A DNA stretch of 64,000 nucleotides from an uncultured cyanobacterium (GCA_963744145.1 CAVUSO010000001.1:7232001-7296000); one strand, 5' to 3'. Counted from the first letter of the stretch, positions 1 through 64,000 are shown. Notes: generated by a model from the sequence alone, not told the origin. Numbers and translations: made by a program.

Positions 1-986
1 TGATTGGTAGATTCTGGAGACGACTCTTTTAACTCATTGGCTTGGTCGTCGGTTCTTTTCTCACTGATTACGGCTAGATAAATACCTAGTATGATAATAG
101 CAAAAGCCACCAAGTTCAACCAATTTAATACCTCTGCAAAGATAATCCAAGCTAAAAAGCTACTCACAATCGGATCTAAAAGGTTAATCATTGCGATCAG
201 GCTAGAAGATAAGTATTTGAGGCTGTATGTAAGCAACCCATGAGCGGAAATAAGAGTGAGAGCTAGAGCAATAACACTCAGCCACCCTCTCCCAGAGTCG
301 GGAAACCATTGATCATGGGTGGTGAATAGGATTAGCACAAATAAAAGCGTCACAATCCGATAAACCCAACTCAGGATGGTTGTGACTGTTAATTCTGTCC
401 GAAGTTTTTCAATTGCCAGAAAATAGGCAGCCCAGAATATGGCTGAGACAAAAGCAAGGAAGTCACCTTGAAGTTTAACAAAGGTAACTTCTAGGTCATC
501 TAACCCAAGGACGATTGTTCCTATAGTTGCGATCGCCAGACCAATCAGGAATTTATGATCAAAACGTTGATTGAAGAGTAAGTATCCTCCCAGTGCAGTG
601 AAAAATGGTGTCAAGCTATGGATCAATGCTGAGTTGGCGACACTAGTCTGAGTTAAAGACCAAGCCCAAAACAACTGAGTGACGCAGAAAAACACTGCTG
701 TTACCAACAGCAACAGGATTTGTTGGTGATCGAATGACTCATTGATGATGGATTGTTTTCCTAACCAACGCTGACGCAGCAGCAAAAGCTCTTGCCACAG
801 CCCAAAGATGACAGCCGCGATCCAACAGCGATTGAACATCGTGGCATTAGGACTGATTTCATTTTCGCTCCATCGAATTAAGATGGGCATCATACCAAAA
901 ATCCATATAGCAACAAAAATAGCAATAATTGCCCCTGTGGTTTTGCGATCAGGCTGCTGGTTAGTTGTTTCAAGCTGGTCAGTCAT
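1..986 (-). CDS. EamA/DMT family transporter (3' end runs off window)
   Basis: Hand translation from ATG at 986 (MTDQLETTNQ...AIIAIFVAIWIFGMMPILIRWSE...WSLTQTSVANSALIHSLTPFFTALGG...GDFLAFVSAIFWAAYF) shows two hydrophobic EamA-type repeats; the frame stays open to the window edge. Confidence 0.85.
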   Translation of the reverse strand, partial: MTDQLETTNQQPDRKTTGAIIAIFVAIWIFGMMPILIRWSENEISPNATMFNRCWIAAVIFGLWQELLLLRQRWLGKQSIINESFDHQQILLLLVTAVFFCVTQLFWAWSLTQTSVANSALIHSLTPFFTALGGYLLFNQRFDHKFLIGLAIATIGTIVLGLDDLEVTFVKLQGDFLAFVSAIFWAAYFLAIEKLRTELTVTTILSWVYRIVTLLFVLILFTTHDQWFPDSGRGWLSVIALALTLISAHGLLTYSLKYLSSSLIAMINLLDPIVSSFLAWIIFAEVLNWLNLVAFAIIILGIYLAVISEKRTDDQANELKESSPESTN

Positions 987-1034
987 ATAATTATTAGTAT
1001 TTTTATCTCTAACTACTGCACAAATCCGGGAACC

Positions 1035-1076
1035 GTAAGTAACTATACACAAACATTAAAAACCTTATGCTAACTT
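1035..1076 (+). promoter_or_regulatory. Putative NtcA-activated promoter (GTA-N8-TAC plus TAN3T -10 box)
   Basis: GTAAGTAACTATAC at 1035-1048 and TAACTT at 1071-1076, 22 nt apart, in the divergent EamA/porin intergenic region. Confidence 0.45.
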
Positions 1077-1157
1077 AGCTCGAAATTACTGATCTGTGAT
1101 TACACGGATAGTTTCTACACAACTGTTAACCCTGAATCAATTAGCAAGTCAAGACAA

Positions 1158-2852
1158 ATGCAGAAAATTTTCGGATGGATGCTAGTAGTTAGTCCAATCA
1201 TTTTTAGTTCTCAGCTCCTAGGTTTTGTCAGTCCAACAGTAGCCCAAGAGAATAACGATCTCTACAGTAGTTTAGATCAGGCTGATGATTTGCTTTCCAG
1301 AAGTGCAGATGGTAAAGTAACATCGGTTTCAGAACTATCTGATGTTCAACCTACCGATTGGGCATTTCAAGCTTTACAGTCTTTAGTTGAGCGTTATGGT
1401 TGTATTGCAGGTTATCCAGATAGAACATTTAAAGGAAATCGCGCACTCACTCGATATGAATTTGCAGCTGGTTTAAATGCTTGTATGGATAAAGTCGGTG
1501 AACTGATTACAGCAAATACAACTAATGGAATTCAGAAAAATGATTTAGTCACCTTAAAAAAACTACAGGAACAATTTGCGTCTGAATTGGCTACCTTACG
1601 GGGAAGAGTAGATGCTTTAGAAACCCGAACAGCTCAACTACAAGCCCAGCAATTTTCTCCTACTACTAAACTTAGTGGTTTTGTTGCTTTCAATTTTACT
1701 GGTGCTACAGCATCATCTAGTGTCCGACGCGAAACTGGAAGTCGGATTGCTGGTTTACCTCAAGTTCAGAGGGTAAACGATCCCAGTGTAACCGAAAGCG
1801 GTTTGGTATGGTTAACACTTTATAGTTCTTTTACTGGTAAAGATAGTTTAGTTACCCAATTAGCTGTTGGTAATGGTAACTCTCCGGTGAATCAATTTGC
1901 TTCAGCAGGTCAATTCAATACCACGGGTGTTCCTTATTTTGACCAAACCTCTGGAGTTGATACGAATCAGTTTACTCTGCGAACATTAGCATATACATTC
2001 CCAGTCAGCAAGACTGTTTCTGTAACAGTTGGTCCTCGGATTAATTGGTATGCTAATTTTGATGATAATGCTTTTACTTCCCCTTTCACTGGAGCTGGTA
2101 GTTTTAATTCGATTAATAGTACATTTTTGGCATCGACAAAACGTGGTGCTGGGGCGATCTTCCTCTGGAATCCCACTGAAAAAGTTCAAGTTCATGCGGG
2201 CTATTTAGCAGAAAGTTTGGAATTTAATTCAACTAATGCTGCTAGTGATCCATCCAAAGGGTTATTTAATGGCACAAATACTCTGACAGCAGAATTGACA
2301 TTTAAACCTACTGATAAGTCTAATCTGCGGTTTCTTTATCAACGTTCTAATCTCAATCGCAATTCGGCTGGACAAATTGATGTCCAACCGATTGTGGGTG
2401 TGGCTGATGATGGTTTTGGGGGAAGGGTACGCGATGCAAATTCTGATACTTATGCTTTCAACTTTGATTGGTTAGTTAATCGGAATTTTGGCTTATTTGG
2501 TCGGTATGCTTATAGTAGTACGGCGATCCGACCCGTAGTTAGCACATTATCTAAAGGGGATATTAATGCTCAAACTTTCCAAGCAGGGTTAGCTTTTCCC
2601 AATTTAGGTAAAACAGGCTCATTAGCTACTATATCTTTAGTGATGCCTTTTGATATTTTGGATGGACGTAAATTTCTAGCAGCTGGTGCTGGTAATGGTG
2701 GTACTCAATACGATCTAGAAGCTAGTTATTATTATCCGGTGACAGATCATATTTCCGTTGTTCCAGCTTTCTATTACATCAGGAATATCAACAATTTTAG
2801 TAATAATCCTGATGTCTATGTTGGGCATTTTAGAACGCAATTCACTTTTTAA
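1158..2852 (+). CDS. Cyanobacterial SLH-domain OprB-type outer membrane porin
   Basis: Signal peptide, SLH motif DVQPTDWAFQALQSLVERYGCIAGYPDRTF, coiled coil, FSPTTKL start of the barrel, C-terminal RTQFTF. Confidence 0.93.
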   Translation: MQKIFGWMLVVSPIIFSSQLLGFVSPTVAQENNDLYSSLDQADDLLSRSADGKVTSVSELSDVQPTDWAFQALQSLVERYGCIAGYPDRTFKGNRALTRYEFAAGLNACMDKVGELITANTTNGIQKNDLVTLKKLQEQFASELATLRGRVDALETRTAQLQAQQFSPTTKLSGFVAFNFTGATASSSVRRETGSRIAGLPQVQRVNDPSVTESGLVWLTLYSSFTGKDSLVTQLAVGNGNSPVNQFASAGQFNTTGVPYFDQTSGVDTNQFTLRTLAYTFPVSKTVSVTVGPRINWYANFDDNAFTSPFTGAGSFNSINSTFLASTKRGAGAIFLWNPTEKVQVHAGYLAESLEFNSTNAASDPSKGLFNGTNTLTAELTFKPTDKSNLRFLYQRSNLNRNSAGQIDVQPIVGVADDGFGGRVRDANSDTYAFNFDWLVNRNFGLFGRYAYSSTAIRPVVSTLSKGDINAQTFQAGLAFPNLGKTGSLATISLVMPFDILDGRKFLAAGAGNGGTQYDLEASYYYPVTDHISVVPAFYYIRNINNFSNNPDVYVGHFRTQFTF

Positions 2853-2980
2853 GTAACTGGGTATTTTTCGATTGATATGATCGGATCAAGACTAACTGTA
2901 AAGTGGCAGAATTAACGATTACCAATCTGATATTTTTTAGTTGAGACGATCCGATCGTAAACAAAATTTAGTCAAATTAG

Positions 2981-3582
2981 ATGCTGAACCGATCGCACCA
3001 TGTCCCGAAACAGTTAATCATTAACTGTTCAATCAGTATCTTGTCAGTAGGAGCATTAGAACCCATTTTCAACAAGCTGATAGATTTATTTGGCACAAGT
3101 TTAACATTTATGTTGGGAGCTATTATCCTAGCGATCGCGACTACAATTATGCAAAAGCTTACTCCAAAAAATACCTTTACTCCGCCATCTAATCATCAAC
3201 AATCTTTTACTCCTTTCCCCCTATTAATTTTAACTTTTATGGTTGGCTTTAGTGTGGGATGGGAATTTAATTTAATTTTTGCAGTTTTCTCTGGAATTTT
3301 AGCAAATCAAATTACTATGCTTGAAGTTGGCTCAGTTATAGCAGTGCTTTCAGCTTAGTTGCCAATAGCGGTTTTCCTTTTGCCATGTCTATGGTTTTAC
3401 CTCAACAAGCAGGATTAGGTACTGGTTTATATTTTGGTGGTGGTGGATTGCCAATGGCTTTATTTGCAATTATAAATAAACAGTTAGGAGTAATAACAGG
3501 GAATGAGGGAATAATCAGTGCTGTAATAGCTTTTTTAGTTGCTTTAGCTTGCTTAACTATCAGTGAACGGATTAGGTATTGA
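2981..3582 (+). pseudogene. Fragmented MFS-type membrane transporter remnant
   Basis: Two short hydrophobic ORFs (2981-3358, 3385-3582); AGLGTGLYFGGGG resembles an MFS C-terminal helix; together too short for a full MFS. Confidence 0.5.
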
Positions 3583-3606
3583 TCGATCTGACTTTTTCCG
3601 CTAGTT

Positions 3607-5905
3607 CTACTGCCATTCCCGCTGTTCAAGTTCTTTCTGGGGCAACAGTAAGGCAGCTTCTATTTCTTGTCGCACGGCAACTGTTACTTCACAATTGCTG
3701 TTGAGACAGTCAATTAGTAATTGGTTGGCGTCGTAATATTGTTGCAATATTTTCTGTTGTTCAGGGCTGAAGTGCCATTGTTGTTGGATGTTTCGATGTA
3801 GGGCGATCGCTGTTCTCAATCGTTCAGTCCAAACTCCATGATTTGTTTGCCACCATACCTGAAATCTTTCTAGATCCTGTTTGTGGTCAGGGAGTTGGTC
3901 TTTGAGTTGTTGTAGGGATTGATGTAACCCTAGATCCAGAACTATAGCGAGCGCGTTGTTAAGAGCATCAGCACAGGTATAAGCATGGGCAAAATCAGAG
4001 CTGGAATCAAGGGCGCTCTCTAAGACTAGGTGATCTAGTGCTGCATCCAGAAATATTCCTTGGTCAAGGGTGCAGGCGAGGGCAAATTGAGGGGCAAGGT
4101 GCGGTGTTCGGGCCATGGCAAAGTAAAAAGCGCGAATTGCTGATGGTTGGGGCGGATCAGATTGAGACTTTTGATTCCCCCAGGCTAAAAATTCTTGGAG
4201 ATAGGGGTCTTGGGAGACTAACCCATCAATATGTTGTTTCATCAACTGCATCAGGGAGTCGGCACTCCTTAACATGGCTGTTGTTAATAAAAAGATTTCT
4301 CGCCAACGGGGTTCGGTAACGTGACTAACTAGATGTTCCAGGGATTTCTCTAATGCTTGTAAGTTATGACTAGCCACAATTTTTCTGGCTGTGAAGTATT
4401 CTTGAAATGCTAAATATGAAAATGAGAAAATTCCCCGCACTCTTTCTACTAATAATCCATGTTGTAATTCGATCGCATGAAGCACTCCTTCGCTATCTAG
4501 TTGTAATTCTTCTGGCTCGGTTGGAGCATTGGGTAGTTGGCGGATATAATCACCAATATGTTCTTCAATTGCGCGTTGCTCAAAGAAGTAGTGCCCTTGC
4601 TCAAAGGATACTGCGGCAACTTGACTCAGTAGTCTTAGCTTTTGTGGCAATAAAAATCCTCGGTAAATTTCATCTCGCTCTATTCCCCTGGTTTCATCCC
4701 ATTTGACTAGGAGAAGATTCTAGGCATTGTTTATAAAATTCGCTTTTTTTGGTTGGGAATTTTTCCTGGCGACGGAATACCCAGCAAGCTAGATGTAAAA
4801 ATAATGGTGTGACTGCGAGTCGCCGAAATTGAAAGTTTTCGGGTAAGTCTAATTTCTCAATAAACTGAACGGCTGGTTCTTGTTCATTTTCGGGATCGTT
4901 TGGCGTGAATATGGCGAACCACTTTTGAGCAAATGCGACGATTTGCTCTTGGGTAAATGTGGCAATTTCCACATCGGTGAAGCGTTTGAGGGTGAAGTTT
5001 TTTGCGGCTGTTCGACAGGTAACTATAAATAGATTCTTTTGATAGTTTTCGGAGAATCTCCGAATTTCTTTAACTATGGCTTTGCTATCTTGATTGAGGA
5101 CTTCATCCAATCCATCGAGCAACAGCAACATTTTACCTTCACGCAACAGGGTTTCAATCAGGTCGGGATCAGAAATTCCTGATGTCAAAAATTCAGCTTG
5201 GATGTAGTTCAATAAGCTACTATGCTCTTCCTTTCTAGTCTCGTCGGCAAAATCTCTTAAGGTAATAAAGATGGGAATCCGGTTTACTGCAAATTTGCCT
5301 TGATTACACTCGATCGCCAGATGTTGCAAAAAGGTGGTTTTACCAGACCCCGGTTTACCTAATACTCTCAGCTTAGAGTAGGTTTCCACTGCTCTCATCC
5401 CTGATATTTGTTTCTGGGAAATTTCCCCCACACCAAAGTGATCAAATTCTTCTGGGTTCAGGGTTTGGAGATCAGGGATCTCTAACCATTGTTGGCTGGC
5501 GATTTCTTCTAAAATATTGACATCGATGTAAATGTCTTCTATCCCAATGGGACGGCTGATGTCTAATAGCTGTAAGGTGCCACATTGGTTTTGAATTTTG
5601 TCAAAACGTTGCGATCGCACCTGTTGGACTAAGTTCTCCAGCTCTAAAAGTGGCTGTTCTCTGGGTTGGGAGTTTTTTCCTGGAGCATTTTTGGCAATTT
5701 CGCGCCAATCCAGTTCCAATATAGTGCAAATTTCTCTAAAGGTATGTTGCTCAATTGGACGACCTGTGAAAAATCTCCAAATGGGCTGACGGGTCTTTAG
5801 GTTTACTTCTTCTGCTAGATTTTCTTGGGTCCAACCTTTTTGCACAAATGCTTTTTTTGCTTGTTGAATCCCTGTTTCTGATGCGTGGAGTGATCGACTA
5901 ACCAT
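3607..5905 (-). pseudogene. HTH-NACHT NTPase (NLR-like), split by a one-base frameshift near 4718 (possibly a sequencing error)
   Basis: N-terminal HTH (WTQENLAEEV), Walker A GKPGSGKT, Walker B LLLLDGLDE, TCR, TPLFL, FSFSYLAFQEYFTA. Removing one A from CTAGAATCT joins the ORFs as CLDLLLVKWDETRGIERDEIY. Confidence 0.85.
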
Positions 5906-6061
5906 AATACAATTATACTCCGGACAAAATGCTATATTGATATATTAGAAAATATTTAAACTGCTATGCCCCCATGTTTTGAAATACTTGACAAAAAGCA
6001 GAAAAGAGACAGACAAGATGTCTGTCCCACAAATCAAATTGTTAGGGGTTTAGAGGGATGA

Positions 6062-7273
6062 TTATTGGCAATATTTCTCTACACAACGTACAAACATTTC
6101 TACTCCCATCCCTAAAACAGTTTCATCAAAATCAAATCGGGGATGATGATGGGGATAAGTTAAATTGCGATCGGGATTAGCCGATCCCAAGAAAAAATAA
6201 CAACCAGGAAGAGCTTCGAGGAAGAAAGACATATCCTCACCACCCATGGTTTGACATTCCGGTACTATCCCGATCGGAGTTTCAATCACTTCTGTTGCTA
6301 CCGATCGCACTAATTCGGCTATTTGCTGATCGTTAATTACTGGTGGATATAAGGGGCGATAATCTAGTTGATAGGTAGCACCATGACTAGCACAAATTCC
6401 GGCGATTACCTGCTCAATTCTTGATGGTAAGAATTTGGCTAATTCGCGATTAAAATAGCGTACTGTCCCACCGATGCTAGCTGTATCAGCAATTACATTT
6501 AAGGCTGTACCTGCATGGAATTTGCCCACTGTGATTACTGCTGCTTCTAAAGGATTGACATTACGAGCAACTATGGTTTGCAAAACATTGATGATTTGGG
6601 CTGTCACGACAATAGAATCAATAGTCTGATGGGGCATGGCACCATGTCCACCTTTACCGGAAATGGTACAGTTAAAAGATTCGGTTGCAGCCATTAAGGG
6701 ACCGGGACGGACTCCGACTGTGCCTAATGGTAAATTATTCCAGATGTGTAACCCAATAATGGCATCCATATCGGGATTTTTTAATACACCTGCTTCGATC
6801 ATGGGTTTGGCCCCACCAGGACCTTCTTCGGCTGGTTGGAAGATGATTTTGACTGTACCAGCAAATAATTGGGGATGATTAGCTAGATAATAAGCTGTTC
6901 CTAGGGCGATCGCTGTATGTCCGTCATGTCCACAAGCGTGCATGATCCCATCATGCTGAGAACAATAGGGGACATCATTTTCTTCTTGGATTGGTAAAGC
7001 ATCGATATCGGCTCGAATTGCTAATCCTGGACCTGATTTGTGTCCCTTGATGGTAGCCACAATACCCGTTTTGGCAATCCCGGTTTGATGCTCTATTCCC
7101 CATTCTGTCAGCTTTTGAGTGATTAAGCTACTGGTCAAATATTCTTGAAAACCTAATTCTGGTTTTTGATGTAAACAACGTCGTAATTCCACTAGATGTG
7201 GTTGTAATCCTTGAATCTCAAGACGTAAGCTTGATAAATCAGGTTTGGTGGGGCTAGGAACTGTAGAAACCAT
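6062..7273 (-). CDS. M20 family amidohydrolase (N-acyl-L-amino acid amidohydrolase)
   Basis: Motifs RADIDALP, MHACGHDGH, FQPAEEG, GGED, HHHPRFD. Confidence 0.93.
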   Translation of the reverse strand: MVSTVPSPTKPDLSSLRLEIQGLQPHLVELRRCLHQKPELGFQEYLTSSLITQKLTEWGIEHQTGIAKTGIVATIKGHKSGPGLAIRADIDALPIQEENDVPYCSQHDGIMHACGHDGHTAIALGTAYYLANHPQLFAGTVKIIFQPAEEGPGGAKPMIEAGVLKNPDMDAIIGLHIWNNLPLGTVGVRPGPLMAATESFNCTISGKGGHGAMPHQTIDSIVVTAQIINVLQTIVARNVNPLEAAVITVGKFHAGTALNVIADTASIGGTVRYFNRELAKFLPSRIEQVIAGICASHGATYQLDYRPLYPPVINDQQIAELVRSVATEVIETPIGIVPECQTMGGEDMSFFLEALPGCYFFLGSANPDRNLTYPHHHPRFDFDETVLGMGVEMFVRCVEKYCQ

Positions 7274-7423
7274 TTGTTTTACTATTATCTCAGCTAGAAA
7301 AATGTTTTTATCCTGTCATATTAATTTGTCGATCGCTACTCTGATTAGATCTAGTCTACAAACATCCATTGACAGGCTAGGTCGTTGTCTAGAACCGCCA
7401 AAAATTACAAGGATAAATAGCTC

Positions 7424-8032
7424 ATGATCGCTCACCCCCAACCCCAACTCATGACACCCCAGGAATACCTGGACTGGGAATCACAACAACCCGTTAAGTA
7501 TGAATACATGAATGGGCAAGTCTTTGTCATGACCGGAGGAACCCTCCCCCACAACTCCATTGCTTTGAATCTCGCTTCTGCGCTCAAAAATCACCTGCGC
7601 GGTAAGGGGTGTAAAGTCTTCATGGCAGATGCCAAAGTTGGCGTTTCACGAAATGGTCCCTTTCACTATCCCGATGTTATGGTCACTTGTGACAGTCGCG
7701 ATCAAACGGCTCGTCAGGTTGTCTATTATCCTTGCCTGATTGTAGAAGTCTTGTCACCCGGAACACAGGAGATTGACCAGGGCAAAAAATTTAGGAATTA
7801 TCGCCGCATTGATACCTTACAGGAATATGTGCTGATTGAAGCAGAAACGATGAATGTTGATTGTTACCGACTCAATGAGATAGGGAAATGGGAACTGACT
7901 GCCTATTCCCTAGATGAACCTAATGCTAAGGTCGAAAATCTAGAAGTTTATTTAACCAGCGTTGATTTCCATTGTCCTATTTCTTTGCTCTACGAAGATG
8001 TTGTTTTTCCTCAAGATAATCCGGAGGAATAA
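7424..8032 (+). CDS. Uma2 family PD-(D/E)XK protein
   Basis: Motifs YEYMNG, YPDVMV, LIVEVLSPGT, LQEYVLI. Confidence 0.92.
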   Translation: MIAHPQPQLMTPQEYLDWESQQPVKYEYMNGQVFVMTGGTLPHNSIALNLASALKNHLRGKGCKVFMADAKVGVSRNGPFHYPDVMVTCDSRDQTARQVVYYPCLIVEVLSPGTQEIDQGKKFRNYRRIDTLQEYVLIEAETMNVDCYRLNEIGKWELTAYSLDEPNAKVENLEVYLTSVDFHCPISLLYEDVVFPQDNPEE

Positions 8033-8723
8033 AATTACCACTACCCACTTTCCATAATTGTTCTAAGTTTAAATCAGCAGCAATTTTTGCTAGTTTGGCT
8101 AAGTCAGTAGGGTCATCTAAATAAGGTAAAATGCCTAATATTGGTGTTTGGGTAAGAGATGCAATTAAATTCGGTGGACTCCAATCAGCAATTTCTGCTT
8201 TTGTTCTTGGTTGAACACAATTTAGAATTATTCCTTTAAGTTGAATATTTTTTTGTTTTGCTAAAGCAACATTGGCAACAGCTTGGGAGATTGCACCTAA
8301 TCTTATTGGTACTATTAATACTGTTGGTAATCGCCAATCTCTGGCTAAATCTGCGACGGTTAACTCGTTAGTAATTGGTGATCCCAATCCTCCCAAAGTT
8401 TCTACAAACAACCAATCTAAGCGATCGCGTAATCCAGTAAAAGTCTGCCAAATTTTCGCTAAATCTATCTCTTTTCCTTCTCGTTGAGCAGCGATGGGTG
8501 GTGCTAGTGGGGCTGAAAAATATTCAGGATTTATTTCACTGACAGATTGGGGTAAAGAAAATAATCTGAGGTAGAGTTCGCGATCGCCAATTCCGGTTTG
8601 AATTGGTTTCATTATCCCAAATGTCAGATGGGGATAATATTTTTGCCAGTATGCAGCTAGAGCAGTTGTCAAAACTGTTTTTCCTGTATCTGTATCGGTT
8701 CCGGTAATGATTAGTGCTTTCAA
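7977..8723 (-). CDS. bioD: Dethiobiotin synthase
   Basis: Motifs ITGTDTDTGKT, KPIQTG, VETLGGLGSP. Confidence 0.93.
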   Translation of the reverse strand: MKALIITGTDTDTGKTVLTTALAAYWQKYYPHLTFGIMKPIQTGIGDRELYLRLFSLPQSVSEINPEYFSAPLAPPIAAQREGKEIDLAKIWQTFTGLRDRLDWLFVETLGGLGSPITNELTVADLARDWRLPTVLIVPIRLGAISQAVANVALAKQKNIQLKGIILNCVQPRTKAEIADWSPPNLIASLTQTPILGILPYLDDPTDLAKLAKIAADLNLEQLWKVGSGNFIPPDYLEEKQHLRRAKK

Positions 8724-8798
8724 AGGTTTATTTTTTCAAGAATCGAGTTATTGCTAGGAGTCTTTGCCATCAACATACCTCAAAGACTCCTAACCAAA

Positions 8799-10710
8799 TC
8801 AAGGGATTTTTGGTGCAGGTATAGTTGGGATGGGAGTGAGTGTGGGAGGTTTAGTGGGAGGTGTAGTTGGGATGGGAGTGAGTGTGGGAGGTGTGGTGGG
8901 AGGTGTGGTTGGGATGGGAGTCGTGGGAGGTGTGGTTGGGATGGGAGTCGTGGGAGGTGTGGTTGGGATGGGAGGTGTAGTTGGGATGGGAGTCGTTGGA
9001 GGTGTAGTTGGGATGGGAGGTGTGGTTGGGATGGGAGTTGTTGGAGGTGTAGTTGGGATTGGGGTTGGTTTTTTCGTTGGGTTGGGTTCTGGGGTTGGGT
9101 TGGGTTCTGGGGTTGGGTTGGGTTCTGGGGTTGGATTGGGTTCTGGGGTTGGGTTGGGTTCTGGGGTTGGGATTGGTGGTGGAAGGGGTTCAGGTTGAGG
9201 AGGATTGTTCAGCGTCACACCAAGAGTGAAATTTGTCTCTTTCTGAGAGATTAAATCAATTAGATAATTGCCATTTTGATCTATTTGACCTTGCCAAAGA
9301 TCAAGATTAGAAGCTTCTTTGATAATTTCACCATTAGGATAACGAATATTAAAAGTAGCTGCTCCCCTAATAATTTCTACTTTTAAGATTTGTCCTTTTT
9401 GAGCAACGATTTGATAACGTTTGATTTCCTGGGGGCTTGTCCGATCCTTCGCTTCTACATATACCTGACCAGGTGGAAAAGCGAGTTTTTCTACAATAAA
9501 TTGACTCGGAGATGAGGTCGGTGGAGTGATTGGAGATGGTGATGGAGTCTGAGTCGGGGAAACTGTCGGAGTTGGAGTTGTTTGAGCTGTTTGACGATTG
9601 AGAATTGAACTGATAATTGCCCAAGTACCGATCCCCACCAAGAGAACAACGGAAACCATCACTGCAATCATAGCTCCAGTGTTATTCCAGAAAGAGTTTT
9701 GATTGGGATCAGGAATAACGGGATCAGGTTGATGCGGACGACGGTTATGGGGAGCGATCGGTTGGGGACGACGTTCCGACTGCTACAGTTTGGACTTGAG
9801 AAATATTAGCTCCTGGAAGTTGAGGATTGGGGGGTTGAGCGATCGGTTGTTGGGGATAATTAGATCCGGGATTAGGTAAAGTCTGAAGAGCTTGCGCGAC
9901 TTCACTGACTGATTGATAGCGATCGCTAGGTCGGTAACTCAACATCCGATTTAAAATATTAGCAAATCCAGGGCTGACGCTGGTCCACCGTTGCCAATTC
10001 CAAGTGAGTTGAGTATCATCAAATAGCTCTTGTGGTTCGCGACTGGTGAGGAGAACTATCGATGTAACTGCTAAAGAATAAAGATCACTACTGGGATAAG
10101 CTCTCCCAGTTTGGATTTGTTCCGTGGGTGCATAACCAGCTTTACCTACTGTAGTAGAGGATTCGGGCTGATCAGGAGCTTGAATTCGGGTCGCGATTTC
10201 TTTGACCACACCAAAATCAATCAGCACAGGGAGGCGATCGCTAGTGCGAAGGATAATGTTATCTGGGGAAATATCCCGATGAATAATATTTTTAGCGTGA
10301 ATATGCGCTAATACGGGCAATAATTGCCGCAATAATTGTAAAACTTCTAGTTCTGTAAAACTCTGACCTAAATTTTTTCGTTCTTGCATTAGGGCCAAAT
10401 AGCTTGGACCTTCTACATAGTCTTGGATTAAAAAAAAACGTCCATCTTGCTGAAAGGTAGCACGAAATTGGGGAATTTGGGGATGTTGGATTTGATAGAG
10501 GATCGCTGCTTCCCGTTGAAATAGTTCCTGTGCTTTTTCTAAACTGTAAGCACTTGTTTGAGCTGGAAAGAACTCTTTAATAGCACAGCGTTCATTAAAG
10601 CGTCCCCGATCTTCCGCTAGATAAGTACGACCGAATCCCCCTTGACCCAAAATATTGAGGAGGTGATAGCGGTTTTGGAGGATGGTGCCAATGGGAATCG
10701 GTGGTTGCAT
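8799..10710 (-). pseudogene. Membrane Ser/Thr protein kinase with Pro/Thr-rich tail, split by a one-base frameshift near 9775 (possibly a sequencing error)
   Basis: LGQGGFG, AIKE, HRDISPDN, DFG. Removing one base from GTCGGAACG gives VGRRPQPIAPHNRRPHQPDPVIPDPNQNSFWNNTGAMIAV, which runs into the TM-containing ORF 8799-9671. Confidence 0.87.
8820..9180 (-). repeat. Coding tandem repeats (PTPEPN 18-bp units; PTTPP/IPTT units)
   Basis: Repeated GGTTCTGGGGTTGGGTTG and GGGAGGTGTRGTTGGGAT units encode the kinase tail. Confidence 0.9.
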
Positions 10711-10901
10711 GGGTTTGTTACTTGTCTGACGCTTAAGTTACAAAATTATCTTATTTTCTGATTTAATTCAAGCAATACCAACAGTCAATGTTTACTATTG
10801 AAGATTATTTCCTAGTAATTTTACTGAGTGCTGACCCATATTCACCCCGATCAGCTAGTCAAACCCAGATCCTTAGACTCAAAAGTGAACAGAATGGTTT
10901 A

Positions 10902-11047
10902 TACCAATTTTTTATGAGGTTGCATAGAATTAGATCCCCCCTAACCCCCCTTAATAAGGGGGGAATCAGAAAATACCGATCAAAGTCCCCCTTAAAAAGG
11001 GGGATTTAGGGGGATCAATATCTGTGCAACTTCACATTAAATTGGTA
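10902..11047. mobile_element. 146-bp MITE with TACCAATT termini
   Basis: 27-bp imperfect TIRs TACCAATTTTTTATGAGGTTGCATAGA / TACCAATTTAATGTGAAGTTGCACAGA; TTA on both flanks; internal C/G-run hairpins. Confidence 0.8.
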
Positions 11048-11158
11048 TTACTACTTGACAAAAGTTTAATTTTTTTCAACAATTAATTTACAAAGTTATT
11101 ATTAAATCTGTCAAATCAAAAGATAACTTTTGGGATTGGGATGATATATTTCCAATGA

Positions 11159-12175
11159 ATGAACTTGCTTCGAGAGGCTAAAGTGATTCGTTCTGCAACT
11201 TTAACAATTCAGCATTCTTTCCCACCGCTTACAGAAGACAACCGTCTCCGGCTGTTTTCAGGTTCAGCAAATCCTGGTCTTGCTCAGGAAGTTGCTCGCT
11301 ATCTAGGGATGGACTTAGGTCCAATGATTTGTAAGCGGTTTGCTGATGGAGAAATCTATATCCAAATTCAGGAATCAATTCGTGGCTGTGATGTTTATCT
11401 GATTCAACCCACTTGTCATCCAGTCAATGATCACCTGATGGAATTACTGATTATGATTGACGCTTGTCGTCGGGCGTCCGCTCGGCAGATTACCGCAGTA
11501 ATTCCCTATTATGGTTATGCAAGAGCAGACCGGAAGACTGCTGGACGTGAATCAATTACCGCTAAGTTAGTCGCTAACCTGATTACTAAATCAGGAGCTA
11601 GTCGGATCTTAGCCATGGATTTACATTCAGCCCAAATCCAAGGGTATTTTGATATTCCCTTTGATCATGTCTACGGTTCTCCCGTGGTCTTAGATTACTT
11701 AACCAGTAAACAATTACCCGATTTAGTAGTCGTTTCTCCAGATGTGGGGGGTGTAGCTAGAGCGAGAGCTTTTGCTAAAAAATTAAATGATGCTCCTTTA
11801 GCAATTATTGATAAGCGCCGACAAGCTCACAATGTGGCTGAAGTAATGAATCTGATTGGTGATGTTAAGGGCAAAACGGCGGTACTGGTAGATGATATGA
11901 TTGATACAGGTGGTACGATTTCCGAAGGAGGTCGATTATTACGTCAAGAAGGCGCTCGTCAAGTTTATGCTTGTGCTACCCATGCGGTTTTTTCTCCTCC
12001 AGCGATCGAACGTCTTTCGAGTGGAATATTTGAAGAAGTGATCGTAACTAATACTATTCCAGTGGTGGAGAGCGATCGCTTTAAACAATTAACTGTTTTG
12101 TCTGTAGCTAATTTACTGGGAGAAACCATCTGGAGAGTTCACGAGGATAGTTCAGTGAGCAGTATGTTTCGTTAA
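11159..12175 (+). CDS. prs: Ribose-phosphate pyrophosphokinase
   Basis: Motifs FADGE, PYYGYARADRK, DLHSAQIQG, VSPDVGG, VDDMIDTGGT. Confidence 0.97.
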   Translation: MNLLREAKVIRSATLTIQHSFPPLTEDNRLRLFSGSANPGLAQEVARYLGMDLGPMICKRFADGEIYIQIQESIRGCDVYLIQPTCHPVNDHLMELLIMIDACRRASARQITAVIPYYGYARADRKTAGRESITAKLVANLITKSGASRILAMDLHSAQIQGYFDIPFDHVYGSPVVLDYLTSKQLPDLVVVSPDVGGVARARAFAKKLNDAPLAIIDKRRQAHNVAEVMNLIGDVKGKTAVLVDDMIDTGGTISEGGRLLRQEGARQVYACATHAVFSPPAIERLSSGIFEEVIVTNTIPVVESDRFKQLTVLSVANLLGETIWRVHEDSSVSSMFR

Positions 12176-12202
12176 AAAATTTTTAAGTCCAAAAAAGAAA
12201 TT

Positions 12203-12230
12203 CCGTCCAATGTTAAATTTGGACGGTTTA
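12203..12230. terminator. Hairpin between convergent prs and DUF1232 genes
   Basis: CCGTCCAA-N8-TTGGACGG followed by TTTA. Confidence 0.45.
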
Positions 12231-12263
12231 ATTATGAGATTAACATTTATAAAAAATGAGCCG

Positions 12264-12587
12264 TTATTCTACTGATACTGCTTTCACATCGACGGATGCT
12301 TGATCGGTTGTTCCATTGTCATCAAATTTGCTTTCATTGGGGATCGACTTCTCCACCTGACGAGATTTCATCCATTCCAGGAATACCTGAGATAACTCAG
12401 AAATCAGTAAGGTGACAAGAGCGATGTCATCAATCTCCCCAATAATGGGGATAAAATCTGGAGCTAGATCAAAGGGACTCACTAAATAAACCAAAGTGCC
12501 CAGAATCACCCACCAACGATACTGAGGATGACGGATGACTCGACGATACCAGTTGTAAAGAGCTTGCATAGAATTTTTTCCTCTCAT
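12264..12587 (-). CDS. YkvA/DUF1232 family protein
   Basis: YLVSPFDLAPDFIPIIGEIDD motif. Confidence 0.88.
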   Translation of the reverse strand: MRGKNSMQALYNWYRRVIRHPQYRWWVILGTLVYLVSPFDLAPDFIPIIGEIDDIALVTLLISELSQVFLEWMKSRQVEKSIPNESKFDDNGTTDQASVDVKAVSVE

Positions 12588-12777
12588 TGCTTAGATTGTG
12601 ACAAATTTCTCAATTGATCGTAAGTATGGATATCTCGCCTTAATCTGTCCAGAAAATGCTATTCTTAGTCTTCTGTAATATTTAGATGGTTTGTTTATCT
12701 GTTTAAATGGAGATGATCTATGTGTTGTTGATTGTTTATATACCACAAAAGAGAAAAATGTCAAGAGGAAAGAGTTA

Positions 12778-13512
12778 GTGAATATTACAGAAATTGCGGA
12801 ATTTTGGAAATATTTGTTTGATAAGGGGGGTATAACCATGTGGTTTATCCTAGCCCTATCAATTGTTTCAGTGGCCACAATTGTCGAGCGTTTATGGTTC
12901 TGGGCAACAATTCTCACTAAGGAAAAAATTATTGTCCATCAGGTGCTAGAAGCATCTCGTCGAGATTGGAATGTGGCAACAGAAATTGCCAGACAAGCAA
13001 GTATCCAACCAATTGGACGATTTCTATATTCACCATTACGACTACAAAACCCTGAACCGGAAGTATTTCGGTTAGCGTTAGAGTCCTCAGCCGATGATGA
13101 ATTAGCCAATATGCGCCGAGGGGATAAGATTTTAGAAGCAGTTATTTCTCTAGCACCTTTACTCGGATTGCTTGGTACAGTTTTAGGTTTAATTAAATCA
13201 CTGAGTTCAATTCAATTGAGTGATTTAGGAACATCTTCCACCGCAGGAGTTACTTTAGGGATTAGTGAAGCTTTGATTTGTACTGCTAGTGGATTAGCGG
13301 TGGCTATTACTACCTTAGTATTTTATCGTCTGTTTCAACTTTTTTTGTTTAACGAAGTGAAAATTTTCCGCAAAGCCGGTAGTGATTTAGAATTACTTTA
13401 TCGGCAGTTTTGGTCTGGCCAGAAGAATTTTAATTCTCATGGGATGGGACGACCTAGTGAAACTCAACGTCTACCAGAAGCGAAGGTAGATAGTTCTGAA
13501 GATGCTGAATAA
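12778..13512 (+). CDS. exbB: MotA/TolQ/ExbB proton channel protein
   Basis: APLLGLLGTVLG and GISEALICTASGL; GTG start at 12778 chosen for the upstream GAGGA. Confidence 0.9.
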   Translation: MNITEIAEFWKYLFDKGGITMWFILALSIVSVATIVERLWFWATILTKEKIIVHQVLEASRRDWNVATEIARQASIQPIGRFLYSPLRLQNPEPEVFRLALESSADDELANMRRGDKILEAVISLAPLLGLLGTVLGLIKSLSSIQLSDLGTSSTAGVTLGISEALICTASGLAVAITTLVFYRLFQLFLFNEVKIFRKAGSDLELLYRQFWSGQKNFNSHGMGRPSETQRLPEAKVDSSEDAE

Positions 13513-13549
13513 TTAAAAACAGTTTGATGTTGTTGTAGTCAGTGTATTT

Positions 13550-14332
13550 ATGAAAATTCATTTAGATTCCCCAGCCGAAGATATTCGGATTGAAATCATT
13601 CCGTTAATGGATGTGATTTTCTGTATTTTAACCTTTTTTATTTTGGGTGCAGTTGGGTTAACTCGTCAGCAAGCGATTAATATGGATCTACCTAAAGCTA
13701 GCACGAGTAAACCGCAAATGCGAGAGATGTTAGTGGTAAGTCTGTTTCCAGGAGGAAGAACATTTGTTAATCAAGATCCGGTAACCCGTGACCAACTAGA
13801 AGATACCTTGCGGACTTATCATCAAGCTAAACCAGAAGGATTGATGGTTTTATCTGCTTCTAAAGCATCTAGTTATAATGAGGTAGTAGAAATTTTAGAT
13901 TTATTGCGAAAAATTGGGGGCGATCGGGTTGCTTTAGCGACATTACCAGGAGAATCTAATCAGCAACCGAACCCTATTCCCACTTTTCCTGTAAATCCGA
14001 CAGCTCCTGGTGTACCACTACCACCGACTAATATTCCCAATCCTGGAATATCTCCTCTTCCGAACAATATTCCTAATAATTTGCCCAATTCTTCCGGGAT
14101 TCCTAATCCAGCAAATCCATCTGATCAGTTACCGTTACCCACCAATATTCCTAATAATCCTAGCATTTCTAATCCGCTCAATTCCCCAGTTCCTAATCCA
14201 TTACCACCACCAACCAATCCATTACCACAACAACCTATTCCTAATAATACTTCTCCCACTATTCCCACAGCACCTGCTAGTCCGACCACGGTCAATCCTG
14301 GTGCTTCTCCCAATAGTAAGAATCCCCGATAA
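13550..14332 (+). CDS. exbD: ExbD/TolR protein with Pro/Asn-rich C-terminus
   Basis: IEIIPLMDVIFCILTFF and LPKAS; follows exbB. Confidence 0.9.
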   Translation: MKIHLDSPAEDIRIEIIPLMDVIFCILTFFILGAVGLTRQQAINMDLPKASTSKPQMREMLVVSLFPGGRTFVNQDPVTRDQLEDTLRTYHQAKPEGLMVLSASKASSYNEVVEILDLLRKIGGDRVALATLPGESNQQPNPIPTFPVNPTAPGVPLPPTNIPNPGISPLPNNIPNNLPNSSGIPNPANPSDQLPLPTNIPNNPSISNPLNSPVPNPLPPPTNPLPQQPIPNNTSPTIPTAPASPTTVNPGASPNSKNPR

Positions 14333-14356
14333 TCATTGTTGAAATTTGAGATTTTT

Positions 14357-15577
14357 ATGAAAAGACGTACTGCACTGATCTCTGGTTTATCCTTTACCTT
14401 TACGATGCTGTTAGTTGCTTGTAGTGGTAATCAGAATACTAATGTAGCACCGACTAATCCTACGGGAAATAATACTCCTGCTAATGCTATTTCCATTGGA
14501 GTTGCTTTAGCCCAAACTAGCAAAGTAGCTTTACTTGGTCAAGATGGTATTACGGGAGTAAAACTTGCGGAAAAGTATTTTAATGACAAGGGAGGTATTG
14601 ATGGAAATCCCATTAAATTGGTAATTCAAGATACTGGGGGAGATGAAGCTGGAGCGATTAATGCTTTTCAAACTCTTATATCTAAAGATAAAGTAGTAGG
14701 AATTGTTGGTCCAACTCTTTCTCAGCAAGCTTTTAGTGCTGATCCAATTGCGGACAGAGCGAAAGTACCAGTCTTTGGAGCATCGAATACAGCAAAAGGA
14801 ATTCCTGAAATCGGTGAATATATTTCCCGGGTTTCTGCTGGGATTGATGTTGTTGCTCCCTTATCTGTAAAAGCAGCAATAAAAATTAATCCTGCGCTGA
14901 AGAAAGTTGCGGTTTTCTATGCTCAAGATGATGCTTATAGTAAGTCAGAAACAGGTATATTTCAGAAAACAGTTAAGGAACAGAATTTAGATTTAATTAC
15001 TGTCCAAAAGTTTCAAACTCAAGATACTGATTTTCAAACTCAAAGTACAACAGCAATCAATCTCAAACCAGATTTAATTATTATTTCTGGATTAACTGCG
15101 GATGGTGGTAATTTAATTCGACAATTACGAGAATTAGGATATACAGGTTTAATTATTGGTGGGAATGGATTAAATAGTTACAATATATTTCCCGTTTGTC
15201 AAGCTAAGTGTGATGGAGTTTTAGTTGCTCAAGCTTATAGTCCAGAGCATCCGAATGAGATTAATAAGCAATTTCGGACTGCTTATCTAAATCAATACAA
15301 AAAAGAACCACCTCAAATTACCGCTCAAGCTTTTACCGCAGTTCAGGTATTTACTGAATCTTTACAAGCTTTGAATAAGAAGACAAAAATTAATACCATG
15401 TCTTTAGAACAGCTACGTACTGAGCTAAATCAGCAGCGTTTAAGTGGAAAATATGATACTCCTTTAGGAGAGATTGCTTTCACTCCTGGGCGTGATATTA
15501 TTCAAAAAACTTTCTACGTGGCTCGGTTAACCGTGGATAAAGATGGAAATAATGGCAAATTTGAGTATGTGAAATAA
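14357..15577 (+). CDS. Branched-chain/neutral amino acid ABC transporter substrate-binding lipoprotein
   Basis: Lipobox LVAC; motifs NDKGGIDG, GIVGPTLS, DTDFQTQ of LivJ/LivK-like proteins. Confidence 0.9.
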   Translation: MKRRTALISGLSFTFTMLLVACSGNQNTNVAPTNPTGNNTPANAISIGVALAQTSKVALLGQDGITGVKLAEKYFNDKGGIDGNPIKLVIQDTGGDEAGAINAFQTLISKDKVVGIVGPTLSQQAFSADPIADRAKVPVFGASNTAKGIPEIGEYISRVSAGIDVVAPLSVKAAIKINPALKKVAVFYAQDDAYSKSETGIFQKTVKEQNLDLITVQKFQTQDTDFQTQSTTAINLKPDLIIISGLTADGGNLIRQLRELGYTGLIIGGNGLNSYNIFPVCQAKCDGVLVAQAYSPEHPNEINKQFRTAYLNQYKKEPPQITAQAFTAVQVFTESLQALNKKTKINTMSLEQLRTELNQQRLSGKYDTPLGEIAFTPGRDIIQKTFYVARLTVDKDGNNGKFEYVK

Positions 15578-15608
15578 GTTGTTTATTTTGAATTTACTCT
15601 TGATATTA

Positions 15609-16436
15609 CTAGATACAGAACCAAATACCAAACTTTTGGATTGTGAATTTTGAGCGTTTGACAGTGATACCAGGAACCCAGCAGGGATCACCAAATTGTT
15701 CTATATGCTGTCCTGCTTGGTGAGGTGATTTCCATTCTCGTCCCACCAAAGGTTCCATCTCACCAGTTGCTGAAAAGTTTGTTGATGAGGTATGGGCTAA
15801 TAGTCGTTCTGTCTGGATCACAAATCTATCTTCACTATTGATCAAGACTGCTTGTCCATCAAATAAATCTTTGTTTTTATATGGTGCATCATCAACCAAT
15901 TCGACCATACCCCACCCATAACTACGCTCACCACCCAGGTGTAATCTGCGGATTGCTTGTTTCCAAGCAAGTTGACAGTTATTCTTCTCAAACACATAAC
16001 CAACTAGATAGACTTGTTCACCTGTGTCCAACCTGCGGGGTGAGAGAAATTCTACTTCATGCAGTAACCCCTCAGCAGCAGTTTGCTGGGGATAAAGCAG
16101 AGCTGTACTAACATAGCTGCTCAGAAAACGGTGACGAAAATTGTTATTCCACGACCAATTGATCTGATAGTCTCCATCTTTGTTAATGGCTGGATAAAAG
16201 TAGGTGTATGCTAAGGAATCATGAACTTTTTCTCCAATTTTCTGATAATCTGCTGAATTGATTGCTGGTTTATGTTCTTTCTCACACTCATCGCGTGTCA
16301 ATCTCATGGTGAGTGCGCCCCAAAACATTCGTCCTGTGATATATGGGCGAGTCCGTTGCAAGTTGCCCACTTTGCCACAGCCAATATGGATAGGCGATCG
16401 CAGCTTAAATATAACTCGATAAACCTGCCAGATCAC
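15609..16436 (-). CDS. cmr3: Type III-C RAMP, Cas5-group (Cmr3-like)
   Basis: LRSPIHIG, G-rich loop LGGERSYGWG; last gene of the operon, overlapping the cmr5 stop by 1 nt. Confidence 0.75.
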   Translation of the reverse strand: MIWQVYRVIFKLRSPIHIGCGKVGNLQRTRPYITGRMFWGALTMRLTRDECEKEHKPAINSADYQKIGEKVHDSLAYTYFYPAINKDGDYQINWSWNNNFRHRFLSSYVSTALLYPQQTAAEGLLHEVEFLSPRRLDTGEQVYLVGYVFEKNNCQLAWKQAIRRLHLGGERSYGWGMVELVDDAPYKNKDLFDGQAVLINSEDRFVIQTERLLAHTSSTNFSATGEMEPLVGREWKSPHQAGQHIEQFGDPCWVPGITVKRSKFTIQKFGIWFCI

Positions 16437-16864
16437 TAGGCTTCCTCCTGATCTGGTTGATGATGATTTAATTCTTCGTTTTGCCGCGCTTTTGCTCCAT
16501 AACGAGCGTAGATTAACATTTGTTCGAGCGTTTCTTTTGTAAGTAACAGTCGTTCTAAATTAACTGTTACCTTCTCAGTAATGTAGGAAAGTACATCGTC
16601 AGCCTTATTAATGTCTGGTTTGCCCCAATTAAATCCCAAAGCATTGAGGAGTTCAAACATTTCTTGAGCGATCGCCCTACCATTTTCCTTCTCTTTTGCT
16701 AGCAAGTAAAGAAAACAGGCATAGACACCATTTTCTTGTAATACCCCTAATGTTTTAGTCACACTATTATCTATATCACTAGCCTTTTTGTCGTGAGTCT
16801 TCTTAATAATTTCTTGTGCGTATTTTGCGGCTAGTCGCTCAAGATTAGTAACTACACTACTCAC
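16436..16864 (-). CDS. cmr5: Type III small subunit (Cmr5/Cas11)
   Basis: Small helical protein with KTLGVLQENGVYACFLYL between cmr4 and cmr3; GTG start at 16864 with upstream AAGGAG. Confidence 0.8.
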   Translation of the reverse strand: MSSVVTNLERLAAKYAQEIIKKTHDKKASDIDNSVTKTLGVLQENGVYACFLYLLAKEKENGRAIAQEMFELLNALGFNWGKPDINKADDVLSYITEKVTVNLERLLLTKETLEQMLIYARYGAKARQNEELNHHQPDQEEA

Positions 16865-17828
16865 CGTCTTGCTCCTTACCAAAAGTTTCTTTCCAGGGTT
16901 TTCCGACGATCGCCATGCGCCCAAAACCGCGTGTACCCATACCGCCAACTCCTAGCCATTCAATCATGCGAAAGCCAGATTTCACTACATCTAGTGAATT
17001 ATTCCAGGAATCACCTCCTGGTAGTGGATTATTTTGTCCGGTTTTGTTCAGTGTTTTTTTAGGAAAATTCTGACGATAATCATCAAGTACAACTTCTGCG
17101 GTGAGAAATGCAGCACGGGGAATAGCTTCGTAGGTAAACAGAGCCCCTTCTGCTGCTGCACCAGTCTCCGGATCGATCGCTACCGATGTACGCACTTCTA
17201 GATTACTATTCACTACTTGGCTAAAAAGTGCATCTTGTACCAAAACAATTTTATTTCTAATCGCTTGCCAACGTTCTTGATTTTCCCAATTCTGGGGTGC
17301 TATCACGGTTACTGTGTTTTCAATCCGAAGCATTAACCATCCTAAGTTGAGCGGATCTTTACGATCCCAAGTCAACACAACTGAGTCATTACTCCAATTT
17401 AATGATGGATTTATGGTAAAACCTGCATCTTTTAGCCGTTCCATCGTACTGACCCATACAGGTCCTACCATTGAATTTACAGGAAAAAGTAGCAGATGGG
17501 CATCGAATATGTTAACTACACCCGAATAGGTAGTTGAATCATCTTTGTTAGCATTCTGGGACTTTTTGAGATAGCCAAAGGTATAACAGACTGGATTTTG
17601 ATCGGGGTCTTCAATTGTGTCATGGGCTTGTCCTGCTGCTCCTGGTGTTTCATATAATTGAGCTGCGTAGAATCGAGCTGCACCATGCAAGCTAGTTCCA
17701 GGAATTTTAGGAATTTTGGTTCCTGGTTCTCGCACAATACTATTATCTACCCGTCCCAAACGATAGCCTCCAGTGCCAATATGTACCGGGTCAAGCGTCA
17801 TAAACAGATAGCGTTGCCGCTTATACAT
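16857..17828 (-). CDS. cmr4: Type III RAMP Cmr4 (Cas7, target-RNA cleaving subunit)
   Basis: DPVHIGTGG, VDNSIVRE with the conserved Asp, IPGTSLHGA, GVGGMGTRGFG. Confidence 0.92.
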   Translation of the reverse strand: MYKRQRYLFMTLDPVHIGTGGYRLGRVDNSIVREPGTKIPKIPGTSLHGAARFYAAQLYETPGAAGQAHDTIEDPDQNPVCYTFGYLKKSQNANKDDSTTYSGVVNIFDAHLLLFPVNSMVGPVWVSTMERLKDAGFTINPSLNWSNDSVVLTWDRKDPLNLGWLMLRIENTVTVIAPQNWENQERWQAIRNKIVLVQDALFSQVVNSNLEVRTSVAIDPETGAAAEGALFTYEAIPRAAFLTAEVVLDDYRQNFPKKTLNKTGQNNPLPGGDSWNNSLDVVKSGFRMIEWLGVGGMGTRGFGRMAIVGKPWKETFGKEQDGE

Positions 17829-17832
17829 TATT

Positions 17833-20604
17833 TTACTGCTCCTTTAAAATTTCAATATGCAGTTCTGCCAAGTCAGCTAATTCACCTCTTACTCCAGCCT
17901 CAATCATCTTCTGACGTTGTTCTGAGGAAATTGATGACCATAAATGGCTCTTAGGCCAATTTGCATTCGCTAGGGTGTCGGTAACAAACTGTTGAAATAT
18001 TTGATCTTGTGTTGACTGATTTCCCTCGTCTTGCCCATACCAAGTTTCGCGGGTTGCTTCAATGGTATAGATGATCTGATGACATTGGGAGGTCTCCAGG
18101 TTTTTCAGAATATTCCAGATTTGGTCTAGACGATCTAAGTCTTCAAGGTAAAATGGGCGAGTGTGACCTGGACGGCGACCATTTTCGTCATAGTAAATAT
18201 CAAAGCGACGGGCGCTGCTATCGAGAAATTCAAAATCGAAGGTGGATGGTGTGAAATAAATGCGATCGCCCTCTTGCAAATCATCAGTATGAACTAACCA
18301 ACAAGGTGTTGTTTCACCAGGTCGCTGACTTTTGATTGCTCTTTTACGTCCACTCACCTTGCTATCATCACCATGAGTTTCTAGAAAAACGTAGGGATAC
18401 CAAACATCATCTGTTGTGCCATCTCCCATTTTGGCGGGAATATGCCAAGTAATAGTATGGTTATCTTGGATCAGATTTAGAGTAATGGTTTCTTCAAATT
18501 GTTGAGTACCATTTGCTAGCTCTTTCTTATTTTTTGGCAATTCTCCTCTAGATATTGACTGTACCTGCCAGTCTTTTTGATGATTAGGCGATTTGTAACT
18601 TAACATCTGCCGCCCAGCATCCAGAGCAGATCGAAGGGGAGTGCGACGATGGAAATACACTATACCTAAGTGTAGAGGGAGACGATTACGAACTTTTCCC
18701 ATCTCTCGTTCATATTTCGTTTGAATTGTTTTGATTACTTCAAGAGATTTGTCCGCTGGGACAAGAGCCATGAAAGTACGTGGTTCAGCCAGAATCTGAA
18801 TAATAGGGCTATACTCTGTTGAATCAAATTGCACGTTGCTGATGGTCAAACTACCGCGCAATTGATTAGGTTTTCCATATCCAGTAGGTTCTTCTATAAA
18901 TACCTGCTGATTAAGCAATTTTTGATCAACAAATGTGACCGCTAATTCACTATTTGAATATTGCTGATACTCTGCACCTAATTGTTTAGCAACATAGCAA
19001 AGATTATCTGTTGTGATTAATTTTTCGTTATAATATAAAATACTAAGCTTGGTTGTTCCGAATACCAAGTCATAATTTCCAAGATCAGCTAACGGCTTGT
19101 CAAAATTATAAAAGTCAATCGTAAAATTGAGGCGACCTTTTACCATTGGTAGTTGTGCATCTACAAATGACTCTTGCCAAAACCTTTGAGTAGTGCGCCA
19201 GACACGCTGTATCCGTGCAAAGGATGGTTCTTTACTAAAGGAATAATTTTTGTTTGTGTTATTGCTAGGATTGCATACAACAATAAGTGTTTTGATCATG
19301 TCACCATTGAGCCAGTCATTCAGATTAAATCTACCGACAACTAACGCGAGATGACCATTTTTATCAGCCACTTCGTCTATCCAGATAGTATTTCTGGAAA
19401 ATGTATTATCGTGATCTTTACTCTGCAAGTCTTTTAACCATGCTTGTGCCCGTTTACCTCGTCGTTTCAGACAAACATGACAAACATTCTGTAAGAACGC
19501 TTCAAGTTTTTGCTCTTTATTATCCTCTCCCCAGCCCTGTGGACGCATACCACAGACTGTGCATATATCAGTCACTTTTCCCTGCCACCAACGCTTTGAA
19601 TAATCTTCAAAAGGTGTAATTGGTGGCAAAGACAGTGCTAGAGCTTTGTGGATGACAATGCCTTTTTCATGAGCTGCTGTAATATGAATTTGAGGTTTTA
19701 ACTCTCCGCTTAACTCACTTCTCCACCCAGTATTTAAGATTAGGTTTTCAAGCAGGTTACGCAATTGGCTACCCTCAATATCATCGCCCTCCAACTCTGG
19801 CATTAAAAAAGCACTACCATTTTCATCTCGGTAGACTTCGTTGCCCAATGGATAGGTTTCTTCTAAAAGTGTATGGACAAGGTTTAACGATGCTTGTAAC
19901 GATGTTTGCCGACCCAGTAAATCACCAATTGTCAGTGAGCGTTCTAAAAAACTTATGCCATCAAAACTAATAGATAGAATTCGCCACTTCAAATCATGTT
20001 CAATAACTTTATTTTCTATAATATATCGAGCAGCGATTGCTTTCCAGAATGCGGCTGTAGCTGCTCCCCATTCCCAAAGTCTGACTTCATTCAGAGGTCG
20101 TCTTGTATCTCCTACAGCATGGTTGAATACTTGTTCTAATTCTTTGAGAAAACTATTACGCTGATTGATATTGTTGACTGCTTTCAGCAGTTCTGATGAT
20201 TTTTCGTTGAGTAAAGTCTCAAACCCAAATACAGACGCAATTAAACAAGTTGGCTTTCCTAGTCCTCGCTCTTGTGGCTGATCTACTTGTGGCTTATCTA
20301 TATGGGCAATATTATGGCAAATGCCTAACAGTTTAATACGCCAGTCTGAAGAATGTTTTGCTTTAGAAGGATCTTTACCTTCTTCTATTAACTGCTTAAG
20401 TGAAGAATTCTCAGTATATGTAAGCGATGTGAGAATGTCTTGTGGTTTAAAGCTATCCAAGACAGATGAAATATCAGCAGGATTAAATTGCGCCCCTAAT
20501 TTTTTCCACTGACCAATACACTTTTGCCAATCATGTAAAAACGCTGCTACTTCTGTTAAGAGCAGATCATCACTTTTATTAGCTAAATCTGTCAAGTCAT
20601 ACAT
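17833..20604 (-). CDS. cas10: Cas10 large subunit, type III-C (Csx11-like), with HD motif and degenerate Palm
   Basis: N-terminal LHDWQK, DTRRPLNEV, YRDENG, Zn finger CTVC...CHVC, SFARIQRVWRTT; AEPRTF where GGDD is expected. Confidence 0.88.
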   Translation of the reverse strand: MYDLTDLANKSDDLLLTEVAAFLHDWQKCIGQWKKLGAQFNPADISSVLDSFKPQDILTSLTYTENSSLKQLIEEGKDPSKAKHSSDWRIKLLGICHNIAHIDKPQVDQPQERGLGKPTCLIASVFGFETLLNEKSSELLKAVNNINQRNSFLKELEQVFNHAVGDTRRPLNEVRLWEWGAATAAFWKAIAARYIIENKVIEHDLKWRILSISFDGISFLERSLTIGDLLGRQTSLQASLNLVHTLLEETYPLGNEVYRDENGSAFLMPELEGDDIEGSQLRNLLENLILNTGWRSELSGELKPQIHITAAHEKGIVIHKALALSLPPITPFEDYSKRWWQGKVTDICTVCGMRPQGWGEDNKEQKLEAFLQNVCHVCLKRRGKRAQAWLKDLQSKDHDNTFSRNTIWIDEVADKNGHLALVVGRFNLNDWLNGDMIKTLIVVCNPSNNTNKNYSFSKEPSFARIQRVWRTTQRFWQESFVDAQLPMVKGRLNFTIDFYNFDKPLADLGNYDLVFGTTKLSILYYNEKLITTDNLCYVAKQLGAEYQQYSNSELAVTFVDQKLLNQQVFIEEPTGYGKPNQLRGSLTISNVQFDSTEYSPIIQILAEPRTFMALVPADKSLEVIKTIQTKYEREMGKVRNRLPLHLGIVYFHRRTPLRSALDAGRQMLSYKSPNHQKDWQVQSISRGELPKNKKELANGTQQFEETITLNLIQDNHTITWHIPAKMGDGTTDDVWYPYVFLETHGDDSKVSGRKRAIKSQRPGETTPCWLVHTDDLQEGDRIYFTPSTFDFEFLDSSARRFDIYYDENGRRPGHTRPFYLEDLDRLDQIWNILKNLETSQCHQIIYTIEATRETWYGQDEGNQSTQDQIFQQFVTDTLANANWPKSHLWSSISSEQRQKMIEAGVRGELADLAELHIEILKEQ

Positions 20605-21787
20605 GGTTTATTTTCGTTCCTTTCGGTTCTCTACACAATCCTTCTCCTATCTGCTTTGCCCGATCGCACAACTCATTCAAGCTAGCAAAAGATACTTTAG
20701 TTATAGATAATGTTGGTGGTGATGGTTCCGGTTCGGGTGCTGATTCTAATGTGACTGTTTGTTTTAATGCTTTACCTTCCCGTTCCCACCATTTTTTGGC
20801 TTTTTCATAACGCTGCTTTTCTTTCTTGCTAGATTTTTTATTTAGATATTCTGCTTCAGACTTAAGATTACCATCAGAATTTTGCAAGTCCGGATGTAGT
20901 TTTCCGGGTGCGATTAGATAGGATGGTAGCTCAGGTTCAGTAGATATTACTTTCGGTTCAGGTGGCTGTAAATCTGGTAGATCTGTTGCGATCGCTAATT
21001 CTCCTATACCATTAACTTCTGCAATCCCAAAACCACTACTTGTTTTTGCTCCAAAGCCATAAACCGTCAACATTTTCTCGACTCCCTCCGCAACCATCTG
21101 TAAGTCTCTAGCAACCTCAGTCAGTTTTACTAAACCAAAGGGAACGTATAACAAGACAAATTCTCCAATTGCATCTACGGGAACACACTCAATCAAAATT
21201 GGATTTTTACCAGTGCCCTTTTTGCGATCGTGCGGGTTGATCACCTCTAATCCAATCTGATCAAAGAACGTTGGATAAAAATAAAGACAACCTTGTTCAA
21301 TTTTTTTATCATCTATTTGAATATCTTTCTTAGTTCCAAAGAGATGCTCAATTCTAATTTGCCTTGCTACAAATTCTTTCTTATAGATGCAATCATTCCT
21401 TATACTTTCATTCAGGTTATCCGACCATTCAGATAACTGTTGTATCATTGCTATACGCAATACCCCTTTCCAGCTCGTTGAGGCAACCATTGGGTTTTGA
21501 AAAATCTTTTCCTTACGAACCGGATGATCAAGTAGGTGAAAGGAGCGATCGTCTTTGCTCAAATAAGGCTTAGACAACTTTAAGGAAAACCGCAGCATAA
21601 AACTAAACGATGGTAAATAGTTAAGATCGGAAAGTTTGGGGAGAAAACCAAACTGGTTCAAATTAATAGCAGAGTCAACTTTCTCATAACGAATTTGCCA
21701 TTCATTCAGATGCTTGGCTTTGTCTTTTGTAGCGATCGCTTGACGCAACCAAGAGTCGTGAGTTGCTGAATAATCGTATTGCATCAT
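20597..21787 (-). CDS. cmr6: Type III RAMP Cmr6
   Basis: LSKPYLSKDD, STSWKG, LYFYPTFF, EVINPHDR, GFGAKTSSGFG. Confidence 0.85.
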   Translation of the reverse strand: MMQYDYSATHDSWLRQAIATKDKAKHLNEWQIRYEKVDSAINLNQFGFLPKLSDLNYLPSFSFMLRFSLKLSKPYLSKDDRSFHLLDHPVRKEKIFQNPMVASTSWKGVLRIAMIQQLSEWSDNLNESIRNDCIYKKEFVARQIRIEHLFGTKKDIQIDDKKIEQGCLYFYPTFFDQIGLEVINPHDRKKGTGKNPILIECVPVDAIGEFVLLYVPFGLVKLTEVARDLQMVAEGVEKMLTVYGFGAKTSSGFGIAEVNGIGELAIATDLPDLQPPEPKVISTEPELPSYLIAPGKLHPDLQNSDGNLKSEAEYLNKKSSKKEKQRYEKAKKWWEREGKALKQTVTLESAPEPEPSPPTLSITKVSFASLNELCDRAKQIGEGLCREPKGTKINHV

Positions 21788-22509
21788 TCACTCCCTACAA
21801 ATTCAAATGCTGCAAGTAAAGGCTGAAAAATTTCACAAATATCAGCCTCGTCAGCATTCGCCATTATTTTTTCGGCAAATACTGGAGGAGAAGTGTGTAA
21901 TTTCGTGATTGCCGCATAGATCCGCACATAATCTTTTGCTTCGACTAAAGTAATACCATTTCTAGCCAGCAAATCCGGCATTTCATCAGTAATCTTGGCA
22001 GCCAAATTGTTAGGTGTAATCCGAATTTGTTCCGCCAATCTATTAACAGTATTCTCTCTTAACGCAAGCTCCAAAACATAATCATCAATGGTGGACTTAA
22101 TAAAGCTGTTATTCCATCGCCTAATTGCAATATGTAAAGCTAAACGAAAATTCAGGTCTGGGAGCGACAATGTATAAACATTAGATTGAGTTGAATGTGT
22201 GGTTAACTGTGGCATAGTAATTTGAATATCAATTCTATTTAACTCTCTTTGCAAAGCACCAGAAATACTTTGGCAAATCCTTGCTTCAGTCTCATCTGTA
22301 TGACTATCCAAATCACGTAAAATTACACAGTCAACTGGCTCTTTTTCTTCGAGTAGGGGTCTGATGCGATTCATCACTGTATTGTTCAATTTATCTTTGC
22401 CTTCAGCAGGTATATAAGTTGCGTAGTCCTTGTGATAACCAAGAAGCGTAAACATTTTCTTACATACCTTCTCTTCTGTAGAGCCTTCACCAAAGACCAA
22501 AATAGTCAT
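21784..22509 (-). CDS. TOPRIM-like putative nuclease embedded in the cmr operon
   Basis: ATG at 22509, 2 nt after the ATPase stop; LVFGEGSTE, ILRDLDS (DxD) and STIDDYVL match the TOPRIM acidic pattern; ATGA overlap with cmr6. Confidence 0.7.
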   Translation of the reverse strand: MTILVFGEGSTEEKVCKKMFTLLGYHKDYATYIPAEGKDKLNNTVMNRIRPLLEEKEPVDCVILRDLDSHTDETEARICQSISGALQRELNRIDIQITMPQLTTHSTQSNVYTLSLPDLNFRLALHIAIRRWNNSFIKSTIDDYVLELALRENTVNRLAEQIRITPNNLAAKITDEMPDLLARNGITLVEAKDYVRIYAAITKLHTSPPVFAEKIMANADEADICEIFQPLLAAFEFVGSE

Positions 22510-22511
22510 AG

Positions 22512-23798
22512 TTACTCTTCCTTTAGATGAAACTGCAATGGCGGCACAAAATCCTTCCAAGCCCGTGGGTCAAGACCAGAATCTAACCAGGTTACTAATG
22601 TGTCTTGATCAAACCAGGATGACTTTAATTGTCCATTGGATAAACTCAAGTGAAAGATTAGGGTGTCTTCTGAATGAAGATTTTTGTTTCGCAACATCTG
22701 GGTTATGTAGGCGACAAACTCAAGGTTATGGGTGGAAATAAAAACTTGGATCGGTTTGTCGCGAATAATTTTGACCACTTCCTCAATAAGTCTCCCTAGT
22801 GTTCTTGGATTTTGGAATGATTCTGGCTCTTCCCAGATCAACAAACCGGGTGCATCGGAAGTAACTCTTTCTGCCATCACTACTAACGGAGTTAATAATT
22901 TAAAAGCAGCCCTTGCACCATCACCAAAAGCATCAATAGACAAAGCAGGTCGATCTTTTGGAGCAATCCATCCTTGTAATTTTTGCTCATCTCCTCGCAG
23001 AGGTACAAACTGGACTATACAATCAGAACCGATTTCGTAAATCGCATCAAAATGCTGGGCAATACGCTGTGTCCACCCGGACACAGTGCTAATAGTGCGA
23101 CGATAAAACTCGCTCGGTACATAATCTTTCACCATTGATGTGTCGCAAAATAGAGTGTGTTGAGCTACAGGGGGTTTCCCCTCAATCATCCAGCTTGCAC
23201 TTCCCTTCGTGTAATAGGTTAAACCTGGATGCCAGCAAAACACTGTTCGATTTGGGTAAGCTAGATCAACAGATGCACTCATCAACTCCTTAACTAAATC
23301 AGCTCTTTTGATAAATTCATCCTTCTCCCTTTCGTCTAGTGCTTCTGGTATGAGAAGAGAATCTAAGGCAAATAGAGCAATACTGTCTGGTTCTGCGATC
23401 GAAAATCTGAGGTTATTCACATCATCTTGTAGTTCAAATTCTTGCAGAAGCTTAGGAGCAGATCGATCAGCTACTGAAACATTGAAACTACGACCGTCTA
23501 CTCTTCCTAAAGTAAATGATTCAACAGTGTCGCTATGTTTATTAGCAACTAGATTGAGCGGATTATAACCTAATATATCTGGCTCTGAAAGCAGTACATC
23601 ATAGGTTATGCTTTCTTTGTCTTTCTGGGAAATCAAACCTACTGCTGTCTGATTAATCGTACCTGCCAGATATAAAGCTTCCATTACCGCCGATTTTCCC
23701 GCATTGTTAGGACCAACAAACACATTGAATTTAGTCAAATTACGAATTTGACCGGACTCAATACCGCGAAATCCTTTAATAGTAATGCTGCTAATCAT
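22512..23798 (-). CDS. ABC-superfamily ATPase (AAA_15/AAA_21-like) embedded in the cmr operon
   Basis: IKGFRGI, Walker A GPNNAGKS, signature FGDG, Walker B LLIWEEPE, H-switch ISTHN; ATGA overlap with the cmr1 stop. Confidence 0.88.
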   Translation of the reverse strand: MISSITIKGFRGIESGQIRNLTKFNVFVGPNNAGKSAVMEALYLAGTINQTAVGLISQKDKESITYDVLLSEPDILGYNPLNLVANKHSDTVESFTLGRVDGRSFNVSVADRSAPKLLQEFELQDDVNNLRFSIAEPDSIALFALDSLLIPEALDEREKDEFIKRADLVKELMSASVDLAYPNRTVFCWHPGLTYYTKGSASWMIEGKPPVAQHTLFCDTSMVKDYVPSEFYRRTISTVSGWTQRIAQHFDAIYEIGSDCIVQFVPLRGDEQKLQGWIAPKDRPALSIDAFGDGARAAFKLLTPLVVMAERVTSDAPGLLIWEEPESFQNPRTLGRLIEEVVKIIRDKPIQVFISTHNLEFVAYITQMLRNKNLHSEDTLIFHLSLSNGQLKSSWFDQDTLVTWLDSGLDPRAWKDFVPPLQFHLKEE

Positions 23799-25006
23799 AC
23801 TTGCTCTCTTGCCAAGGTAGTTTGTAAAAAAGTCTGAATCTCTGGAATTTTATGAATTGGCCAGGGTGTTTCAGTTGGTAAGAAAATGAGTTTGGCAGTA
23901 CGATAGTCAGTTGCTCTCAATCCAAGAGCTGTCAGCCAATGCTGCGGTTGAGCCAACTGATCTTTAAATACACTAAAAACTTCATCCTTAAACCTTCGCC
24001 CATCATGATCTTGAGGTAAATACATCCAACCCCGAAATTCCCATTGATTAGAATTATCCAGACAATATGCCCAACTAAAGGCAACTTTGCTCCGCACACG
24101 CTCATCCCCGCGTCCAATTGTACCAAATAACCAGTGAGGTAATGCTGGTGATGACCATTGGTGATGAAAGCGAAGGTGATTTTTAAGTGCAGGTGTAATG
24201 GGAACCATACCTTGCTTGGCTAACTGGTCAAGTTCTGTCCAACTATCTCGTCTTGTGCGTAGTTCTTTGATGCCAGGAATATTGTGCCACCAGTTTGAAG
24301 TTGTCGGTGTGAAGCGTAGCTTAAAGAAGGTAAAAGTCCGTAAATCTGGCTGCTCGCTCACGGATTGCTCCCCATATTTTTGCCAAGAGAACGATGATAA
24401 AGCATTTTTAACATGATCATTTTCAAGATCCACATTGATGATCCGAAAAATTCCGTAACCAAGCTGAGGACGCGCCCCCAAACTACCCCATGTTTCTATA
24501 AACCGCAGCAAAGCATGAACTATTGCTAAGATTTTCGGATCTCCTTGAATTGTAATTTTAAGTGTACCTAGCCAGCCCGGATTGATATACCATCCGCGGG
24601 TGCGATCTGGGGGAGTGACTTTTAATGGAACACTGGGTTGCCATACAGGTTGATTTTGCGGCTCATCTACACATACACTTAACCGAAACTGCCGTTTCCA
24701 GCCCGTGGCACCAAAAATCTGGGAAACATCACATAATCCAGACTCACTTAAATACTGACGACGTTCAACTTCATTTTTTTGGCGATATTTCTCAGCACTA
24801 AAAGTCGGCTTTAATCCACTGCGATCGCTAGATGTTGGATCTTTTACCTGTCCTCCTAATCCCCGCACTAACACTTCCATCCACCAACGTAAGCTACCCA
24901 GGATACCAGTTTCATGGATGCGATCTACCTTACCAGTCTCAACACCGCCAGTCCATAAGGGAGTCAATGTGTTGATTTTTACTTCCATTTTTCCCAAGTA
25001 ATACAT
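23795..25006 (-). CDS. cmr1: Type III RAMP Cmr1
   Basis: TLTPLWTGG, GILGSLRWW, IFGATG, GSLGARPQLGYG. Confidence 0.9.
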   Translation of the reverse strand: MYYLGKMEVKINTLTPLWTGGVETGKVDRIHETGILGSLRWWMEVLVRGLGGQVKDPTSSDRSGLKPTFSAEKYRQKNEVERRQYLSESGLCDVSQIFGATGWKRQFRLSVCVDEPQNQPVWQPSVPLKVTPPDRTRGWYINPGWLGTLKITIQGDPKILAIVHALLRFIETWGSLGARPQLGYGIFRIINVDLENDHVKNALSSFSWQKYGEQSVSEQPDLRTFTFFKLRFTPTTSNWWHNIPGIKELRTRRDSWTELDQLAKQGMVPITPALKNHLRFHHQWSSPALPHWLFGTIGRGDERVRSKVAFSWAYCLDNSNQWEFRGWMYLPQDHDGRRFKDEVFSVFKDQLAQPQHWLTALGLRATDYRTAKLIFLPTETPWPIHKIPEIQTFLQTTLAREQV

Positions 25007-25167
25007 TTACCCAAATATACCCTTTCGTTCTTTGACAATGCAATCCGCATTCAAACCGACAATACCTGCTTTACAGTCGGCGCTAACTTTGGGAAGATAT
25101 GCAGTCAGTCTTTTCGTTTAAGTTGCGGCGTGCTGATCATAAAATGGTACAACTGCCACCCGATTTA

Positions 25168-25217
25168 TACCAATTTTTGATGAGGGTGCATAGAATTAAT
25201 CCCCCCAACCCCCTTAA
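25168..25217. mobile_element. Truncated copy of the 10.9-kb MITE (one end only)
   Basis: TTA|TACCAATTTTTGATGAGGGTGCATAGAATTAATCCCCCCAACCCCCTTAA matches 10899-10955. Confidence 0.75.
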
Positions 25218-25419
25218 CATTACTAGCAGCAGTTCCATCTTTAGTCGGCTCTACTGCGATCGCGACCTGATGCAGCAGCAATTTTAGCCTTATACTAGAT
25301 GGTGAGGACTTGCTGAATTGAGCTAGTGAGAGATTCTTAGACCATTTGATCACTCGTTAGAACAGCATATTTAGATGATCTGTCAAATTTTGTCAGTCAA
25401 ACTTGGGGTAAGCAAAAAT

Positions 25420-26826
25420 ATGCCTCGTTATATTAAATATCTTGAAGCTGAAGGAGTTCTTGGGCGCTTTGATATTTATCAAGAGTTTCAAGAAGGTGTA
25501 AACGTACTTTTTGGGAAAAATGGGACAGGAAAAACGACCCTACTTCATATATTAGCTAATTTACTTAATGGTGATTACAAGCGATTTGCTTTTCTTGAGT
25601 TTAGCAAAATAAAAGTTCAACTTGATGATGAAACAAATATTGTTATTTCCAAGAATACAAAGGAAAAAGATATTTACATTAATGTCACTAGCGATGGTGA
25701 TTATCTTACAGAAAATCTTTCGACTAAAGAGATTTTAGAGCAGGAGCCATCAAGAGAAGAAATATTTTCTTCTTCTGCTAAAATAAGCTCTTTTTGGCAG
25801 CAAATTTTCAGCCGAAAAAGAAATGAAGAAGACATAACCCCTATTCTACCAGTAGCTTACTTTCCTGCTTTTAGAACAATGATCGAGGCGTGGGCATCAT
25901 CAGTACAATATACAGAAAATCCTGAAGATACACAGGTTTTAAGTACAAATTTTGCACGTAAATTGTTTGGTTATTTTGTGCCGAATCTTAATTATCCTTC
26001 TCTGATTGAAATAGAACACAAATTAACTATAGAGATTAAAGAAGCGTTATTTAAAATAGCAGTTGCTGACCGAGAAAATTTTAGCAATTTAGTTCCAAGC
26101 ATCTTTCAAGTTTTGTCTAAAAATTTTCATTCATTAGAAAATACTGTTTCATTAGAAGAAGAATATGAAGAATATGAGAATATGCTTGAGGAAATAAACT
26201 CCTTAGTTAGAAAACTTGAAGACTATCCTCTCAAAGAAACTCCTACAATTACGCAAATTCGTACTTCTGTTGCAGATTTTCAAGTCGATGATCAATATAA
26301 AAGAATTGCCCATAAGGTACTGAAAATCTACCGGGAAGCTCTTGAAAAAGTGATTACAGTTCAAGAAGATTCTTTCAGAGGAATTGAGAAATATCTAAAT
26401 TCTGTAAACTCCTTTTTAGAAGGGAAAAAGATTGAGAGTTTGCCAGAAAATACATTAGAACGTAAATTACCAGTAGGAATAAAATTTGACGAAGGAACTC
26501 CAAAAACGATTTCTGGGATTAGTCATGCTTTATCTTCTGGGGAACGCGAAATTGTCACTTTGATTTATGCGGCAACTTATATGAGTAAACAGCAGATAGT
26601 TCTAATCGATGAACCAGAGATTTCTCTCCATGTGGTTTGGCAAAGACATCTGCTCCAAAAGATGTCAGAACAGCTTGGAGATAGACAAATTATAGTTTGC
26701 ACTCACTCTCCTGTAATTGGAGCGGATTATGAAGAGAGAGTAATTATTTTTGAGCCAAAGATTACCTGCTCATCTAAAACTACGATAGAGCATCAGTTGG
26801 TTGATGAAGATAATGAGGTATTCTAA
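25420..26826 (+). CDS. ariA: ABC ATPase, PARIS AriA-like (alternative start 25375)
   Basis: GKNGTGKT, LSSGE, LIDEPEISLH, CTHS; TAATG overlap with a DUF4435-like gene. Confidence 0.75.
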   Translation: MPRYIKYLEAEGVLGRFDIYQEFQEGVNVLFGKNGTGKTTLLHILANLLNGDYKRFAFLEFSKIKVQLDDETNIVISKNTKEKDIYINVTSDGDYLTENLSTKEILEQEPSREEIFSSSAKISSFWQQIFSRKRNEEDITPILPVAYFPAFRTMIEAWASSVQYTENPEDTQVLSTNFARKLFGYFVPNLNYPSLIEIEHKLTIEIKEALFKIAVADRENFSNLVPSIFQVLSKNFHSLENTVSLEEEYEEYENMLEEINSLVRKLEDYPLKETPTITQIRTSVADFQVDDQYKRIAHKVLKIYREALEKVITVQEDSFRGIEKYLNSVNSFLEGKKIESLPENTLERKLPVGIKFDEGTPKTISGISHALSSGEREIVTLIYAATYMSKQQIVLIDEPEISLHVVWQRHLLQKMSEQLGDRQIIVCTHSPVIGADYEERVIIFEPKITCSSKTTIEHQLVDEDNEVF

Positions 26827-27372
26827 TGGCTTACGATCCAGCATCTTACCGTCTATATTTAATGAATAGTATTAATAGCGGCAAAAATAAGCATATTCTT
26901 GTTGAAGGTAAAGATGATAAATATTTAATTGAAAAATTATGTCAGGATTTTTTACTTAAAACTAATCAACATACCACTAATAAAATCCTTGTAGATTCTG
27001 CTGAAAATCTTATTAAGGGAGATGAATCAATTCCATTTACCAACAATAGAGATAAAGTTGAATTTATAGCTAAGAGTGTTAATGGGAAACAATATGCTGA
27101 TGGTTTTATCGGTTTTGTTGATCGGGAGTTACATAAATTTGAATGGGACTATGATTGTATTTCAGAGCAGCAATTCTCATTTTGAAAAAAATCAGAGAAA
27201 ATTCTCTTATTTAAATAGAGAACTTGTGTCGAAGCATGATTTTTTGACAGATAATTATCATCCGACGCTGAAGATAGACAAGTTTTCAGAAATTTGTCCA
27301 TGAAAAATCGATTTCAACTGATACATCCAGATGAAATTCTCACCCATTTTTTAGGTTTTTTTTGATAAAAAA

Positions 27373-27400
27373 GTACGGGCGTATTGCAATACGCCCCTAC
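27373..27400 (-). repeat. 28-bp GTAG-type REP-like palindrome, copy 1
   Basis: Reverse complement is GTAGGGGCGTATTGCAATACGCCCGTAC. Confidence 0.8.
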
Positions 27401-27428
27401 CCTTCCTCTTTCAATATATTGATATTTT

Positions 27429-28780
27429 TCAACTAGAATTTAGTTTTTTTAATGGGACATTCTCGGTGAGAATAAATGAGAATAAATCTGACCAATTTTT
27501 GAACCATAAATATTTTAATAAGGTCCGAATATCCTTAAAGAAAGTAGTAGGGGCGTATGGCAATACGCCCGTACTAATAGGTCACGAACTTTTTGATAGA
27601 TGTAATTAACTAAATCCAAAACAGTATGAAATAAAAAAGCTAGTAAATTCAAAGACAATAATAACTCGCACAAATGATTTTCACCATGACCAAAGTTATG
27701 CTCTAAATTATAACCGTGATTTTTAAGAACGTTATTACTTTCATTCTCAACTTTCCATCTGCTGCGCCCAGCTTTGACAATTTCTTCAATATTATTTTCA
27801 GTGATTTTATGATTAGTGATCCAATTATTTTGGTAGATAATTTTCTGTGTTTCCTCATTAATAACAGTCACTTCGTACCAATTAACTTCGAGACTTGATT
27901 CTTCATCTTTTAAGGGAACTCTATTAGCATAGCGATAACGATACAGGAGATTTTTTCGCCCATCCCATTGGGGCTTTTTAATGGTAGTAACTTCTCCACT
28001 TTTTTCTAAAAACTCTAGCCATTCATATAAAGTTTTATGCGAAGTTTCTCGACCAACAAAAATAAAATTATATCCTTGTTTTAGAGCTAATTCACAAATA
28101 GGTTGGTGGGCATATAAGTCATCCCCTAAAAGGGTTACAGGATAACCATATTTATTTTGATGATTCTTATTCAACCATCTTTTAACCGCCGCATTTTCAC
28201 AATCTTGTTTTTGATGACCATCCAGGTTTTTAATAAATTCTGGCGCTAAACTAATCACTTGGTTTTGATTAGGAGAAACTACAATAGGTGTAACACAGCT
28301 ATGAAAATAAGTGGTAGTTCCATTGCGATGATTACGACGGTTACAATGAGGACAATTTATTTTCTGTGATGAAAAATATTCGGTGCCATCTAAAGCCATT
28401 AAAATTTCTTCATCTAAGTAGAGAAACTTTTTCAAAACTCCGTTTTTATTTAACCATTCATAGACTTCTTGAAAAGCCATAAATATAGTAGCTGCTGGCA
28501 CCGGATCTAACAAATTTCTGATTTGATTATCACAGGGAATTTTCTTAATTGAAAATAAACTTTCTGCGTTATCTTTTCCTTTATTGCTTTTCATTAACCG
28601 CTGATGGTCTAAAAAAGATGCTGACTGAGTAAAAAAGATTGAAAATGCAGCCATCACTGCATCTTCTACCTGGTATTTCGTATTATTTCCAGGTTTCCTT
28701 TCATCAGGTAAGTCATGTAATTGTTGACGTAAAAATTCGATTAATTCAGGGATTTCTAGGGTCGCTGCTTTTTGAGCCAT
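27429..28780 (-). pseudogene. DDE transposase frameshifted near its C-terminus by a REP-like palindrome
   Basis: ALDGTEYFSS, KQDCE, LLGDDLY, RWKVENE, NLEHNFGHG; the probable native tail TFFKDIRTLLKYLWFKNWSDLFSF...NSS* lies in another frame (27429-27545). Confidence 0.82.
27547..27574 (+). repeat. 28-bp GTAG-type REP-like palindrome, copy 2
   Basis: GTAGGGGCGTATGGCAATACGCCCGTAC, one mismatch to copy 1, opposite orientation. Confidence 0.8.
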
Positions 28781-29806
28781 GTTTGAGTAATTTAACGTGC
28801 TGTCAGATTTTTAACTCACCGATTATACCTCATCTGATCACAATTATAAATTTTTATTTTCCTTGAATTCCCTATTCTAAAAACCGAACTATCAAACTGG
28901 ATTTCCCTCGTTCGTTGTCAGGCCATCCTCGATTCTATTGAGTATTTATACTTAGATATTGACCCAATTGTTTTTTAGCCATTGCCTCTGCCTGAAAAAC
29001 TGGTTATTTTGTACTATATTTTCAATTCCCAAATCGGGATTAATACTCTATTTTTTTTAAAATGAGAATTGCTGATTTCAGAGCTTCAGGATATACTTAA
29101 CTCTCATGATGTAATCCAGCGCCTTATTTTATCAAGAGGTCACTCTATAGAAAACTATATTTTTGATTTTGCTATATTTTGTGAAGTCTTAGAGTATCTT
29201 TCAACAACAGTATATACAAGTCAATCTATAGCTTTGTTTAAAAAAACTTTTGAATCCACCCTTCGCCTTGCTTGTGCAATTGGGTTAGCAGCAACAAAGG
29301 CAAAAGTTCTATCCAAAGTTAATTCAACCATCGACTATAAGCTCCTAGATATCATTTCCTCCACAGACGTAGGTTTTAAATTTGATGACTGGGTACAAAA
29401 ATTAGTTTCTAGGGGGATATCCAATGTTCAAGCACAAGACTTAAAATTGCATTACGTTATTTATAAAGAACAGGTTACTAAGGCTTCAATTTCTCTAATC
29501 AGATGGATATGTCATGGTCATATTGGTTATGACTTTTTGAAAGCTTTGTATGAGAGATGTATAATTGAACTATGTCCCAATACACAAGACAAAGCTAAAG
29601 AATTAAGCGGAATAACCTGGCTTAAAAAGGAACAACTGTTTTATTCCTTCATTAATTCTTGGGTCAAAAAGTCCTTGGAAGAGCAGTGCGACTATCCTAA
29701 AGCTATCTTTGAATTGTTAGGGATAATATGATAGATATTCATCTTTTCTTCTTGCCAATCCATTTGGTAATTTGTAAAGTCAAACTGACGTTAACTTGAA
29801 AAAATC

Positions 29807-30769
29807 GTGGAAATAACTGTGGACTTAACTATCTTTTTCCAGCAATTTCTCAATGGTTTATCCATTGGTAGTGTTTATGCAATTTTTGCTTTAGGATATA
29901 CGCTCATTTTCTCCATCTTGGGGATTATTAATTTTGCTCACGGGGCGATTTTTACGCTCGGTGCTTATTTTACTTATGCTTTCATGGGAGAGTCATTTGG
30001 TTTTAATGGATTATTAGCAAATGCTGCTTTACCAATTAAGCTTCCCTTTGGATTTGCTTTGATTTTGGGAAGTTTATTAGCTGGATTGGTAGGAGTTATG
30101 GTGGAACGGATTGCTTTTAAACCTCTGCGCGATCGCCAAGCTGATTCCTTATTGACGATTGTATCTAGTTTAGGTGTTGCCTTGATAATTGTCAATTTCA
30201 TCCAGTATTTTGTCGGTGCAGAAAATTATACCTTTCCCGCAAATACTTATGGGAATTTACCAACAGCGATTAATTTTGGCACTAGCGAAAACCCAATTCC
30301 CATTCGGACTGTGCAAATAGTAATCTTTATTGTATCAGTATTTATTTTAGGAATACTAACTTATTTGATCAATGGGACTAAATTTGGCAAAGCGATGAAA
30401 GCAGTAGCTGAAGATCCAATTACTGCTAGTTTATTAGGAATCAATCCGGATTTTTTTATTGTCATGACATTTTTTATTAGCAGTTTTGTCGCTGGGTTAG
30501 CAGGTACTTTAGTGAGTACCAGTGTGAGTATTTCCGGACCATATTTTGGGATTGCGTTTGGTTTGAAAGGTTTAGCTGTAATTGTTTTGGGAGGTTTGGG
30601 AAGTATCCCTGGTGCTGTCTTAGGTGGTTTGGTAATTGGGATTATTGAAGCATTTGTCCCTGGAGATTTGTCTGCTTATAAGGATGCAGTTGCTTTTGGG
30701 ATATTATTTTTTATGCTATTAGTTCGACCTCAAGGTTTGTTAGGTCGTCGATTGATCCAAAAAGTTTAA
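29807..30769 (+). CDS. Branched-chain amino acid ABC permease (LivH-like)
   Basis: NGLSIGSVYAIFALGYTLIF, INFAHG, VLGGLGSIPGA, LLVRPQGLLG. Confidence 0.93.
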   Translation: MEITVDLTIFFQQFLNGLSIGSVYAIFALGYTLIFSILGIINFAHGAIFTLGAYFTYAFMGESFGFNGLLANAALPIKLPFGFALILGSLLAGLVGVMVERIAFKPLRDRQADSLLTIVSSLGVALIIVNFIQYFVGAENYTFPANTYGNLPTAINFGTSENPIPIRTVQIVIFIVSVFILGILTYLINGTKFGKAMKAVAEDPITASLLGINPDFFIVMTFFISSFVAGLAGTLVSTSVSISGPYFGIAFGLKGLAVIVLGGLGSIPGAVLGGLVIGIIEAFVPGDLSAYKDAVAFGILFFMLLVRPQGLLGRRLIQKV

Positions 30770-30773
30770 GTAA

Positions 30774-32792
30774 TCAGGTGGTAGAGTTTTCTATCATCAT
30801 CCAAGCACGGAGAATTTCTGCTACACTCCAAGCTTGAGCAATACATCCCCTTGGGTGCATTGGTGCATCCCCATCAAAGATTTCACTAATTGTACCAATT
30901 CCAGCCGTATGCAGGTGATGGGCGATCGGTTGTAAGATTAATTGTGCTTGTTTCTGGTCATGGTAAACTCGAAAATGGGCTAAAGCAAACGCTCCTAGTA
31001 ACCAAGTCCAAACTGTTCCTTGATGATAAGCACCATCTCGTTGTAATCGATCGCCACCATAATGACCCCGATATTCACGAGAATGAGGAGCTAGAGTCCT
31101 TAAACCATGGGATGTGAGGAGCGATCGCTCACAAATTTCCACGATGGAGCGTTGTTGGGATCGAGTTAAAGGACTACGTGGTAAGGAGACAGCTAAGATT
31201 TGATTAGGTCGTAAAGAGGAATCGTTACCATCGGGAGTATCTAACACATCATAACAATAGCCAAGTCCTTCTTGCCAAAAACGCGCAAATCCAACAGTAG
31301 CTAGAGTAATTAGTTCTTCGTAATCTTCGACCGGTTTACCCAATAAACGGGCAAAATTGGCCATTGTATGTAAAGCATTATACCAGAGAGCATTGATTTC
31401 TACTGGTTTGCCAATCCTGGGAGTGACTACCCAATGGTCAATTTTTGCGTCCATCCAGGTTAGTTGTACTCCTGGTTGTCCAGCATAAATCAATCCATCA
31501 TCAGGATCGAGATGAATATTGTAGCGAGTTCCTTGTTGATGCCATTGGATTATATCTACTAAGATTAACCAAAGTTCTTCTACCAGTGCTAAATCTCCTG
31601 TTGCTTCGTAGTAACTGTGTAGTGCTTCAAAATACCACAGAGTTGCATCAACAGTATTATATTCAGGAGTTTCCCCCTCATCGGGAAAACGATTAGGTAG
31701 CATTCCTTGATTGACGTAACGAGCAAAAGTTTGCAAAATTGCTTTTGCTATTTGGGGTTGTCCTGTGCAAAGGGTAAGTCCTGGTAAGCTAATCATGGTA
31801 TCCCGTCCCCAGTCGCTAAACCAAGGATAACCAGCAATAATTGTTTTTCCCTCTGGTGCTTCGGGAATAGGACGATTGACGATAAACTGATCAGCAGCTA
31901 GAACTAATTGCTTGATCCAATCAGGGGAACTAGCAGGTAAGCTGTATTGTTTTTGCTTTAGACCTTGAATTTGATTTGCTTGGGAATTTTCAAGTAATTT
32001 GGTGGCATACTGACGACGAGATGCTAAAGCTTCTTCTCCATCTAAGTTCGGATTGCTTTCGGTACTAGCAACAATAGTAACTGTATCTCCTGGTTCTAAT
32101 TGGGTGCGAAAATTGGCGATATGAAGATGGTTTTCCTGGTAATCTAAACCGCGATATTTTTCTCTAGGTAAATAAAATGCGTAATACCAATTATAGGTCG
32201 GTGTTCCTTGAGCGATCGCAGAAAGTAAATAGAGGGGTTCAGCGGTGGGAAAAGCAATAAAACAAATCCCTTTTGATAAAGGAATTATACTACTTTCCCA
32301 ATCTGCATCACGAGTCAGATAATGATACGGACGATAGTTGACTAAGGCTTTTATGGTTAGGTTAATTGGCGCGGATGCACGACGCAAGGTATAATGGATA
32401 TAAGTGGTATTTTTGCCTTGTTCCATCCAAATTCGCTTTTCTAATAACGCATTAGCAAAAGCAAAACGCCATAGGGGAATTCCGTTTTCTAACTCAAAGC
32501 TTTCAATATGATTGTAACCAGTTGGATCGATTTTGTCATTCATCCAGCAGTTACTAAATAGGGGATAGTATTGCTGATCATATTCTGCGGTTTCTTCCAA
32601 TTTGGCTAACATTAGAGTTCTCCCCAAAGGAGGTTGGAGCGCAGCAAAAAGTAATCCATGATATCGACGGGTAAGTTGACCTGCGATCGTCCCCGATGCG
32701 TAACTACCTAAACCATTGGTGACTAACCATTCCCGGGTTACAGATATGATTGGATCACCACAAATTTCTCGTCCAAATTCAATTTTCATCAC
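30774..32792 (-). CDS. Amylo-alpha-1,6-glucosidase (glycogen debranching family)
   Basis: EWLVTNGLGSYAS, AGYPWFSDWGRD, TWMDAK, YHQGTVW, QAWSVAE. Confidence 0.92.
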   Translation of the reverse strand: MMKIEFGREICGDPIISVTREWLVTNGLGSYASGTIAGQLTRRYHGLLFAALQPPLGRTLMLAKLEETAEYDQQYYPLFSNCWMNDKIDPTGYNHIESFELENGIPLWRFAFANALLEKRIWMEQGKNTTYIHYTLRRASAPINLTIKALVNYRPYHYLTRDADWESSIIPLSKGICFIAFPTAEPLYLLSAIAQGTPTYNWYYAFYLPREKYRGLDYQENHLHIANFRTQLEPGDTVTIVASTESNPNLDGEEALASRRQYATKLLENSQANQIQGLKQKQYSLPASSPDWIKQLVLAADQFIVNRPIPEAPEGKTIIAGYPWFSDWGRDTMISLPGLTLCTGQPQIAKAILQTFARYVNQGMLPNRFPDEGETPEYNTVDATLWYFEALHSYYEATGDLALVEELWLILVDIIQWHQQGTRYNIHLDPDDGLIYAGQPGVQLTWMDAKIDHWVVTPRIGKPVEINALWYNALHTMANFARLLGKPVEDYEELITLATVGFARFWQEGLGYCYDVLDTPDGNDSSLRPNQILAVSLPRSPLTRSQQRSIVEICERSLLTSHGLRTLAPHSREYRGHYGGDRLQRDGAYHQGTVWTWLLGAFALAHFRVYHDQKQAQLILQPIAHHLHTAGIGTISEIFDGDAPMHPRGCIAQAWSVAEILRAWMMIENSTT

Positions 32793-32834
32793 TTTTACCT
32801 AAGATAGCTACCATCAATATATAACTAATTAAAA

Positions 32835-33584
32835 TTATTCTGTCTTCCGTAGTACCAAAATAAATTCAATCCCATTGTTTTGCATTAATTCAATTGTATA
32901 GGGGGTTGATATGTATGGACGACAGCATAGCAAGAATTCTAAAAAATCTAGTTGAGTCCAGACATGAAAATGAATGCTAAAATCCATTTCCATTCTAGAT
33001 TGAATCCGTGCTTCTATATCTGGTTCTGGATATTTTTCTACTACCCGTACCCATTCTTCAAAGTGAGAACGTCTCGATAACTCTGGACCAGCTAAATAAT
33101 CCTGAATTCGATGTGCTACAGTGGTAATCGGTCGATCGCGATCAAAAGTATAGCGTTGATCGGGAACTGCCATATATAAAATTCCCTGAACTTTTAAAAC
33201 CCTTAGCCAATTTTTGATCGCAGTAATCGGATCTTGACAGTGTTCAATCATGTGGTTAGCAACCACAAAATCTAAAGAATTATCTGCAATTGAAGATAAG
33301 GTTTCCCCATCATCGATCAGATCAACATTAATTAAGGGAGCATCACCTAATTTTGGATATTGTCTTCGCAAATCAGGGACTGACATCCGATCTAAATAGC
33401 GTACTCGAACATAAGGAGGAAGTTCTAAAGGTGCGTTTAATCCACCAATTTCAATCCCATTACCCTCTAAGTAACGATTAGCTATTTCCCGACGTAGTGG
33501 GGTTTCAGTTGATACTGGTGTGGGAAAGGGAACTTGGGTTTGGTTACTCGAATTACAGTAATTAGTTTGAAGTTGATCTTGCAT
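32835..33584 (-). CDS. Class I SAM-dependent methyltransferase
   Basis: GIEIGG, SLDFVVANHMIEH, RVLKVQG. Confidence 0.8.
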   Translation of the reverse strand: MQDQLQTNYCNSSNQTQVPFPTPVSTETPLRREIANRYLEGNGIEIGGLNAPLELPPYVRVRYLDRMSVPDLRRQYPKLGDAPLINVDLIDDGETLSSIADNSLDFVVANHMIEHCQDPITAIKNWLRVLKVQGILYMAVPDQRYTFDRDRPITTVAHRIQDYLAGPELSRRSHFEEWVRVVEKYPEPDIEARIQSRMEMDFSIHFHVWTQLDFLEFLLCCRPYISTPYTIELMQNNGIEFILVLRKTE

Positions 33585-33884
33585 TAGTAATGATTAGGGG
33601 ATAATTTTTGACCATCTCCATCAAGATTATCAGAAAATGGGTTGATTTCCCCGTTTATTTATTGATTTTTACCAAATTAAAATTTTTTCACCCCCTGTGA
33701 ACCTGTAAAAACCAGATATCCTATAGTAATTTTAACATATCTGTGCCAAATTGACAGTAAATTTGGGCTAGACTAGCTAAAAAAAACTAGACTGGATAGA
33801 ATAGTTGAATGTCCGAGTCCCATTGACTCAATTAAAATCTGGCTTTCTCTTTTCTGTGTTAATCTCAACCATTACCAGGGAAAA

Positions 33885-35264
33885 ATGCTCAACCAATCAA
33901 CAATTAACCAAACCATCCAACTCCAGCGCGAGTTTTTTCATACAGGTAAAACTAAAAATATTGAGTTCCGGATCGAACAACTTCATCAACTTTACCAAAC
34001 AATTAAGTCAAATGAAGAGCGGATTTTTTCAGCGATTAAAGCTGATTTACATAAACCAATGGTGGAATGTTTTATTGCAGAAACGGGATTTTGTTTATCT
34101 GAAATTAAAAATGCCATAAAAAATATTAAAGCTTGGACAAAATCTCAAAACATTATCCCACCCCTGACCCAATTTCTCTCTTCTGCTCAAATCCAGGTTG
34201 AACCTTTAGGAGTAGTGCTAATTATTTCTCCCTGGAATTATCCTTTTCAATTAGCGATCGCACCTTTAATTGGTGCGATCGCAGCAGGTAATTGTACCAT
34301 CATCAAACCTTCAGAACTTACTCCCCATACCTCCCAAGTTTTAGCTGATCTCATTCACGAAACTTTTGCTCCAGCTTATATTACTGTTGTTCAAGGTGGA
34401 ATCGCAACCAGTCAACAACTACTTACGGAAAAATTTGATCATATCTTCTTTACTGGTAGCACCGCTATTGGTAAAATTGTGATGCAAGCAGCAGCACAAC
34501 ATTTGACACCAGTTACTTTAGAATTAGGTGGAAAGAGTCCTTGTATTGTCGATCGAGATATTCCTTTAGAAATAACAGCAAGAAGGATTGTGTGGGGTAA
34601 ATTCTTCAACGCGGGACAAAGTTGTATTGCTCCAGATTATTTATTAGTTCATCGACAAGTAAAAACAGATTTAATCGCAAGTTTGCAAAAGATTATCTTA
34701 GAATTTTATGGAGAAGATCCAGAACATAGTGCCGATTATGGCAGAATTATCAATGAAAAACAATTTGATCGGATTGTCAAATTTTTGCAAAATGGTCAAG
34801 TAATCTTTGGAGGGAAAACCAATCGATCCGAATTATATATTGCTCCTACTGCGATCGCGGGTATTTCCTGGGAAACACCAATTATGCAAGAGGAAATTTT
34901 CGGTCCGATTTTACCAATCATGGAATATGAAAATATCACTGATGCGATCGCTCAAATTAATCAGCAACCAAAACCCCTAGCTCTTTACATTTTCTCCCAA
35001 AATCCCCAAATTCAAGCCCAAGTCTTACAGGAAACTAGATCGGGAGGAGTTTGTATCAACGACACCTTATCACATTTTGTTGTATCTGATTTACCTTTTG
35101 GGGGAATTGGGACGAGCGGAATGGGTCAATATCATGGTAAAGCTAGCTTCGATACCTTTTCCCATCAACGCAGTATCTTAAACAAATCCTTTTTAGTTGA
35201 TTTAAAAGTCAGATATGCTCCCTATAAAAATCAACTAAAACTGCTCAAGTTCTTGATCGGCTAA
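33885..35264 (+). CDS. Aldehyde dehydrogenase (class 3-like)
   Basis: PWNYP, FTGS, LELGGKSP, NAGQSC, EEIFGP. Confidence 0.95.
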   Translation: MLNQSTINQTIQLQREFFHTGKTKNIEFRIEQLHQLYQTIKSNEERIFSAIKADLHKPMVECFIAETGFCLSEIKNAIKNIKAWTKSQNIIPPLTQFLSSAQIQVEPLGVVLIISPWNYPFQLAIAPLIGAIAAGNCTIIKPSELTPHTSQVLADLIHETFAPAYITVVQGGIATSQQLLTEKFDHIFFTGSTAIGKIVMQAAAQHLTPVTLELGGKSPCIVDRDIPLEITARRIVWGKFFNAGQSCIAPDYLLVHRQVKTDLIASLQKIILEFYGEDPEHSADYGRIINEKQFDRIVKFLQNGQVIFGGKTNRSELYIAPTAIAGISWETPIMQEEIFGPILPIMEYENITDAIAQINQQPKPLALYIFSQNPQIQAQVLQETRSGGVCINDTLSHFVVSDLPFGGIGTSGMGQYHGKASFDTFSHQRSILNKSFLVDLKVRYAPYKNQLKLLKFLIG

Positions 35265-35319
35265 AACTAGGGGGAGTGCCGCGACGACAAGCAGAAGCCC
35301 TGCGAAAAACCAATAATCC

Positions 35320-35453
35320 GGCTCTCCCGTACTTGTGGTGGAAAATTCTGTTTTTCGGCAGAGGGAAGGGAACAGGGAGCAGGGGGAAAGCTTATGTAGT
35401 AAGCATAAGGAAATTCAATAATTTTTACTGATCACCATAAGTACGGGAGAGCC
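35320..35453. mobile_element. 134-bp MITE-like element with GGCTCT termini
   Basis: 21-bp TIRs GGCTCTCCCGTACTT(G/A)TGGTG; no TSD visible. Confidence 0.7.
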
Positions 35454-35582
35454 ATTCTACTGAAAGAATATCTCTGTTCTGGATGCGATCGCCATTTATC
35501 AGGGTTTCAGGGGTGTTGTCGCCAAGTTTCTTTACAAAACTTTACACCTTGTCCTATTTTGTCCGTATCCCGGCTTTACCCG

Positions 35583-36113
35583 TTAATCAGTTCCAGCCCA
35601 AGTCCAGGTAGGATTGCCATTGTTTAAGCTCTTTTTCACTACGACTAGCGGGTAATTATTAGGATCGAAGCCGCCTGCCAAATCCAAAATAAAGTAAACC
35701 TTACCTTGAACAAAGTGCATCCTGACATAATTCAGCTTTCCAGAGTAGTCTTGTCCATTAACCTTGGTCATGCCAGCAGATGCCAAGCATTTAGCATATA
35801 TCGGTTTGAGTTGACCCACCCATGTAACGCTAAAGTTATTGCTGGTAAGAATAGAGATGTTACTAGCGTAGGCACTTAGGTTAACAGAACCATCTGTGGC
35901 AAAACTGCCTTCTTGATAAGGACGAGGTTGTTCAGTGACAAGCACTTTGTCTGGACAGTTTTGTTTTTGCTGGTTTTCGCTATAAACTTTTAACTCAATC
36001 TTTTGTGATTGATTCTGTGCAAGGGCGCTCAAGTTTGTCAACAGAGGTAATAAAGCAATACTTGCGCCTAAAATCAAAGGTCTAAACGTAATCATAATTT
36101 TCAACTGACTCAA
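35583..36113 (-). CDS. Secreted hypothetical protein
   Basis: Signal peptide ending ALAQ; 176 aa. Confidence 0.7.
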   Translation of the reverse strand: MSQLKIMITFRPLILGASIALLPLLTNLSALAQNQSQKIELKVYSENQQKQNCPDKVLVTEQPRPYQEGSFATDGSVNLSAYASNISILTSNNFSVTWVGQLKPIYAKCLASAGMTKVNGQDYSGKLNYVRMHFVQGKVYFILDLAGGFDPNNYPLVVVKKSLNNGNPTWTWAGTD

Positions 36114-36331
36114 CTAATTCTTTTAAGGCTTGTGGGTCAAAATATCGTCTGGGTTGGTTTTGAAATATTGGAAACTTCACTATTTATTCACCTACTTTTG
36201 AACCTGGCGATCGCCCGCCAAACTCAAAAACGCAGAGCAATGCGTTGAAAGGTTGTAAAGCAGAGTTGCGATCGCTATTCTACTGGTTTGGTTATTCTAG
36301 ATGCGATCGCCACCTCACCCCGTTTAAATTT

Positions 36332-36574
36332 ATGCTGAAACCAATCTTGTCCATAGTTTTAGTCCTGGTAGCTATTACGGCAAACCTATTCTTTTTTGAT
36401 ATTGGCCAATTACAAGCCGCCCAAGATTGCCATAAGTCCTACCCAGATGTCTGTATTCCTTCGCCTCCTCCTGATTTGGATTGCAAGGACATAAGTTATC
36501 GCAATTTTAAGGTTTTACCTCCTGACCCTCACAAGTTCGATCGGGATCAGAATGGGGTTGGTTGTGAGCGGTAG
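36332..36574 (+). CDS. Small secreted Cys-rich protein with an excalibur-like Ca-binding motif
   Basis: Signal peptide, then CHKSYPDVCIP...DLDC...FDRDQNGVGCE. Confidence 0.7.
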   Translation: MLKPILSIVLVLVAITANLFFFDIGQLQAAQDCHKSYPDVCIPSPPPDLDCKDISYRNFKVLPPDPHKFDRDQNGVGCER

Positions 36575-36746
36575 TTTTGGGGGCGATCTCGCTATCGTCC
36601 CAGATGCCTTAAGTGTAATTTTGGTATTAATTCGTTAAATTTATCTAAAAATTTAGCTATAAAGCATACATATAGGATAAGACATGAGCTAAAATAACTC
36701 AGAATATCTGAAGTTAAAAAAATTAAACATCTAAATCAGAAACCTT

Positions 36747-38213
36747 ATGTCGGATGAAAATATTGAAAGAGCAATAGTACCTGAAATAGTTCTTATACCA
36801 TCAAGTAATACACCACCATCTCAGATTGAGACTTCTATAGGCGCATTTAGTCAGCCACTTGCAGAACTATTACAGCATATTGGTTTACCAACGGAAAATA
36901 TTCTTTCACCTATTCAAGAACGCCGAAAAGTAATTTGTGCTTTAGAAAGTACCCTAGAAATTCTTCCGATGGAAGACAGAGCTAAAGCTGATTATTTATC
37001 CAAGTTTACTGTTGCAATTGCAGTTGGTTTATTTGATGGCGCATTAGCTTTTTTATGGAATGAGACTATTAAAGCGTTAGGACGTTTAATAGTTTGTTTC
37101 GACTTGCAATATTTTTACAAAGTAGCAGAAAGTATATCTCCAAAATATAAAAACTTAAACTCAGTAGAAGACTTAGAAGCAATAACTGCACATGATCTTT
37201 TAGAAATATCTAGAAGAATTGGTTTAGTTAACGATATTAATTTTCAAAGATTGAGCCAAGTTAATTATCTTAGAAATCATGCAAGTTCTGCCCATCCTAA
37301 TGAAAACGATATTTCTGGGATTGAAATGTTATCTCTATTAGAAACTTGCCTAAAATATGCTATAATTGCTAAACCTGACCATTCTGTAATTCAAATTAAA
37401 CAACTTCTCGAAAATATTAGAAAAAATCAAATTCCTGATGAAGACTTCGCTGTTATTGGTGAGAATATTTCTAATCAACCACAAGAAAGAATAAATGATT
37501 TTCTGCTATCAATATTTGGTATTTATTGCAATCCAAGACAAGAACAACAAGTCAAAAGTAATATAGAAAAACTAATTCCTTATGTTTGGGCTAGTGCTTT
37601 AGAAGATACTAAATATCATATAGGCTCTAAATTCGGTTTGTATAGAAAAAATGGAGATATTGATAGAAAAAATGCAACTCAAAAGATTTTAGAAATAGTT
37701 GATGGTCTTCGATATCGTGATGAAGATAGCTTGGCAGCAGAGCTTATTGAAAAACTACAAAATTTAAACACTGTCCATTTTGATTTTAATAACTTTTATA
37801 ATGAATCTGTTCATGCAAAATCTATTTTAGAGTCAATTCCCAAAACTGGAATTCCGATAGCAGCAAGAAAGTTATTTGTCAAAGTTATTTGTATTTGCTC
37901 TTGTGGAAATGGGAATGGTTATAGAAATGGTATTGATGAAAATGCTTTACCTTACTACAACAAATTTATTGCAGATTTCACGGTAGACGAGATTAAAGAA
38001 TTTTTGAAGCTTTTTAATGATAACGAGTTTGTTACTGATCTAAGTAAACCTAAAGCTGATGAAAGAATGCGGACATTAGCTAAATATTTTAAACAAAAAA
38101 CAACCAATGTTCACATTAATAAAGCTTTAGATATTATTATAAATTTTCCTAAACAAATTTTGAATAAAGTTGCTAATGATTCTGATTACAAAGCGGTACT
38201 AAAATATGTATAG
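36747..38213 (+). CDS. Hypothetical protein with a HEPN-like motif
   Basis: 488-aa AT-rich ORF; helix FDGALAFLWNE followed by LRNHASSAHP (R-x6-H). Confidence 0.6.
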   Translation: MSDENIERAIVPEIVLIPSSNTPPSQIETSIGAFSQPLAELLQHIGLPTENILSPIQERRKVICALESTLEILPMEDRAKADYLSKFTVAIAVGLFDGALAFLWNETIKALGRLIVCFDLQYFYKVAESISPKYKNLNSVEDLEAITAHDLLEISRRIGLVNDINFQRLSQVNYLRNHASSAHPNENDISGIEMLSLLETCLKYAIIAKPDHSVIQIKQLLENIRKNQIPDEDFAVIGENISNQPQERINDFLLSIFGIYCNPRQEQQVKSNIEKLIPYVWASALEDTKYHIGSKFGLYRKNGDIDRKNATQKILEIVDGLRYRDEDSLAAELIEKLQNLNTVHFDFNNFYNESVHAKSILESIPKTGIPIAARKLFVKVICICSCGNGNGYRNGIDENALPYYNKFIADFTVDEIKEFLKLFNDNEFVTDLSKPKADERMRTLAKYFKQKTTNVHINKALDIIINFPKQILNKVANDSDYKAVLKYV

Positions 38214-38254
38214 TTAAAAGAATTGCTATAGCTAGGCTTTAAGCCCGGTTAGTT

Positions 38255-38434
38255 GCGATCGCTATTCTCCTAGATGGTTTACCTGATAACCTAGCTTTAG
38301 TTTGGATAAAAGCGATCGCTATCTGATGGACTTGATTGGGGTTGGGCATAATCGCTATTCTCCTGATTGGGTTTGGTCTGGGGGGAGCGATCGCTATCTG
38401 ATGGCTTGAGGTTTGTCCGGATGGGGGCGATCGC
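38255..38434. repeat. HIP1-anchored degenerate tandem repeat
   Basis: GCGATCGC at 38255, 38312, 38387 and 38427 plus one degenerate copy, with alternating TATTCTCCT / TATCTGATGG tails. Confidence 0.75.
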
Positions 38435-38481
38435 ATACTCAAAACCCTTTTAGATTTTTAGCGTCTAGAATTACTAAAAAT

Positions 38482-38766
38482 TTACCAGCTATCGATCCAG
38501 TAGTCGCGAATATAGCCAATTAATAATCCCAGTGTAATAGTCATAAAACAACCATTAGCAATGATCGAGAACATATCATTAGTGGGAATTAGCTTCGTAA
38601 TTGCAAAAAACGCGATCGCTACAAACAAAGAGTATTTGCCAAAAGCTGGACTTAGGATAAAACTACTTAAGCCTGCAATGACTATTAGAACGTAGAATGT
38701 ACATTCCCAAAATACTGTAGTTGTGGTGGTTGATGCGATGTTTGATAGATTTTGAATTTCTTCCAT
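38482..38766 (-). CDS. Small membrane protein
   Basis: 94 aa, three hydrophobic segments, GAGG upstream of ATG. Confidence 0.6.
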   Translation of the reverse strand: MEEIQNLSNIASTTTTTVFWECTFYVLIVIAGLSSFILSPAFGKYSLFVAIAFFAITKLIPTNDMFSIIANGCFMTITLGLLIGYIRDYWIDSW

Positions 38767-39091
38767 AAATTATAACCTCGGTTTTTGCTGATTATAGTTT
38801 ATTTCTTCGATTTCAGCAACTGTGATAGAACTACTCATAACCTTAGCAGCTAAAACTTTTAAGCTTGGTTGTCTGGTTGGTTGATTTAAAAATCAAACAT
38901 CCCTAATATTTAAAGTTCTCTAGTGTTATTTGCGATCACTTTTGGGGTACATTTATCTATGGAATCTGGAGTCAAATAAGCATTTTTAAGAAAATATGAT
39001 TAATTAAATAGAATTTATTTATATATTATTGTGGTAATAAATATGCTATCATAAGCTAAGAGAAATATTCATTTAAGCTAGAATTAGAGTA

Positions 39092-40459
39092 ATGATAAAA
39101 ATATCCAATTCAAAATTATTAAACCAAATAAAATTACCTTTACACATTGTCACTTGTCGAAGTAATTTTACTTTCATAGACTTATTTGCGGGTATTGGTG
39201 GCTTTAGAATTGCCTTAGAAAAATTAGGTGGTAAATGCTTAGGGTATTCCGAAATAGACAAAAATGCTATTCAAGTTTATCAACAAAATTTTTTAAATTA
39301 TCTAAATGCGGATGAAGTTGAATTAGGAGATATAACACTCATTAATGAACTGACCTTAGATGTAGATATTATAGTTGGTGGTGTACCTTGTCAACCTTGG
39401 TCAGTCGCAGGTAACTTAAAAGGATTTGAAGATCCTCGAGGAAAATTATGGTTTGATGTGATCAGACTAATTACTCAAAGTAAACCGAAAAGCTTTATTT
39501 TTGAAAATGTCAGTGGGTTGGCTAAACCTAAGCATAGAGAAAATCTTGAACTAATCTTAAATAACTTAGAATCAATTGGCTATTGTGTTAAATGGCAAAT
39601 AGTTAACTCTTATGATTTTGGTTTAGCTCAAAATAGAGACCGAGTTTTTATCGTTGGCATCAGAAATGATTTAGAGAATTATCAAGAATATAGATTTCCT
39701 ACTCCATTAAATATTCATCCCAAAGTGTTAGACATTCTTGATTATAGAAAAAAAATTACTACTTTTGAAAAAATTAAATTAGACCCAGAAATTTTATTTA
39801 ATGGCGCTATTCCGCCATCAAGAAATCGTTTTCAAAAAGATGATGAATTAAACGATTTTTTTACATTTTCAGATTTAAGAAATGGACATACAACTATTCA
39901 CTCATGGGACTTAATTAAAACAACTGCAAGAGAAAAGTTAATCTGTCTAACCCTACTGAAAAACAGACGTAGTAAAAAGTATGGGAATAAAGATGGAAAT
40001 CCGTTATCTTTGGAAAATTTTCAAGATAGTATTCCAGACTTAAAACTAAGTGAGTTAGAACATTTAAGAAAACTAAATATTCTCCGATTAACACCTGATC
40101 AAAAGTATGATTTTGTTAACTCTAAAAATCTGACAGGGATAAATGGTATTTATAGAATTATATTACCTAATGCTGATATTATTCCAACTATAACAGCAAC
40201 TGGCTCTAAAGATTTTATAGCTACTATATCAATTAACGCTAATAACCCTGAAAAATATAGAAATCTTTTTCTAAAAAAAATCTACAAACCTAAAAAATAT
40301 ATTCCACTCAGTGCAATTCATGCTTGCAGACTACAAGGATTTCCAGTAGATTTTGAATATCATCATAATGAAGAAATAGCTAAGGGTCATTTTGGCAATG
40401 CTGTACCTGTGCCTGTTGTTGAATATGTTACTAAAGAATTAATCAAAATTATTCTATAA
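39092..40459 (+). CDS. DNA (cytosine-5)-methyltransferase
   Basis: FIDLFAGIGG, GVPCQPWS, FENV, QNRDRVF, RLQGFP, GNAV. Confidence 0.95.
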   Translation: MIKISNSKLLNQIKLPLHIVTCRSNFTFIDLFAGIGGFRIALEKLGGKCLGYSEIDKNAIQVYQQNFLNYLNADEVELGDITLINELTLDVDIIVGGVPCQPWSVAGNLKGFEDPRGKLWFDVIRLITQSKPKSFIFENVSGLAKPKHRENLELILNNLESIGYCVKWQIVNSYDFGLAQNRDRVFIVGIRNDLENYQEYRFPTPLNIHPKVLDILDYRKKITTFEKIKLDPEILFNGAIPPSRNRFQKDDELNDFFTFSDLRNGHTTIHSWDLIKTTAREKLICLTLLKNRRSKKYGNKDGNPLSLENFQDSIPDLKLSELEHLRKLNILRLTPDQKYDFVNSKNLTGINGIYRIILPNADIIPTITATGSKDFIATISINANNPEKYRNLFLKKIYKPKKYIPLSAIHACRLQGFPVDFEYHHNEEIAKGHFGNAVPVPVVEYVTKELIKIIL

Positions 40460-40460
40460 A

Positions 40461-40841
40461 CTATGTTTTCTTATTAGGATAAAATATATTATCAAATTCT
40501 TTTGAAAAATTTTCATTTCCTAATTCAATAAAGATTAATTCTAAATCCCTAAATGTATTTTGCTGACCAGAACAAAAATCCCAAAATTCATCTTCAACCC
40601 AGATATCATTTGACAAATTTAGCGGTGAACTCGACAATTGAGTTTTATTAGACTCTTTCCAAGATTTTTGGTTATTAGGATTAAACGGAATAACCATACG
40701 AGCTTCAACATTAACCATAGGATCTTGAGCAAGTCTATAAGCATACCATTCTAAAAGCTGATTACTATAATTATTAATAGCATTTTGATTTGGCTGTGAC
40801 GTTTTAATATCAAACATATATTCTATATTATTTTTAGACAA
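40461..40841 (-). pseudogene. C-terminal fragment of a type II restriction endonuclease (TdeIII-like)
   Basis: FDIKTSQPN, PFNP, EDEFWDF; convergent with the methyltransferase; in-frame stop 5 codons upstream, so the N-terminus is missing. Confidence 0.65.
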
Positions 40842-40867
40842 CGAGATTGTTAGCTAGTGCTTTACAA

Positions 40868-41920
40868 CTAATATGGCGGCAATAACCGCCGAAAACCATG
40901 ACTCAATACTACTATAAGAAAAAATATATTTCGTAACAGTAAGCTGGGAAATAGTAATTGAATTGGCTGACTTACCATATTAGTTTGAATACTTTGGCTA
41001 AGTTGTTTGGCCAAACATTCTATCCACTCAACTGACCGAGATGGTTCCAACAACCTACTCAGCCATTCTCTCGGAATTCCTTCTTTACCAACCGATGCCC
41101 CGACAATCCCACCCACCATTGCAGCAATTGAATCGGTGTCACCACCACATTGAATTGTCGCGATAATAGCTCCCTGGTAATCCTGTTGATGACTTAACCA
41201 AGCATGAATAGCCACGGGTACGGAATGATAGACATATCCAGAGACACCTTTGGAAAACCCTAGTCCTACTGCAAACTGCGGTGTAGACTCAGATTTTTTC
41301 ACACTCTCTACTGCTTGACTAATCAGTGAGATGAGTTGATTGGCATCACTACCAAGACAAGAGTTTAGTTGACTCAGAAAATCTTCACCAGATATGGTTG
41401 TAGCTTGACAAGCATTTCTGGCAGCTAACGCGATCGCAAAAGCACCATACTCAGCTTTAGGGTCGGTATGTGTAATTCTTGTAGCAATCCGAACTACCTC
41501 CCGAAGTCTATCAAGATCGCCGATAGCTACGCCTAGAATTGCTGCACGCATCGCGGGGCCATTTCCAGCAGAAAAGACACCACTTTTGTCGGGGGAAACT
41601 CCGATCCATAACTTCAGGATAGAGCGTAGAGTTGCCAAACCAATTCCTGCTGGAAAACCAAGCAGCCACCAACGAAACCGCCAAGCTAATTGACTCTGAA
41701 ACTCAACTAGATTTCTACCAGATGCAATCAACGACTGTGCAACAATGCAAGTATGTTCAGTGTCATCAGACACCATTCCAAAACCAAATAATAAACGATG
41801 TTGGTTTGGAAATCCAAGCAATTTGGAAGCGCGACGAGGGGATAAGCCTTCATAAGGAAGCCCAATTGCGTCACCTACCGCAGTTCCTAAAATTGAACCA
41901 ACGATGTGAGATTGCTCCAT
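40868..41920 (-). CDS. ADP-ribosylglycohydrolase family protein
   Basis: GTAVGDAIG, SDDTE, GNGPAMR, GGDTDS. Confidence 0.92.
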   Translation of the reverse strand: MEQSHIVGSILGTAVGDAIGLPYEGLSPRRASKLLGFPNQHRLLFGFGMVSDDTEHTCIVAQSLIASGRNLVEFQSQLAWRFRWWLLGFPAGIGLATLRSILKLWIGVSPDKSGVFSAGNGPAMRAAILGVAIGDLDRLREVVRIATRITHTDPKAEYGAFAIALAARNACQATTISGEDFLSQLNSCLGSDANQLISLISQAVESVKKSESTPQFAVGLGFSKGVSGYVYHSVPVAIHAWLSHQQDYQGAIIATIQCGGDTDSIAAMVGGIVGASVGKEGIPREWLSRLLEPSRSVEWIECLAKQLSQSIQTNMVSQPIQLLFPSLLLRNIFFLIVVLSHGFRRLLPPY

Positions 41921-42494
41921 AAAACTAGACTGCCCTAAATCAACAACACCACTTTTAATTTAGTTTTTTCTGCAATCGTACAGCTATTAAAATGTTTGAA
42001 AATCTTAGAAGATATAGCCTGAATATTTCTTAATTCTGAAAGTGATCGCCCCCAATTCCCAATCAACCATCTCAATAGCAGTGGGGGAACTTTTGCAAAA
42101 TTTCAGACCTTGAACAGAGAATAATCCACATTTTAGATGCGATCGCCCCTAAAACTTCCAAATATCGGCCACAAGACCTAAAAAGTTGCGGGTTGAATGC
42201 GAGCCACTCCCAAACCCTCTGCATATTTGGCCACATCTAAACAACTATAGACCTACAGGATTGAAGGCGATCGCTCCCACCCACTAAACAGCGAGTCCTA
42301 CCAGAATTACAGCGACCATTGAAAAATTTCAAACCCTGAGCAGAGAATAATCCTTAAATGCGATCGCATTTAATAGGGCTGACCATCCTTATGAGTAAAG
42401 TGCCATTTCCCATCTACCATCACTGCTAGCAGATCGTCGTCAGGATAAGTGACTGCATCGCCAGGGATGCGATCGCCTATTTCTAGGTAAATAA

Positions 42495-43642
42495 TACCAA
42501 TTCTCTAAATACCGACTACAGATAGTGCCTCTAATATATAGGCTCGTCCCGTAATTGAGGCAATTACTTTTGAATTCATCTTTTCTAGTTCTTTACTAAT
42601 TAAAAGTCTTAATTCATCTAAGTTTCTTGGTAATTCCCATCTCAATCCCTTTTTGAGATACTGCCATACCTGTTCGATTGGATTTGATTCAGGACAATGG
42701 GATGGTTGAAACATTAAAATAACGTTTTTAGGAATTACCAACTTTTTAGCTTTATGAAAACCACCATTGTCTAACTGAATGATCAAAATACTATCCGAAA
42801 AATGCGCGGCTACTAAGTCTAAAAATATCTGAAAGCATTGACTATTGAGATGAGTAAACTCGTAAAAGAAATGTTCCCCTGTCTTTGGCTCTACTACGCC
42901 ATAAATATAAGTCGCTTGAAATTTCCACTGCACTTTACCAATTGGTTTTACCCCACGAATGGTAATTTTTCTCCCACTAATCGTTTTCATGCCGATCCGC
43001 GTTTCATCTTGACATAAAAATCTGACTTTATCTCCTAAACTCATTACTGTTATGGCAAACCAACTCAGCATAGCTAGGTCCTCTGCCAAGTGATTTCTAA
43101 AATTATCTAACTTTTTTTTTGACTGTTCTGTACTTTTCGGCCTGGCGATTTTTGGTGAGGCTTTTAGTTTATAATGCACTAATTGATGAACGGTTTTATA
43201 TTTAGCTTCTATCCCAAGGGTGGATGATAGCCATTGACAAATTTCCCCATAACTATTAAATCCTTCCTCTTCATTTAGTCGTTTTTCTAAACTTTTTACC
43301 GCCCAGTCAGGAATTTTTCTCGGTCGGCCTGTACCCACTTTTTTCCCCAGATATTTGGCCAATCCTCCTTGACGGTATTTGGCTAACCAATCTTGAACGG
43401 TAACTCGATTTCTGCCCAAGATTTCAGCAACTTCTGTGACTGTTTTAGCTTTGTTTATCTTGAGTAGATATAATGCTTGTAATCGTTCTTTTCCTGGACC
43501 AGTTTTTTCCACTGCGAGCAATTTCTTCAGCTCGGCTTCACTTTCCTTAATGTCTAGGTGATAAACTCCTGCCATATTTTTCCTTCAACTCTACTCAAAT
43601 TATACTCTACACTATCTGTAGTCAAAGTTGCAAGAATTGGTA
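42495..43642 (-). mobile_element. IS630-family insertion sequence, 1148 bp
   Basis: 33-bp imperfect TIRs TACCAATTCT-N9-GACTACAGATAGTG; TAA duplicated at 42492-42494 and 43643-43645. Confidence 0.92.
42505..43575 (-). CDS. IS630 family transposase (single intact ORF)
   Basis: HTH N-terminus; QDETR, QLDNGGFH, PESNPIEQVW. Confidence 0.93.
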   Translation of the reverse strand: MAGVYHLDIKESEAELKKLLAVEKTGPGKERLQALYLLKINKAKTVTEVAEILGRNRVTVQDWLAKYRQGGLAKYLGKKVGTGRPRKIPDWAVKSLEKRLNEEEGFNSYGEICQWLSSTLGIEAKYKTVHQLVHYKLKASPKIARPKSTEQSKKKLDNFRNHLAEDLAMLSWFAITVMSLGDKVRFLCQDETRIGMKTISGRKITIRGVKPIGKVQWKFQATYIYGVVEPKTGEHFFYEFTHLNSQCFQIFLDLVAAHFSDSILIIQLDNGGFHKAKKLVIPKNVILMFQPSHCPESNPIEQVWQYLKKGLRWELPRNLDELRLLISKELEKMNSKVIASITGRAYILEALSVVGI

Positions 43643-44326
43643 TAACTTCTTCATTAGTGTTGTTTACTAAGTGATGGGCATTACCGGAACCTGCCCTAAA
43701 ACCCGCACACATACCCGGAGATAGTTGCTGCTCCCCTTCATCTGTAATCAATGTGGGATTGCCTTGCAAAATATAGATAAATTCATCTTGAGTGGTATGG
43801 GCATGACGCAGGGCAGAAGCCGCCGAGGGTAATAATTTTGTTAGGTTGACACCGAAATTCTTCAGGTCCGAATAAATCCCCTAAAATGCGTTTCTCTCGT
43901 CCTTCCATTTTCTGGGCATAGGGTTCTGGGTAATAACTTTTCTTGGCACGGGGGACTACTTCGCTGGAAAGGATCGCGCTTGGATAGTTGGAGTCTGACA
44001 TTTCTATCTAATAAGGCGAGAACTACTAGGGCATTTTAATTTATTACAGAATCAATGCGATCGCCCCCAAATCTCTCAATATCTGGCCACTCTAAGAAAA
44101 ATTAGCCTTTAACTTGGGGGAATGGATACTATTCGCTACAGTTTTTCAACATCCAGCCACTCCAGAAAATTGCTGATAGACTGGGAATGGGATGCGATCG
44201 CCACTCCAAGCTAAACATTTTCCCCCAGTAATGACTATGTGGTTCAATTGAAAGCGATCGCTCCCAAATTAGAGACATAATAACTTAGGCATTACTTGCA
44301 CTAATAAAGAAAAATAGGAGTATTTT

Positions 44327-45040
44327 ATGGATTCAAGGGCAATTTTATTGGGGATTAACTTGATTTCTTTTATTATTGCAATTTATTATATTTTTATAGC
44401 AAAAGAGCCATTGGGAATATTTCTTTTAGTAATCATTGGATATGCTTATTTTAATAGCGCGTATATTCGAGGAATATTATGTATGCGGCAACATCAATTT
44501 CCAGAGGCAATAGATAATTTCCAAAAAGCTATAAGAATAAGACCTAATTTGTCTATAACTTATTTAAACCTGGCCTATGCTTTTACATATATTAATCAAC
44601 AAGAAACTGCAATGTTTTATTTTTCTAATTTTATTCACCTAAATTCTAACAATTTTGTAGGCTATTATAACCGTGGGATGGTGCTTTATAATTTAGAATT
44701 ATTTGATGATACGCTTGCAGATTTCAATCAAAGTATAAAATTTTACAAAAATTATCCAGCAGCCTACTATGGACGTTGCAATGTTTATATTAAATTGAAT
44801 TATCTGAATGACGCGATCGCAGATTTTAAATTAGCTAATAAATTAGAACCTAAATATCCTATCCAACCCAACGATATACATGGATTGTATCATGCAGGAT
44901 TAGCTCATAGTTCTTATAGTAACTTCAATCTTGCTCTAGTCTATTTATACAAAGCAGCCCGTTTATGTATAAAAAACCGGAACGACTGTATGCTTGTAAT
45001 TATTGAAGATGCTATTAAGACTCTGGAGTCTGAGATGTAG
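44327..45040 (+). CDS. Membrane-anchored TPR protein
   Basis: N-terminal TM segments; repeats EAIDNFQKAI, YYNRG, AYYGRC, DAIADF. Confidence 0.82.
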   Translation: MDSRAILLGINLISFIIAIYYIFIAKEPLGIFLLVIIGYAYFNSAYIRGILCMRQHQFPEAIDNFQKAIRIRPNLSITYLNLAYAFTYINQQETAMFYFSNFIHLNSNNFVGYYNRGMVLYNLELFDDTLADFNQSIKFYKNYPAAYYGRCNVYIKLNYLNDAIADFKLANKLEPKYPIQPNDIHGLYHAGLAHSSYSNFNLALVYLYKAARLCIKNRNDCMLVIIEDAIKTLESEM

Positions 45041-45420
45041 AGTTAATGCGATCACCTAAACAAAAATAGCTAACCTTCAGACCAAAAGATGGTAAAGTCT
45101 GAGAGAAATTAAAAGCGATCGCCGCTCACCCAAAACATCTAAATTGCACAATTGTTCACCCAAATTGAAACTGTGCAGCGCCGTCGCGGATAAACGCTAG
45201 GATAATTACAGAGTAAAGACCCTAGCTAAAATATTCATCTCAGCAAAAATTACCTTCACAAGTTTCTCTAAAAAATTAGATGTTTTTGGTATCGAAACTG
45301 GAACAAATGGCCATAATAATTGCTAATTGCTTGGTAGTTGCTATTGGGCGATCGCCACTCCCATAATTTAAAGCGATCGCGACCTCAAGCTAGACAAAAA
45401 TATAACCGGAGAAATATCAA

Positions 45421-45813
45421 TTACTCGTATTCGAGATTGGTGTCAAACCCATAACCCACCAAATCCTGAAACGATAAATCAAACACTTGATCATCTTGCA
45501 GATGACGGTCAATGAGTTCTAGCCGATGCAATTCTTGCTCAATCTCATAGATGCGCCGACAAAGTTGGCTTATCTCTTCCTTTTCTTCACTAGAAATATC
45601 ATCTTGAGAGTAGAGTGTGGCAGGCCCACGTCCATGACCGTAACTGTTATCAAAAACACGCAGCATAAATGAACGGACTTTCTTAGAATCGCTCATAAAA
45701 TTGTTGAGCGCAGCATTACGCTTTTCTAGTCGCTCTTGAAGTTGAGTGATCCGATATCCGATAGCCGCTTTAATCTCTTTGCCACTCTTGCGAAACTTGA
45801 TATCTAATGGCAT
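45421..45813 (-). CDS. Hypothetical coiled-coil protein
   Basis: 130 aa, AAGGAG ribosome-binding site before ATG. Confidence 0.7.
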   Translation of the reverse strand: MPLDIKFRKSGKEIKAAIGYRITQLQERLEKRNAALNNFMSDSKKVRSFMLRVFDNSYGHGRGPATLYSQDDISSEEKEEISQLCRRIYEIEQELHRLELIDRHLQDDQVFDLSFQDLVGYGFDTNLEYE

Positions 45814-46131
45814 AGTAAACTCCTTAACTCATGATACTAACTGTATCCGATTGCTCCTGTTCTGACAATCCATTTGATCCCCTATACCCCAAACTCAAGT
45901 AATTGTCTTTGTCGAAATCTTCATGGTCTCACTTTATGCGATCGCCACTCTCCAGCTCCATATCTAGAATTGCGGTTTGAATGCGATCGCCTAAAACAAA
46001 TCTAGAATCAGGTCGCGATCGCTACTCTCTAACTCCACAAATCAAACTCATAAATTAAATACGATCACACCTAAGCAAATATTGAAAGCGATTTCTATTC
46101 TTAAACCCAATTAGATTCAAAGTTTGCTGGA

Positions 46132-46467
46132 TTGGGAGCGATCACACCTAAGCATGAGAAAATAATCAGAAAATATTTCAATAATTATATAAGCAACCAT
46201 GCTGGCGATTTAATTCAATCATTACCGACAGGAAAAATCTCGCCACGGAGAGCGATCGCCAAGTACCGCACCAGTGAAGAAGGAAAACTGGCAAAACTTG
46301 AGGCACAACAAAGATATAAGCGATCTGAAAAGGGTAAAGAAGCTCAGTTACGGGCTGCTCAAAAATATGAAGCAGCTAATCTGGAGAAACGTCGCAAACA
46401 AAAAGCTGAGTGGGCTAGGAAAAACTACCAACGGAAAAAAGTGGCTGCGACTGAACTTGCAACGTAA
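46132..46467 (+). CDS. Basic helical-repeat hypothetical protein (possible fragment)
   Basis: KYRTSEEGK / RYKRSEKGK / KYEAANLEK repeats; weak TTG start. Confidence 0.4.
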   Translation: MGAITPKHEKIIRKYFNNYISNHAGDLIQSLPTGKISPRRAIAKYRTSEEGKLAKLEAQQRYKRSEKGKEAQLRAAQKYEAANLEKRRKQKAEWARKNYQRKKVAATELAT

Positions 46468-46574
46468 TTATCCAAAGTTTGCAACAAAAATTAATGATGT
46501 TGAAGTTCTTAGCAAGTGATAGCACCAGATTAATTGTTGGGTATTTTATGTAAATAACCAGCTTATTTAATAAT

Positions 46575-47385
46575 ATGAAAACTCAAGAGTTATTAAAGCT
46601 TTACAAACGAGGTAGGAGAGACTTTCGCGGTCATGACCTTCGAGGTTTATCTTTTGAAGGTAAAGACTTATCTGGTGCAGATTTTTCTAAATGTGATATT
46701 AGAGGAACTAACTTTAGTCGCGCTAATCTTACGGGTGCTAAGTTTGTAGAAGCTAAAGCTGGATTGCAGAAACAGTGGGTGATTGGCTTATTTATTTTTT
46801 GTTATTTATTATCTGCTTTTGCTGGATTGTTTATTTCCATTTTAGTTGCTTTTATCACACTTATATTTTCTAATGAATATAATAATATGATCATGGGTTG
46901 GATCAGCATATTTATAACTTTTAGTTTAAATTTGATTCTTATTTACCGAGGATTTAAACCCGTCGCCTACACTGTCGGATTCCCTATTCGCTGCACTGTC
47001 CGATTCGCTGTCACCTACATTGTCGGATTCCCTATTGCTTACGCCTGTTGCTATCACTATGGCAATCGCTGTTGCTGTGGCCGTCGGTGTGGCCACCTTT
47101 GCCAGAACCTTCGCCACAATTGTCGCTATCGCCATTATTCTAATATTATTCTACAGTTACATTGGCTGGTGTGCTATTAAAGGAGATTCTAAATATAACA
47201 AGATTCGAGAAATTGCAATTAGGTTAGCTGCTACAGGTGCTACTAACTTTAACGGTGCAATTCTAGCTGATGCTGACTTTACCAAAGCCTCACTTAAAAA
47301 TACTGACTTCCGAAAATCTGACTTAACTAATACTTGTTTTCAAGATGCTAAACAATTAGATTTAGCTTGTTTTAATGATCTTTAG
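46575..47385 (+). pseudogene. Truncated pentapeptide-repeat membrane protein, paralogue of 50068-52248, frameshifted near 47045
   Basis: Near-identical N-terminus (QELLKLY..GRRDFR..DLRGLSF); two overlapping ORFs join on removing one C; ends at LDLACFNDL. Confidence 0.8.
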
Positions 47386-47532
47386 TTTGAAGCTAATTTG
47401 AAAATTCGTTAAATGTTTATTTTGATAGTCTGGTCTAAGCGATCGCAATCTCCCAACCAACGCCCAAGCATCAATAACCATAGGATCACTCAATTGCTCT
47501 CCAAAAATAATCAGGCGATCGCCCTAAATAAT

Positions 47533-48531
47533 TCAAGTTTCCATAGCAAAATCTTCTGGATCAATATACCAATTAATCCAGCAAATTGCTTCTCTAGCAG
47601 AATCAAGATCGGGTGGAACACGCAGGACATGGATATGAGCTGTACTTGGACAAGTCATTTTTAGTAGATGGATGGGTTCAACATCAACATCCGCATCAAT
47701 TTTGAGTAATGTATATTCCCGATAGCGATCAATTTCGATTGCTCCTAATTCTTCAATGATGCGATCGTATCCCAGTCGCTGAAGTAACATTCTCCGAATT
47801 TCAGCATTTTTTTCTGTAATTAACCATTCAGCTTTCCATTCCTCTGAATGAGTCCAATAGCGACGTGGAAGATTGACACCAAAACAGTAAACCTCCAAAT
47901 CTTGATTAGGATGATTAGCCAAAGTAGATAAATCTTCAATAGAGTTACCACAGAGCTGAAGCATTCTTAAAGAATGGATCTGCCCTATCTCTGTTGGGAT
48001 GCTTGTTAGTTGGTTATGAAACAGATCGAGAGTTTCCAAAGATTGGAGTTGTCCAATCTCTGCTGGTAGGTTTGTTAGTTGGTTTTGCCACAGATCGAGT
48101 GTGTTTAGAGAATGGAGTTGTCCGATTTCTGCTGGTATGCTTGTTATTTCATTTCTCCACAAATCAAGTCTAGTCAAAGAATGGAGTTGTCCTATCTCTG
48201 GTGGTAGACTTGTTAGTTGATTCCAACGCAGATTGAGTGTGGTCAAAGAACGGAGTTGTCCTATCTCTGGTGGTAGACTTGTTAGTTTGTTCCCGCGCAG
48301 GTTGAGTATGGTCAAAGAATGGAGTTGTCCGATCTCTGCTGGTAGGCTTTTTAATTGATTGCCAGACAGCCAAAGGTTTTTCAAAACACATAACAGTCCT
48401 ATCTCTTTTGGCAAAGTTGTCAATCCCTTGCAATTGAGAAAAAGTTCTGTCTTATCTAATGAACTAAGAATTATTTCTCGTATTTCTGTTTCTTCCATGT
48501 TCAATATCTTTTTCCTTTTCTTTATGGCCAA
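47533..48531 (-). CDS. Leucine-rich repeat protein with DUF6745-like C-terminal domain
   Basis: 23-aa repeats LTSLPPEIGQLxSLxxLxLxxNQ; C-terminal EKNAEIRR...LLKMTCPST..HVLRVPP. Confidence 0.85.
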   Translation of the reverse strand: MAIKKRKKILNMEETEIREIILSSLDKTELFLNCKGLTTLPKEIGLLCVLKNLWLSGNQLKSLPAEIGQLHSLTILNLRGNKLTSLPPEIGQLRSLTTLNLRWNQLTSLPPEIGQLHSLTRLDLWRNEITSIPAEIGQLHSLNTLDLWQNQLTNLPAEIGQLQSLETLDLFHNQLTSIPTEIGQIHSLRMLQLCGNSIEDLSTLANHPNQDLEVYCFGVNLPRRYWTHSEEWKAEWLITEKNAEIRRMLLQRLGYDRIIEELGAIEIDRYREYTLLKIDADVDVEPIHLLKMTCPSTAHIHVLRVPPDLDSAREAICWINWYIDPEDFAMET

Positions 48532-48650
48532 TTACAATCCTAAAAGATGTGATCGCCGCTTATTTTTCATTATTTCTTCTAATTCTGCGACTAAATTATA
48601 TGCGATCACAAATAAAGAAACCTTCTACCATACTGCACCAAACAAGGTAA

Positions 48651-49532
48651 TCAAAATATTGCCCCAGTAAGATCAGCTTCACTTAAGTTTACATCAATCA
48701 ATATAGCATCTCTAAAATCAACATCTTTAAATACAACAGGATTATCGTTTAATGAACTAAGATCATATATACCTATCTTGCCAAAATCATTTTTTCCTGT
48801 AATCAAAGCTTTACTTAAGTTAGCTTTTCTGAGATTTGCACCTGTAAAATCTGCACCTCTGAGATCAGCTCCTTCAAGATTTGCTTCTTCAAGATTGGCA
48901 TTTCTGAAATTTGCTCCATCAAGTTGAGTGTTACTTAGATTTGCTCTAACTAAAATTGCGTCTTTAAAATCTGCTAATGATAAAAGCGCACCACTTAAAT
49001 TAGCATCTGTAAAATTTGCCTGTGCTAAAGATGCCCTAAAAAAAAGCCCTCCCATCATAGATCCACAACTAAAATCAGCATCGGCTAAGTTGGCATTAGA
49101 AAAATTAGCTTTAGTAAATTCTACTGAACAGAGAAACTGACCTCGGCTCAAATCTGCATAGCTTAAGTCAGCTTCACTAAGGTCTAAACATTCTAAGTCA
49201 CAGTCTTTCATATTAACTCTGCTCAGATTTATTTTTGTTAAATCTATATCATCTTCAATAGATACAAATTCCTTTATTAGCTCATCATCACATGAAAGAG
49301 AACCACCACCCAAAGCACTAATATATGCTCTTTCTAAATTCGGAATTTTTTCTGGATTGTTTTCTCTCCAGGTATTCCAAACTTTGGCTCCTCGACAAAA
49401 AATTTCTAATTCTGACATTGCAGATAGTTCACTATGTTCTAATAATTTAGGATTGCTTTTGTTTCTCAGTGCTTCTAACGATATAGTGATTTTACGTTCG
49501 CAAGTATGATCCAAATCTTCTGGATTAGACAT
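48651..49532 (-). CDS. Pentapeptide repeat protein
   Basis: WNTWRENNP then A(N/D)LxxA repeats. Confidence 0.9.
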   Translation of the reverse strand: MSNPEDLDHTCERKITISLEALRNKSNPKLLEHSELSAMSELEIFCRGAKVWNTWRENNPEKIPNLERAYISALGGGSLSCDDELIKEFVSIEDDIDLTKINLSRVNMKDCDLECLDLSEADLSYADLSRGQFLCSVEFTKANFSNANLADADFSCGSMMGGLFFRASLAQANFTDANLSGALLSLADFKDAILVRANLSNTQLDGANFRNANLEEANLEGADLRGADFTGANLRKANLSKALITGKNDFGKIGIYDLSSLNDNPVVFKDVDFRDAILIDVNLSEADLTGAIF

Positions 49533-49696
49533 TTAGTTGCTCCTTATCAAATTCTTAGAAAACAGTTTGACTATTTTTTTCACAAATTTCCCAACTAACT
49601 CCTAAGCAGCACTAAACACAGGCTAACTTACCAGGAGAAGTTTGTCAGCCACTTGGCGATCGCTCACCAAAAATTAATCTATCCCGCCCCACAGAT

Positions 49697-49936
49697 TCAA
49701 CCAGTCTGTGTCCAACATGGGGCTTTCCAGACTGCATCCCAAATGACTGCGGGCAAAGTTCCCATAGTTTCTAGTTCTGTGACTAACTGATTTGCTTGAT
49801 CTATGGTGGCGATCGCCATTTCTCCAACTTTTGCCCAAGCTGCACTAATCACCGCTGCACTCACCGGGGGGATTTTTTCTGTGGGACTGACTAGCAGTTG
49901 GGTTAATTGGCGATCGCTCTCAATATCTGAAATCAT
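49697..49936 (-). pseudogene. Orphan gene 3' fragment, copy B
   Basis: LVSPTEKIPPVSAAVISAAW...IWDAVWKAPCWT, homologous to 55472-55684. Confidence 0.6.
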
Positions 49937-50067
49937 TACAGTTACTAGATATTGGGGAAATATCTGCTTGTAACAAAAGTTAATGATGTTGAAGTTTTCA
50001 GCAATACTGACACCTGGTTAATTGTTGGCTATTTTGGTGTAAATAACCAGTTTGCTTAATTATTTAT

Positions 50068-52248
50068 ATGGAAGCTCAAGAGTTACTAAAGCTTTACGCA
50101 GAAGGCAGGAGGGATTTTCGCAGTCAAGACCTTCGAGGTTTATCTTTTAAAGGTCAAAACTTATCTGGGACGGATTTCTCTGAATGTGATATTAGAGGAA
50201 CTAACTTTTCTAAAGCTGATCTTACGGGGGCTAAATTTGTAGAAGCTAAAGCTGGATTGCAGAAACAATGGGTAATTGGTTTGTTAATTATTTGTTTTCC
50301 GTTGTCTGCACTTTCAGGGTTTATTACAGCAATTTTTAGTGCTCTTATGTCAGAAATATTTAGCCTTGATAGTAGTAAGTTTATTATGGGCTGTGTAAGT
50401 ATATTGTTGTTTTGTCTTTTTAATTTTTTCTTTATTTACCGAGAAGTTAACGCCGTCGCTGTCGCCTTCGCCTTCGCCTTCGTCGCCTTCGCTTTCGCCT
50501 TCGACTTCACCGTCACCGGAGCCGTCGCCGTCGCCGAAGCCTTCATCGTCGCCGGAGCCGTCGCCGGACCTGTCGCCGGAGCCGTCGCCGTCGCTGGAGC
50601 ATTCGCCATCGACGGAGCCGTCGCTTTCGCCGTCGCCGGAGCCGGAGCATTCATCGGAGCCGTCGCCGGAGCCATCACCGTCGCCAGAGCATTCGCCGGA
50701 GCCGGAGCCCTTATATTTCTACTACTAATATTCTTATACACTACTTATATCGGTGGGTGTGCTATTAAAGGAGATTCTAAATATATCTTGATTCGAGAAA
50801 TTGCAGTTGTTTTTGCTGCTATAGGTGGTACTACCTTTAACAATGCAATTCTAACTAATACAGACTTTACAAAAGCTATACTTAAAAATACAGATTTCCG
50901 AAAAGCTAGGCTAAGTCTTACTTGTTTTAAAGAAACTAAAAAACTAGACCTAGCTCGTTCCGGCAATACATATTTGAAAAACAGAGAAATTCAAGAACTA
51001 GTCCAAACAGGACAGGTAAAAAATAAGAACTTCGATTACCAAGATTTACAAGGCATCTATTTAAAAGGAGCTAATTTATCTGATGCTAGTTTTATTGGAG
51101 CAAATCTGAATTATACTAATTTTCAAAATACCGATTTGACAAGTGCTGATTTGACAAGTGCTGATTTGACAAATGCTGATTTGACAAATGCTAATTTGAC
51201 AAATGCTATTCTTACTAGAGCGAGCTTAAATGGCGCTAACCTATATAATGCTAATTTATCTAACGCCAAGCTTGTCCAAGCTCAGTTAGACAAAACTGAC
51301 TTTACAGATGCTATTCTTACAGGAGCTTATATCGAAGATTGGAGTATAACAAGGAGTACCAAATTTGATGGTGTAAGATGCAAATATGTATATATGAGAC
51401 TACCTACTAAAGACAATGACCAGCCAATTCGTAAACCTGATAACGAACATGAGGTATTTGCAGATGGGGAATTTGGAGATTTCATTAAACCAATATTTGA
51501 TACACTGGATCTTTACCATACTCAAAATATCGATCCTCGTGCGATCGCCATTGCTTTGAAAAACTTGGCTAAAAACAACCCTGATGCTCAGATGGAAATC
51601 AAAGCAATGGAAAAAAGAGGGAATAATTTTCTAATTCGACTTGCTATATCACTGAACGCAAATCGTTCTAAATTAAGTGCAGAATATTTTAAAGACTACA
51701 ATAAAATTAAATTATTAAACGAACAACAGCAAGCTCGTTTGTCAGAAAAAGATGATAGAATCAAAAGTTTAGAAAATATGATAGTCTCAATGATGGTCTC
51801 ATCGCTGAATAAACCTACATTGTACGCAGAAAATTATCACAACCACGGGAATACTATGTCAAAAGATAACACGGAAATTAACATTGGTTCTATTGGCGGT
51901 AATGCTATAGGGATAGGTAATATTAGTGGGACAGTAACCGCTACTATTGGGCAACTTGCCAAGTCTGAAGCTCCAGAAGCTCCTAAACTTGTAGAATTAC
52001 TAAAGCAATTACAATTAGCGATCGAATCTGACACTCATTTATCAGAAAAGGACAAGGCCAAAGCATTAAAACAGGTGCAAGCCCTAGCTGAAGCAGGTCA
52101 AAATCCCAAGGATGAAGATAAAAAAGACTTGGCCGATACAGCAATCACCATGCTCAAAGGCATAGTAACTGGACTACCAGGGATTGCTGCTGCTGCTACA
52201 GCTTGTAAAGAATTACTCCCATTAATTACATCGGTGTTTGGGTTATAG
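50068..52248 (+). CDS. Pentapeptide-repeat membrane protein with Ala/Val low-complexity region and coiled-coil tail
   Basis: Pentapeptide blocks, TM segments, GCC/GTC-rich tract at 50450-50710, GAYIEDW...RKPD...FADGEF. Confidence 0.88.
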   Translation: MEAQELLKLYAEGRRDFRSQDLRGLSFKGQNLSGTDFSECDIRGTNFSKADLTGAKFVEAKAGLQKQWVIGLLIICFPLSALSGFITAIFSALMSEIFSLDSSKFIMGCVSILLFCLFNFFFIYREVNAVAVAFAFAFVAFAFAFDFTVTGAVAVAEAFIVAGAVAGPVAGAVAVAGAFAIDGAVAFAVAGAGAFIGAVAGAITVARAFAGAGALIFLLLIFLYTTYIGGCAIKGDSKYILIREIAVVFAAIGGTTFNNAILTNTDFTKAILKNTDFRKARLSLTCFKETKKLDLARSGNTYLKNREIQELVQTGQVKNKNFDYQDLQGIYLKGANLSDASFIGANLNYTNFQNTDLTSADLTSADLTNADLTNANLTNAILTRASLNGANLYNANLSNAKLVQAQLDKTDFTDAILTGAYIEDWSITRSTKFDGVRCKYVYMRLPTKDNDQPIRKPDNEHEVFADGEFGDFIKPIFDTLDLYHTQNIDPRAIAIALKNLAKNNPDAQMEIKAMEKRGNNFLIRLAISLNANRSKLSAEYFKDYNKIKLLNEQQQARLSEKDDRIKSLENMIVSMMVSSLNKPTLYAENYHNHGNTMSKDNTEINIGSIGGNAIGIGNISGTVTATIGQLAKSEAPEAPKLVELLKQLQLAIESDTHLSEKDKAKALKQVQALAEAGQNPKDEDKKDLADTAITMLKGIVTGLPGIAAAATACKELLPLITSVFGL

Positions 52249-52419
52249 GCAAGATTTAACTGCACCAGTTTAGCTCAAAACTTGGCTGGGACTGGCAATG
52301 CGATCGCACCTTCACTAACCAATCAAAAAGAGACACCAATAATCTATGTCCCTCAAAATTGGTTGATGCGATCGCCATTTCTCCAACCAACTTCCAAGCA
52401 GCACTAAGCACAGACCAAC

Positions 52420-55235
52420 TCACCAAGATTGCTGACAGGTTCTATGCCAAAAGTTTTGGATATTTTCTTGATAATTTGCTACTAATTCTATCTGACCATT
52501 TTGATTAAATTTCCAACTATTTGCTTCCACAATAGGAGCAGATTTTTTTGTCAATATCTCCGGAGCATTTTTATTAATATTACCAGATTGTATATGTATT
52601 TTTTCGTTCGTTCCTAAATCAGACAGAACTGAGCGATGAAATAATAAATCGTAGGGTGCTGAAGGTTCCCCACCTCTACCTGTGAGAATAAAATTATTAT
52701 CTTTCACTCGGGCACAAGTATTATTAATTTGATTACTCAAATCAGCAAAATTTACTGGTAAATGATCTAACCCAGTAGCCGGATTAATATCAGGTGTATT
52801 AATTGTGACGATACCGCTAAATTTTGCGCCTAAACTGGAAGTGGCTGTAATATCACTAAGGGGTGTTAAATATGGTCGATATTCTGTGCCAAAAATCCCT
52901 TGACTATAGATACTGATACTCCCACCAAAACCGATTTGAGCATTTGCCGTAATATCACTATTTTCTAAAGCGACTAAATTATCAGTTTGGATGGTAATAT
53001 TACCCCCATTAGCAGCACCGGCATCCGTGTTAATTCGACTATTATGACGCAGTTGTAAATTCTGGATTTGGAGATTAATACTACCGCCTAATCCAGACGC
53101 TGTATCCGCATTAATGCTGCTTTGATTATCCAGGGAAATTAAATTACCAACAACATTAATATTACCAGCTTTTCCTGTTCCTAATGTTTGCACATTCAGA
53201 CTTGTCCCATCCTGGAGTAACAATTGATTAACAGTTAAATTCAAGAAACCTGCATTTCCTGTAGCGTTGAGATTAATTTGGTTATCCAAAATCCCATTAC
53301 TAGCTGAAATTTGACTGTTAAATTGATGCGGATCTGTCGTAGCTATAAGTTTGAGCTGTTGTGCATTGATAAAAATATTTCCTGCATCTCCTACGCCTAA
53401 AGATGAAGTAGAAATCCCTCCTCCATTTTGCAGAGTTAGTACAGGTGTGAAAATCCGGATATCACCTCCTGAACTTTGGCTATTTGTTTCCGCATTAATA
53501 CTACTATATCGGCGAGTACCATCTACTAAAAATCCGGAATTGCCTATGATATCTATAGACTTAGTCGCATTGATGATTATATTCCCCCCGGGTCCAGCTT
53601 TTTGACCGACTATTTGTTGATCTAAAACGTAACCACTTCCAGACTCAATCGTACCACCATCAGAGATAGTTAATTGCTTAGTATTGATATTAATATCATC
53701 AGCTTTTCCCCCTACCCCCAGGCTAGTATTAGCAATAAAAGTTTGCACAAAACTTCCATCAGTAAAACCTCGAATTTCTACGGATTCGGAAGCTTGGATA
53801 TTAATCTTACCTGAGGTCGTATTACTAAAGGTAGTGCTAGCGACAAATGCGTTATCTTGTAGGATTAATTTTTCTACTTCAAACGTAATATTTCCCGCTG
53901 TAGTTGCGGTACTAAGCTGATCAGTACCACTCTGAATGAAAGAACCATCCAGAGTAGCAATTTTAGCCTGAATAGTGATATTTCCAGAATTCCCTGCTCC
54001 GCCAGTCGAGCTAGATATACCACCGCCATTTTTTACAAGTAAATTCCCAGTATCAATCTTAATTTCTCCTGCATGTCCACTGCCAGTAGTCCCACTAAAT
54101 ACAACAAATGTTGAGTCAAAAGGATTAGCAATTCCTTCTAATAGATAAGTAGCCAGGGTTTGTTGATATTTATTAGCTCCAATTCCACTCAATTCTACTG
54201 CGTTATTAGTGCTGATATTGATATCACCTCCCTGTCCTACTCCCAGGGTTAAACTATATATTTGTGCTCCTGCTTCTGTCTGAAAATTGTTACCGTTAAT
54301 ATCGATACCTCTACCATCGGCATTTCCTAGAGTTAACGCATATATTTTACTCCCATTTAGGAGAATATTGCCCCCTTTATATCTACTTTTCCTCCTCCGA
54401 TTCCGCTAGTATTGATAGTGGAATTATTAGCTGTTATATTCCCAAAATTGAGAATGTTGCTATAATCAAAACTTAGGCCGACTGGAGTGGTTTGCAAGTT
54501 GACTAATCCGGCATTAGCCACACTACCTAGATGTATTTCTCCTGATGATACAGTCAAATTACCATTGTTTAAAATAATATCCCCACCGATGAGGGCTAAA
54601 GTTTGACCAGGCATCACTTCTAACCCGACATTTTTGGGTAAGGGAATACTCGGATCTACAGATGGTAGTGGTAATAAACTGGTGACTTGAGATTGATTCG
54701 TAATACTTTGAGGATTGGTGCCAAATTGTAATCCTACGGGTACATTAATTGCTAATAGGGATGGTGGATTAGGATTAACTGCACTAAATTCGCTCCCATC
54801 GGCAAATTTGATACTATTCGCAGTAGTTCCAATCAAGGAACCGCCAATTCCTAACTGGGCGTTTGGTCCGAAGATAATCCCCTTCGGATTAATCAGAAAT
54901 AAATTAGCATTACCGTTGGCTTTAATTAATCCATCTATATTAGAAATATTATTACCAGTAACGCGACTGATGATATTTTGAATATCGACTGGATTATCAA
55001 AAACAGCCACATTGCCCGTCGGGAGCGAAAAGTTTTGGAAACTGTGAAATAAATTAGCCCCGACTCTGGTCCCAGCGGAAATATAATTAATATTATTATT
55101 CACATTGACAATCGTATTGTTCGGTAGAGTACGATCAGGAATGATTTGTCCCCATCCTAGAGGGGTAATAATGAGATTGCTACTAAAAACAATCACACCA
55201 ATATTGGCTAAATTTTTCGCTTTAAAAAGATTCAT
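52420..55235 (-). pseudogene. Filamentous haemagglutinin N-terminal-domain protein, one-base deletion near 54375 (possibly a sequencing error)
   Basis: NLFHSF, NIISRVTG, NLFLINPKGIIFG. Adding one base in the AAA/GGGGG run gives KVDIKGGNILLNGSKIY, continuous with ORF 52420-54192 (SDITA, FILTGRGG). Confidence 0.87.
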
Positions 55236-55471
55236 AAATTACCCCGCTTTAAACCCATCCGTGAATGGGATCTTTTTTCTCTTTTCTGACAGCGACCAAC
55301 CAGTTTGTTTATATTCAACTGATCTGCCGAGAAATCCCATTCCAAGCCCGATCCGCAGCAGATTGTCTTGCTTGGGATTTTTTGTTCAATCTATTCATAA
55401 AATTATGCTGCAACAAAAACAGCGATCGCCAAACTAAAATGGCAATTCAATTAGCTGAACTAATTAAAACA

Positions 55472-55684
55472 TTAACCAGTCTGTTGATGTGATTCTGTCC
55501 AACAGGGTGCGCTCCATACTGCATTCCAAATAGCTACTGGTAAATTTTCCAATACCTCTAATTCTGCCACCAATTCATTAGCCCTTGATATACTTGCGAT
55601 CGCCAATTCTGAAACCTTCTCCCACGCTGCACTAATCACCGTCGCACTCACAGGAGGAATATTTTCTGTGGGACTGACTAGCAA
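55472..55684 (-). pseudogene. Orphan gene 3' fragment, copy D
   Basis: LVSPTENIPPVSATVISAAW...IWNAVWSAPCWT, homologous to 49697-49936. Confidence 0.6.
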
Positions 55685-55764
55685 TTGGGAGCCTTAAAAA
55701 GTAAATTTGAACAGGAAAAATTTGCTTATCACTACATTTTTGGCACTACCAAACTAGGATTCTC

Positions 55765-56361
55765 TTAAGAACTATAACGTTCTTGAGTCCAAGGATCACC
55801 TCGACGATGATAACCATTCCTTTCCCAAAAACCTAATTCTTCTTCTGCTCCCAGAAACTCTAACCCATTAATCCATTTCGCACTTTTCCAAGCATAGAGA
55901 TGAGGGACCACTAACCGCATTGGACCACCGTGATCAACTGGGAGGGATTGACCAAATAAAGTATGAGCAAAGAAATTTTCTGCTCGAAGAAAATCTGCTA
56001 AGGAAATATTAGTAGTATAACCACCATAACAGTGTTCCATGAGATAGACTGTTTGGGGATCATAGTCAATATACTGAATAAAATCAGTAACTTTCACACC
56101 AGTCCACTCCACATCCAGCTTAGACCAATGGGTAACACAGTGAAAATCAATGGTAAAATTGCTTTGGGGCATATTCATGAAATCATTCCAGTTCAAAGTA
56201 AGTGGTTTCACCAATCCCCAGACTTTAAATTCCCATTGGTCAAGATTAATTTGGGGTGTATCTCCGTAAGTCATCACTGGAAACCCTTTAGTCAGGTGCT
56301 GACCCGGAGGGACGCGATCGCTTAGTTCTGGTCCTGGTTTTTGAAAAAATTTTCCAATCAT
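55765..56361 (-). CDS. Sulfite oxidase-like molybdopterin oxidoreductase
   Basis: RVPPGQ, DFHCVTHWS, HGGPMRLVVPHLYAWKSAKW, GFWERNGYH. Confidence 0.9.
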   Translation of the reverse strand: MIGKFFQKPGPELSDRVPPGQHLTKGFPVMTYGDTPQINLDQWEFKVWGLVKPLTLNWNDFMNMPQSNFTIDFHCVTHWSKLDVEWTGVKVTDFIQYIDYDPQTVYLMEHCYGGYTTNISLADFLRAENFFAHTLFGQSLPVDHGGPMRLVVPHLYAWKSAKWINGLEFLGAEEELGFWERNGYHRRGDPWTQERYSS

Positions 56362-56472
56362 ATCAATTAAATAGGAATAACTTACATTTCATTATAAAAT
56401 GAGATGCTGATAATCATTAAAGTCAAAAAATCACCCCAGTCATAATCGATAGGAGGTAGTTTAGCAAAGGAA

Positions 56473-57405
56473 ATGATGAAATTTAGTGTAGTTAAACAGC
56501 AACGGACTTGGTGGACAATTTCCTCAACAATCATTATTTGTGGTTTGATCGGGATTTTCATTTCCCTGATCAAATTTCATGCTCCGGTACGTCCCAGTCT
56601 TGACTTTATTGGTGGCACCAGATTACAATTTGAATTAGATTGTACTAAACCGAACAATTGCGATCGCCCGATTGATCTTGCTAATGTGCGTAGTGTTTTA
56701 GATCAGCAAGGGTTAGGTAATAGTAGTATTCAAATTATTGGTGCAGAGCAACATACTGTTTCGATTCGGACTGAACCTTTAGATGTGGAAAGACGAACAA
56801 AACTCCAAACTGCTCTAGCAGAAAAAATTGGTAGTTTTTCAGCTAAACAAACTCAAATCGATACCGTCGGTCCGATCATTGGTAAACAACTGTTAACCTC
56901 TGGATTAATTGCTTTAGTAGTTGCTTTTAGCGGAATAGCTGTTTATCTCACCTTTCGGTTTCAATCCGACTATGCCATGTTTGCCATAGTGGCGTTATTT
57001 CATGATATTGTGATTACCGTGGGATTATTTTCAATTTTAGGATTAGTAACCGGAATTGAAGCAGATAGCTTATTTATTGTCGCACTTTTGACGATCGCGG
57101 GTTTTTCAGTCCAAGATACAGTCGTGATCTATGATCGAGTCCGAGAAAACCTCCACCTCCATCCAGAATTATCAATCAACGAATTAGTAGATGAATCAGT
57201 CCGTCAATCGATTACGCGATCGCTCAACACAGTTTTCTCTGTATTATTAACCCTATTCTCAATTTTCCTCTTTGGAGGAGAAACACTGAGAAACTTTGCT
57301 TTAACCTTAATCATCGGCTTTACGATGGGAGCTTATTCCAGTATATTTATTGCTAGTGCTCTTTTGGCTTGGTGGCGATCGGAGCAAATCAAAAGAAAGC
57401 AATAA
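56473..57405 (+). CDS. secF: Protein translocase subunit SecF
   Basis: LDFIGG, VGPIIG, ALFHD, GFSVQDTVVIYDRVRE, GAYSSIFIA. Confidence 0.95.
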   Translation: MMKFSVVKQQRTWWTISSTIIICGLIGIFISLIKFHAPVRPSLDFIGGTRLQFELDCTKPNNCDRPIDLANVRSVLDQQGLGNSSIQIIGAEQHTVSIRTEPLDVERRTKLQTALAEKIGSFSAKQTQIDTVGPIIGKQLLTSGLIALVVAFSGIAVYLTFRFQSDYAMFAIVALFHDIVITVGLFSILGLVTGIEADSLFIVALLTIAGFSVQDTVVIYDRVRENLHLHPELSINELVDESVRQSITRSLNTVFSVLLTLFSIFLFGGETLRNFALTLIIGFTMGAYSSIFIASALLAWWRSEQIKRKQ

Positions 57406-57407
57406 AA

Positions 57408-58103
57408 CTAAGGTTTATCGGGAAAATCAGGAGCTTTCAAAGAAGGTAAACTTGTCGGTAAGGGTGAAGAGGAAGATTCTGGTGACTTGGAATTAAGTAG
57501 AGTAGTTGACACTAAAACATAACCAAGGTAAGCAGGTAAGAGCGTAAAAATAAGTGCTACCAAAGTTCCTAACCAAGTAATTAAATTTGAGGAAGAACCA
57601 TAGTGACAGCGATAGGGATCAAAAGATAATAATTCCGGTTTAATCACTTCCCGTAAAGCGATCGGTCGTTTAAAACGAACACGATGATCATCTAACTTTT
57701 CTAATAAAATCCAACCAGCTTGCGCTTCTTCATCACATAAACGTTTAAAAATAATCGGATTACGGAACAAATCACCATTTGCCCGAACAATTTTAAATTC
57801 CCAACCAGCTAAACGAGGATCTTTTAAATTGGGCAGATTATGACCATTGGTGAGAGCCTGGGGTGGTACTAATTTGCGAGATTGTTCCAAAGGTAGATCA
57901 TCCTTAGATTGATAACGGGTCAAAATTTCTTCCTCCTCCTCTTACTAGATATCATCTTTAGATTGATAACGGGTCAAAACTTCTTCTTCTTCCTCCTGCT
58001 GTTGTTCGAGCTGAAGTTGATATCTGTGCATAAAGCTACTGACAATCACAACAGCTAAACCCAAACTACCAACTAAAAAACTCCAAATCAATATTGCCCC
58101 CAT
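57408..58103 (-). pseudogene. Membrane protein split by two in-frame stops at a 54-bp duplication (downstream ORF 57408-57923 may still be expressed)
   Basis: One frame from ATG 58103 reads ...QQEEEEEVLTRYQSKDDI**EEEEEILTRYQSKDDL...GWEFKIVR. Confidence 0.65.
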
Positions 58104-58209
58104 AGTGATTTTCCATCAATAATGCTTTTAATTTAACCAAACTAATGTCATTTAGGAACAGATCAGAAAAATCCCCCAATTTGACAACCAAATTACCGCC
58201 GAAAGTATC

Positions 58210-59379
58210 CTAATGCAATTGCTTCGGTAAATAACCTTCTACCAAACAATCCGGTCCAACAGGTTTCCAAACCACCCTTTCTAAGGATAAAGCTTCGGTC
58301 ATCACAGCAAAGCCTAAATCCCCAACTGGTGAAGGAGCATTTCTCCCACCCACAATTTTAGGAGCAATAAAAGCCAGAATTTTTTGGACTGCACCTTGGG
58401 CGATCGCACTTGCGGCTAATGTCCCACCACATTCCCAGAGAACAGACAATAACTGTCTTTTATAGAGATATTCCATCACCTTAGCGGGTGTTAAAGGCGT
58501 TAACTCCACCACGGACACACCCTTCTTCAATAACAACCGCTGAAAATCCGGAGAAGAACCGGACTCGGTAATGACCAAAGTATTTGCTACAGAAGTTTCC
58601 CATAAATGGGCATCAACTGGTAAATTTAGACTCCGACTCATGACTACTCGTAAAGGATTACGAGCATTTTCACCATGGGTAGTTAGTTGGGGATTATCCA
58701 AACACACCGTATTAGTGCCAACAATAACCGCATCACAAGCAGAACGCAAGAGATGAACTTCATGACGAGCTTGTGGACTTGACACCCAAGCACTATGTCC
58801 CTGACTAGTAGCAATTTTCCCATCAAGAGTCATCGCATACTTCAAAATTCCTAACGGACGATGGTAAAGAATGCGATGGACAAAAGCTTCATTTAACCTT
58901 TGACAAGCATCTTCTTCTATCCCTACCACTACTTCAATTCCCTTTTCCCGTAACTGAGTAATTCCACCACCAGTGACCAAGGGATTAGGATCAACCATCC
59001 CGACTACCACTTTAGCAACTCCTGCCGCAATTAAAGCTTCTGTACAAGGAGGTGTTCTCCCATAGTGATTACAAGGTTCGAGGTTGACATAAATCGTCGC
59101 TCCCTTAGCTAAATCACCAGCTTCTCGTAAAGCAAAAACTTCTGCATGGGGATGTCCAGCTCCGGGATGAAAACCTTCCCCAACAATTTTGCCATCCTTA
59201 ACGATCGCAGCACCAACTAAAGGATTAGGAGCAGTCCTTCCTAGAGCATGACGAGCTAATTCTAGACATCGGTGTATCATTGCTCGATCGAATGCTGCTG
59301 GGTCAGAAAAGTGTAAGCGGATCAGCTCGGTTTGGCTCCCCTCTGTATCGCGTTGAGCGTCCATTGGAAAACTTTCCAT
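58210..59379 (-). CDS. ribD: Bifunctional riboflavin deaminase/reductase
   Basis: PNPLVGA, HAE, LEPCNHYGRTPPC, AMTLDGK, WECGG. Confidence 0.96.
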   Translation of the reverse strand: MESFPMDAQRDTEGSQTELIRLHFSDPAAFDRAMIHRCLELARHALGRTAPNPLVGAAIVKDGKIVGEGFHPGAGHPHAEVFALREAGDLAKGATIYVNLEPCNHYGRTPPCTEALIAAGVAKVVVGMVDPNPLVTGGGITQLREKGIEVVVGIEEDACQRLNEAFVHRILYHRPLGILKYAMTLDGKIATSQGHSAWVSSPQARHEVHLLRSACDAVIVGTNTVCLDNPQLTTHGENARNPLRVVMSRSLNLPVDAHLWETSVANTLVITESGSSPDFQRLLLKKGVSVVELTPLTPAKVMEYLYKRQLLSVLWECGGTLAASAIAQGAVQKILAFIAPKIVGGRNAPSPVGDLGFAVMTEALSLERVVWKPVGPDCLVEGYLPKQLH

Positions 59380-59470
59380 GAATTAGAAACTATTTTCCCT
59401 GAGTTTAAGTTAAAACTGTCTAAATTTTGTGTACCGAGGTGGTTAAATTGAGTCAAAAGTCCCATTAAAG

Positions 59471-59496
59471 AGGGCGCAGAGCTCTTGCACCCCTAC
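59471..59496 (-). repeat. Divergent GTAG-type REP-like palindrome
   Basis: Reverse complement is GTAGGGGTGCAAGAGCTCTGCGCCCT. Confidence 0.5.
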
Positions 59497-59625
59497 TGTT
59501 TACGTCTCAAAAAAAAAGCCATTTCATAATCCTTAGTTATCGTAAATTAATGATGGATGGATTGGGATGCGTGCTGTTGGCGATCGCACTTAGGGCACTT
59601 AGGGCGTAATTTACCGGATTTATGG

Positions 59626-60981
59626 CTATTTTATTTTCCCATTAGCGCCTTCATTTTCAATCGCTGAATAAGCATCTTTTGGCAAAAGTCCTAACCAGGG
59701 ATCGGTGCTAGGTGTTAAAAATAGGTCACTATAAACCTGGTTATTGAGATGATCAACATTATTCCAGGGATTATCAATCAACCAGGCGTAAATTTTCGGC
59801 TGTAATAGGTATTCATTCCGAACTGAATCCAAAGCGATCGAAGATTGAAATTTATTCAAAATGGGTACTAAAGGATCATCGGAGGAGCCTGGTATAATAC
59901 CTTGATTAGAAATATTCCAAGCTTGGGAATTTTTACTTCTCATTAAATCTTGACTATTCTGATCTAGTAGTGCTTCGGGAAGATGAAGTTCGGCGATTTT
60001 TGTCCAAGCTGAATCATCGGTTACACTTGACATGACTTTTTGATTAATCCCGATCGCAGAAATAATAGGTAGTTCTACAAAACCTTTCGATATAGCTCTT
60101 CGACCTGCTTCTTGAGCGGTAGGTATTTGGGTAGGAACATTAACTAATCCGGTTGGTGCTGGAATATCTAATTTAGCTAGATCTGCTTTCCATTTGGTTT
60201 GAATCTCGGTTAATCGATCGCGCTGATATTGACGAATAATATTTATTTTTGCAGCGGAATTATTAACTTCTGATACTTGAATTTGGTTGACTTGCTTGAC
60301 AATTTTTTCCGCTTGCTCTAATTGGTGCAAAAATATTTTTGGACCGTATAATCCTGGCAGCGCATCGATCACATTTCCATCTGCATCAAGTACATAATGG
60401 ATACTATTACCTGTAATAGTCCGTTCTAGTTTGCGCCCATCGCCAAAATCAATCGTAATTTTCGGTGCGGGACGGACGGTTTCCCAATGTAAAATAAAGC
60501 GATCGCGTAACAGCTTAGAAATTTCAGCATTGGGATACAAAGCTACCCGAAAAAAGCGACTGTTTGCACAGCTTAATTCTTGATCAAGTTTACCTAACAA
60601 ACGCAAGGATAAAATTGGTTTACCTGTAGCTTTTGCTGCTGCTTTTGCTTGAGCTAAATCTGTATACCAATATAGTTGAGAGGAATAACAATCACGTTGT
60701 TGACAAATAGTATCTAATGCAGTAGTAAATCTTTGCCAAGTAGGACTGTTACCTGCTTGCTTGTTTTGTAACTGCGCTCCATAAGCATTAATTAAAGCTG
60801 GAATGCTATGAGGTCCTTGTTGTCGTAAAGCAGCGATCGCCCCATTAGACTCAGATAAATTATCAGATAAAGCCTGGTGAGCGAGAATATCTAAGGATGT
60901 AAGCGCGAAAACTGGACTGAATAACCCAAACCCAACGCTAATGACCATCGTTACTGATCGGAAATTGCTTAATCTCATCAA
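59626..60981 (-). CDS. Exported hypothetical protein with a thioredoxin-like segment
   Basis: Signal peptide; WYTDLAQAKAAAKATGKPIL...LSCANSR...FILHW. Confidence 0.7.
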   Translation of the reverse strand: MMRLSNFRSVTMVISVGFGLFSPVFALTSLDILAHQALSDNLSESNGAIAALRQQGPHSIPALINAYGAQLQNKQAGNSPTWQRFTTALDTICQQRDCYSSQLYWYTDLAQAKAAAKATGKPILSLRLLGKLDQELSCANSRFFRVALYPNAEISKLLRDRFILHWETVRPAPKITIDFGDGRKLERTITGNSIHYVLDADGNVIDALPGLYGPKIFLHQLEQAEKIVKQVNQIQVSEVNNSAAKINIIRQYQRDRLTEIQTKWKADLAKLDIPAPTGLVNVPTQIPTAQEAGRRAISKGFVELPIISAIGINQKVMSSVTDDSAWTKIAELHLPEALLDQNSQDLMRSKNSQAWNISNQGIIPGSSDDPLVPILNKFQSSIALDSVRNEYLLQPKIYAWLIDNPWNNVDHLNNQVYSDLFLTPSTDPWLGLLPKDAYSAIENEGANGKIK

Positions 60982-61031
60982 AAACCTCGCGTTGAACCGA
61001 GCAAAACTGTAAAATTAATATCAATATAATG

Positions 61032-61203
61032 CCCACGCTAGCCGAAGAAACCAGAAACCGGGTTTCTACGACAATTTTGGCAGATTAACTAAGATTTGGT
61101 AAGAGTTCCGGTTTCTCAATCCCACGCGCTAGCCAATAAACCGGGTTTCTGCGACAATTTTGGCAGATTAACTGAGATTTGGTCAGAAATCCGGTTTTGA
61201 GAA
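61032..61203. repeat. Two tandem ~83-bp units with AAACCGGGTTT palindromes
   Basis: AAACCGGGTTTCTRCGACAATTTTGGCAGATTAACTRAGATTTGGT at 61055 and 61138. Confidence 0.85.
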
Positions 61204-61240
61204 AAATATCTGGTTGTGTAGAGCGGTGGAGTCCAGCAAC

Positions 61241-62602
61241 ATGCTTGCATACATCCTAGCATTGGTGGTCGGTTTTGGTAGTTTGGCGATTTATATGGCT
61301 GCTTTCTTTTTCCCAGAAGTTCATCGTAAAGGAGACTTTATCTGGAGTGGAGTAGGTCTGTTTTACGCTTTGGTATTATGGACTTGTGCTGGGCGCATTA
61401 CAGGAGCAGTTCTTCTGGGTCAAGCAGCTAGTGTGGCTCTTGTATGTTGGTTTGTTTGGCAAACTTTAACTTTACGCAGGTTTGTCACTCCAGAAACAGA
61501 AAAAACCGTCATACCTAGTGATCCTTCAGGTAGGGTGATGGCTCGGTTAAGTGGATTGGTGCCATTTAAAAAGCGTCCAGAGAAAGCCCCAGTTCCAGCG
61601 ACCCCAACGACCACGTTAGAGACTGATTCCCCCAAACCTGTGGAAGAATCTGTCTCCACAGCAACAGTAGATCAAGCAGAAAAAAAATCGGCGATCGCAG
61701 ATCAAGTCCAAGGTTCGAGGGATTCAATTACTCAGGTAGAACTAGCGATCGCATCCCCTAGTTCACCTTCTTCAGAAACCGAACCAGCGATCAACCATCC
61801 TAGCTCTGTTAGCGTTTCCCCTGAACCGGAACCGTCGGTGAAGACTGAAGAACCTATTGCGACTGAACCGGAACCGTCGGTGAAGACTAATGATGAGGAT
61901 TTTGATATTGATGATGAAGAATTTGCAGCTAAAGGATCTTCCTCGTCCTCAGTGAGCAATGAAACTGTAACCTCTCCACCGAAAACTGAGTCAGCTAAAG
62001 CAAAAACTAAATCTGGGGGTAACTTATTCAGTTGGATCAAAGGGATTTTTAGTAAACCTAAAAAAGATAAATCTGCATCTGTTCCGGAAACTTCTGCAAA
62101 CCAGGTCGCTGCTGCTCCAGAAAACTTGACTAAAGCGCCAGAATCTGATTTGGAACAAAAAACTACATCTGAAGATGATTTAAAATCGACTTCGGAAACT
62201 AGCACAACCTCAGAGCCAGTAGAATCAATTCACCCTGAGACATTAGACCATGCAGTTGGGCAAACAGAAACAAGCCATGAGGAAGTAACTCACCCAGCAG
62301 AACCAACTCCACCAATAGCACAAACGGAAACCGTTCCAGTTGCAACTTCCGAAGTAGTTCCTGAAGTTGAACATCCCAAGGAAGTTGTAGATGCTGAACC
62401 TAAAATTGAACCTCAACCAATTACTGAGGTTACTACTGAATCTGCACCCCAACCCCCAACCAATTCAGAGTCTATAGAAGAATTAAGTTCAGCCAAAAAA
62501 ACTGATGCTGTTTTAGTAGACGCAGCTAAACATTCCACGGAAGCAAAATCTGCATCTAATCCAACGGATGATTTAACTAAATCATCTCAGGAAATTGACT
62601 AG
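61241..62602 (+). CDS. ycf66: Ycf66 family protein with a long acidic, Pro/Ser-rich tail
   Basis: AAFFFPEVHRKGDFIWSGVGLFYALVLW..AGRITGAVLLGQ; ATG at 61241. Confidence 0.82.
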   Translation: MLAYILALVVGFGSLAIYMAAFFFPEVHRKGDFIWSGVGLFYALVLWTCAGRITGAVLLGQAASVALVCWFVWQTLTLRRFVTPETEKTVIPSDPSGRVMARLSGLVPFKKRPEKAPVPATPTTTLETDSPKPVEESVSTATVDQAEKKSAIADQVQGSRDSITQVELAIASPSSPSSETEPAINHPSSVSVSPEPEPSVKTEEPIATEPEPSVKTNDEDFDIDDEEFAAKGSSSSSVSNETVTSPPKTESAKAKTKSGGNLFSWIKGIFSKPKKDKSASVPETSANQVAAAPENLTKAPESDLEQKTTSEDDLKSTSETSTTSEPVESIHPETLDHAVGQTETSHEEVTHPAEPTPPIAQTETVPVATSEVVPEVEHPKEVVDAEPKIEPQPITEVTTESAPQPPTNSESIEELSSAKKTDAVLVDAAKHSTEAKSASNPTDDLTKSSQEID

Positions 62603-62605
62603 AAC

Positions 62606-62793
62606 ACCTCTCCCCCAACCCCTCTCTATCACGGTCAAAGGGAGTAGTATAAACTCTCCCGTTTGACCTCTCCCCCAACCCCTCGACCCAGAAGAAAGGG
62701 GAGCAAGAATGACTCGCTCTTCAATCTCCCATCAATTTAATCATATTAATTACTTCCCCTGCCCTCCTAGGGAAGGGGGTTGGGGGGTTAGGT
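62606..62793. repeat. C/G-run palindromic intergenic repeat (MITE-like)
   Basis: CCTCTCCCCCAACCCCTC twice, plus complementary GAAGGGGGTTGGGGGTTAGG. Confidence 0.65.
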
Positions 62794-62896
62794 CTGATTA
62801 ATTAGGGGTGTCACTAAGTTATGTAACAAGTTGTTAAGTGCTACTGACAAGATTCTATAATAAAGTTTAATAACTTTCTCTCATTGGTATTTAGCT

Positions 62897-64000
62897 GTGA
62901 CAGAAGCGAAAAGTTACAAAGATACGGTAAACTTGCCCCAAACTAAATTTGAGATGCGGGCCAATGCTGTTAAGCGCGAACCGGAAATCCAAAAATTTTG
63001 GACAGAACAGCAGATTTACCAAATTCTGTCGCAGAATAACCCAGGAGACATCTTTGTTTTGCATGATGGTCCTCCCTACGCGAATGGATCTTTACATATT
63101 GGTCATGCCCTCAATAAGATTCTCAAAGATATTATCAATCGTTATCAGTTACTCCAAGGACGTAAGGTCCGTTATGTGCCAGGATGGGACTGTCACGGTT
63201 TACCCATTGAGATCAAAGTTTTACAGGAGATGAGTCCAAAGGAACGAGAAAATCTCACTCCTCTGAAATTACGTCAAAAAGCTCGGGATTTTGCCCTCGA
63301 AACTGTTAAAGAACAAAGTAAAGGTTTTCAACGTTATGGTGTTTGGGGTGATTGGGAAAATCCTTACTTAACTTTAACGTCAGAATACGAAGCAGCACAA
63401 ATTGGCGTATTTGGCAAGATGTTTCTGAAAGGTTATATTTATCGAGGATTTAAACCAGTTCATTGGAGTCCTAGTTCTAAAACTGCTCTAGCAGAAGCAG
63501 AACTTGAATATCCTGAAGATAACGAAGGTAAACCCACTCATACTTCTCGTAGTATTTATGTGGCTTTTCCCATTACTAATCTGTCAGAATCAGTTAAGTC
63601 CCTCCTCGAATCCTATCTACCTGATTTAAAAGTAGCAATCTGGACAACGACACCTTGGACGATTCCTGCTAATTTAGCGATTAGTGTTAATCCCAAACTG
63701 AACTATTCAGTAGTTGAAGTAGGATCAGGTAATCAGTATTTGTTAATTGCGACAGATTTAGTCGATCGCTTATCGGTCACTTTGGGTAATCCGTTAACGA
63801 TTAAAGTGACTGTTTTGGGTCAGGATTTAGAACATATTACCTATAGTCATCCTCTATTTGAACGGGAAAGTAAAATCGTCATCGGTGGTGATTATGTGAC
63901 TACTGAATCAGGGACAGGGTTAGTTCATACTGCTCCTGGTCATGGTCAAGAAGATTATCAGGTTGGGTTGCGTTATGGGTTACCAATATTTGCACCAGTA
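62897..64000 (+). CDS. ileS: Isoleucine--tRNA ligase (5' part, runs off window)
   Basis: GTG start, [65 protein letters not shown]. Confidence 0.96.

What the first reader, a model, noticed from the sequence alone, without database searches (positions are those of the whole stretch)
21784..23798. Intact ABC-ATPase plus TOPRIM-like nuclease pair built into a cyclase-dead type III-C CRISPR operon
Seen: two non-cas genes sit between cmr1 and cmr6 with tight coupling at every junction (cmr1/ATPase ATGA overlap, 2-nt gap, TOPRIM/cmr6 ATGA overlap). The ATPase keeps Walker A, a GDG signature, an EEPE Walker B and the TH switch; the partner keeps EG...DxD...IDDY acidic motifs. Known: ABC-ATPase/TOPRIM modules are the core of PARIS and OLD/Gabija-type defences, and III-C Cas10 lacks the GGDD needed for cOA signalling. 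Inference: the pair may be a messenger-independent abortive effector triggered by the Cmr complex, or a guard that senses phage anti-CRISPR proteins; it could also be a passenger defence cassette using the cmr promoter.
Basis: partly seen in the sequence, partly recalled or inferred. Interest (0 to 1): 0.85.

Follow-up and report, generated by a model that had tools for sequence, protein, structure and literature searches.

The report
ATPase–nuclease pair built into CRISPR III-C
A cyanobacterial type III-C CRISPR operon, whose Cas10 cannot make signalling nucleotides, carries a conserved two-gene ATPase plus TOPRIM-nuclease module at one fixed position, which may be this subtype's missing effector arm.

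Summary
On the minus strand, cmr1 (25006-23795), an ABC ATPase (23798-22512), a 241-aa protein (22509-21784) and cmr6 (21787-20597) are joined by ATGA overlap, 2-nt gap and ATGA overlap. Cas10c/Csx11, cmr4, cmr5 and cmr3 follow.

The ATPase has conserved Walker A, signature-like, Walker B and H motifs and an SMC/Rad50/PtuA-like fold. The small protein folds with pLDDT 95.6. It resembles PH0156 (DUF3226) and the OLD-nuclease TOPRIM plus helical core, with invariant E8, D66xD68, D142-D143 and K172.

This is not a one-off insert. Of 24 genomic loci encoding relatives of the small protein, 14 lie in III-C operons across four phyla, 13 of them between cmr1 and cmr6. Eight are stand-alone two-gene cassettes in Acidobacteriota and Myxococcota. 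Two plasmid III-C loci with 64%-identical Cas10c lack the pair, and their Cmr1 is only 35% identical. Cmr1 follows the ATPase phylogeny; Cas10c, Cmr4 and Cmr3 do not. No Cas10c has GGDD, and 4 of 11 pair-bearing loci also lack the HD dyad.

Best reading: a split OLD/PARIS-like module recruited as a messenger-independent effector or partner of the Cmr head. Binding, trigger and substrate are untested. I found no description of it in the literature searched.

The parts
23795..25006 (-). cmr1 (403 aa), pair-associated Cmr1 variant
   Evidence: TIGR01894 4e-16, PADLOC Cmr1 1e-23. It carries an insert with invariant W239 W240 and a PALKNxLR motif shared by 51 aligned relatives. The insert is absent from the pair-less plasmid Cmr1.
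22512..23798 (-). ABC (SMC/Rad50-type, AAA_15/AAA_21) ATPase, 428 aa
   Evidence: Pfam AAA_15 6e-16 and AAA_21 6e-15; PADLOC AbiLi 1e-23 and AriA 2e-18. Motifs are conserved. Model pLDDT is 89.4. Best folds are SMC head, Rad50, PtuA and retron Eco7/Eco8 ATPases.
21784..22509 (-). TOPRIM plus helical-domain protein, 241 aa (putative nuclease)
   Evidence: Model pLDDT is 95.6. Foldseek gives PH0156 2p62 at E 1.7e-4 (TM 0.51) and OLD C-terminal regions 6njx/6njw/6nk8 at E 5e-4 to 4e-3. E8, G9, D66, D68, D142, D143 and K172 are invariant. HMM hits are weak only: DUF3226 0.006, OLD TOPRIM 0.009, HEC-01B 3e-5.
20597..21787 (-). cmr6 (396 aa)
   Evidence: PADLOC Cmr6 2.5e-71. Its start overlaps the stop of the TOPRIM gene.
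17833..20604 (-). cas10c / csx11 (923 aa): no GGDD, HD dyad present (H24 D25)
   Evidence: TIGR02682 4e-136; PADLOC Cas10c 1e-198. Motif check.
16857..17828 (-). cmr4 (323 aa)
   Evidence: TIGR02580 7e-31 (108 bits, cut-off 87); PADLOC Cmr4 6e-42.
16436..16948 (-). cmr5 (ORF as listed; the true start is probably near 16860, just after the cmr4 stop)
   Evidence: PADLOC Cmr5 2e-47 over residues 34-159 of the 170-aa ORF.
15609..16436 (-). cmr3 (275 aa)
   Evidence: PADLOC Cmr3 3e-88.
25375..26826 (+). Neighbouring, separate PARIS-like AriA-type ATPase (483 aa), divergent from cmr1
   Evidence: PADLOC AriA 3.6e-25; Pfam AAA_21 and AAA_15. It is only remotely related to the embedded ATPase.
26826..29731 (+). 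AriB-like TOPRIM gene of the neighbouring pair, split by a ~1.9-kb IS element (TIRs 27168-27192 and 29050-29074; transposase ORF 28780-27515 on the minus strand)
   Evidence: The N-terminal piece hits DUF3226 at 3e-4 and PDC-M38B at 1e-4. The C-terminal piece (29069-29731) hits AriB at 1.1e-8. The inverted repeat I2 is 25 nt and 96% complementary.

Best explanation
The two genes are a split OLD-family module: an ABC ATPase and a separate TOPRIM-plus-helical-domain nuclease, the same architecture as PARIS AriA/AriB. This module has been recruited into a lineage of type III-C Cmr operons as a fixed accessory.

Proposed mechanism:
1. The Cmr-crRNA complex recognises a foreign transcript.
2. Its Cas10c cannot make cyclic oligoadenylate, so the signal is passed by direct contact, most likely at the Cmr1/Cmr6 'head' that caps the crRNA 3' end.
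3. The ATPase holds the nuclease in check and releases or activates it under ATP control.
4. The nuclease cuts RNA (tRNA, as AriB and P2 OLD do) or DNA, which stops the infection or the cell.

Shown: gene identities, folds, catalytic-type motifs, translational coupling, conservation of position across phyla, co-inheritance with cmr1, and absence of cyclase motifs.

Inferred: physical contact with Cmr1/Cmr6, the trigger, the substrate and the outcome.
For: - Identity and intact motifs of both proteins. The invariant set E8, E12 (at least 90%), D66, D68, T140 (at least 90%), D142 and K172 follows the same order as the catalytic set E400, E404, D455, D457, T506, E508 and K562 of B. pseudomallei OLD (passages of PMC6755086).
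- 23 of 24 related loci have the ATPase directly upstream of the small gene. 14 of 24 are in cmr operons of Cyanobacteriota, Chloroflexota, Bacteroidota and Thermodesulfobacteriota. 13 of those have the pair after cmr1 and/or before cmr6. 10 show the full order cmr1-ATPase-TOPRIM-cmr6-cas10c-cmr4-cmr5-cmr3.
- 4-nt overlaps at the TOPRIM/cmr6 junction in 9 of 12 loci that have both genes (coordinates).
- GC3 of the pair (0.34, 0.31) equals that of the cmr genes (0.31-0.38). The neighbouring PARIS-like pair has 0.19-0.29.
- The deep ATPase split {L006, L007, L010, L014} versus the rest (100/100) is also a clade for Cmr1 (97/91). It is not rejected for the TOPRIM protein (p 0.26) or Cmr6 (p 0.14). 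It is rejected for Cas10c (p 5e-78), Cmr4 (p 4e-149) and Cmr3 (p 5e-5).
- In the one pair-less lineage seen (two plasmids), Cas10c is 64% identical to the window but Cmr1 only 35%, the lowest of all loci. That Cmr1 also lacks the WW/PALKN insert.
- No Cas10c of 15 has GGDD or GGDE. 4 of 11 pair-bearing Cas10c with an N-terminus have H-M or H-N instead of HD, which leaves the TOPRIM protein as the only candidate nuclease besides Cmr4.
- The literature states that III-C has no known effectors (PMC11229360, passage).
Against: - 8 of 24 loci carry the pair alone among housekeeping genes (hisS, larC-type Ni-insertion protein) with no cas gene within 6 kb. The module can therefore work, or at least persist, without Cmr.
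- III-C loci with very similar Cas10c lack it, so Cmr can persist without it.
- Shared history of cmr1 and the ATPase could come from physical linkage alone. The clade tested was also named after the trees had been seen.
- The special divergence of pair-less Cmr1 rests on one independent lineage. The AU test does not reject its placement with the cyanobacterial Cmr1 (p 0.43).
- In two of the 14 cmr-associated loci (L002, L004) the ATPase is split into two ORFs, and L024's TOPRIM protein has an internal deletion.
- No interaction, activity or phenotype was tested.
Confidence: 0.45

Rival explanations
1. Passenger defence cassette. The pair is an autonomous PARIS/AbiL-like abortive-infection system that merely rides in the cmr operon for expression and co-transfer within defence islands. 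It senses phage cues of its own.
For: - Stand-alone relatives without cas genes occur in 8 of 24 loci.
- On the ATPase tree the window's clade is sister to the stand-alone ones.
- Pair-less III-C loci exist with 64%-identical Cas10c.
- The window's island also holds an independent PARIS-like pair.
Against: - The insertion point is the same in 13 loci of four phyla, with overlapping start and stop codons.
- Two deep ATPase lineages both sit at that point.
- Extra copies (L014, L005) also sit around cmr1.
- Composition is like that of the cmr genes.
- Cmr1 tracks the ATPase lineage.
Confidence: 0.15
2. Guard of the Cmr complex. The ATPase monitors Cmr1/Cmr6 (or the whole complex) and unleashes the TOPRIM nuclease when a phage anti-CRISPR protein or protease disables it, by analogy with PARIS sensing the anti-restriction protein Ocr.
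For: - It has PARIS-like architecture, and AriA senses a viral immune suppressor (passages of PMC11464382).
- It is tightly linked to a particular Cmr1 variant.
Against: - No anti-III-C protein is known from any call.
- A guard need not sit inside the operon at a fixed site.
- It does not explain how loci lacking both cyclase and HD (4 of 11) would act on targets.
Confidence: 0.15
3. Biogenesis or recycling factor. The ATPase/TOPRIM pair matures crRNA 3' ends, loads or remodels the complex, or strips cleaved target. TOPRIM would act as an RNase M5-like processing enzyme rather than as a toxin.
For: - The locus has no cas6 and no CRISPR array in 64 kb. Only 1 of the 24 genome loci holding the small gene (L008) has an array within the DNA fetched.
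- Cmr1/Cmr6 cap the crRNA 3' end (recalled, not from a call).
- RNase M5 shares the OLD-type active site (PMC6755086).
Against: - Closely related III-C loci do without the pair.
- Stand-alone relatives occur with no CRISPR context.
- All nearest profile matches are defence effector modules.
Confidence: 0.12

Closest known systems
PARIS (AriA ABC ATPase + AriB DUF4435 TOPRIM nuclease; proposed class 4 OLD)
   Same: It has two separate genes in the order ATPase then TOPRIM. The ATPase is of AAA_15/AAA_21 type (PADLOC AriA 2e-18). The TOPRIM E and DxD are present. Fused forms exist in the wider family: one 607-aa hit matches at residues 374-602.
   Different: The small protein matches no AriB or DUF4435 model. 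The ATPase lacks a coiled-coil arm in the model. The pair sits inside a CRISPR effector operon rather than in a phage satellite hotspot. A true PARIS-like pair lies next door and is only remotely similar.
Class 2 OLD nucleases (B. pseudomallei and X. campestris OLD C-terminal region) and Gabija GajA
   Same: The best solved-structure relatives after PH0156 are these TOPRIM plus helical-domain regions. The order of acidic, Thr and Lys residues is the same as in the two-metal site.
   Different: In OLD and GajA the ATPase and TOPRIM are one polypeptide. TM-scores are only 0.40-0.49 and identity is 12-15%. There is no UvrD-like helicase partner here.
Retron Ec78 co-opting Septu PtuAB, and retron Eco8 (type I-B) with an OLD-type effector
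   Same: The concept is the same: a nucleic-acid-based sensor module recruits a stand-alone ABC ATPase-nuclease pair that also exists on its own (abstract of PMC12819146). The ATPase model matches PtuA and retron Eco7/Eco8 ATPases.
   Different: The sensor here would be a crRNA-guided Cmr complex, not a reverse transcriptase with msDNA. The nuclease is TOPRIM, not HNH (Septu).
Canonical type III-C loci without the pair (Anabaena cylindrica pANACY.02, Sphaerospermopsis NIES-73 plasmid1)
   Same: They share the order cmr1-cmr6-csx11-cmr4-cmr5-cmr3. Cas10c is 64%, Cmr4 68% and Cmr3 53% identical to the window, and there is no GGDD.
   Different: cmr1 and cmr6 are 10 nt apart with nothing between them. 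Their Cmr1 is only 35% identical and lacks the WW/PALKN insert.
MADS mad3/mad4 and Menshen NsnB/NsnC (ABC ATPase with DUF4276-type TOPRIM effectors); crenarchaeal Cas_RecF ATPase + cas_RFas next to type III cassettes
   Same: These are ABC ATPases paired with a small effector or partner inside multi-gene defence systems (passages of PMC12065111). The window's ATPase hits mad3 at 5e-10 and NsnB at 5e-16. Shah et al. list an SMC-type ATPase with a small unknown partner beside archaeal type III modules (PMC6546367).
   Different: No Pfam DUF4276 match was found. Homology to Cas_RecF/cas_RFas was not tested. Those pairs flank cassettes, whereas this one is inserted between two effector-subunit genes.

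Membership tests
Type III-C CRISPR-Cas effector module | Cas10 of the Csx11/Cas10c family | tested here: met
   TIGR02682 at 4e-136 (455.6 bits, cut-off 248.95); PADLOC Cas10c at 1.2e-198.
Type III-C CRISPR-Cas effector module | Inactivated cyclase (no GGDD in palm 2) | tested here: met
   No GG[DE][DE] in the window's Cas10c or in any of the 15 sequences examined. The aligned position reads AEPRTFMALVPAD.
Type III-C CRISPR-Cas effector module | Gene set and order cmr1, cmr6, cas10, cmr4, cmr5, cmr3 | tested here: met
   All six genes are found in that order, with the two extra genes between cmr1 and cmr6. The order matches the pair-less plasmid loci.
Type III-C CRISPR-Cas effector module | Adjacent CRISPR array and cas6 | tested here: not met
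   There is no array in the 64-kb window and no cas6 hit. This is usual for III-C according to the legend of Extended Data Fig. 2 in PMC12669027, so it does not exclude membership.
OLD-family / PARIS-like ABC ATPase + TOPRIM nuclease modules | ABC ATPase with Walker A, signature, Walker B and H-loop | tested here: met
   AAA_15 and AAA_21 are above their cut-offs. Motif conservation is 42-48 of 48. The fold is SMC/Rad50/PtuA-like at E 1e-10.
OLD-family / PARIS-like ABC ATPase + TOPRIM nuclease modules | TOPRIM fold with catalytic Glu and DxD | tested here: met
   E8 and D66xD68 are invariant in 47 sequences. Foldseek gives OLD C-terminal regions with probability 0.98-1.00 and TM 0.37-0.49. Pfam OLD-like_TOPRIM scores only E 0.009, below its cut-off.
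OLD-family / PARIS-like ABC ATPase + TOPRIM nuclease modules | Second metal site and lysine from the helical domain (E404, T506, E508 and K562 in BpOLD) | tested here: inconclusive
   E12, T140, D142/D143 and K172 are invariant or nearly so and occur in the same order. No residue-level superposition was made.
OLD-family / PARIS-like ABC ATPase + TOPRIM nuclease modules | Match to the AriB (DUF4435) or DUF4276 family model | tested here: not met
   No DUF4435, DUF4276 or AriB hit for the window's protein or for any of 47 family members at E 0.01.
OLD-family / PARIS-like ABC ATPase + TOPRIM nuclease modules | ATP-regulated nuclease activity and phage defence | not testable with these tools
   This needs biochemistry and phage assays.
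DUF3226 (PF11536, PH0156-like) | Score above the Pfam gathering cut-off | tested here: not met
   The score is 16.8 bits against a cut-off of 27. 8 of 47 members match at E 0.01 or better, best 1.1e-4. The fold does resemble PH0156 (2p62, TM 0.51).
cOA-dependent type III ancillary effectors (CARF/SAVED) | CARF or SAVED sensor domain | tested here: not met
   No CARF or SAVED hit in either protein, and no cyclase to feed one.

The most novel reading that the evidence does not exclude
A distinct III-C variant exists in which the head of the Cmr complex (a special Cmr1, with Cmr6) is physically wired to an ABC-ATPase-gated TOPRIM nuclease. RNA-guided target recognition would then be converted into nuclease release without any nucleotide second messenger. 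This would be a protein-contact signalling route for type III CRISPR and the first effector for subtype III-C. In loci that have lost both the cyclase and the HD dyad, it would be the only killing activity.
Probability: 0.35. Interest if true: 0.85.

Novelty: new variant of a known kind. Interest (0 to 1): 0.72.

Why it matters
How subtype III-C gives immunity is an open question. Its Cas10 cannot signal, only about half of the systems keep the HD nuclease, and no ancillary effector is known (PMC11229360).

A conserved ATPase-nuclease pair placed between the genes of the two head subunits offers a concrete, testable answer. It would also extend the theme already seen in retrons, PARIS, Gabija, MADS and Menshen, that ABC-ATPase-gated nucleases are portable effector cartridges that different sensors plug into.

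The family is small: 199 representatives at E 0.001 or better among 1.84 billion. It is not covered by any Pfam model at threshold, so current annotation pipelines call these genes 'AAA family ATPase' and 'hypothetical protein'.

Tried and rejected
1. Complex prediction. I planned to fold the ATPase, the TOPRIM protein and Cmr1 residues 190-403 together. No fold was made, so the question of contact stays open.

2. Sequence search of solved structures. It found nothing for either protein.

3. Recent duplication of the neighbouring ATPase pair. Rejected. BLASTP shows only the Walker A stretch (E 0.14). Profile comparison gives 46 aligned columns for the ATPases and probability 3.7% for the TOPRIM parts.

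4. Internal promoter or terminator as a sign of an independent cassette. The scans found 22 promoter-like sites against 24.6 expected and 5 terminator-like sites against 8.2 expected, which is uninformative.

5. Contig-length 'fingerprints' to count co-occurrence in metagenomes. 33 of the 120 listed Cmr1 relatives share a longest-contig length with a listed ATPase or small-protein relative: 12 of 20 at the top ranks and 0 of 20 at ranks 101-120. I do not rely on this. The lists are word-filtered, cluster representatives need not share contigs, and clade-A ATPases are too distant to be listed.

6. Topological proof that pair-less Cmr1 was replaced. The AU test does not reject a cyanobacterial clade that includes it (p 0.43). 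Only its long branch (2.5) and low identity stand out.

7. A conserved third partner. PADLOC scans of 69 flanking ORFs from 10 pair-bearing loci showed only variable neighbours: I-D cas genes in L008, a mad3-like fragment and a Cas12f/TnpB-like fragment in L003, and others.

8. Hidden cas genes near stand-alone pairs. I scanned 74 of the 109 ORFs. The 35 left out were the 17 pair genes themselves, the 4 ORFs of L005, and 14 short or distant ORFs. No Cas hit appeared at E 1e-5. Pfam shows housekeeping genes.

9. PADLOC's 'ATPase-Toprim_I-B' models. These refer to retron type I-B, not to CRISPR I-B (listing), so they are no precedent for a CRISPR link.

10. Literature. Searches, and passages read, gave no description of this pair in III-C loci. 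The only III-C-specific accessory listed by Shah et al. is a 143-aa RRM protein (C3a152).


Full report
**What is there**

The window is cyanobacterial. It holds 68 copies of the HIP1 octamer in 64 kb (the link between HIP1 and cyanobacteria is recalled, not from a call).

An eight-gene operon lies on the minus strand:
- cmr1, 25006-23795
- an ABC ATPase, 23798-22512 (428 aa)
- a 241-aa protein, 22509-21784
- cmr6, 21787-20597
- cas10c/csx11, 20604-17833
- cmr4, 17828-16857
- cmr5, within 16948-16436
- cmr3, 16436-15609

There is an ATGA overlap at cmr1/ATPase, TAA-ct-ATG at ATPase/small protein, and an ATGA overlap at small protein/cmr6.

The Cas10 is a Csx11: TIGR02682 at 4e-136 and PADLOC Cas10c at 1e-198. 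It has no GGDD or GGDE, but keeps an N-terminal H24-D25 dyad.

There is no CRISPR array in the window. This is usual for III-C according to the legend of Extended Data Fig. 2 in PMC12669027 (passage).

**The two proteins**

The ATPase matches AAA_15 and AAA_21 above their cut-offs. In PADLOC it matches AbiLi (1e-23), AriA (2e-18), PDC-M38A, HEC-01A/02A, NsnB, Old and GajA.

In 48 aligned relatives:
- Walker A (G29, N31, G34, K35): invariant.
- Signature-like stretch (D289, G292, G294, R296): invariant.
- Walker B (W322, E323, P325, E326): invariant; E324 in 43 of 48.
- H357: 42 of 48.

Its model (pLDDT 89.4) resembles SMC and Rad50 heads, Septu PtuA, and the retron Eco7 and Eco8 ATPases (E about 1e-10 to 1e-8).

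The small protein gets only sub-threshold HMM hits: DUF3226 at 0.006, OLD-like TOPRIM at 0.009 and HEC-01B at 3e-5. Of 47 family members, 8 touch DUF3226 and none touch DUF4276 or DUF4435.

Its model is very confident (pLDDT 95.6, pTM 0.91). The best solved-structure matches are:
- PH0156 (2p62): E 1.7e-4, TM 0.51.
- C-terminal TOPRIM plus helical regions of class 2 OLD nucleases (6njx, 6njw, 6nk8): E 5e-4 to 4e-3, probability 0.98-1.00, TM 0.37-0.49.

E8, G9, D66, D68, H126, D142, D143 and K172 are invariant. T11, E12 and T140 are at least 90% conserved. This series has the same order as the catalytic residues of B. pseudomallei OLD, namely E400, E404, D455, D457, T506, E508 and K562 (PMC6755086, passages). 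I did not superpose residues, so the correspondence is inferred.

**How widespread, and in what context**

The small protein has 107 relatives at E 0.001 or better among 511 word-sharing candidates. The ATPase has 100 among 6881. A profile of the small protein finds only 199 representatives (126 at 1e-10, 67 at 1e-30) in 1.84 billion. One is a 607-aa protein matched over residues 374-602, which is the length of a fusion.

A scan of one genome per species gave 24 loci. I annotated them with phmmer using the window's own proteins.
- In 23 of 24 the ATPase lies directly upstream of the small gene. The 24th (L017) begins at a contig edge.
- 14 of 24 lie in cmr operons: three Cyanobacteriota, nine Chloroflexota, one Bacteroidota, one Thermodesulfobacteriota... 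the fourteenth is an unclassified MAG counted among these.
- 10 of the 14 show the full order cmr1-ATPase-TOPRIM-cmr6-cas10c-cmr4-cmr5-cmr3.
- Three are cut by contig ends but agree with that order.
- L005 has one pair before cmr1 and a second ATPase after it.
- L014 has two tandem pairs between cmr1 and cmr6.
- Start and stop codons overlap by 4 nt at the TOPRIM/cmr6 junction in 9 of 12 loci with both genes.
- 8 of 24 loci (Acidobacteriota, Myxococcota) hold the pair alone. It sits between housekeeping genes such as hisS and a Ni-insertion protein, or next to other ATPase defence genes. No cas gene lies within 6 kb.
- Two loci are uninformative.

Flanks of the pair-bearing operons vary, and no third conserved partner appears.

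**III-C without the pair**

Among 72,556 plasmids, tblastn with Cas10c found three records, while the small protein found none.

The Anabaena cylindrica and Sphaerospermopsis plasmids carry cmr1-cmr6-csx11-cmr4-cmr5-cmr3, with 10 nt between cmr1 and cmr6.

Identity of their proteins to the window:

| Protein | Identity |
|---|---|
| Cas10c | 64% |
| Cmr4 | 68% |
| Cmr5 | 63-67% |
| Cmr6 | 55% |
| Cmr3 | 53-54% |
| Cmr1 | 35% |

The Cmr1 value is lower than for any pair-bearing locus from any phylum (41-66%).

These Cmr1 proteins lack a roughly 23-residue insert. That insert carries a WW and a PALKNxLR motif which are invariant or nearly so in 51 relatives of the window's Cmr1.

In trees, the pair-less loci are sister to the window for Cas10c (100/100). 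They are nested among cyanobacteria for Cmr4, Cmr3 and Cmr6. For Cmr1 they sit on a branch of length 2.5. An AU test does not reject placing them with cyanobacterial Cmr1 (p 0.43). The signal is therefore divergence, not topology, and it rests on one independent lineage.

**Co-inheritance**

The ATPases fall into two deep clades (100/100). Both occur in III-C operons, and the window's clade is sister to the stand-alone ones.

How the set {L006, L007, L010, L014} behaves for each protein:

| Protein | Result |
|---|---|
| ATPase | clade, 100/100 |
| Cmr1 | clade, 97/91 |
| TOPRIM protein | not rejected, p 0.26 |
| Cmr6 | not rejected, p 0.14 |
| Cas10c | rejected, p 5e-78 |
| Cmr4 | rejected, p 4e-149 |
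| Cmr3 | rejected, p 5e-5 |

The 5' half of the operon (cmr1, the pair, and perhaps cmr6) therefore has a history distinct from the 3' half. Two caveats apply. I named the set after seeing the trees, and neighbouring genes share history through linkage alone.

**Reading**

The pair is a split OLD-family ATPase/TOPRIM module that also exists as an autonomous cassette. One or more lineages have become a fixed part of a III-C variant, together with a particular Cmr1.

III-C cannot signal through cOA and has no known effectors (PMC11229360, passage). In addition, 4 of 11 pair-bearing Cas10c have lost the HD dyad. The most economical function is therefore an effector arm switched by contact with the Cmr head. 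This parallels retron Ec78, which has co-opted the Septu ATPase-nuclease pair (PMC12819146, abstract).

AriB and P2 OLD cut tRNAs according to the titles and abstracts listed. That makes tRNA a reasonable first substrate to test.

Rival readings remain open because nothing on binding or activity could be tested: an independent passenger, a guard against anti-CRISPRs, or a crRNA or complex biogenesis factor. The complex-prediction tool never ran.

**Novelty**

Nine literature searches and the passages read gave no description of this arrangement.

For Shah et al. (PMC6546367) I saw main-text passages and term hits in supplementary tables S1 and S2. They list only a 143-aa RRM protein as III-C specific. 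They also describe a crenarchaeal SMC-type ATPase with a small partner beside type III cassettes, whose relation to this pair I did not test.

I did not see the supplementary data of PMC11229360 or PMC12669027, and bioRxiv supplements were closed. These could hold unnamed entries for such genes.

I rate the finding a new variant of a known kind.

Noticed in passing
window 25375-29731: A second, PARIS-like pair lies divergent from cmr1. It has an AriA-type ATPase (25375-26826, PADLOC AriA 3.6e-25) and an AriB-like gene. That gene is split by a ~1.9-kb IS element with 25-nt terminal inverted repeats (27168-27192 and 29050-29074) and a 421-aa transposase ORF (28780-27515, minus strand). The C-terminal piece (29069-29731) hits AriB at 1.1e-8. 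Its GC3 (0.19-0.29) is lower than that of the cmr operon.
   Followed up: partly
window 14336-30769: The whole defence block (15609-29731) sits between a periplasmic binding-protein gene (Peripla_BP_6, 14336-15577) and a branched-chain amino-acid permease gene (BPD_transp_2, 29807-30769). It looks as if it was inserted into a transporter gene cluster.
   Followed up: no
L014 5572-11703; L005 262-4661: Chloroflexus sp. MS-G has two tandem ATPase-TOPRIM pairs between cmr1 and cmr6; the first pair is very divergent. A Desulfobacteraceae contig has one pair before cmr1 and an ATPase of the other clade after it.
   Followed up: partly
L008 432-7454 and 18005-20703: In one Chloroflexota MAG the III-C operon with the pair is nested in a type I-D locus: Cas10d and Cas3d upstream, Cas4 and Cas1 downstream, and a CRISPR array of at least five repeats at 20378-20703. 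This is the only array seen near any of the loci.
   Followed up: no
L002 5434-6673; L004 8982-10023; L024 9950-10555: Possible decay in some loci. The ATPase is split into two overlapping ORFs in L002 and L004 (frameshift or assembly error). The TOPRIM protein of L024 has an internal deletion. L001, L003 and L024 have 0.9-2.1-kb unassigned gaps inside the operon.
   Followed up: no
window 3607-5905: Adjacent minus-strand ORFs carry a NACHT domain (4694-5905) and a NACHT C-terminal helical domain (3607-4650). This may be one STAND NTPase gene split in two.
   Followed up: no
window 39092-40841: A C-5 cytosine DNA methylase (39092-40459) lies next to a 126-aa ORF (40461-40841) that matches only the C-terminal part (profile positions 140-240 of 242) of the TdeIII restriction endonuclease. 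The restriction gene is probably truncated.
   Followed up: no
window 8817-9177 and 47969-48406: G-rich 9/18/27-nt tandem repeats lie inside ORF 8799-9671 (minus strand), next to a Ser/Thr kinase gene (9745-10710). A 69-nt tandem repeat (5.6 copies, 80% matches) lies inside ORF 47533-48531 (minus strand). It is too self-similar to be a CRISPR array.
   Followed up: no
Cas10c of L002, L006, L007, L012: In 4 of 11 pair-bearing Cas10c proteins with an N-terminus, the HD dyad reads H-M or H-N. These effector complexes would lack both the cyclase and the HD nuclease.
   Followed up: partly
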